Both the position numbers and the translations under genes were made by a program. Shown here one piece after another: positions 1-32,000 of a stretch of 32,000 nt of DNA. The stretch comes from Promethearchaeum syntrophicum (GTDB lineage: Archaea; Asgardarchaeota; Lokiarchaeia; Sigyniarchaeales; Promethearchaeaceae). Location of the stretch: assembly GCF_008000775.2 (NCBI RefSeq), contig NZ_CP042905.2:1260001-1292000 (forward strand). The letters run 5' to 3'. The notes beneath the pieces were generated by a model. That model had not been told where the DNA came from. It did no database searches and saw nothing but the letters and a program-made list of their open reading frames with translations. The first letter of the stretch is position 1, and the number at the start of each line of letters is the position of its first letter.

Positions 1-1481
1 CCTGGTAATCCACCTGCAGTTTTATCACTCTGAGAGCCAATGAACCATAGTCCTTTAATGGGAGTTTTATGAGGGGCCCCTGATTTTCCCATAATTGGAG
101 CTCTTCCCCCAAATGCATGATGAGATTGATGGGTTCGAATTCTGAAATCTGCAGGAGTCATAATTTCCTTAACTAAGATATGTTCTCGTAAGTTTGGGAT
201 CACTTTTTCTGCTTCAATTAACAATTTTTCAGAGAATTCATCTCGTCTTTCATTCCATGTTCCATGATCCAACTTATTGGGTGCAATAGTATATATAGTC
301 ATAGCAAATTTTCCTTCTGGAGCCATTTCAGGAGAATGAAGGGAAGGAACATAAATAAGAAATCCGTCTTTTCCTTCATGATATACACCCTGCCGACAAC
401 GAATCACTGCGCCTTCAACGTCGTTTGTTCCAATATAATAGCATAAGGCAGCACGTTGAAATTTACGAGGATCAAGATCAATTCCGAGATGAATCATATG
501 AACCGATTCCATTAAGGGAATATCGATAATTTTATCAACGTAAGCAGGAGGAAGTCTGTCTTTTCCAACATTGTTAAAGAAAAATTCTTTCGCCCCTCCA
601 CTTGCAAAAATTGCATCAGCAGTTATTTCATTTCCATTACGTAATCGAATACCTTGAACTCTATTTTTTTGAATAAGAAGTCGCTCTACTGGGGAATTCA
701 CATAGATTTTTCCTCCATGAGCCAGAATATACTCTTCAAATACGTGTACAAGTTTTTCCATTCCCCCGAGAATATAGTGATAACTTGGGCGTGGTCCAGC
801 AGATGTAATTTGAAGAGGTACGCGAATATCAAACGCATTTTCGTTATTAATAATCGGAAGACCTAACGCTGGAAATTCTGATGGTTTAGTTACAAAATCT
901 GCTAGAAGACCGAGAAAAACTCCTTTAATTGCATCAGTATCAAAATATTCGTTCATTATCTGTGCTGCTGACATTGATTTTTTATCCTTAACATGTTGAA
1001 ATAAGAATAACATGCGAATTTTTAACAACAGTTTTCCAATTCCAGTAGCAGTATCAATGCGGCGAGAAATCGCCATTAAATCTGATACTCTTTCTCTAAA
1101 TTGATAATATTTAATTAAACTATCCCTTTCTTCAGGAAATAACTCTATTAATTTATCTCTTCTCCAAAACTGGCCAAAATATTTTTTCGGTTTCCAAAGA
1201 TCGAACTCTGGCATAACTAAACCTCGATCTGATTGTAAAAATTGTACTTGATCATAGATCCCCAGATCAACTAAGATGTTTCCTGCTGGTTCGTCTCGAA
1301 GAAAATCTTGAACGAGCATTGGACCTAGATCCCAACTAAAACCTTCTTTAGAGAATGTCGCAGTGACTCCACCAATTTTTGGAAATTGTTCAAAAATCTT
1401 AACTTCATAACCTGCTTGAGTTAAATAAGCTCCCGCAGTTAACCCTGCCATACCAGCGCCTATTATAATTATTTTTTTCAT
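1..1481 (-). CDS. FAD-dependent oxidoreductase, phytoene desaturase (CrtI)-like family; C-terminal end runs off the window start
   Basis: Absent from the ORF track because it has no stop inside the window. Manual reverse-strand translation from ATG (1479-1481) gives MKKIIIIGAGMAGLTAGAYLTQAGYEVKIFEQFPKIGGV... (GxGxxG Rossmann motif, acidic residue, GG motif). The frame stays open to nt 3 (...IKGLWFIGSQSDKTAGGLP). Collinear and clearly paralogous to the CDS at 3180-4718 (LADFVTKPSEF vs LADFVIKPSEF; YHEGKDGFLIYVPSLHSPEMAP vs YHEGEDGFLIYIPSMHSPEMAP). Confidence 0.8.
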   Translation of the reverse strand, partial: MKKIIIIGAGMAGLTAGAYLTQAGYEVKIFEQFPKIGGVTATFSKEGFSWDLGPMLVQDFLRDEPAGNILVDLGIYDQVQFLQSDRGLVMPEFDLWKPKKYFGQFWRRDKLIELFPEERDSLIKYYQFRERVSDLMAISRRIDTATGIGKLLLKIRMLFLFQHVKDKKSMSAAQIMNEYFDTDAIKGVFLGLLADFVTKPSEFPALGLPIINNENAFDIRVPLQITSAGPRPSYHYILGGMEKLVHVFEEYILAHGGKIYVNSPVERLLIQKNRVQGIRLRNGNEITADAIFASGGAKEFFFNNVGKDRLPPAYVDKIIDIPLMESVHMIHLGIDLDPRKFQRAALCYYIGTNDVEGAVIRCRQGVYHEGKDGFLIYVPSLHSPEMAPEGKFAMTIYTIAPNKLDHGTWNERRDEFSEKLLIEAEKVIPNLREHILVKEIMTPADFRIRTHQSHHAFGGRAPIMGKSGAPHKTPIKGLWFIGSQSDKTAGGLP

Positions 1482-1613
1482 ACATCCAACTTCTATATTC
1501 TAAAAACCTATGATATTAAGGATTTTTTCCTTCTAATTGCTTATAAAATGCGATTAATACTTTAATAAACATTGGAATAGAACTAAATACTCCAAAAATG
1601 TGAAAACGCTACT

Positions 1614-1622
1614 ATTATAAAG
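1614..1622 (+). promoter_or_regulatory. TATA-like box (TATTATAAA) for the transporter/CrtI-like transcription unit
   Basis: AT-rich TATA-like element centred about 25 nt upstream of the ATG at 1643 with no Shine-Dalgarno in between. This spacing fits an archaeal promoter giving a leaderless or near-leaderless mRNA. In DNA this AT-rich the match alone is weak evidence. Confidence 0.3.
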
Positions 1623-1642
1623 CTCAAAACAGAAGATAGTGT

Positions 1643-3112
1643 ATGAGTGATGTACAGATTGAAAATAAAAATGATTTGAAATTTGACTATTCACGCTGGA
1701 CCCATATAAGTTTTGGTGCTCGTGACTTGTTTAGCCAATGGCATACAGCAGCTTTCGGAGCGTATACTATTTTCTTTTATGAATCAGTTATCGGATTATC
1801 GGGAGGATATGCTATTGCTGCCTTTTTGATCTTTGCGATTTGGAATGCAATTAACGACCCATTGATGGGTTATTTAATGGAAAAATTCATCATGCCTTGG
1901 GAAAAGAAATGGGGATTTCGAAGATTTCCATGGATAATAATCGGAAGTGTGGCATTTATCTTTTCTTATTTGATAATTTTTCTAGTACCTTCAGGATGGT
2001 TTGGAACCGAAGCATTAGTTGAAGCGAATAAATGGAAATTATTTGCATGGTATGTAATCAGCTTATTGATATATGATACCACCTTTACCATATTTGATAT
2101 AAACGCTCAATCACTCTTTCCTGAAAAGTTCCCAAAAGCTTATGAACGTCGTGTAGTTACTGGATGGGGAACCTTCTTAGGAATTCTTGGATTGGTTATG
2201 GCATTTGTGTTAACGGGCCTCATTGTTGATCAAAATTTTCCCGAAACTTATCGAACTGGTGCCTTATTTACATTTGGATTCGCATTCTTGTTCTTAATCC
2301 TTTTTCTCCCAGGAGTGTTTGAAAATAAAAAAATGCGAGAGAGGTACAAACGCAGAGAAGGAGTTAAAGGTCAAGCAGACGAACCATTTTTTAAAGTTGC
2401 AAAAGATATTCTAACTGATCGAACAATGTCCATGAAAATTTTGTTCTATTTCGGATATCAAGCAGCAGTGGCGCTCATTAATGCTTCAGCCCTTTATATT
2501 GTAACCTATATTTTGGATGATCCCGAAAATGAATCATTTATATTTATCATGGGAGGAATGTTGGCAGGAGCCCTTATCTCAACCCCGCTTTGGGTAATTA
2601 TTTCCCAACGAGTAAATAATAATAAAAAAATGTGCATCATTGCCGGTTTTTTGATGTTTGCAACGTTTATCCCTATGATCTTTATAAATGGTCTTATTCC
2701 ATGGGTAATCTGTATTTTTCTCTTCGGGATCAGTTTAGGAGGGCAGTGGTTTATAAACCCTCCCACAATGGGAGATGTATTAGATTCAGTAGCAGTCAAA
2801 ACTGGGAAAAGGGAACAATCCTTATACTACGGATTTCAAACATTCGTAATTCGCTTCGGTGAAGCCTTCAAGGCTTTTGTTATTGCAATTGCACATTTAG
2901 CTACTGGTTTTATAGAAGGTAATCCTACTTTAGAGGATATGACTAATAGTGTTGAAAATATTGATTTAGTGTTGTTCGGGATTAGAATTCACACAGCAAT
3001 AGTACCTGCGCTTTTAGTATTGGTTTGTACTCTGCTATTTTGGAAATATTATGATCTAACTCCAAATAAAGTTGAGGCTAATCGTTTAAAACTTGATGAA
3101 ATGGGAATTTAA
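1643..3112 (+). CDS. MFS transporter of the glycoside-pentoside-hexuronide (GPH / MFS_2) family
   Basis: 489-aa ORF made of many hydrophobic helices. The N-terminal segment LIFAIWNAINDPLMGYLMEKF matches the conserved W-D/N-A-I-N-D-P-x-M-G region that I recall from MelB-type GPH symporters. Confidence 0.8.
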   Translation: MSDVQIENKNDLKFDYSRWTHISFGARDLFSQWHTAAFGAYTIFFYESVIGLSGGYAIAAFLIFAIWNAINDPLMGYLMEKFIMPWEKKWGFRRFPWIIIGSVAFIFSYLIIFLVPSGWFGTEALVEANKWKLFAWYVISLLIYDTTFTIFDINAQSLFPEKFPKAYERRVVTGWGTFLGILGLVMAFVLTGLIVDQNFPETYRTGALFTFGFAFLFLILFLPGVFENKKMRERYKRREGVKGQADEPFFKVAKDILTDRTMSMKILFYFGYQAAVALINASALYIVTYILDDPENESFIFIMGGMLAGALISTPLWVIISQRVNNNKKMCIIAGFLMFATFIPMIFINGLIPWVICIFLFGISLGGQWFINPPTMGDVLDSVAVKTGKREQSLYYGFQTFVIRFGEAFKAFVIAIAHLATGFIEGNPTLEDMTNSVENIDLVLFGIRIHTAIVPALLVLVCTLLFWKYYDLTPNKVEANRLKLDEMGI

Positions 3113-3122
3113 TCAGTTTGAA

Positions 3123-3144
3123 TTTTTTTTATTCCTTTTTTTTT
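3123..3144 (+). terminator. Two oligo-T tracts (T8, T9) directly after the transporter stop codon
   Basis: Sequence aaTTTTTTTTattccTTTTTTTTTg begins 11 nt after the stop at 3110-3112. Archaeal terminators are oligo-T runs. It is followed at once by AGGAG (3163-3167) and the next ATG (3180), so it may act only as a partial intercistronic terminator. Confidence 0.3.
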
Positions 3145-3179
3145 GTAAGATTTTTAAACCTAAGGAGAAAATTTTTAGT

Positions 3180-4718
3180 ATGAGTCGAATTTCAATAATC
3201 GGAGCCGGAATAGCGGGTTTAACAGTGGGAGCATTTCTCGCACATAATGGTCATCATGTTCAAATTTTCGAGCAATATTCTGATATTGGGGGGGTTGCGG
3301 CCACAATTGAACAGGATGGATATAAATGGGATATTGGACCATTAATTTTAGAAGGATTAGGACCTAATGAACCAATAAGAAATATTTTAGAAGAATTGAA
3401 TCTAATGAAGCATCTACGGATTATTAATGAAGATCGGGGATTAAGCACACCAGATTTTACTTTTTGGCGACCTAAGAAATATAAAGGCTTGTATTGGAGA
3501 CGTGAAATGTTAAAAAAACTCTTTCCTGAAGAAAATGTCAATTTAGATAGGTATTACAAATTTTATCTTCGAATGATAAAATTAACAACATTATTCAAAC
3601 AATCAGATCAAGCACAAGGAATTAAGAAATTATTATTGAAAATTCAACTATTAATTACAGCCTTACCTATTAAAAAAATGCAAGAATGGAATGCAACTCA
3701 ATTATTGGATCATTTCTTTTCAAATAAAAAAATAAAAGGATTGCTCGCAGGAATTCTTGCAGATTTTGTTATTAAACCCAGCGAGTTTCAAGGTGTGGGT
3801 ATACCTATGGTGAATATTGAAACAGCGTTTGACAAGAGAATCCCTATCAAAATAGACGACCATACTATTCAACCTCAATATAATTACATTTTAGGAGGAT
3901 GTGGAGAAATGGTAAAACTTCTAGCAAATTTTATTGAAAGTCATGAGGGAACAATTAAAATTCAATCCAAAGTTCAAAAAATTCTTATCGAAAATAATCA
4001 AGCAATCGGTATAGAGATGGAAAATGGAGAACAAATCTTCTCAGATATTGTTCTTGCAACTAGTGATATCCAGTCTACATTTTACGAATTAATTGGTAAG
4101 GAGCAAATCTCTTTTAAAACGCAACAATATATAGATAATTTAAAATATATGGAATCAGTTTTGATGGTGCACATCGGTATTGATTTTGATCCTAGCCCTT
4201 ATCAACCAGCAGCTCTCTGTTATTACTACGGAACCTACGATATTGAAAATGCAGTAGAAAAAATAAATAATGGAATTTATCATGAAGGAGAAGATGGATT
4301 TTTAATTTACATTCCCTCGATGCATTCACCAGAAATGGCCCCTGCCAATCATCATGCGGTTACAGTCTATACAGTTGGTCCAAACCATATAAAGGATGGA
4401 GATTGGCAGACTCAACGTGAAGAGCTAGCTGACAAATTGCTTGAATATGCAGAATTAAAGATACCAGGGTTGCGAGAACATACAAAAACTCGATTAATTA
4501 TGACACCTGAAGATTTTCGTCACCGCATCATGGTAAAGCATCATAGTTTCGGAGGAATTCCCCCAATTATTGGACAAAAAGGGTTTGATTATCAAACTTC
4601 AATAAAGAATTTGTACTATGCAGGATGTCAGAGTGAAAGTGCTGGTGGCATTGCACATACAATGCGAGGTGGAAAAACTGTAGCGCAACTTATCATAAAA
4701 AGCTTGGAAAATATTTAG
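3180..4718 (+). CDS. FAD-dependent oxidoreductase, phytoene desaturase (CrtI)-like family (paralogue of 1-1481)
   Basis: The track ORF starts at 3093, but I prefer ATG 3180. This places MSRISIIGAGIAGLTVGAFLAHNGHHVQIFEQYSDIGGV (GxGxxG) at the very N-terminus as in the paralogue, and AGGAG lies 13 nt upstream. The C-terminal ...YYAGCQSESAGGIAHTMRGG is typical of the family's FAD-binding end. Confidence 0.85.
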   Translation: MSRISIIGAGIAGLTVGAFLAHNGHHVQIFEQYSDIGGVAATIEQDGYKWDIGPLILEGLGPNEPIRNILEELNLMKHLRIINEDRGLSTPDFTFWRPKKYKGLYWRREMLKKLFPEENVNLDRYYKFYLRMIKLTTLFKQSDQAQGIKKLLLKIQLLITALPIKKMQEWNATQLLDHFFSNKKIKGLLAGILADFVIKPSEFQGVGIPMVNIETAFDKRIPIKIDDHTIQPQYNYILGGCGEMVKLLANFIESHEGTIKIQSKVQKILIENNQAIGIEMENGEQIFSDIVLATSDIQSTFYELIGKEQISFKTQQYIDNLKYMESVLMVHIGIDFDPSPYQPAALCYYYGTYDIENAVEKINNGIYHEGEDGFLIYIPSMHSPEMAPANHHAVTVYTVGPNHIKDGDWQTQREELADKLLEYAELKIPGLREHTKTRLIMTPEDFRHRIMVKHHSFGGIPPIIGQKGFDYQTSIKNLYYAGCQSESAGGIAHTMRGGKTVAQLIIKSLENI

Positions 4719-5025
4719 CTGGATAAAAAAAAAAATGTGAAAACCTGCTTGAATTAAAATGAAGAACAAAGATTTTTGAGATTTTCAATAGTATTAAGCT
4801 CCAATTCTTTTACTTCTGTTATTAAAAAGTCTTTTTTTTGATCTTTGGGGGATTTTCTAAAATGATTGTTTTCATTTTTTTCAAGTTCCTTTTTCTGTTA
4901 AATATATTGTAGTAGATTGATATTATAAAAGAAATGAAGGTATCATATAAGAATGGAGAAATAGAATTAGAAATGGATAAAATTCAATTAAGGATTAATA
5001 AATGATTAATTGATATCCATCTATT

Positions 5026-5307
5026 TTAATACAGTTTTATTTTTTCGTTTGGAGTTAATACCAAAAGATCGGGCCCTATTCGACCAATAGAACCACCGAA
5101 ATTCATACATATTTTTTTTAATTGATCTATCATTTGCTTAAGTTTAATAACCTCATCTTGGTATTGTTCAAAAAAATTATTAGTTCTTAAGAATATAATC
5201 TGCCCGTTCTTTAATTCAGATTCAATTTGTTGTAGATCTTTCTGATCTGTCAACTGTCGTTGCGAAATATAAATACGACTTTGCGAATTGTTTACACTTG
5301 TTACCAT
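5026..5307 (-). CDS. sepF: Cell division protein SepF-like (archaeal type, short form)
   Basis: 93-aa ORF. The pattern IYISQRQLTDQKDLQQIESELKNGQIIFLRTNN...DEVIKLKQMIDQLKKICMNFGGSIGRIGPDLLVLTPNEKIKL follows the SepF core layout: beta strand, 'ikeelr.Gn.vilnl', helix, 'gGdi.rig.d.fl.tP'. It is collinear with haloarchaeal SepF as I remember it. Confidence 0.65.
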   Translation of the reverse strand: MVTSVNNSQSRIYISQRQLTDQKDLQQIESELKNGQIIFLRTNNFFEQYQDEVIKLKQMIDQLKKICMNFGGSIGRIGPDLLVLTPNEKIKLY

Positions 5308-5480
5308 TTAACACACACCCATATTCTCTAATATCTTGAATTTGAATATTTCTTAAAAATTGAGTTGATATCTAATTATCACCTCGATCATACATAGATC
5401 ACACAGATCATATTTTTTGGTATCAATAAAATATACTTATGTATAAGCATTAATTAAAAAGAATACATATTGCATTAAGG

Positions 5481-5489
5481 ATATAAAAA
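5481..5489 (+). promoter_or_regulatory. TATA-like box (ATATAAAAA) upstream of the metallophosphoesterase gene
   Basis: Centred about 29 nt upstream of ATG 5514 in the 206-nt divergent intergenic region shared with sepF. No clear SD. Confidence 0.3.
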
Positions 5490-5513
5490 CAAAACATATA
5501 ATAACTCAAGAAG

Positions 5514-6293
5514 ATGGCAAATTTCGGTAAAATTTTAATTATTTCTGATGTTCACGCAAAAATTAAAGAGATGGTTGATTTTATAAATTTTTTAATTATT
5601 GAACAAAAGGAAAATATCGATTTTGCGGTTCATTTGGGTGATTTTTGGTCTGGTAGAAATTATGATCCAACAAAAGGAACTCAAATACGAGACGAATGGA
5701 CTGACTTAGCTTATTTCGAAAAATTACCAATCCCAATTTTTCATCTCAAAGGAAATGAAGATCTACCTGTTACCGAATCATATTGGCGAGCTCCTAATAT
5801 ATGGTTAATGGAAGAACAAAAACCATTCCTCATGAATAGCTACAAAGTTTTACCTATTGACTATCATTATCCTGGAGAAGAAAGCGATGAAAATCCTCTT
5901 TATTCTTATGATTCATCAGAACATATAGATTTTATTTTTTCTCATAGACCTGGATTGAATCTTTTAGATGATACTCTGCATTATGAAACTCATAAAAGAT
6001 TGACTCAAACGGGTTCAATTATGGTGAAAAAACATTTCGAATCTATCAAACCTAGTTTATTATTATTTGGTCATTTCCATTTTTCTAACTATATTCAAAC
6101 AGAAAATGGATTGATTGTTTGTATTGATAAATTGATAAGGTTGGGTGGAAAGGATCAGAAAGAATTCAAATATTCATATGCATTAATCGATCCTTTTGAT
6201 AATTCTTTAGATGTATATTGGAAAAATAAATTGTATTTTCATTATTCAATAATGGAACGAAAATTAACACAACATTTCAAAAAAAGAAGATAA
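5514..6293 (+). CDS. Metallophosphoesterase (calcineurin-like phosphoesterase family)
   Basis: Ordered family motifs are present: ILIISDVHA (DxH), VHLGDFW (GD), LKGNEDL (GNE[D/H]), FIFSHRP (H) and LLFGHFHF (GHxH). Confidence 0.75.
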   Translation: MANFGKILIISDVHAKIKEMVDFINFLIIEQKENIDFAVHLGDFWSGRNYDPTKGTQIRDEWTDLAYFEKLPIPIFHLKGNEDLPVTESYWRAPNIWLMEEQKPFLMNSYKVLPIDYHYPGEESDENPLYSYDSSEHIDFIFSHRPGLNLLDDTLHYETHKRLTQTGSIMVKKHFESIKPSLLLFGHFHFSNYIQTENGLIVCIDKLIRLGGKDQKEFKYSYALIDPFDNSLDVYWKNKLYFHYSIMERKLTQHFKKRR

Positions 6294-6306
6294 AAAACCT
6301 TTCATT

Positions 6307-9303
6307 TTAAAATGTACTTCTCAATACATCAATAATACTCATTTTCTCAACTCTCCTGGTTATAATTATCATCCCAATAACACTAATCCCAATTGAAATA
6401 AGATAAGTCGATAATAATGTTCCCACGTTAATAGCTGATACAATTGGAACTTCGGTTAGTGTGCTTACGTTAATTTGCAAGAGATAAGCTATAAACCATC
6501 CTACTATTGCCCCTAAAGTTCCAGAAGACATCATTACAGTGAAGCTTTCTGCCATTAACATATATCGTACGTCTATTGGTTTTAAACCCATGGCCCGGAG
6601 GATACCTATCTCAAACATCCTTTCCAAAAGTGTGCTGTACATAGATGTTAATAATCCAAATAAACTAACCAGTACACTAAAGAAAAGAATTACTTCCATG
6701 ACGATTGATGATGTTTGGTTCATATCCTGAATTAATGTAATTTTTGAAACTGCATCATCAATAATAAAGCTGTAATCGTCTTCAAAATAATTTTCTAAAT
6801 ATGATTTCATTTCAACAACATTTTCATAAGAGTTATCGACTAAATTTATTAAAATTTTATCAATACCAGATTCGGGTTCATTTGGTGCTCCCCAATTCAT
6901 AATTTTTGAGTAGTCTTCCATATTTAATAAAACTCCAGGACCTAAAAAAAGACTTAATTCTGAACTTTTAAAGGAATTCATTCCGGGAAGTCCTGTTGAA
7001 ACCCCAACAACCGTTAAAACACTTATATTCATAACTTGATCTATATTATTGTAATTTGGATCATTAGGATTTGATTCTATTGCGGGATCAAATGTGCTAA
7101 GTCGAATTTCCGCTGGTAATTCATACACTCCTAAATTATCAGCAAGAACTTTAGATATTATACATGAATTTTCGGTATTTAGCATTGTTTCAATAGATTC
7201 ATCTGAACTCTCTGTTTCACTATCCCATAATAACATATTTCGATCTACTACATCATAGTAGTTCTCATCAATAGCTAATAAGCTACACATAAAGTTCTGA
7301 TAATCACCCATATCTCCTGCAAATGTCCCAAGCTTAGGGATTGTACCAAATAAAGCATCGAAATCAAATGCGCCTATCCCCTCCTCTCCAGCTCTAAAGA
7401 TCATGGAAAAAATTTTTGTGATATCAAACGAGTTCATCATCATCCCACTAGTTGTTTTAATCCCGGGAATCTGTTCCAAATCTTCTAATAATTTAAAATC
7501 TACAACGTTTTCCGCTTCAAAATTTCCTGTATTACTAATAATTAAATCAGATCCATATTGAAATTGGAAATAAACTGCGCTATTTGCAGAATCCATTGCA
7601 AGTACAGAAGATATGAAGAATATAAAAGAAAATGTTAGAGCAAACATCACAATATTTCCATAATTTCTTCTTCTGTATCTGTACAGATTTATTTTATAGA
7701 TTGAATAATATTTCTTAATAAACGGTCTTAGAAGTTGAGAGATTATAGCCTCAAATACGGGCACTAATCCAATAGATATAAAAACCAAACCCATTAAGAC
7801 TGCTAAAAGTAACCCGACTAATACATAATTTGTAATATTTGTTCCGCTACCTCCTGATAACAGTCGAGGAAGAACGAGAAATATAAAAGCTCCAACAATA
7901 CCTAATGCAATTCCAATTAAAATTACTTTGACGTTCGCTGAACCTTCTTTTTTCAATTTATATTCTTCAACACTTGTTCTTCGTGCAGGATCTATTGCAT
8001 TTGAAATTATTACTTTTCCAGCATGTCTCGCAGGAATTATGGATATAACCGTTGTTATAATTATCCCAATTAAGAAAGAGCGTAGTATAGTTTCTGGTAG
8101 TATAATAAATTTAATTGTAAAATATCCCGTATCGATAATTTCTAGATCATTAAAAAGTAAATTCAATAATGGAGGACCCGCAAAAGCAGCAATTAGCGTT
8201 CCAATAACAGTTCCAACCACCGCCATTATGAACCCTGAGACTAACACCATTTTAAAAGTAAATAATTTCTTAGCACCTAAAACACGTAGAACTCCAAATT
8301 CACGTATTCTTTCTTCTACTGATGCAGAAAGAATTGAATTTATCAATATTCCTGTAATTAACATGCTGAAAAAAGTAATAAATGAGAACGTCATGTCCAT
8401 CATCATAGTCTGAAGGTCATTTTGAGCCATTTGGTCCATTTTTGGCAAAGATACTAAATAATCAAAGCCGACTTCAATCTGGATTTTTTCTGCAATTTCA
8501 CGAAGATTTTGTAAAGTTTTTGTATTATCTCTAGTGTCATATACTAACTCTTGATTTTTAAGAGTTGCATGAACATAATTTACTTTTCCTTCCTGTTTAA
8601 AAATATGTTGGGCATCGGGAAGTTCAAAAAGAATTATTGAGCTTTGTGTACGAGGAAATCTTAGATCTTGGTCTACAATTGTTTGAACATAATATTGTTG
8701 TTTACTAGAAGCAAATTGAATTGTGATATAATCTCCCATTCGAATATGGAAAAGCTTTGCTGCTCCTCTTGTGAGAACCACGTTTCCAGATTGAATAGGT
8801 CCTTGAAAAATTTCTTCAGATCTTTCATATTCTTCATTATCTTTACAAATCCAAAGATTCCCCATTTTTCCCGAATTTTGTTCCAATGTGGTTTTTATCC
8901 CATATGTGAATAAATTCTTAGTCACCGTAAGATTGTCAAGGGTTGGATCCGGAAAAGAAGCAGCTGTGATGTACATTATCCGTGGATAAAAATTATCTAT
9001 TTCATCAATATTTTTAAGTCTCTCTTCTATTATGTTTTCAGGAAAGTAAGGATCAAAATTTAAATCAGTTTGGCTTGAAATTTTACTAAATTGAATGTCT
9101 GATGAGCCTGACTCTATAGTGGCTTGATCTAAATAACTGAATGCTAATGAGTCAGCAAGACATCCAATCATTGTTAATAAGAAAAGACTAATAGTAATAC
9201 CTGCAATTCCAAAAATAGTTTTTACTCTATCTCGACTCAGATCTTGGAGTGCATAATTAAAAACACTAATACCTTTGTTTCCTTTTTTTCTTTGAAATTT
9301 CAT
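6307..9303 (-). CDS. ABC transporter permease, FtsX/MacB-like, tandem double-FtsX architecture (permease 2)
   Basis: 998 aa. Two FtsX-type modules (SVEERIREFGVLRVLGAKK and LLERMFEIGILRAMGLKPIDV), each followed by hydrophobic helices. Two long non-hydrophobic stretches follow TM helices and are probable ectodomains. Paralogous to 18258-21134. The ATG overlaps the upstream stop (ATGA at 9300-9303). Confidence 0.85.
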   Translation of the reverse strand: MKFQRKKGNKGISVFNYALQDLSRDRVKTIFGIAGITISLFLLTMIGCLADSLAFSYLDQATIESGSSDIQFSKISSQTDLNFDPYFPENIIEERLKNIDEIDNFYPRIMYITAASFPDPTLDNLTVTKNLFTYGIKTTLEQNSGKMGNLWICKDNEEYERSEEIFQGPIQSGNVVLTRGAAKLFHIRMGDYITIQFASSKQQYYVQTIVDQDLRFPRTQSSIILFELPDAQHIFKQEGKVNYVHATLKNQELVYDTRDNTKTLQNLREIAEKIQIEVGFDYLVSLPKMDQMAQNDLQTMMMDMTFSFITFFSMLITGILINSILSASVEERIREFGVLRVLGAKKLFTFKMVLVSGFIMAVVGTVIGTLIAAFAGPPLLNLLFNDLEIIDTGYFTIKFIILPETILRSFLIGIIITTVISIIPARHAGKVIISNAIDPARRTSVEEYKLKKEGSANVKVILIGIALGIVGAFIFLVLPRLLSGGSGTNITNYVLVGLLLAVLMGLVFISIGLVPVFEAIISQLLRPFIKKYYSIYKINLYRYRRRNYGNIVMFALTFSFIFFISSVLAMDSANSAVYFQFQYGSDLIISNTGNFEAENVVDFKLLEDLEQIPGIKTTSGMMMNSFDITKIFSMIFRAGEEGIGAFDFDALFGTIPKLGTFAGDMGDYQNFMCSLLAIDENYYDVVDRNMLLWDSETESSDESIETMLNTENSCIISKVLADNLGVYELPAEIRLSTFDPAIESNPNDPNYNNIDQVMNISVLTVVGVSTGLPGMNSFKSSELSLFLGPGVLLNMEDYSKIMNWGAPNEPESGIDKILINLVDNSYENVVEMKSYLENYFEDDYSFIIDDAVSKITLIQDMNQTSSIVMEVILFFSVLVSLFGLLTSMYSTLLERMFEIGILRAMGLKPIDVRYMLMAESFTVMMSSGTLGAIVGWFIAYLLQINVSTLTEVPIVSAINVGTLLSTYLISIGISVIGMIIITRRVEKMSIIDVLRSTF

Positions 9304-12300
9304 ATTTCTGGTTCATCCTCATCAATTAATTCTTTTATTAATTCTTTTAATTCGGAATTAGGTATTTTAATTGCAGCTTTAAAAAAATCATCTTTTTCTT
9401 CTTCTGTTGCAAGTTGAATTTCTTTAGATTTCTCATGTTGAAGTTTAATCTGCTTTTTAGCTTCATCAAAATCTTTTAAAATAATAACATCACATTTTTT
9501 ACATTTGTGGTTAATATCATCACCATCAAAATAGCTCCACTTTTTGCATACATAACATTGTCGTGCGACGTATAGAGTGTCTGTATTACAATTAGGACAA
9601 TAAATTTCACATTCTTCCGATATAAACAATTTTTTACATTTTTTACAATAAAGTTTAATGGGTTGCTGTTTTTCCCATTCTTTATCCGTTTCCTTAACAA
9701 TTAATCTTGCTTCTTGAAGTAAAGTACTTTCGTGCACTTTTTGTTGCGTAAGTCTTGCAAAAATTGATGGTTCTCTAATATAATCTCCAGTTGCTAATAA
9801 TTTTCGAATCTTCATTTCTCTAATGGAAAGACTTATAGCTGAAACAATTATTGCTGCTCCTAAAGCATAAAGAAAAATCAATAATGGAATTGAGAGTGAT
9901 TTATCCACACTAACCAAAATTTCCTCCATATTACCATTTCCCCAAATATCTTTAGCGCTACAAACGATTTTTATTATATCTCCATTTTTATAATTTGTAG
10001 TATCAAGAAAATAAATAATCGTGTCATTTTCTATTGAATATTCTACTTGTATGTCATTTATCCAAAGATCCACGCGAATCCAATCAATTTCTTCATTATC
10101 TGATATTTTAATTGTAATATTGAATTTTCCTTTTACTACATCATTGTTTCTTAAATTTTGAAATTCGATAACTGGCTTAGTATAATCACGTGAATGGTCA
10201 ATATCTACGGTTAAACTTGAAATTATCCAGCCAGAATTTTTTAATTGGATTCCGACATCATCAGAAATAAAGTTAAATTTGAAAATTACATTTTCTCCAC
10301 GATAATCGGAAATATCTATTGAAATGGATTTTGGATATGTTCCCTCAGTTTCTTGTTCAAATTTCTCTAATAGTTCCCACGAATCTCCTAAGTTGGTAGA
10401 AATAAAAATTTGACCGAAATCTCCTTCTTCTTCTCCATCAATATCAAATCTCAGTCGATGTGTAAAATTTAGATAGATATTTCGAGTTTCATTTAGAAAT
10501 ATAACGGGTGTTATCATACTACTATTTAAATTCATACCATAGCCTTGATAATCTCCAATTCCACAATAAAATTCACCTTCTTCAACAATTCCCAAATTTG
10601 ATACTTGGTGCCACATAAAACTTGAATCACTTGATGGGATCCATAATGTGGGGCTTCTAAGAGTTGCTGATGATTCCAATATTAACATTTCATTAATACT
10701 TAAATTTCTGGTTAGGGGAAATTCCAAGGTTGTCCCGCTTGTGAAATTGAAAAGTGGTTGCCAAGGTGTACTATTGTAGAATGTACCGTCAAAGGTGTTA
10801 AACCTAAAACTTCTATTAACAATATCTAAGATTGGAAGAGTATATGTGAAAATTATCTCTTTAGAATAATCTTCATTAGAATCCTTTTTTGGATTCCATC
10901 TTCCGTATTGATTTATCATCGAATAATTTTTATCACCTATTTCTAAGTAAACATTATTTGGCATATTACCATCCTCGTCGGTATAAGCTACTTTGAATGT
11001 AAAAGGTTCCATTTCGGTATTCGATGAAGAATAATATGGTTGAATTTCTTCAGGATCAGAAAGATGGTGGTATTGAGATAAAACTGGTGCAAAATTATTG
11101 GTGTTATCAGCTTCTTCAAAGGATACATAATCGACCATGATCCCCCCATAATAATCCTCTGGTAAATCATCAAAATCTACCTGTATCCGTATTCTAGTAT
11201 AACTTTGAATGTATTCTGAAAGATTATATTCTACTAAGAACCATTCATTTTGTGTATTTGAAAATGTTTCTAACGTTTCCCATTGATTTGAACGATTTGC
11301 ATTAACTTGGATTTGTACATTATCTCCTTCATTAATTCCAATTCTGATACCTAGTTTTATTATTGGATTAATGGCAATACTTTCATTTAGATAGATATAG
11401 GGGCTAATAAGATTATAAGTTCCAGTTATATTATAGTAAGAATAAAATGGCTTTCCATCTGTTTCAAGTAAATGATGTTGATCCCCTGTCTTTCCAGTAA
11501 TACCACAATACATTGAGTACGAATTTTCATCAATTTCTAAAGTTCGTCTATCTTCCAGTGTGTAGGGGACTTCGATCCAATCCCAACCTGAAAAAACCTC
11601 GATTTCATCATTTTGATATGTAAAATTCATCATTTCTGGAGAAAATTCCCATAAATCTCGTTCATTGGAATTTGAAAAGCTTGAGTTAATACCCGTCGAA
11701 CTCCACTCAACTAAATTTTTAATAGAACTAATAATGGTTGAGTTTACTATTGGATCTATATAGTCAAAGTAAAAGTTTCCTGTCTGGACAGTAAAATTCA
11801 AAGAATATATTCCTGATAGTTTGAATTTATATTCACCTGAATATATGCATCCATCCGTAAAGTTACTATCAAAGAAATCAGGAGTTAATGTAATATTTTC
11901 AGATGTAGCATTTGTATGAAGATTGATAAATGACGCTGGCATATTTTCTGGGTGTGAATAGTTTATACTGAAAGTAAAGATATCTAAAGTATCGTTAAAA
12001 TCGAAATTTGAATTTGGCGAAATAGATGCATTTAATAAATTAGGGGGTTGGGTTATTTTTTGCTTAGAAACGTTAAGAGTTATGTTTCCTTGCCCATTTA
12101 TTGCTTTTGCTACTAAATAAAAACTCTGGGTCTCGTTTAGGTTTGTATAATAAAAATTTTCATCAAAATATCCTATTTGAGGATTTGATGCAACAAGAAT
12201 TGGTTCCCCGTTTTCATCTGGTTCACTAGCATAAAGATATAAATCTGTATCAAATGTAGAGAAGAAAGTTTCATTAAAAGTCATATTAAAGAGATACATT

Positions 12301-14255
12301 TCATTTTTTTCAAGCGTAATATTTGTTGCATAAACATGTTCTCCAATAGAATTCTCTGTAGATGCGATTAAAGGGATTTCTATTGAACTATTGATTTCAA
12401 ACGTATTATTTAACAAATCAAAAACAGCTTTTGGATTAATCCTTCCATATCCTTCATGAATGTCAGAGCCTCCTCTATTTAATATTGGGGAATTCAAACT
12501 CTCATCATATGGTGTATTGGGATTATCTTCACGTTGCATGTTAGTTTCTGTGGCAGTTAATAGAAGCAATGATTTTATAAATAAGGCGTCTTTACCCGAA
12601 GATTTATCTAAATTATCCCACCCACCTAATGCTTCTACTACTAAGTTGTATACTCCTGCTACGATAGCAACTGAAACTGAAGTGCCAGTAATGCAAGTTA
12701 GATCATTATCTATTAACTCTGAATCTCCATAAAAAGGATCATAATCATTAGTATCTGCGGTTATAACCATATTATTTTCTGTTAGTAAGCTACCTCCAGG
12801 AGCTAGAAGATCTGGGGCAATTGTTTGGTCATCTTCTAAAAGGTTACCTTGGTTTGAATAATATGTGAGTTGATCTTGGTTGTTTACAGCTCCCATAATT
12901 ATTGCTTTTTTGTTCATGGCTATTTTGTTAATTTCTGTGCTTATTCCCATATTTCCTGCTGCAATAATGACCATTGTGCCATTATTTATTATTTTGTCAA
13001 TCAATGATGAAATATTTTTTGCCAGATTATTGTCCATATTGAAATTTGCAAGACTTAACACTGTAGCTACTACATGAAGCTTGGATCCATTATTTATAAT
13101 CCATTCTAAAGCACTAATCAAATTTGATGAATATCCCAATCCTGTTTCATTCAATATTTTCAAAGATGCTATTTTTGTATTAGGAGCGATACCTGTAAAA
13201 TTAGCAAATGGTCGAGATTCATTTTTTGGTGAAAAGGTTATGTTTAAAAACATATTAAATTCTGGATTTACTCCAAATGGTATATTATAGGTAAAAAATA
13301 CATCGTATTTGCCTGTTTTATTTATAATTTCAGTAGAATTCCAACTTAAATCTAGTATTTGATCATCACTACTATTAATTAATTCTCCATCACGATATAG
13401 TTCAGAATGAAAATTATCAAATCGATATGTCTCATTTATTTTACCTTTTATATCAATCCAGTCTAAAGCATCAGAATCCAAATCAAAAGAAGCAAGCTTA
13501 AATTTATACCATCCTGGTGTTATATGATGTGGATAAAACAATTCTCCATGAGAATAATTACCACCAACCGTTATATAGTATGTAGATCCCGTATGGGTTG
13601 GTTCTAATGAAGTGTCTCCGCCACCCAAAGAAATTGATGTGATTGCTGTACCGTGTCCATTAATATCATCATATTCTTGTGATCCATTGATATAATTCTC
13701 CCATGCAACTATATTACTTTGATTAATCAGTGAATGAGAATCATCAATTCCACTATCTAAGAAAGCTATCGTTGAATTTAGATCTCCTAAATATCCATAT
13801 CCTGAACTATCTATAACCGCTGGATATGTATTGATCTGCTCATGAATTGAATTCATTTGAGCTTCTATAACATTATCTTGGAAAGTCTTAGGGTTATATT
13901 GATCAATAAATGCACCTAAATTCTCCTCTGAATTATTTATAATTCCACTGAATCCATTTAGATATTCCCAAGGACCACTAGTTAAAACTCCTCCTAAAGT
14001 AGAGCTGAAAAAACTAAATAATGTCGCATTATCAATTAAATTTATGGAAGAATTAAAAAGAAATATATATCGATGTGATTGGTTATCATAAGAAGGGATA
14101 TATTGATTGTATGGTGTTTCAATGCTTTGATCTAAATAATTACCATTTTTTGTTAATCCTTGTTGAAAATTGAAATATTCTGGTAAGTAAACAAATTGGA
14201 GAATAAAAATTCCTAAAAAGAAAAGGGCTAAGGATTTCCGTGTATGTTTCATCAT
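9300..14255 (-). CDS. Giant (1651 aa) cell-surface subtilisin-like serine protease (S8) with I9-like propeptide, multiple beta-sandwich modules, C-terminal TM anchor and cytoplasmic zinc-ribbon tail
   Basis: N-terminal signal-like helix (SLALFFLGIFILQFVYL). Catalytic blocks AFLDSGID, NGHGTAI, IAAGNMG and GTSVSVAIVAG. Sequon-rich ectodomain with a single C-terminal TM. The start overlaps the upstream stop (ATGA at 14252-14255). Confidence 0.85.
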   Translation of the reverse strand: MMKHTRKSLALFFLGIFILQFVYLPEYFNFQQGLTKNGNYLDQSIETPYNQYIPSYDNQSHRYIFLFNSSINLIDNATLFSFFSSTLGGVLTSGPWEYLNGFSGIINNSEENLGAFIDQYNPKTFQDNVIEAQMNSIHEQINTYPAVIDSSGYGYLGDLNSTIAFLDSGIDDSHSLINQSNIVAWENYINGSQEYDDINGHGTAITSISLGGGDTSLEPTHTGSTYYITVGGNYSHGELFYPHHITPGWYKFKLASFDLDSDALDWIDIKGKINETYRFDNFHSELYRDGELINSSDDQILDLSWNSTEIINKTGKYDVFFTYNIPFGVNPEFNMFLNITFSPKNESRPFANFTGIAPNTKIASLKILNETGLGYSSNLISALEWIINNGSKLHVVATVLSLANFNMDNNLAKNISSLIDKIINNGTMVIIAAGNMGISTEINKIAMNKKAIIMGAVNNQDQLTYYSNQGNLLEDDQTIAPDLLAPGGSLLTENNMVITADTNDYDPFYGDSELIDNDLTCITGTSVSVAIVAGVYNLVVEALGGWDNLDKSSGKDALFIKSLLLLTATETNMQREDNPNTPYDESLNSPILNRGGSDIHEGYGRINPKAVFDLLNNTFEINSSIEIPLIASTENSIGEHVYATNITLEKNEMYLFNMTFNETFFSTFDTDLYLYASEPDENGEPILVASNPQIGYFDENFYYTNLNETQSFYLVAKAINGQGNITLNVSKQKITQPPNLLNASISPNSNFDFNDTLDIFTFSINYSHPENMPASFINLHTNATSENITLTPDFFDSNFTDGCIYSGEYKFKLSGIYSLNFTVQTGNFYFDYIDPIVNSTIISSIKNLVEWSSTGINSSFSNSNERDLWEFSPEMMNFTYQNDEIEVFSGWDWIEVPYTLEDRRTLEIDENSYSMYCGITGKTGDQHHLLETDGKPFYSYYNITGTYNLISPYIYLNESIAINPIIKLGIRIGINEGDNVQIQVNANRSNQWETLETFSNTQNEWFLVEYNLSEYIQSYTRIRIQVDFDDLPEDYYGGIMVDYVSFEEADNTNNFAPVLSQYHHLSDPEEIQPYYSSSNTEMEPFTFKVAYTDEDGNMPNNVYLEIGDKNYSMINQYGRWNPKKDSNEDYSKEIIFTYTLPILDIVNRSFRFNTFDGTFYNSTPWQPLFNFTSGTTLEFPLTRNLSINEMLILESSATLRSPTLWIPSSDSSFMWHQVSNLGIVEEGEFYCGIGDYQGYGMNLNSSMITPVIFLNETRNIYLNFTHRLRFDIDGEEEGDFGQIFISTNLGDSWELLEKFEQETEGTYPKSISIDISDYRGENVIFKFNFISDDVGIQLKNSGWIISSLTVDIDHSRDYTKPVIEFQNLRNNDVVKGKFNITIKISDNEEIDWIRVDLWINDIQVEYSIENDTIIYFLDTTNYKNGDIIKIVCSAKDIWGNGNMEEILVSVDKSLSIPLLIFLYALGAAIIVSAISLSIREMKIRKLLATGDYIREPSIFARLTQQKVHESTLLQEARLIVKETDKEWEKQQPIKLYCKKCKKLFISEECEIYCPNCNTDTLYVARQCYVCKKWSYFDGDDINHKCKKCDVIILKDFDEAKKQIKLQHEKSKEIQLATEEEKDDFFKAAIKIPNSELKELIKELIDEDEPEI
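9492..9647 (-). other. Predicted cytoplasmic double zinc-ribbon (four CxxC pairs) in the tail of the S8 protein
   Basis: Residues ~1537-1588: CKKCKKLFISEECEIYCPNCNTDTLYVARQCYVCKKWSYFDGDDINHKCKKC. Lies C-terminal to the TM helix and a basic REMKIRK stretch. Confidence 0.7.
9822..9893 (-). other. C-terminal transmembrane anchor of the S8 protein
   Basis: SIPLLIFLYALGAAIIVSAISLSI followed by REMKIRK (positive-inside). Confidence 0.7.
12456..13808 (-). other. Peptidase S8 catalytic domain (D167/H201/N435/S526) with a large insertion after the His block
   Basis: Codons checked on the DNA: D167 = 13755-13757 (gat), H201 = 13653-13655 (cac), S526 = 12678-12680 (tca). Confidence 0.75.
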
Positions 14256-17200
14256 AAATCGACCTCCTTTTTCAATTTCTCAACTTGTTCTTCTAAAAAT
14301 TCATTCAAATTCTTTTTATGCCATGAAATTTCCTTGAGTGTTGTTCCAAACATCAAAGCATCTCGCCGATCAAATTCTGCATCTTCTCTAGAATACTTAG
14401 TTTTGTATTTTTTAGTAACAATTATCAGTGCAATTCCTGCAATCAGCGGGATATATATCCTCGAAGTAAGTACCAAATATTTTTCTCTGATTTTAAAATC
14501 AATAGGGTCATTTCTAATTGTATATTTATATTTGAAAAAATAATCTATCTCAGCAGGTGCCATTTTATAAATTCCTTTAGTATTTAAAGTTTTAAGGGTA
14601 TAATTGAATGAAAATTGATCACCTGGGGCAAGAAAATTTACATCTTTGATTAATGTTCCATTCGCTAGTATAAAACCGCTGGCATCATACGAAATATCAA
14701 AAATAGTGAAATTTCCAAGTTCTATATTTCCATTATTTTCAATGATAATATTTACATTAAATTCGGTTCTAGTATTTGTATCAATAGTTTCAAAGATTTT
14801 TGTAATTGTTAAATTAAAATACCCTAAAACAAGGGGTTCTTTACAAGTTTGAAATATTAATGAGCAATTATCTAAAGTGGATTTGATTGTTAATTGAGGA
14901 ATCATATACCCCATAAAATTAGTTTTCGTAAAATTAATTTCGAAAATATTAGAGGATAATGGCTGTAATTCATCAATCCATATAAATTCGCTATTATTGT
15001 GAGGGGATATTCCTTCAGATGATTGATGTATAGGGATAGATATATCAAATATCGAATTTTTTCCTAAATTTGTTATTTTTGCATTAACTGAGAAATCCTC
15101 TCCCACTTTAGGGGCAGCAATAGCAAAATCCGATATGAATTCAATCAATACATTATGTTTATAAGGTGTATCTTTCTCAGTTTGATAATAAATTGGAGCT
15201 GATAAATAAATTTGGTTACTTTCTGCAATATAATATTTTTGAGAGTAGTTAGAATGCGAATTATCTTTCCATTCAATGGTAGCCATAGGAAGAAGTCTAC
15301 TATTTGGGGCATAAAATTGAAAAGAGATATTTTTCACAACTTCTCCAGGTAATATTTCATAAATTTCATAAAACAATATCCCATTTTTAAGAGTAAAATT
15401 TCCCCCCTTTGCTGTAAATCTGGTTTTATTTTCATAATCTTGGTATGAGCTAACATTTAATAAGTTGTAAAGAATTCCGGGTTGTTCCATTTCAATCGTA
15501 ATATTATTTGCTTTTTGATTCCCTAAATTAGTGACTGATAAATTATAATGGAGTATTTCTCCACAATAACTCTGAGAATGATCAATTACTGCAATTCCTG
15601 ATAAATGAGCTCCGTCATCAATTCCTATCGATATACTATTCGAACTACTTGAATATTGGTTATTTCCGATCTCGGTTGAATATGTAACGCGAGCTGGTGC
15701 CATTATTATACGATCGTTCATAATATCTTGGAAATTTAACTGTATGAAATCAAAATCAATTTCAAAATTATTTTCGTTTTCACTGGTAATCCTAAAAATG
15801 ATAGAGAAGTTATTTGTAAAATCGTAGTAATGAGATAAATTATAATCTATGCTAGAAATTGTTAAATTTAAGGAATCTGGTGTTTGAGGTATAGAGTTTC
15901 CTAAAATAGTTATAAAACCATCATCATCTTCTCCACTAGTATCTATTGTATAATCAAAAATTTCGATATTATATGATGTGTCATTATCCCATTTCGTAAA
16001 ATTCATCTGTAAATTAAAAGAATCTAAAGTGTTATTTTCCAAATCAATATGACTAGAATTTTGAAATGTAAGATATTGTTGAATTTGATGTGAATTTCCC
16101 ATATCTTCTGATTCAATATTCCAAGTTTTGGAATCGTTAATAAAATATGTACCAGAGATATCAGAATTACTTAACACGTTTCCAATTGATACAACGGGTG
16201 AAAAATTCCCAAGATCTGCAACAGTTAGGTTATAGAATTTATTATATCTCTCGGTTACATTATAATCATTATTTAATTGAATAGAGAAATTTTTTCCGGG
16301 ATCTATTTTCCAATTATTGGGGTTATATATGCTTTGAGAAGAATTAAAAATTTGTGGATTATCTGCAATAGTACCATAAGCTTCTGCATTGTTGATTAGT
16401 AATTGAGTAAAATCTGGACTATATGGTATTAAAAACTCTAAGCTTTCCACTGTTAAATCAAATTGTGGATAAAAAAAATCTATTGTTCCTGTATCATTTG
16501 AATCAATATTGAAAAACCGCGGGTTATCATCATGGAATATTTCATCAATATCATATCCTAGAGTAGTTGTAATTTCAACAATTCTTTCAGAATCATATCC
16601 CATTATTTCAAAAATATCCATGTTTAGGTCTAAAAGCGTTATTTCTTGAGTAGGATCATTAGATATGCCCAAAGCTGTTAGATTTATTTCTTGTCCCCAT
16701 ATTGTTTGTTCTCCTCTATTTTCTACTATAATTTCAACATCAGGATTATTATTGTCTTCTAAAATGCGTGAGGCATTGCCGTTATTGATTTTTTTTGTAA
16801 TAAATAGTGATGGCTCATCTTCAATCAATTGATACTCACATGCTAAATTTTTCAGGGGTTTTATATAAGCACTTGGGATATTCATTCCGATTTCTGATGG
16901 ACCTAAAATTGCTAAGAGATTAATAAAATCAGATTCATTTCTTAAATTTTGAGGAATAGTTACTAATGTCGATAACGCCTCATTTGATTCCCAAGCAATC
17001 TTAAAGGAATAATCTTTTATGCTGGAAAGATCAAAGCTTTGGTCGACTAGAAATAACATACTTTCAATTCTATTAGTATAATTTTCATCAATTTCAAAGT
17101 GATTGGGGGTACATTCTAATACTTCCGCAGAAAAAAATCCTAAATTTATTGTACTTAAAGAAATTCCATCAAATGAATTATATATCTTCTCAGAAACATG

Positions 17201-18226
17201 CAATTCTGGTTTTGAATAATTAAGTGCTTTAAATAAATCAAAATTATATTTCTGGTCACCAATTTCTGTAATTCCTTCTTCATTACCTTCATAGTGAACC
17301 GAATAAATCAAAACATTTTCTAAGTCTTCCAAATAGGTTAATTCTTCATTTGAATTTTCAGATTGATTCGAGTTATCAGTTCCTAAAAAATCATTTAAGA
17401 AATTTGATTCAGTACCACTCATAGATTCTGGATTTAATAGATTTAATCCTCCCAAACTTGATAAATCAAAATCTAATGGAATTTTTATATCATTATATTT
17501 ATCCAGATACGTATTCAAATAATTAAAATTCTTCATAAATATCAAAGAACTACTTAGATGATGGTTTGTTGAATAATAATCCGAAGATAGCATATCGGGA
17601 TTAAATGCGCCCCAATATCCGTCAAGTGGTAAATTTGAAATAGTGGTGTCAAAATAAGCTTCCCATTTTGGTGTAAATCCAAAAAATGGATAAAAATAAC
17701 CTAAATTGGGATCTTCTCTCTCATTAGAAAGAATAAAATCCATTTCAAATATATTTTTAAAGATATTAATTGCCCGTTCTTTTCTCATTTGGATTTGATT
17801 ATAATTTGATATATTGTTATAGAATAAGAATCCAGTCATTGCCTGATAAGTTGTATTTATTATAGTTAGATTGTTACTAGTATATATAGATGGATCCATT
17901 TCTGCTTTAATTCCGTTTGAAACTTGGATCATAAATGAACTTCCAAAAAAAGCAGGATCTGAAAGATCTAACTCTTCAAAAATATTCGTATCATTAGTAA
18001 TGTACGATTGCTGAATTAAACTATGATTACCCGCAACTTGAACTAATATTTGTTCTCCATACAATTCATTTCCAGATATATCTGAAGATTTAGGAAGGGG
18101 ATTAGAAAAACCATAGACAGTTTCTTCCAAAATATCCTCAGTTCTTCCTATATTTAAAGGGACGATATTTTGAAATAATATTAATAAAATAAAAACCTTG
18201 AGAAGGATTTTCTTTTTTATTTTCAT
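14252..18226 (-). CDS. Giant (1324 aa) secreted, C-terminally membrane-anchored surface protein with CARDB/DUF11-like beta-sandwich repeats
   Basis: Signal peptide MKIKKKILLKVFILLILFQNIVPLNIG. Four occurrences of the 'xxNxGxxxxxNxxI' strand pattern typical of CARDB/DUF11 modules (VENRGEQTIWGQEINL; VTNLGNQKANNITIEM; ITNLGKNSIFDISIPI; IENNGNIELGNFTIFD). C-terminal TM (IYIPLIAGIALIIVT, about 14414-14476) plus a ~50-aa charged tail. Very sequon-rich. Confidence 0.75.
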   Translation of the reverse strand: MKIKKKILLKVFILLILFQNIVPLNIGRTEDILEETVYGFSNPLPKSSDISGNELYGEQILVQVAGNHSLIQQSYITNDTNIFEELDLSDPAFFGSSFMIQVSNGIKAEMDPSIYTSNNLTIINTTYQAMTGFLFYNNISNYNQIQMRKERAINIFKNIFEMDFILSNEREDPNLGYFYPFFGFTPKWEAYFDTTISNLPLDGYWGAFNPDMLSSDYYSTNHHLSSSLIFMKNFNYLNTYLDKYNDIKIPLDFDLSSLGGLNLLNPESMSGTESNFLNDFLGTDNSNQSENSNEELTYLEDLENVLIYSVHYEGNEEGITEIGDQKYNFDLFKALNYSKPELHVSEKIYNSFDGISLSTINLGFFSAEVLECTPNHFEIDENYTNRIESMLFLVDQSFDLSSIKDYSFKIAWESNEALSTLVTIPQNLRNESDFINLLAILGPSEIGMNIPSAYIKPLKNLACEYQLIEDEPSLFITKKINNGNASRILEDNNNPDVEIIVENRGEQTIWGQEINLTALGISNDPTQEITLLDLNMDIFEIMGYDSERIVEITTTLGYDIDEIFHDDNPRFFNIDSNDTGTIDFFYPQFDLTVESLEFLIPYSPDFTQLLINNAEAYGTIADNPQIFNSSQSIYNPNNWKIDPGKNFSIQLNNDYNVTERYNKFYNLTVADLGNFSPVVSIGNVLSNSDISGTYFINDSKTWNIESEDMGNSHQIQQYLTFQNSSHIDLENNTLDSFNLQMNFTKWDNDTSYNIEIFDYTIDTSGEDDDGFITILGNSIPQTPDSLNLTISSIDYNLSHYYDFTNNFSIIFRITSENENNFEIDFDFIQLNFQDIMNDRIIMAPARVTYSTEIGNNQYSSSSNSISIGIDDGAHLSGIAVIDHSQSYCGEILHYNLSVTNLGNQKANNITIEMEQPGILYNLLNVSSYQDYENKTRFTAKGGNFTLKNGILFYEIYEILPGEVVKNISFQFYAPNSRLLPMATIEWKDNSHSNYSQKYYIAESNQIYLSAPIYYQTEKDTPYKHNVLIEFISDFAIAAPKVGEDFSVNAKITNLGKNSIFDISIPIHQSSEGISPHNNSEFIWIDELQPLSSNIFEINFTKTNFMGYMIPQLTIKSTLDNCSLIFQTCKEPLVLGYFNLTITKIFETIDTNTRTEFNVNIIIENNGNIELGNFTIFDISYDASGFILANGTLIKDVNFLAPGDQFSFNYTLKTLNTKGIYKMAPAEIDYFFKYKYTIRNDPIDFKIREKYLVLTSRIYIPLIAGIALIIVTKKYKTKYSREDAEFDRRDALMFGTTLKEISWHKKNLNEFLEEQVEKLKKEVDL

Positions 18227-18257
18227 TGATTTTTAACTTCCAATCTTTTAACTTAGT

Positions 18258-21134
18258 TTATAGTGTATCTCGAAATATTTTTATAATATTTTTTGTTCTT
18301 ATTTTTCTCATTAACCATTTCATACCAAGAATTAGCGCTATTAAGGAAATTGCATAAATTATTGCAATGATATCCCAAGGAATAGCAATCATTCTTGGAG
18401 TTTGTGTAAAAATAGTAAGGTTACCTGATAATCCCACAGCAGTAACAAAACCGATAAAACCTCCTGAACTTGCAGAAGCCAGCATTAGAATCAAGTTTTC
18501 TAGAATAAACATCTTATCTACTTCATGAGGATGTAGACCTAGTACTCTTATTATTCCAATTTCACGAGATCTCTCTAATATTGATGAATAGGATGAAGAA
18601 ATTAAACCAAATAATGCAATGAAGACAGATCCTATCAAAATTAATAAAAATAAGTATTTAACAGTAAGAAACGCTTTTTCTGCTTCCATAATATCCTCAT
18701 TTGTAACCCTTACCCTAAGGTTATATTCCCCACCGAGTGTATGCTTAATATCTTCACCAACTAACGTGTGATTATAATTTTCACTAACCTTAACAAAAAT
18801 CTGATCAATAAACGCATCTTCATCACCGGGAATGTTCATGCATTTGAGATAATTAACATTTGACATTAGAACTCCTCCATTTGACATTCCGCCTAAACCT
18901 ATTCCTGCTTCTCTAAATCGAAATTTTAGACCGGGCATAGATTTTGCAACACCTACAATGTTCACAATATAAGGTTCTTCTTCTGTTCCTCTTGTAAATG
19001 TTAAACGTGCGGAATCATCCAGATGAATTTTAAGCTCACTCGCTAATGACGCTGAAATTATTATATTTATTTCTAAATTATTGAAAACTTCTTCAAAGGC
19101 ATTATCCTTATTTCCTTCAGATAATTCGATATATTTTGGATCCCAAACAGTATCCTTATAATTTTCATCAACTCCAAATAAGTAAACTCCTGCTGAATTG
19201 TAATTTATATAATCTCCTAATTCTACATTGAACTCTTTCTGTTCTTCTGAATATATATTCTCCAAGTCACTCGTACTCGCTAATAATGTTGAAGTTCGTT
19301 CAATTCCCTCAACTTTTAGTAGTTCTCTTTGTAATTCTGAAGTTGGAGCACTAATATCATAATTTCTAGGTCTTACAACAATATCGGATCCTTCATCATA
19401 TTGAATTAACCCCCCCACTTGTTCGAATTGAATTTCCAACATAGATGAAACATAAATAATAAAAGAAAACGCCAAAACGAACATTACAATTGTTGATAAA
19501 TTTCTTCTTTGATGCCTATATACCGATACTTTGACAATATTCATTAATTTTCGACTAAATGGCTCAAAAACTCTAATTAAAAGTCTAATAAATAACGGCA
19601 TTAATCCAATTGCCATTAAGCTAATTCCTATTAAGAAAAATAACAAAGTTCCGATCAAGATGTTTACTAAAATTGAGAATTCTAAAGAAATTAGTACTTT
19701 TGGAATAATAAAATAAAGAAATCCTCCATTTAGCGCCAAAACAATGCCTAAAAATATCAATTTTACATTGGCAGCACCTTCTTTTTCTAATTTATAAATT
19801 TCCTCAGTGTGCCTATAAGGATTAATCGATTCTACTAAACTGATTCTAGATACTTTTATTGCAGGTAAAATTGAAACTATCATTGAAACTCCAATTCCAA
19901 TAGCATATGAGATTAAAATTGTTGTTGGTTGAATTACAAAAGATATAACTGAAGGAACATTATTTTGTACGAGTTTTATATTAAGAAATGGGACAAGAAA
20001 TTTTGAAGTGAAAATTAAAGAACTAATTATTCCTAAAGTTGTTCCTATTGTACAAATTATTGAAGCTTGAATGAGTATAAGTTGAACATTGTACTTTTTT
20101 CGAGCTCCCAATACTCTATTTATGCCAAATTCCCTTATTTTTTCTTCAACTGAAGTTGAAAGTATCCCATTAATTAAAATTGCTGAAATTAATGTTGAGA
20201 TAAATCCTACCATCATAAAAACAATATTCATTGATAAAGTGAGATATTCTGATATAAAAAGTAAATTAAGTTTAGGATATTTCAGTTCCCATGGATTAAA
20301 TCCCAGTACCTTTAGAATTTTAGCTCCAATATTAACTATGTGATCTTCTGAACCAGTAATGTCTCTAACATCATAAATTTTATCTGAATCTTCAATTAGA
20401 AATATTAATTTATTTGATCTTTCTCCCCAATCTTTAAGAGGGTTTTCTGTATTATCATTACTATTTGCAAGATTTCCCCACCAATCATAATCTATCACAA
20501 TATCTTTTTCTTCTCCTAGAGGAAATTTATATATTTGATCAAATGAACTTGTCACGGTAAATCTTACTGTGTTATTTAGAAACCAGAGCCATAAATCCAA
20601 TTGATCGCCAGGGTTTAATTCATATCTTTGTGCAAATTCAAGAGAAATTAAACAATGGTTTTCAGGTATTCCTTGAGAAACATCAAAATTTTCTTCGAGA
20701 TTCGTAAATTGACCAAAATTTATAGATTCTTCTGCTTTAATATCTAAAACACTTAACTGAAACCATCCAAAATTTTCTTCTGGATTAGAAAGCGAACCTT
20801 GAGTAGCTACCCAAAAACTAGATCTTGGAATATAATGTGCTATTTCTGAGGATACGTTCTCATCGTTTTGTAATGCTTCAATTATTGGTGAATATTTAAA
20901 TTCCATTGAATAATTTTCGGGTTCTCCAATATAATGTCTCGCATTCAATACAATATCTTGATCTCCTGAATCTGCAGTTAAAAAATCAATATAACTGTTT
21001 GAAATCGAATCTGTTAGAAATGAAACTGTTGTAAGAAGGAAAAGTGAGACGAATACGCCTAATATGCCTAAAATATTCCGGGTTTTTTTACGGAAAAGAT
21101 CTTTAAATGCATATCTCCATAGAAATCCATTCAA
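18258..21134 (-). CDS. ABC transporter permease, FtsX/MacB-like, tandem double-FtsX architecture (permease 1)
   Basis: 958 aa. FtsX modules SVEEKIREFGINRVLGARKKY and ILERSREIGIIRVLGLHPHEV. TTG start at 21132-21134, 5 nt after the ATPase stop, with GAGG about 11 nt upstream. Paralogue of 6307-9303. Confidence 0.85.
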   Translation of the reverse strand: MNGFLWRYAFKDLFRKKTRNILGILGVFVSLFLLTTVSFLTDSISNSYIDFLTADSGDQDIVLNARHYIGEPENYSMEFKYSPIIEALQNDENVSSEIAHYIPRSSFWVATQGSLSNPEENFGWFQLSVLDIKAEESINFGQFTNLEENFDVSQGIPENHCLISLEFAQRYELNPGDQLDLWLWFLNNTVRFTVTSSFDQIYKFPLGEEKDIVIDYDWWGNLANSNDNTENPLKDWGERSNKLIFLIEDSDKIYDVRDITGSEDHIVNIGAKILKVLGFNPWELKYPKLNLLFISEYLTLSMNIVFMMVGFISTLISAILINGILSTSVEEKIREFGINRVLGARKKYNVQLILIQASIICTIGTTLGIISSLIFTSKFLVPFLNIKLVQNNVPSVISFVIQPTTILISYAIGIGVSMIVSILPAIKVSRISLVESINPYRHTEEIYKLEKEGAANVKLIFLGIVLALNGGFLYFIIPKVLISLEFSILVNILIGTLLFFLIGISLMAIGLMPLFIRLLIRVFEPFSRKLMNIVKVSVYRHQRRNLSTIVMFVLAFSFIIYVSSMLEIQFEQVGGLIQYDEGSDIVVRPRNYDISAPTSELQRELLKVEGIERTSTLLASTSDLENIYSEEQKEFNVELGDYINYNSAGVYLFGVDENYKDTVWDPKYIELSEGNKDNAFEEVFNNLEINIIISASLASELKIHLDDSARLTFTRGTEEEPYIVNIVGVAKSMPGLKFRFREAGIGLGGMSNGGVLMSNVNYLKCMNIPGDEDAFIDQIFVKVSENYNHTLVGEDIKHTLGGEYNLRVRVTNEDIMEAEKAFLTVKYLFLLILIGSVFIALFGLISSSYSSILERSREIGIIRVLGLHPHEVDKMFILENLILMLASASSGGFIGFVTAVGLSGNLTIFTQTPRMIAIPWDIIAIIYAISLIALILGMKWLMRKIRTKNIIKIFRDTL

Positions 21135-21139
21135 TTCAT

Positions 21140-22168
21140 TTAAGCCTCAAACACATTTTTCGTTTTTTCAAGAATTAATACTCCACTCTTAATTTTACCA
21201 GGAATATCTTCTTTATCTATAAGTTCTGATACAAGATCATCAAAATACATTGGGAGATTGGTTAAAATCTCTTGATCAATGGAATCTTTAATTTTAGATA
21301 TTCGAATTTCGAAAATATCTTGGGATTTCTCAGATCTAATGAATTCTAATATTTTTCTTTCACATCTTTCTTTATATTCTGATTGAAGTGATAATCTCGC
21401 CTCTCTCATTTCATCAGTTTCTTTCAAGCCACTTACTTCCAATCCCTTTACAATTTTTCCGTCTCTAATATGTATAATTCTTGTGCAATATTCTGAAACC
21501 GCCGCATCGTGGGTAGCTGAGATAAAAGTTGCGCCTTTCCTATTTAAATCACGTAGTAAATTAAGAATTTCAATACCAGTTTTTGAATCTAAATCTCCAG
21601 TTGGTTCATCAAGTAAAACAATACTAGGATCATTAGCGAAAGCTCGAGCAATTGCCACTCTTTGTTGTTCTCCACCACTTAACTCTGAAGGAGTGTGATG
21701 TGAGCGTTCATCGAGCTTGACCAATTTTAGTAATTCCATAGCTTTTCTTTTTCGAGCGCGTCTGGAAAGAGTTCCTTGAAAATGTAAGGGAATCATAACA
21801 TTTTCTAAAGCAGTTAAAAGTGGAAGAAGATTATAAAATTGAAATACATAACCTATATTATCTCTTCGAAGATCTGCCAATTGATTTTCATCTAAAAGAG
21901 ACATGTCTTTCCCGTCCAAGTAAATCTTGCCTCTGGTGGGATAATCTAAGCCTCCGATCAAGTTTAGCAGAGTAGTTTTACCACAACCGCTGGGACCCAT
22001 CAATCCTAAAAATTCTCCTGGTTTTATTTTGACATCCATGCCACGTAAGGCGGGAACGGCTGTAGTTCCGAGAAGATAAGTTTTATGAACCCCTTCGACT
22101 AGAATTTTGTACTTTGTTTCTATGATACCGATGTTTTGATCAATTTTTTTCGGTCGATGAAGCACCAT
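21140..22168 (-). CDS. ABC transporter ATP-binding protein (MacB/LolD-type) with ~100-aa C-terminal extension
   Basis: Walker A GPSGCGKTT, Q-loop YVFQ, signature LSGGEQQRVAIARA, Walker B VLLDEPTGDLD and H-loop ATHD. The cassette ends near IHIRDGKIV (res ~240), and 102 further residues follow. Confidence 0.95.
   Translation of the reverse strand: MVLHRPKKIDQNIGIIETKYKILVEGVHKTYLLGTTAVPALRGMDVKIKPGEFLGLMGPSGCGKTTLLNLIGGLDYPTRGKIYLDGKDMSLLDENQLADLRRDNIGYVFQFYNLLPLLTALENVMIPLHFQGTLSRRARKRKAMELLKLVKLDERSHHTPSELSGGEQQRVAIARAFANDPSIVLLDEPTGDLDSKTGIEILNLLRDLNRKGATFISATHDAAVSEYCTRIIHIRDGKIVKGLEVSGLKETDEMREARLSLQSEYKERCERKILEFIRSEKSQDIFEIRISKIKDSIDQEILTNLPMYFDDLVSELIDKEDIPGKIKSGVLILEKTKNVFEA
21143..21448 (-). 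other. Extra C-terminal domain of the ABC ATPase (helical linker plus possible winged-helix-like module)
   Basis: Residues 241-342: ...EMREARLSLQSEYKERCERKILEFIRSEKSQDIFEIRISKIKDSIDQEILTNLPMYFDDLVSELIDKEDIPGKIKSGVLILEK. The helix-helix-helix-hairpin pattern is judged by eye only. Confidence 0.35.
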
Positions 22169-22190
22169 GATAAGTCCAATTAAGATTTTT

Positions 22191-22201
22191 AAAATTATAA
22201 A
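22191..22201 (-). promoter_or_regulatory. TATA-like box (TTTATAATTTT on the minus strand) for the ABC/surface-protein operon
   Basis: Centred about 27 nt upstream of the ATPase ATG (22166-22168) with no SD between them, which fits a leaderless operon transcript. Confidence 0.35.
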
Positions 22202-22289
22202 TTCAATTATTCTAAATAATTAGAAAGAAGAGAATTCAGAGTTTTTTTTTATATTGAATGCTCTTTTTACAATTTTAATTCCTAAATCA

Positions 22290-23759
22290 TTATTCTGTTA
22301 GATATTCAGTTATTTCAGACTCCATTTCCATGAATTTTGAACCATCTTCTGAAATAATTGTTTCTAAAAGTTTAACCTTAAGATTTCTGAATTGTAATTG
22401 CTTTTCTAATTTGAATTTTTTCTCATCTACCTTATTAAGAAAAGCATACATGTTTTTAGCTTTTTCAACATCAAAAATTTTGGCGTTCCCTTTTGTTTCT
22501 TTATATTTAATAATAATTTTTTTCAATATGCCTTCCGCTTCTGGAATCCAATCAATAAATGGAGAAACATTGCCTGTTTTGTGGAAAGCAGGGAGGAAAT
22601 CTTCATATTTGGATAAGAACAGATTAAATAAATTATCAAATTCTTCTTTAAGATCACCTGCATCCATTTTTGGAGATGTAAATAAGGTTAGAGTTAGATT
22701 TCGTTTAGAAATTGAAGAAATTTTTAAATTAGCGCCTTGAACTCGAAAACTAGAAAGATTTTGAACATTTATCTCTTGAGAAAACTTTTGAAGTGCATTT
22801 AAAAACATTCCAATTAGTTCTATATCGAATTGATCATTATCTGCTGCGTTTAATGCTTTATATAATGAATCTGGTTCTGTTTCGATTGAAATAAGTGTTT
22901 TTCCATGCATATCACTAATTATTAACCCATACAGATAACTGGCTATTGAATCTTCATCCGTTATTAAAGCAGTTTGGGTTTTTGAATCAACTTCAAAGGT
23001 TTTTAAGATTTTTTTATAGAAGATTTCTCCTTTTTCTAGTAAATAAACAAGTGTCTCTTCTTCCACTTTTTGTTTGTTTAGTAATTCTGCTTCTGCATAC
23101 GGATTAATTAAAGATTCTAAGGTGGACTTATCAATGTCTAAATGTTTTTCGAGTTTCTTCAAGCTCATTACTTTCTTCTCTAGCAAGAAGTGAAATAGTT
23201 GGGTGTTAAGTTTCACTAAATCAAAATCAATTTTACTTCCCCATTCAAAACCCGATTTTTTAAAGATTTCAATGAAGCATTCGATTGTTGAATGTAAATA
23301 TTCGAGCTTTATGGAAGTATAGAAAATTTCAACATTTTTATCTTTTAAGGCTTTTTTAATTTTTTCAATCTGTTTAGAATCAATAAGATCAATTTTATGT
23401 ATTAAAAAAAAGAGGAGACTTTTGGGGGCTTGTTGTTTTTCAACTTTAAGAGCAAGATCAATTTTGTCTGAAAGTATTTTTGGTGCAAAACGGGCATCTA
23501 AAACATTTAAAATTAAATCACTCTCATTGAAAATATCAACATTTTCTTCAAACCATCGATCATTTTCTTGTCCGGCCAGATCAAACACGCCTATATTATT
23601 TAATAATAGATTATAAGAATAATTTTCTACACCGAAAGTTGCTTCTAAAGGATTTTCTAACAATTTTATCACCGATTCTCCTTCAAAAATCCATTTCCGC
23701 AGAGTTGATTTTCCTACTTCTTGAGGACCCACTAAAACTACTTTTTTTGACAATTTCAT
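22290..23759 (-). CDS. Rag/Gtr-like small GTPase fused to a winged-helix-like segment, a roadblock/LC7-like domain and a helical C-terminal region
   Basis: G1 GPQEVGKS (res 11-18), switch-I T41, G3 DLAGQ (60-64), G4 HKID (121-124) and G5-like YTSIK. The N-terminal 170 aa are collinear with human RagA as I recall it (KKVLLMGKSGSGKTSM / KKVVLVGPQEVGKSTL; LWDCGGQ / VFDLAGQ; FCLVHKMDLV / FFLIHKIDLI; FRTSIWDETLY / FYTSIKLEYLH). Confidence 0.75.
   Translation of the reverse strand: MKLSKKVVLVGPQEVGKSTLRKWIFEGESVIKLLENPLEATFGVENYSYNLLLNNIGVFDLAGQENDRWFEENVDIFNESDLILNVLDARFAPKILSDKIDLALKVEKQQAPKSLLFFLIHKIDLIDSKQIEKIKKALKDKNVEIFYTSIKLEYLHSTIECFIEIFKKSGFEWGSKIDFDLVKLNTQLFHFLLEKKVMSLKKLEKHLDIDKSTLESLINPYAEAELLNKQKVEEETLVYLLEKGEIFYKKILKTFEVDSKTQTALITDEDSIASYLYGLIISDMHGKTLISIETEPDSLYKALNAADNDQFDIELIGMFLNALQKFSQEINVQNLSSFRVQGANLKISSISKRNLTLTLFTSPKMDAGDLKEEFDNLFNLFLSKYEDFLPAFHKTGNVSPFIDWIPEAEGILKKIIIKYKETKGNAKIFDVEKAKNMYAFLNKVDEKKFKLEKQLQFRNLKVKLLETIISEDGSKFMEMESEITEYLTE
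22665..22946 (-). other. Roadblock/LC7-like domain of the Rag-like protein
   Basis: Residues ~272-365: IASYLYGLIISDMHGKTLISIETEP...FDIELIGMFLNALQKFSQEI...FRVQGANLKISSISKRNLTLTLFTS. This is an alpha-beta-beta-alpha-beta-beta pattern typical of roadblock/MglB-type domains. Assignment is by eye. Confidence 0.5.
23250..23759 (-). other. GTPase (G) domain of the Rag-like protein
   Basis: Residues 1-170 contain G1-G5 as listed for the parent CDS. Confidence 0.75.
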
Positions 23760-24102
23760 TTCCCTTAAAAAACTGATAATTTAGATAAAGAATTTCGAAC
23801 GAAAAAGAGTTTCTAAATTGGTGTAAGAAGTTTTTGATTAAGGTTTAAAATTATTACGATAGAAAAATAGTTAATCTCCTCTTATATGGTGTTAACAGAA
23901 TTGAAAAATTGAAATTATCCCTTATATAATTCACCTTCTCAATAGATTATTAATTATTCTCGCAAATTTTGGGTTTTTTAAGTTTGTAAAATCAGAAAAT
24001 ATTAAATTTAAAATCTGGGTATTAAAATCCCTAAAATTCTTCTTTCATCTTTTAAATCGCTTTAAAAAGAGAATTTATCTATATTGAAATAAAATATGAA
24101 AG

Positions 24103-24630
24103 TTAGTTAATTGATCGATTGGATATCTCATCAAAATTATCAACGTCAAAATTAACTGGTCCGTGAATATCATTTAATAAAGTACCCCAAGCTTTAAGAC
24201 AATGATTTATGTAGGCACCTTCAGATAGTTTTTCGATTATATCTTCTGTTATATCATCAAGTTCAATTTCTAATTTCTTAATACTATCAGGAATGATTAA
24301 AAGTAAAGCATATCTTTTTATGCCTCCACGAGCTAAAGGATCTTTAACTTTTACTTTTTTTATCCTAATTCGATAAGGTATTCTTTCCTCTGACTTTGTT
24401 GAAGCGAATAATGATAAATTATCAGATCTTGATGAAATTGAATCTTGTAGAATATTATATTGGGTAACACGATCAAAGAGATCGAAATTAAAATTGATAG
24501 CTAAAAACATTGGGCCTAACTTAGAGTGATAGTGTGATACGGCTAATCCTATCTCATTTTCTTGAACACTATAACTGGAAGTTCTGATTATCAAATTTAA
24601 CCCTTCTCTTTTTGTCTCGATCTTGAACAA
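24103..24630 (-). CDS. Hypothetical protein; possible longin/uDENN-like fold
   Basis: 175-aa ORF with TTG start (24628-24630) preceded by GAAGGA and a TATA-like box about 30 nt upstream. No family motif that I can name. The predicted strand/helix order, judged by eye, resembles a longin domain. The start codon is uncertain. Confidence 0.5.
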   Translation of the reverse strand: MFKIETKREGLNLIIRTSSYSVQENEIGLAVSHYHSKLGPMFLAINFNFDLFDRVTQYNILQDSISSRSDNLSLFASTKSEERIPYRIRIKKVKVKDPLARGGIKRYALLLIIPDSIKKLEIELDDITEDIIEKLSEGAYINHCLKAWGTLLNDIHGPVNFDVDNFDEISNRSIN

Positions 24631-24654
24631 TTTTCCTTCAAACTACTGGATGTA

Positions 24655-24664
24655 AAATATATGT
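24655..24664 (-). promoter_or_regulatory. TATA-like box (CATATATTTT on the minus strand) upstream of the 175-aa gene
   Basis: About 27-33 nt upstream of the TTG start at 24630. Confidence 0.3.
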
Positions 24665-24778
24665 AAATCTAATCTACATACTATACATCAAATCAATATT
24701 ATCTCCATCTGATTTATTTGAATATTGTTGAAAATCTTCTTGTTAAAATTCCAATTTATTTAACTTTTAATTCATGAT

Positions 24779-24785
24779 AAAAAAA
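24779..24785 (-). terminator. Oligo-T (T7 on the minus strand) just downstream of the malic enzyme stop
   Basis: The minus strand reads TAA-aatttcc-TTTTTTT. This archaeal-style oligo-T terminator begins 8 nt after the stop codon at 24793-24795. Confidence 0.35.
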
Positions 24786-24792
24786 GGAAATT

Positions 24793-26169
24793 TTATTCAT
24801 ATTGGGGAATATATTTTTTTTTCATCAACATTTTCGTTTGATCTTGAGATAATTTTATCAAATTTCTTGCAGTTATCTCTGCTTCATCTCGAGTTAAATG
24901 AATACGTGCAATATTTTGTTCAATAGCTTTTTGTCCGACAGCAACGGCTTCACGGATAAATATATCCGTATCTTGCATTGTGGGTACAATATAATCTTCT
25001 GTGATTCCTTTATCATAAGCAAAGGCTGCTAGCTCTTCAGCAGCAGCAATACACATTTCATCAGTTATTGTAGAAGCACGTACATCTAATGTTCCCCTAA
25101 ATATTCCCGGAAAGCCGATGGAATTATTTACTTGGTTTGGAAAATCAGAACGACCTGTTGCTATAACCTTTGCCCCTGCTTCTTTAGCATCCCATGGAAA
25201 TATTTCGGGTACAGGATTAGCACAAACAAATACAATTGAATCATCAGCCATCTTAGAGATCCATTCCTTCTTTATAACACCTGGACCAGGTTTAGAAAGG
25301 GAAATTAACACATCTGCTCCTTTAAGAGCGGTTCCACAATCACCTTGTAATTGTTCGGGATTAGTTTGTTGAACAATTTCATGCTTATAATTTTCTGGTG
25401 AGATTAGATCCTCACGTTCTTTATATAATATTCCTTTCGAGTCAACAAATAAAGATTTTCTGATATCAAATCCAGCAAGACCTAATAATCGCTGTATAGC
25501 AAAATTACTTGATCCAACACCATTAAAAACTATATGGATATCTTGTTTTTTCTTTCCAACAATTTTAATTGCATTTAACATCCCTGCTAGGGTAACACAA
25601 GCAGTTCCTTGTTGGTCATCATGCCAAACAGGAATTTTAACATCTGGGTCTTTTCTCAATGTATCTAATACTTTGAAACATTTTGGTTTTTGAATATCTT
25701 CTAAATTAATTCCTCCAAAAGTTGGTTGAATCCATTTAACTAATTGAATAATTTGCTCAGCATCCATTCCAGGACCGACACACATAGGAAAAGCATCGAC
25801 ACCGCCTAAATATTTAAAAAGTAGCGCTTTTCCTTCCATTACAGGTAATCCTGCTTCAGGACCAATATTCCCTAATCCCAATACGCGGGTTCCATCACTC
25901 ACTACAGCTACATAATTCCACTTACTGGTATGTTCATATACTTTTTGAGGATTTTCTTTAATATCCAGACATGGGGCTGCAACCCCTGGAGAATACCAAA
26001 TTCCAAAATCATTGAAATCTCTGATAGTACACCGCGGTAAAACTTGCACTTTTCCTCTATAGAAAGGATGCATCTTTAAGGAATCTATTGCTGGTTGTTT
26101 GGATCGTTCCATTAATTCCTCTTTTGTAAGTTTAACGTTTTTGTTAAAAAACCTTCGATTATTATTCAA
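24793..26169 (-). CDS. NAD(P)-dependent malic enzyme (malate dehydrogenase, oxaloacetate-decarboxylating)
   Basis: GIWYSPGVAAPC, VAVVSDGTRVLGLGNIGPEAGLPVMEGKALLFKYLGGVDAFP, WHDDQQGTACVTLAGMLNA and FNGVGSSNFAI are the conserved blocks of prokaryotic short-form malic enzymes. The track start is TTG at 26169. An in-frame ATG at 26112 is an alternative. Confidence 0.9.
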   Translation of the reverse strand: MNNNRRFFNKNVKLTKEELMERSKQPAIDSLKMHPFYRGKVQVLPRCTIRDFNDFGIWYSPGVAAPCLDIKENPQKVYEHTSKWNYVAVVSDGTRVLGLGNIGPEAGLPVMEGKALLFKYLGGVDAFPMCVGPGMDAEQIIQLVKWIQPTFGGINLEDIQKPKCFKVLDTLRKDPDVKIPVWHDDQQGTACVTLAGMLNAIKIVGKKKQDIHIVFNGVGSSNFAIQRLLGLAGFDIRKSLFVDSKGILYKEREDLISPENYKHEIVQQTNPEQLQGDCGTALKGADVLISLSKPGPGVIKKEWISKMADDSIVFVCANPVPEIFPWDAKEAGAKVIATGRSDFPNQVNNSIGFPGIFRGTLDVRASTITDEMCIAAAEELAAFAYDKGITEDYIVPTMQDTDIFIREAVAVGQKAIEQNIARIHLTRDEAEITARNLIKLSQDQTKMLMKKKYIPQYE

Positions 26170-26283
26170 CTTAATATCAATTTCACCTTATTCTTTTTGA
26201 AGTTAAGTAACAGATTATTAACAATTTTTTAGAATTCGGTAAAAAAATCATTTTAAGAAAATCAGATAAATTTCGATAGCGAT

Positions 26284-26296
26284 AAAGTATTATTAT
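26284..26296 (+). promoter_or_regulatory. TATA-like element (AAAGTATTATTAT) upstream of the GlpA-like operon
   Basis: Centred about 28 nt upstream of ATG 26318 in the 148-nt divergent intergenic region shared with the malic enzyme gene. No SD. Confidence 0.3.
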
Positions 26297-26317
26297 CTTC
26301 GCGATATGTGATTATAT

Positions 26318-27808
26318 ATGTCCTCCATAAAAGTATATGATGTTGCCATTATTGGATCGGGGTGTGTCGGATCTGCCATTGCACAACGTCTTTCTAAATA
26401 TAATCTAAAAGTAGCACTTATAGATAAAGAAGCGGATGTTTGTATGGGAGCTTCTAAGGCAAATTCGGGCATTATTCATCAAGGTTATTTCACAACCAAA
26501 GGTTCCTTAAAGGAAAAGTTATGTTTACGTGGAAATGAATTATTTGAAGATATATGCCCAAAAATTGGAGTAGGTTTTGAGAGAATTGGAGCAATTTTCT
26601 GTGCAACAAGTAAGATTGAACTTGAGACTTTGCAAAGCGAACTAATAAAAAGTCAAAATCGTGGTGTAGATGTTGAACTGATTACCGATTTAAAATTAAT
26701 TCATGAAATGGAACCTCAATTAAATGAAAATATTATCGCAATTCTACATTTTCCGAGAGCGGGGATTATAATCCCTTTTGAATTAACGATTGCACTCGCA
26801 GAACATGCAGTTATTAATGGAGTTGATTTGTTTTTAGAATATGAAGTAGGGTTCATAAAAAAAAAAAAGCAAAACGAAAATTTTGAAATTCATTCAGCCA
26901 AAGGTAGAAAAATAGAGGCAAAAACAATAATTAATGCAGCTGGTATATATTCTGATAAAATTGCTCGTATGGTTGGTCTTGAAGAATTTATAATCATACC
27001 ACGTAGAGGCGAATATATTCTCTTTGATAAAGATTCCCTTCCCTTAAATAAAATTATTTTTCCAACTCCTACGCCGGCTTCTAAAGGAATCGTGATAAGT
27101 AAAACTTACCATGGCAACTTTTTTATAGGTCCAAATGCGTCTGAAATCGAGAGCAAGGAGGGAATAAACACTACGTCTGTTGGATTAAATGAAATCATAT
27201 CGGGAGCTTTAAAAATTATCAAAAATCTGCCTTTCAGGAAAAATATAACAAATTTTGCAGGTATTCGTGCCTCTACTCTCCAGCATGATTTTATAGTAGA
27301 AGAAAGTAGTATCCCTCATTTTATCAATGTTGCTGGAATCGATTCACCAGGTCTTTCATCATCATTAGCAATTGCGGAATATGTTGAGAATATATTAAAG
27401 AATAAATGCGGATATGAATTTATAAAAAAAGAAAATTATATTGCTACTAGAAAACAACAAACATTACTTTCAGATTTATCCGAATTAGAATTGGCTGAGA
27501 AAATTAAAGAAAATCCACAATGGGGTCAAATTATTTGTAGATGTGAACAAGTTTCTGAAGCAGAAATAGTAGAAGCTTGTCATGGGCCAATTCCAGTGAC
27601 AAACACAGATATGATAAAAAGACGATTAAGACCTGGAATGGGGCGTTGCCAGGGCGGTTTTTGTTTACCTAAAGTTATGAAAATTATTAGTAGAGAAAAA
27701 GATATAATTCTCGAGCGAGTCACTAAAACTGGTGGAAAATCTTTTATTGTATTTAGAAGAACCAAATTACTAAGATCAGAAGTCATAGAAAAAGGAGATA
27801 TACTATAG
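26318..27808 (+). CDS. FAD-dependent oxidoreductase, anaerobic glycerol-3-phosphate dehydrogenase (GlpA)-like, with C-terminal BFD-like [2Fe-2S] domain
   Basis: N-terminal VAIIGSGCVGSAIAQRLS...ALIDKE (DAO-type FAD fold). C-terminal ICRCEQVSEAEIVEACHG...RLRPGMGRCQGGFC (BFD-like Cys pattern). Confidence 0.85.
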   Translation: MSSIKVYDVAIIGSGCVGSAIAQRLSKYNLKVALIDKEADVCMGASKANSGIIHQGYFTTKGSLKEKLCLRGNELFEDICPKIGVGFERIGAIFCATSKIELETLQSELIKSQNRGVDVELITDLKLIHEMEPQLNENIIAILHFPRAGIIIPFELTIALAEHAVINGVDLFLEYEVGFIKKKKQNENFEIHSAKGRKIEAKTIINAAGIYSDKIARMVGLEEFIIIPRRGEYILFDKDSLPLNKIIFPTPTPASKGIVISKTYHGNFFIGPNASEIESKEGINTTSVGLNEIISGALKIIKNLPFRKNITNFAGIRASTLQHDFIVEESSIPHFINVAGIDSPGLSSSLAIAEYVENILKNKCGYEFIKKENYIATRKQQTLLSDLSELELAEKIKENPQWGQIICRCEQVSEAEIVEACHGPIPVTNTDMIKRRLRPGMGRCQGGFCLPKVMKIISREKDIILERVTKTGGKSFIVFRRTKLLRSEVIEKGDIL

Positions 27809-27820
27809 GGGGAAAAACGA

Positions 27821-29167
27821 ATGAAAAACCAACAGACTATTAAAAAAAATATTAAAGAGTATGATATTGAGGTAGTGATCATTGGAGGGGGTCCTGCTGG
27901 ATTAGCCGCCGCATTAGCTGCTTGTGATGAAGGAGCTTCTGTTGCTATCTTAGAGAGAGATCATGAATTGGGCGGTATTTTACAACAATGTATTCATAAT
28001 GGATTTGGTCTTCGTTATTTCAAAGAAGAACTTACTGGACCTGAATATGCTCAAAGATTTATCAACAAAGTTCGTGAAAGCGGTATCAAAATATTTCTTA
28101 ATACAATGGTTCTGCAAATATCATCTAACAAAACTATAACTACTATAAACCCTGAGAATGGTGTGGTTCATGTTAACGCAAAATCAATTGTTCTTGGAAT
28201 GGGGTGTAGAGAAAGAACTAGAGGAGCAATTAATATTCCGGGGACACGGCCTGCGGGGATCTTTCCCGCTGGTCAAGCACAACGTTTTATTAATATAGAA
28301 GGTTATTTCCCCGGTAAAAGAGTATTGATTCTAGGTTCTGGAGATATAGGGATGATTATGGCTAGAAGGTGTATGATGGAAGGAATTAAAGTTGTTGCTG
28401 TTGCAGAAGTTCTACCTTATCCCAGTGGTCTTAAAAGAAATCAAGTTCAATGTCTTGATGATTATGGAATCCCTTTATATCTAAGACATACAATCATAGA
28501 TATTCGCGGTAAAGAAAGAGTTGAAGGAGTCACCATTGCAGAAATTGATGAAAAATGGAGGCCAATACCTGGAACAGAAAAAACTTGGGATGTAGATACA
28601 ATTCTCTTTTCTGTTGGACTAATCCCCGAGAATGAGCTTTCATCTAGTGCTGGATGCAAAATTGCAGGTAATGGAGGTCCAGAAGTAGATGAATTTCTAC
28701 AAACAACTGTTTCTGGTATATTTGCAGCGGGGAATGTTCTCCAAGTGCATGATTTGGTTGATTTTGTAACATTTGAAGCTGCAAGAGCTGGAGTAAATGC
28801 TGCTAAATATGCAAAAGGCATTTTTCCAATTAAAGAAGCCCAAAATGAATATATTTTTACTAAAACAGGGACAAACGTAGGATATGTTGTCCCCGAACGC
28901 ATCTGTGGATTAAAAAATTCCAAAGAACCCTATGAAATTGAATTCTCATTCCGTGTGAAAAATCCCAGACAGAATATTATAGTAGAAATTATTTCAAACG
29001 AAAAAATCATTTATAAGAGAAAACAGAAATTTGTTTTACCCTCAGAAATGATCCATCTTAAAACAAAACTCAATCCTATGGATGTAGGTGAAGATTTGAT
29101 AATAAATATCATTGAACAAGATAGTACAGTTAATGTTATTGAAAGGGAAATGTTGGAGGGTAGCTGA
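27821..29167 (+). CDS. NAD(P)/FAD-dependent pyridine nucleotide-disulfide-type oxidoreductase (NOX-like subunit)
   Basis: Two Rossmann motifs: VVIIGGGPAGLAAALAACDEGASVAILER and VLILGSGDIGMIMARR. GGGGG SD 8 nt upstream of the ATG. Lies 13 nt after the preceding gene. Confidence 0.85.
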   Translation: MKNQQTIKKNIKEYDIEVVIIGGGPAGLAAALAACDEGASVAILERDHELGGILQQCIHNGFGLRYFKEELTGPEYAQRFINKVRESGIKIFLNTMVLQISSNKTITTINPENGVVHVNAKSIVLGMGCRERTRGAINIPGTRPAGIFPAGQAQRFINIEGYFPGKRVLILGSGDIGMIMARRCMMEGIKVVAVAEVLPYPSGLKRNQVQCLDDYGIPLYLRHTIIDIRGKERVEGVTIAEIDEKWRPIPGTEKTWDVDTILFSVGLIPENELSSSAGCKIAGNGGPEVDEFLQTTVSGIFAAGNVLQVHDLVDFVTFEAARAGVNAAKYAKGIFPIKEAQNEYIFTKTGTNVGYVVPERICGLKNSKEPYEIEFSFRVKNPRQNIIVEIISNEKIIYKRKQKFVLPSEMIHLKTKLNPMDVGEDLIINIIEQDSTVNVIEREMLEGS

Positions 29168-29168
29168 A

Positions 29169-29564
29169 ATGGATGAAAAGGAAAACAAAGAAGTGAATGA
29201 AAAAGAGATTATTTGTGTGGTCTGTCCAAATAGTTGTAGACTGAAAGTGTCTCAAGATCCTGACACTAAAGATATTACTGTAGAGGGAAATCTTTGCCCT
29301 CGTGGAAAAAAATACGGTATTTCCGAATATTCGAACCCAGTTCGCATGTTGATTACTACTATGAGGGTTGAAAAAGGAAAATTACCCGTAATTCCGGTTC
29401 GATCTACTGAACCTATCCCTAAATCTTTACTTCTTGATGCAGTAAAAATTGTAAATGACACTCATTGCTCTGCTCCTATAAAAATGGGTGATGTTCTTAT
29501 TGATAATATATTAAATACTAAGATTTCAGTGATTGCTTCAAGGGATATTGATGTGAAAAACTAA
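29169..29564 (+). CDS. DUF1667 domain protein (third subunit of the GlpA-like/NOX-like cluster)
   Basis: IICVVCPNSCRLKV...EGNLCPRGKKYGISEYSNPVRMLITTMRV matches the DUF1667 Cys pattern as I recall it. I prefer ATG 29169 (GGAGGG 8-9 nt upstream, 1 nt after the previous stop) over the track start at 29112. Confidence 0.8.
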   Translation: MDEKENKEVNEKEIICVVCPNSCRLKVSQDPDTKDITVEGNLCPRGKKYGISEYSNPVRMLITTMRVEKGKLPVIPVRSTEPIPKSLLLDAVKIVNDTHCSAPIKMGDVLIDNILNTKISVIASRDIDVKN

Positions 29565-29604
29565 CAAATCTTCAATTAAAATTTATATAAAAAATTGGGG
29601 GAAT

Positions 29605-30795
29605 GTGAAATTGCATAGAGAAAAATTATTAGAAATGATCATTAATGAAGCTCACGATTGTGAATCATATTTAATCGAAATGCGAAGATATTTTCACATG
29701 CACCCAGAGACCATGTATGATGAAGAAAACACTGCTTCATATATAGAAAAAGAATTAACAAATATCGGTTTTTCCCCTGTTAGAGTTGCTGGTACGGGTA
29801 TTACAGCGATTTTAAAAGGAAATAATAAGGGAAAAACAATTGGGCTTAGGGCAGATATGGATGCATTAAATATTACTGAAAAAAATGAAAAATCATATGT
29901 CAGTAAAATACCCGGAAAAATGCATGCCTGTGGTCATGATGCTCATATGGCATGTCTTTTAGGGGCAGCCCGTATTTTATGGAAATTTAAAGATAATCTC
30001 ATCGGAAATGTCAAATTCATATTTCAACCTGCAGAAGAAGGTGGAGCAGGGGCTTATAAAATGATTAATGAAGGAGTACTTGATGACGTAGATGAAATTT
30101 TTGGTTTGCATGTATGGAGTCCTCTTGAATCGGGAAAAATTGGCTTATGTCCGGGACCAATAATGGCTTCCTCAGATATGTTCGAAATAACAATCAAAGG
30201 AAAAGGTGGTCATGCTGCTTTTCCTCATTTATGCATTGATCCAAGTGCGATAGTTCCTGATATCTATGATGCTTTCCAAAAAATATTAACACGTGAAATC
30301 GATCCCCTAGAGCCTACTGTAATTTCAATACCTGTCTTCAAGGGTAGTAATGCACATAATGTAATACCTTCGAAATTTACTCTTCAAGGAACTATTCGTA
30401 CTCTAAATCCTACAATTAGAAAATATATCATTAAGAGGATGCATGAAGTCCTAAAAGGATATGCAGAAGCATGGAGATGTAAGGCAAAATTAAAATTTAT
30501 TGAGCCTTCTTATCCCACTGTTATTAATGATGAAGAATTAACTGAAAAAATATCTGAATTATTAGATCCTTTAGGACCTATTACAAGCATTCCCCCAAGC
30601 ATGGGGGGAGAAGATTTCTCATTTTTTCAACAAAAAGTTAGAGGTGTTTTTCTATTTTTGGGGATTAAAAATATCGAAAAAGGAATATTAAATCCGCATC
30701 ATCACCCAAATTTTGATATCGATGAGGATATTCTATGGAAAGGTGCAGCCATCTATTCAATTTTGGGATTTAAAAATTTTAACGTTGATTTCTAG
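29605..30795 (+). CDS. M20-family amidohydrolase (aminoacylase / hippurate-hydrolase type, M20D)
   Basis: FHMHPE, LRADMDAL, HACGHDAH, FQPAEEG and MGGEDFSFF are blocks characteristic of the M20D amidohydrolase group. GTG start at 29605 after GGGGGAA; TTG at 29611 is an alternative. Confidence 0.9.
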   Translation: MKLHREKLLEMIINEAHDCESYLIEMRRYFHMHPETMYDEENTASYIEKELTNIGFSPVRVAGTGITAILKGNNKGKTIGLRADMDALNITEKNEKSYVSKIPGKMHACGHDAHMACLLGAARILWKFKDNLIGNVKFIFQPAEEGGAGAYKMINEGVLDDVDEIFGLHVWSPLESGKIGLCPGPIMASSDMFEITIKGKGGHAAFPHLCIDPSAIVPDIYDAFQKILTREIDPLEPTVISIPVFKGSNAHNVIPSKFTLQGTIRTLNPTIRKYIIKRMHEVLKGYAEAWRCKAKLKFIEPSYPTVINDEELTEKISELLDPLGPITSIPPSMGGEDFSFFQQKVRGVFLFLGIKNIEKGILNPHHHPNFDIDEDILWKGAAIYSILGFKNFNVDF

Positions 30796-30849
30796 AAAAT
30801 ATTCAAAAATATCTAAAATTATCAAGAAAAATATTGAAAAAAAACTAAA

Positions 30850-32000
30850 TTATAGTAAATTCGGTTTTCGTTTTTGAATCTTCGTAGCGACTATACATAC
30901 TGCTGTAGAACTAAGTAATATTAATGGAATTATTGAATATCCGGGAAGTTCGAAAGGATCCTCCTCAAACCCCTTCTTAAATTCAACAAAAAGAGTATGA
31001 TCCGAATCTACATTTTCAAATGTATAATTATGCGGTGTTCCAATAATAGTTCCATCGATATTTACACTATCAACCATAAATCCCTCATCTGGAATGAATT
31101 TGAAAAATCTATCATCACCTTCCAATACTGAAATTTCACCTTCAGGATCAATAATACCATTATTGCTGCTGCTTGTATTAATTGTATAATAAATGAAATC
31201 TCCTCTAAAATCTAAATAGGGGTTCCTACCAAACCATTCTTCATGAGATCCAGTATAATAAACATTTGGTGTAGGATGAATTAAATTTTCCCCTAACATT
31301 TCATCCAAAATAGAATTAATTCTTAAACGTAATGTATCAGAACCCGTTTGTACTGGAATTCCAAATTCATCTTCTTTGAATACATCTTTAATAAATAATA
31401 ATTCAGAATCTTCTTCTTTAATTTCGCTTAATACAGCAAAATTTCCAAGAACAACATCTACTGTTCCGTACTTGAGAGCTTCAATTGCTAAAGTAATAGT
31501 AGAAAACCTCACTTTTTCAGCAACTATACCTTCGTCATCGATATACGATTCACCCGCTGTACCATCTTGAACACCAACAGAAACTAGAGTTGAATTAATA
31601 TCAGCAATCGACTCAATTCCTTTTGGATTATCATCATTAACCATTATTGCTAAAGCACTTCTATAATACCAACGTGAAAAGTCCATTTCACTCTCTCTTT
31701 CTGGTGTTATTGTGATGGCTGAAATCGCGCAATCAAATTCACCATTTTGTAAATCTGCAAAGATATTTGTCCAATATACATCTACCCATTCTATAGAAAC
31801 TCCAATATCATTAGCGATATATTGCATAATATCTGGATCAAAACCTTCAATTTCGTCAGTAACTGAATTTATTTGTTCAAAAGGTGGATATCCTACATCA
31901 ATTCCAACAACAATTTTTCCCGCATCAATCACATCTTGTAAACTAGAATCTTCTATAGGGGTTGCGGATGAGTCAGAAACAAAAAAAAATAAGAAGGGTA
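30850..32000 (-). CDS. Extracellular solute-binding protein (family 3, amino-acid type) with an extra beta-rich domain and C-terminal membrane anchor; N-terminus off-window
   Basis: IVVGIDVGYPPFE...DPDIMQYIANDIG...FDCAISAITITPERESEMDFSRWYY is the SBP_bac_3 pattern. The track starts it at GTG 31932, but the frame stays open to nt 31998 (PFLFFFVSDSSATPIEDSSLQD...), so the true start and signal peptide lie beyond the window. The C-terminus is LPGYSIIPLILLSSTAVCIVATKIQKRK. Confidence 0.8.
   Translation of the reverse strand, partial: PFLFFFVSDSSATPIEDSSLQDVIDAGKIVVGIDVGYPPFEQINSVTDEIEGFDPDIMQYIANDIGVSIEWVDVYWTNIFADLQNGEFDCAISAITITPERESEMDFSRWYYRSALAIMVNDDNPKGIESIADINSTLVSVGVQDGTAGESYIDDEGIVAEKVRFSTITLAIEALKYGTVDVVLGNFAVLSEIKEEDSELLFIKDVFKEDEFGIPVQTGSDTLRLRINSILDEMLGENLIHPTPNVYYTGSHEEWFGRNPYLDFRGDFIYYTINTSSSNNGIIDPEGEISVLEGDDRFFKFIPDEGFMVDSVNIDGTIIGTPHNYTFENVDSDHTLFVEFKKGFEEDPFELPGYSIIPLILLSSTAVCIVATKIQKRKPNLL

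Follow-up and report, generated by a model that had tools for sequence, protein, structure and literature searches.

A Rag-like GTPase fused to a winged helix and a longin/roadblock platform, encoded upstream of an ABC/double-FtsX operon in Promethearchaeum syntrophicum

Rag/Gtr GTPases are obligate dimers that associate through their C-terminal domains, in eukaryotes as heterodimers; they dock on Ragulator/EGO and are regulated by GATOR1 or by longin GAPs of the FLCN type. The MglA/MglB and Ragulator platforms also dimerise and dock small GTPases. Asgard genomes contain dozens of eukaryote-like small GTPases, to our knowledge none with a known target, and we know of no type VII ABC transporter (the MacB/FtsEX/YbbAP type) under the control of a small GTPase.

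In a survey by Tran et al. (2024; Commun Biol 7:273, PMC10933270), the supplement lists the protein WP_162306644.1 under the domain code GXLX (GTPase, unknown, longin, unknown), grouped with Rag/Arf-like GTPases carrying longin domains, the domain in question being labelled “L”. Two GXLX paralogues from the same genome (WP_147663498.1 and WP_162306755.1) are also in that supplement, and these are the genome copies at 2,079,575 and 2,738,817. For WP_162306644.1, the supplement prints the sequence of the N-terminal region, of switch II and of the G5 block, all of which match the open reading frame at 22290-23759 on the minus strand of the window, the 32,000-nucleotide stretch of the genome of P. 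syntrophicum MK-D1 analysed here. The architecture is not new, since the same protein is already catalogued as GXLX, and the finding of the initial annotation as written therefore adds nothing to the published record. Tran et al. give no gene context, however, and leave both X domains without identity; our additions are the assignment of the first X as a winged helix, a map of the distribution of the family, and two fixed gene contexts.

Four modules in one polypeptide

The open reading frame encodes a 489-aa protein of this Asgard archaeon in which a winged helix, a domain of roadblock/longin fold and a helical bundle come after a RagA/Gtr1-like G domain, as listed below from the N- to the C-terminus.

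23250-23759, minus strand: RagA/Gtr1-like G domain, residues 1-170 (Pfam, PDB profile search, family-invariant motifs)
23706-23729, minus strand: G1 motif GPQEVGKS, from residue 11
23565-23582, minus strand: G3 motif DLAGQE, from residue 60
23388-23399, minus strand: G4 motif HKID, from residue 121
23310-23318, minus strand: G5 motif TSI, from residue 148
23001-23225, minus strand: winged-helix domain, residues 179-253, the first X of GXLX (model topology, weak profile matches)
22947-23000, minus strand: disordered linker, residues 254-271 (pLDDT below 50 at residues 255-268)
22575-22946, minus strand: roadblock/longin-superfold domain, residues 272-395 (domain model, Foldseek)
22293-22574, minus strand: C-terminal helical bundle, residues 396-489, the second X of GXLX (helices only in the model)

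All four modules are seen in an AlphaFold2 model of the full protein (mean pLDDT 81), where the G domain spans residues 1-168, the alpha/beta domain 276-395 and the last helices reach residue 488, and they are kept in 48 full-length homologues, so that the four-part architecture proposed in the initial annotation is borne out. Because these homologues share the whole layout and the G domain reaches 44.2 bits with the Pfam model Gtr1_RagA (cut-off 22), both the layout and the Rag-type signal are far beyond chance. The GXLX family defined by these conserved modules is small and essentially restricted to Lokiarchaeia.

Compared with eukaryotic Rag/Gtr proteins (RagA-D, Gtr1/Gtr2; PF04670), the target has the same HKxD and TSI motifs and likewise a roadblock-superfold platform placed C-terminal to the G domain, and these proteins are its best sequence and fold matches. 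It differs in having G domain and platform separated by a winged helix of 75 aa plus a linker, in a platform that lacks the N-terminal helix and follows the longin order, in an extra helical bundle of ~95 aa at the C-terminus, and in the absence of a partner GTPase gene next to it at any of the eight target-clade loci. It thus does not have the Rag/Gtr arrangement of a canonical roadblock directly after the G domain with nothing beyond. LokiRagO, a homotetrameric RagA-like GTPase from Lokiarchaeota (PDB 8yl2), likewise combines a Rag-like G domain with a roadblock-fold platform (Foldseek E 8.5e-10), but its chains of 284-288 residues consist of these two parts alone, whereas the target has two further modules and belongs to a paralogue group separate from LokiRagO and the other plain G-roadblock (“GR”) GTPases of Asgard archaea.

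We consider the gene product to be a cytoplasmic molecular switch of the Asgard type that joins a Rag-like GTPase to a longin/roadblock platform, with a probability of about 0.7. By comparison with Rag C-terminal domains, Ragulator and MglB, the platform would serve for dimerisation and partner docking, and the lack of an arginine finger would make the GTPase dependent on an external GAP.

Gene context and the downstream operon

Downstream of the GTPase gene, on the same strand, lies an operon with the following features.

22182-22205, minus strand: intergenic block TGAATTTATAATTTTAAAAATCTT, conserved in the window and at three Promethearchaeum MAG loci
21140-22168, minus strand: ABC ATPase of 342 aa with a C-terminal extension of ~100 aa, first gene of the operon (Pfam ABC_tran 1.5e-37)
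6307-21134, minus strand: remaining operon genes (Pfam; order kept in related genomes), namely
18258-21134, minus strand: double-FtsX permease (Pfam)
14252-18226, minus strand: TRAP_beta/CARDB-like giant protein (Pfam)
9300-14255, minus strand: S8 subtilase giant protein (Pfam)
6307-9303, minus strand: second double-FtsX permease (Pfam)

The operon resembles type VII ABC machines with cytoplasmic regulators in that it encodes FtsX-domain permeases and an ATPase like MacB alongside extracytoplasmic proteins; the link to the GTPase is drawn here from gene order. That order is well kept. At all ten Promethearchaeaceae loci with enough DNA, the GTPase gene is followed by the genes for the ABC ATPase, the FtsX permease and the TRAP-beta-like protein, and by the S8 protease gene where the DNA reaches that far, so the position immediately upstream of a surface-protein ABC operon, which the initial annotation had singled out, is a genuinely conserved feature. 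The arrangement holds down to 29% identity between the GTPases, while the gene upstream of the GTPase differs among genomes. In the window, this upstream gene is a 175-aa open reading frame with a faint match to Folliculin (E 0.024). It was rejected as a conserved partner: it lies near the GTPase gene in only one Promethearchaeum MAG, is 9.6 kb away in one other genome, and beyond the genus does not keep its place next to the GTPase gene.

A sister clade of the GXLX family has another neighbourhood, with 27 of its 33 genes behind a second Rag-like GTPase gene and the ABC cluster at none of the 33 loci. The family therefore splits by gene context into an ABC-operon clade and a second-GTPase clade, and cultured species (MK-D1 and L. 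ossiferum) provide examples of both.

The operon is also found without an adjacent GTPase gene, namely at all nine inspected loci of a sister family, where an RNase III-like gene stands in its place, and also in two Asgard families that are only distantly related. The RNase III-like gene was considered as a degenerate relative of the GTPase or its longin domain and proved unrelated. As the C-terminal extension of the ATPase is present in this sister family as well, it does not track the GTPase. Homology of this extension to the winged helix of the GTPase was also considered and dropped (hhalign probability 11%, not significant).

The gap between the GTPase and ABC ATPase genes measures 90-409 nt across loci and 121 nt in the window (22169-22289). 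The block TGAATTTATAATTTTAAAAATCTT within it, which shows one A/T difference in locus L016, contains a TATA-like core (TTTATAA, 22195-22201) that precedes the ABC start codon by 33 nt, and is probably the promoter of the downstream operon. A scan for bacterial-type promoters and terminators gave no promoter above shuffled sequences and no terminator.

These observations bear on two readings of the conserved position. The adjacency may be frozen synteny without functional meaning, the GTPase acting elsewhere, for instance with a trans-encoded partner in signalling that involves the membrane or the cytoskeleton; we give this a serious chance, if somewhat short of even. In its favour, the sister family and distant families have the operon with no GTPase gene beside it, a separate promoter probably serves the operon, and the adjacency is limited to one taxonomic family. 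Asgard small GTPases and eukaryotic signature proteins mostly lie outside conserved neighbourhoods (Tran et al., 2024; Liu et al.), and a GTPase acting elsewhere would in this be like the majority of the ~70 small GTPases encoded by MK-D1. Against this, the adjacency persists among GTPases as divergent as noted above and outlasts the replacement of the upstream neighbour at 10 of 10 loci. Further, the sister paralogue clade is just as firmly tied to a different partner, suggesting that in the GXLX family gene context mirrors function. The other reading is that, in Promethearchaeaceae, this GTPase paralogue works with the downstream ABC ATPase/double-FtsX/giant-surface-protein machine, one possibility being that it might gate the cytoplasmic ATPase by its own nucleotide state. 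Because the sister family has the operon but no GTPase gene beside it, and because a promoter belonging to the operon itself is probable, we infer this coupling from gene order and hold it tentatively, as less likely than not.

Winged helix and longin/roadblock platform

The insert between G domain and platform was described as winged-helix-like in the initial annotation, in agreement with the modelled topology (H-E-H-H-E-E-H, pLDDT 82-91 in the AlphaFold2 model) and with weak profile matches to MarR-family PDB entries (E 7e-4) and to Sta1/Lrs14 (E 2.4e-4). While the fold of MarR/Lrs14-type regulators is present, their basic recognition helix and wing are not: the net charge of the domain is about 0 (family mean +0.5), with -2 in the recognition helix and -2 in the wing of the target, and no basic position is conserved across an alignment of 41 members. 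The first X of GXLX is hence a MarR-like winged helix without a basic DNA-binding surface, and would act as a protein-contact or spacer module rather than as a DNA reader.

This charge pattern weighs against the possibility that the protein is a GTP-gated transcription factor, in which dimerisation through the longin domain would bring a pair of winged helices onto an operator within the 121-nt gap, and thereby control the downstream operon. The resemblance to MarR and Sta1/Lrs14 regulators and the location of the gene directly upstream of the TATA-like block of the operon would fit such a regulator, but paralogues in other gene contexts carry the same winged helix, and the palindromes in the gap, examined as candidate operators, are not above chance (8-70% of shuffles attain equal arm length). 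We regard it as improbable.

The third domain, modelled apart from the G domain, is predicted with a pLDDT of 85.6. In Foldseek searches, the domain model matches LAMTOR2/3 first (E 1.8e-5), together with the Roadblock structures of MK-D1 (7yh1/9jq8/9jue), MglB and LC7, and longins rank next (Sec22b with TM 0.42/0.69, AP2 sigma, COPI zeta). The target-normalised TM-scores are 0.5-0.7 against the LAMTOR2/3, MglB and MK-D1 Roadblock crystal structures. The MglB and LAMTOR2/3 platforms thus superpose on this alpha/beta domain, although the target carries it in cis, in one chain with the GTPase, and it gives no Pfam Robl_LC7 signal. Across residues 268-489 of 42 members, no match to the Pfam Robl_LC7 or longin models was found, and MAPKK1_Int appeared faintly in two of the 42.

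The Roadblock/LC7 fold has the element order alpha-beta-beta-alpha-beta-beta-beta-alpha. Residues 272-395 run beta-beta-alpha-beta-beta-beta-alpha, the N-terminal helix being absent; in the 222-aa domain model, the strands lie at 9-16, 21-26, 70-74, 79-85 and 88-94 and the helices at 31-62, 100-128 and 138-159 (numbering of the model). The domain accordingly agrees with Roadblock/LC7 (PF03259) in fold class and departs from it in profile and element order, and it has the longin order beta-beta-alpha-beta-beta-beta-alpha-alpha along with fold similarity to longins. Of the roadblock-like segment noted initially, the fold at residues 272-365 is upheld and the canonical roadblock order is not; the best matches are Ragulator and MK-D1 Roadblock structures, yet the order of elements is of the longin type.

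The C-terminal bundle consists of helices only and forms a rigid single unit with the longin domain (pTM 0.67 in the domain model); K461 within it is invariant in the 41-member alignment. A search among 1.84 billion representatives for remote relatives of the longin-plus-helical module in other architectures found none, the module occurring there only in the GXLX family.

Affiliation of the G domain and meaning of the gene context

The G domain is of the RagA/Gtr1 type. Its G1-G5 set is complete and includes the Rag-typical HKxD and TSI together with the switch II glutamine; T41, G63, Q64, H121, K122, D124, T148 and S149 are invariant across 41 family members, and an alignment in the supplement of Tran et al. 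(2024) puts HKxD (G4) and TSI (G5) in register with RRAGA and RRAGC. The HKID motif at residue 121 was thus correctly read as the HKxD variant of G4. In Pfam, Gtr1_RagA exceeds Arf (24.1 bits, cut-off 22.3) and Ras (18.4 bits), although the Gtr1_RagA model in six-frame genome searches also matches in 5 of 14 control genomes. The family profile scores 63-69 bits against RagA/Gtr1 in the PDB, 29-36 against RagC/D/Gtr2 and at most 26 against Rab/Arl, and the top Foldseek hits of the full model are RagA, RagC, Gtr1 and Gtr2 chains and LokiRagO 8yl2, over 300-425 aligned columns. The Rag/Gtr-like assignment made at the outset therefore stands, and profile searches did not place the G domain firmly among Arf, Rab or MglA.

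The genome itself yields 39 matches to Gtr1_RagA (~32 above the cut-off). The target ranks only 19th among them, and plain G-roadblock proteins of the same genome reach up to 111 bits. This ranking argues against a direct orthologue or ancestor of eukaryotic RagA/Gtr1 that forms a Rag-type heterodimer with a RagC-like partner, as do the inserted winged helix, the longin-order platform and the added helical bundle, which are non-Rag features, and the lack of an adjacent partner gene in the target clade. The profile scores, higher for RagA/Gtr1 than for RagC/D/Gtr2 by some 30 bits or more, and the pairing of sister-clade genes with a second Rag-like gene are in its favour, and we nevertheless judge it very unlikely.

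Arf GTPases are characterised by an N-terminal amphipathic helix with a Gly2 for myristoylation. An Arf-family rather than Rag-like identity, as implied by the database names of several homologues (“ADP-ribosylation factor-like protein”), by the Arf score just above its cut-off and by the structural closeness of the GXLX-type class to Arf as well (Tran et al., 2024), is equally hard to credit: Gtr1_RagA outscores Arf by 20 bits, the family profile prefers RagA/Gtr1 over Arl by ~40 bits, G4 and G5 are as in Rags, and the Arf helix is absent, since the N-terminus (MKLSKK) offers only about five residues before strand 1 and no Gly2.

For the Rag-like switch that we favour, the gene context is a useful addition, as it provides two concrete candidate partnerships, one with the ABC machine and one with a second Rag-like GTPase. 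The ABC-linked GXLX clade might even represent the cytoplasmic GTP switch of the ABC/double-FtsX/giant-surface-protein machine of Promethearchaeaceae, a more specific proposal that we advance as doubtful. If true, an Asgard Rag-like GTPase would for the first time have an identifiable effector, and Rag/longin-type signalling would have been wired to the cell surface before eukaryotes.

A Rag-type GTPase with a published architecture

The window covers positions 1,260,001-1,292,000 of one 4.32-Mb contig. The GTPase is encoded by an ORF in a stretch of about 28-32% G+C, in which all the sequence blocks quoted by the initial annotation were found:

22290-23759, (-), GTPase ORF, ATG start, 489 aa
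residue 11, G1 motif GPQEVGKS
residue 60, G3 motif DLAGQE
residue 121, G4 motif HKID
residue 148, G5 motif TSI

Gtr1_RagA was the top Pfam family for residues 6-195 (44.2 bits, cut-off 22), with lower scores on the G domain for MMR_HSR1 (27), Arf (24), and Ras (18 bits). Since six-frame genome searches with Gtr1_RagA also gave matches in five of the 14 control genomes (among them E. coli and Thermus), with scores over the cut-off in two, passing the cut-off does not by itself prove Rag affinity. Human RagA was the top PDB match of the protein (phmmer), and a profile built from 41 full-length homologues gave 63-69 bits to RagA/Gtr1, 29-36 to RagC/D/Gtr2, and at most 26 to the best Rab or Arl, which together with the margin over Arf in Pfam bears out the proposed Rag/Gtr-type G domain. 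T41, G63, Q64, H121, K122, D124, T148, and S149 are invariant across the family, and the alignment published by Tran et al. (2024; PMC10933270) shows the HKxD and TSI motifs in register with RRAGA and RRAGC. The nucleotide-binding site is a complete, conserved Rag-type site. Only five residues precede strand 1, without Gly2, and the sole cysteine is at position 161. Rab-type prenylation is therefore excluded, as is an N-terminal helix of the Arf type.

Models of the full set of 74 small GTPases from the cultured lokiarchaeon MK-D1 (Promethearchaeum syntrophicum) were published by Tran et al. (2024; PMC10933270), who counted 26 with a fused roadblock or longin domain and placed the Rag-like proteins second among the classes by size. 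Their supplementary alignment contains a row “WP_162306644.1-GXLX MKLSKKVVLVGPQEVGKSTLRKW...”, with later blocks VFDLAGQE... and EIFYTSI-KLEYLHSTIE. Judged by sequence, and allowing for OCR noise in the printed alignment, this is the protein described here. The initial observation and its reading were correct, but both the protein and its four-part architecture had been published before; the code GXLX stands for GTPase, unknown, longin, unknown.

A search for a second Rag-like paralogue had been suggested; the same genome carries two GXLX paralogues (2,079,575-2,081,077 and 2,738,817-2,740,214), matching the adjacent supplement rows WP_147663498.1-GXLX and WP_162306755.1-GXLX. These agreements identify the genome as that of MK-D1. 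About 32 of its ORFs exceed the Gtr1_RagA cut-off; among the 39 matches listed, the GTPase is in 19th place, with up to 111 bits for plain G-roadblock proteins. One paralogue (2,079,575) lies about 2 kb from, and on the same strand as, an LGR protein (2,083,179) in a GTPase-rich island of the genome's contig (G000:C1, about 2,066,000-2,085,400) with at least six Gtr1_RagA-scoring ORFs within 20 kb.

Domains outside the GTPase fold and family distribution

A full-length AlphaFold2 model, computed from the family alignment (mean pLDDT 81), is divided as follows:

residues 1-168, G domain
residues 179-253, winged helix, H-E-H-H-E-E-H
residues 255-268, disordered linker
residues 276-395, alpha/beta domain
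up to residue 488, C-terminal helices

The predicted topology of the second module, together with weak profile matches to MarR-family structures (E 7e-4) and Sta1/Lrs14 regulators (E 2.4e-4), agrees with the winged-helix-like insert seen earlier, and the helices through residue 488 with the helical region that had been placed after the roadblock-like segment. In a Foldseek search with the whole model, RagA, RagC, Gtr1, and Gtr2 chains ranked on top with 300-425 aligned columns, so that both Rag halves are matched; the lokiarchaeal RagA-like structure 8yl2 was among the best matches.

The alpha/beta domain was tested separately in a model of residues 268-489 based on 42 aligned sub-fragments (pLDDT 85.6, pTM 0.67). 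The best fold matches were LAMTOR2/3 (E 1.8e-5), crystal structures of MK-D1 Roadblock (7yh1/9jq8/9jue), MglB, and dynein LC7, closely followed by the longins Sec22b, AP2 sigma, and COPI zeta. The modelled order of elements, beta-beta-alpha-beta-beta-beta-alpha-alpha without an N-terminal helix, is that of longins, and Pfam Robl_LC7 matched none of the 42 family members. Thus, the earlier label “roadblock-like” holds at the level of fold class, and on the model “longin” is the more exact one.

All four modules are conserved across the family. Full-length homologues numbered 48 in a word-indexed search (25-88% identity); Promethearchaeota account for nearly all of them and for almost all of 71 loci in species genomes. 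A full HMMER scan of 1.84 billion representatives found the longin-plus-helical module in only 159, with no relatives of other architecture detected; in full-length matches, mostly of about 440-550 aa, its position is constant, and the majority of shorter ones resemble fragments. Three members lie on contigs deposited as “Candidatus Bathyarchaeota” or “Patescibacteria group bacterium” (loci L057, L058, and L061), labels that are probably binning errors.

Two clade-specific gene contexts

The GTPase had been described as lying upstream of a surface-protein ABC operon, and Pfam identified five downstream genes in the window:

1st, ABC ATPase, 342 aa
21140-21460, (-), C-terminal extension of this ATPase, about 100 aa; GLKET and NLPxHFDD motifs conserved
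2nd, double-FtsX permease
3rd, TRAP_beta/CARDB-like protein, 1324 aa
4th, S8 subtilase, 1651 aa
5th, second double-FtsX permease

The order GTPase, ABC, FtsX, TRAP-beta-like recurs in L. ossiferum (GTPase identity 50%) and in a MAG at 29% GTPase identity. When the 71 loci were probed with the window's proteins, the cluster followed the GTPase in all 10 loci of its clade with enough DNA (window counted), substantiating the described position, and was absent from every locus outside that clade. In a maximum-likelihood tree, a non-ABC clade of 34 rows (support 98/99) stands apart from the ABC-linked rows, which form two starred subclades and may have a single origin.

Upstream, the neighbour varies among ABC-linked genomes. 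The window has a 175-aa ORF together with malic enzyme; L. ossiferum has a CoA ligase plus a small ORF, Harpocratesius a CoA ligase, and the 29%-identity MAG a HicA-type pair. The 175-aa ORF (24103-24630, (-), 343 nt upstream) has a faint Pfam Folliculin match (E 0.024, residues 94-120); copies occur about 2 kb upstream of the GTPase in one Promethearchaeum MAG (76% identical) and 9.6 kb away in one other genome (48%). This ORF does not belong to the conserved cluster.

The sister clade has a different neighbour. Among the 33 non-ABC loci, 27 have a second Rag-like GTPase gene directly ahead of the GXLX gene, on the same strand and separated from it by -25 to +39 nt (loci L024-L063; e.g., L033:8687-9994 then 10004-11509), and none of eight ABC-linked loci has such a partner. 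The partner (430-454 aa in 26 of the 27 cases) begins with a longin-like segment, continues with a G domain, and ends in a C-terminal domain; its closest MK-D1 relatives are the published LG and LGR proteins. These pairs are often found among two-component genes (histidine kinases, response regulators).

The association with the operon is a family-level one and not a universal property of the ABC machine. The FtsX permease is present in 7/7 sampled genomes of the Promethearchaeaceae, in 57/68 of the sister family, and in some distant Asgard families. No GTPase precedes the ATPase in any of nine inspected sister-family loci: eight have a conserved same-strand 240-246-aa ORF directly upstream (including L087-L091, L094, and L095; e.g., L089:5444-6181), and the ninth something else. 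The ORF at L089, the one that was scanned, resembles RNase III (E 5e-16) and has no relationship to the GTPase. Two distant Asgard families likewise have no GTPase near the ATPase.

The C-terminal extension of the ATPase, which has no Pfam match, is present in the Promethearchaeaceae and the sister family, where the ATPase also has an N-terminal extension (392 aa in total); the 238-254-aa ATPases of the two distant families lack it (comparison over the window and loci L015-L025 and L087-L095). A role as GTPase docking site is weakened by its occurrence without the GTPase in the sister family and by the lack of significant profile similarity to the winged helix (hhalign).

The GTPase-ABC gap is 90-409 nt and contains no terminator-like hairpin that we could find. 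Four Promethearchaeum loci share one block in it:

22182-22205, (-), conserved block TGAATTTATAATTTTAAAAATCTT, with one A/T difference in L016 (one of the four loci)

Its core, TTTATAA, is found 29-33 nt ahead of the start codon of the ABC gene, where an archaeal TATA box would be expected if the transcript is near-leaderless, and is a probable promoter element. A second conserved block, TTTAAAA(T/C)TGT, is located just past the GTPase stop codon. Given the GTPase-free loci and the TATA-like block, the operon does not require the GTPase for its existence, nor probably for its transcription.

Possible function

By analogy with Rag C-terminal domains, Ragulator, and MglB, the longin/roadblock platform may dimerise or dock a partner, and what the platform and helices bind would change with the nucleotide state of the G domain. 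Tran et al. (2024; PMC10933270) point out that proteins of this group have no arginine in switch I and therefore probably depend on a GAP. Gene order suggests that the GTPase might act on the adjacent ABC machine, to which we give roughly one chance in three. DNA binding by the winged helix is very improbable, since this domain is near neutral (family mean charge +0.5), with -2 each on the recognition helix and wing and no basic position conserved in the family, and intergenic palindromes in the GTPase-ABC gap are at chance level only.

To the published catalogue, the present analysis adds the identity of the first unknown domain as a winged helix, the clarification of roadblock versus longin, and the two clade-specific gene contexts. 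With the partner GTPase in 27/33 sister loci and 0/8 ABC-linked ones, each GXLX clade has its own fixed neighbour, and this is our main argument that context reflects function in the GXLX family.
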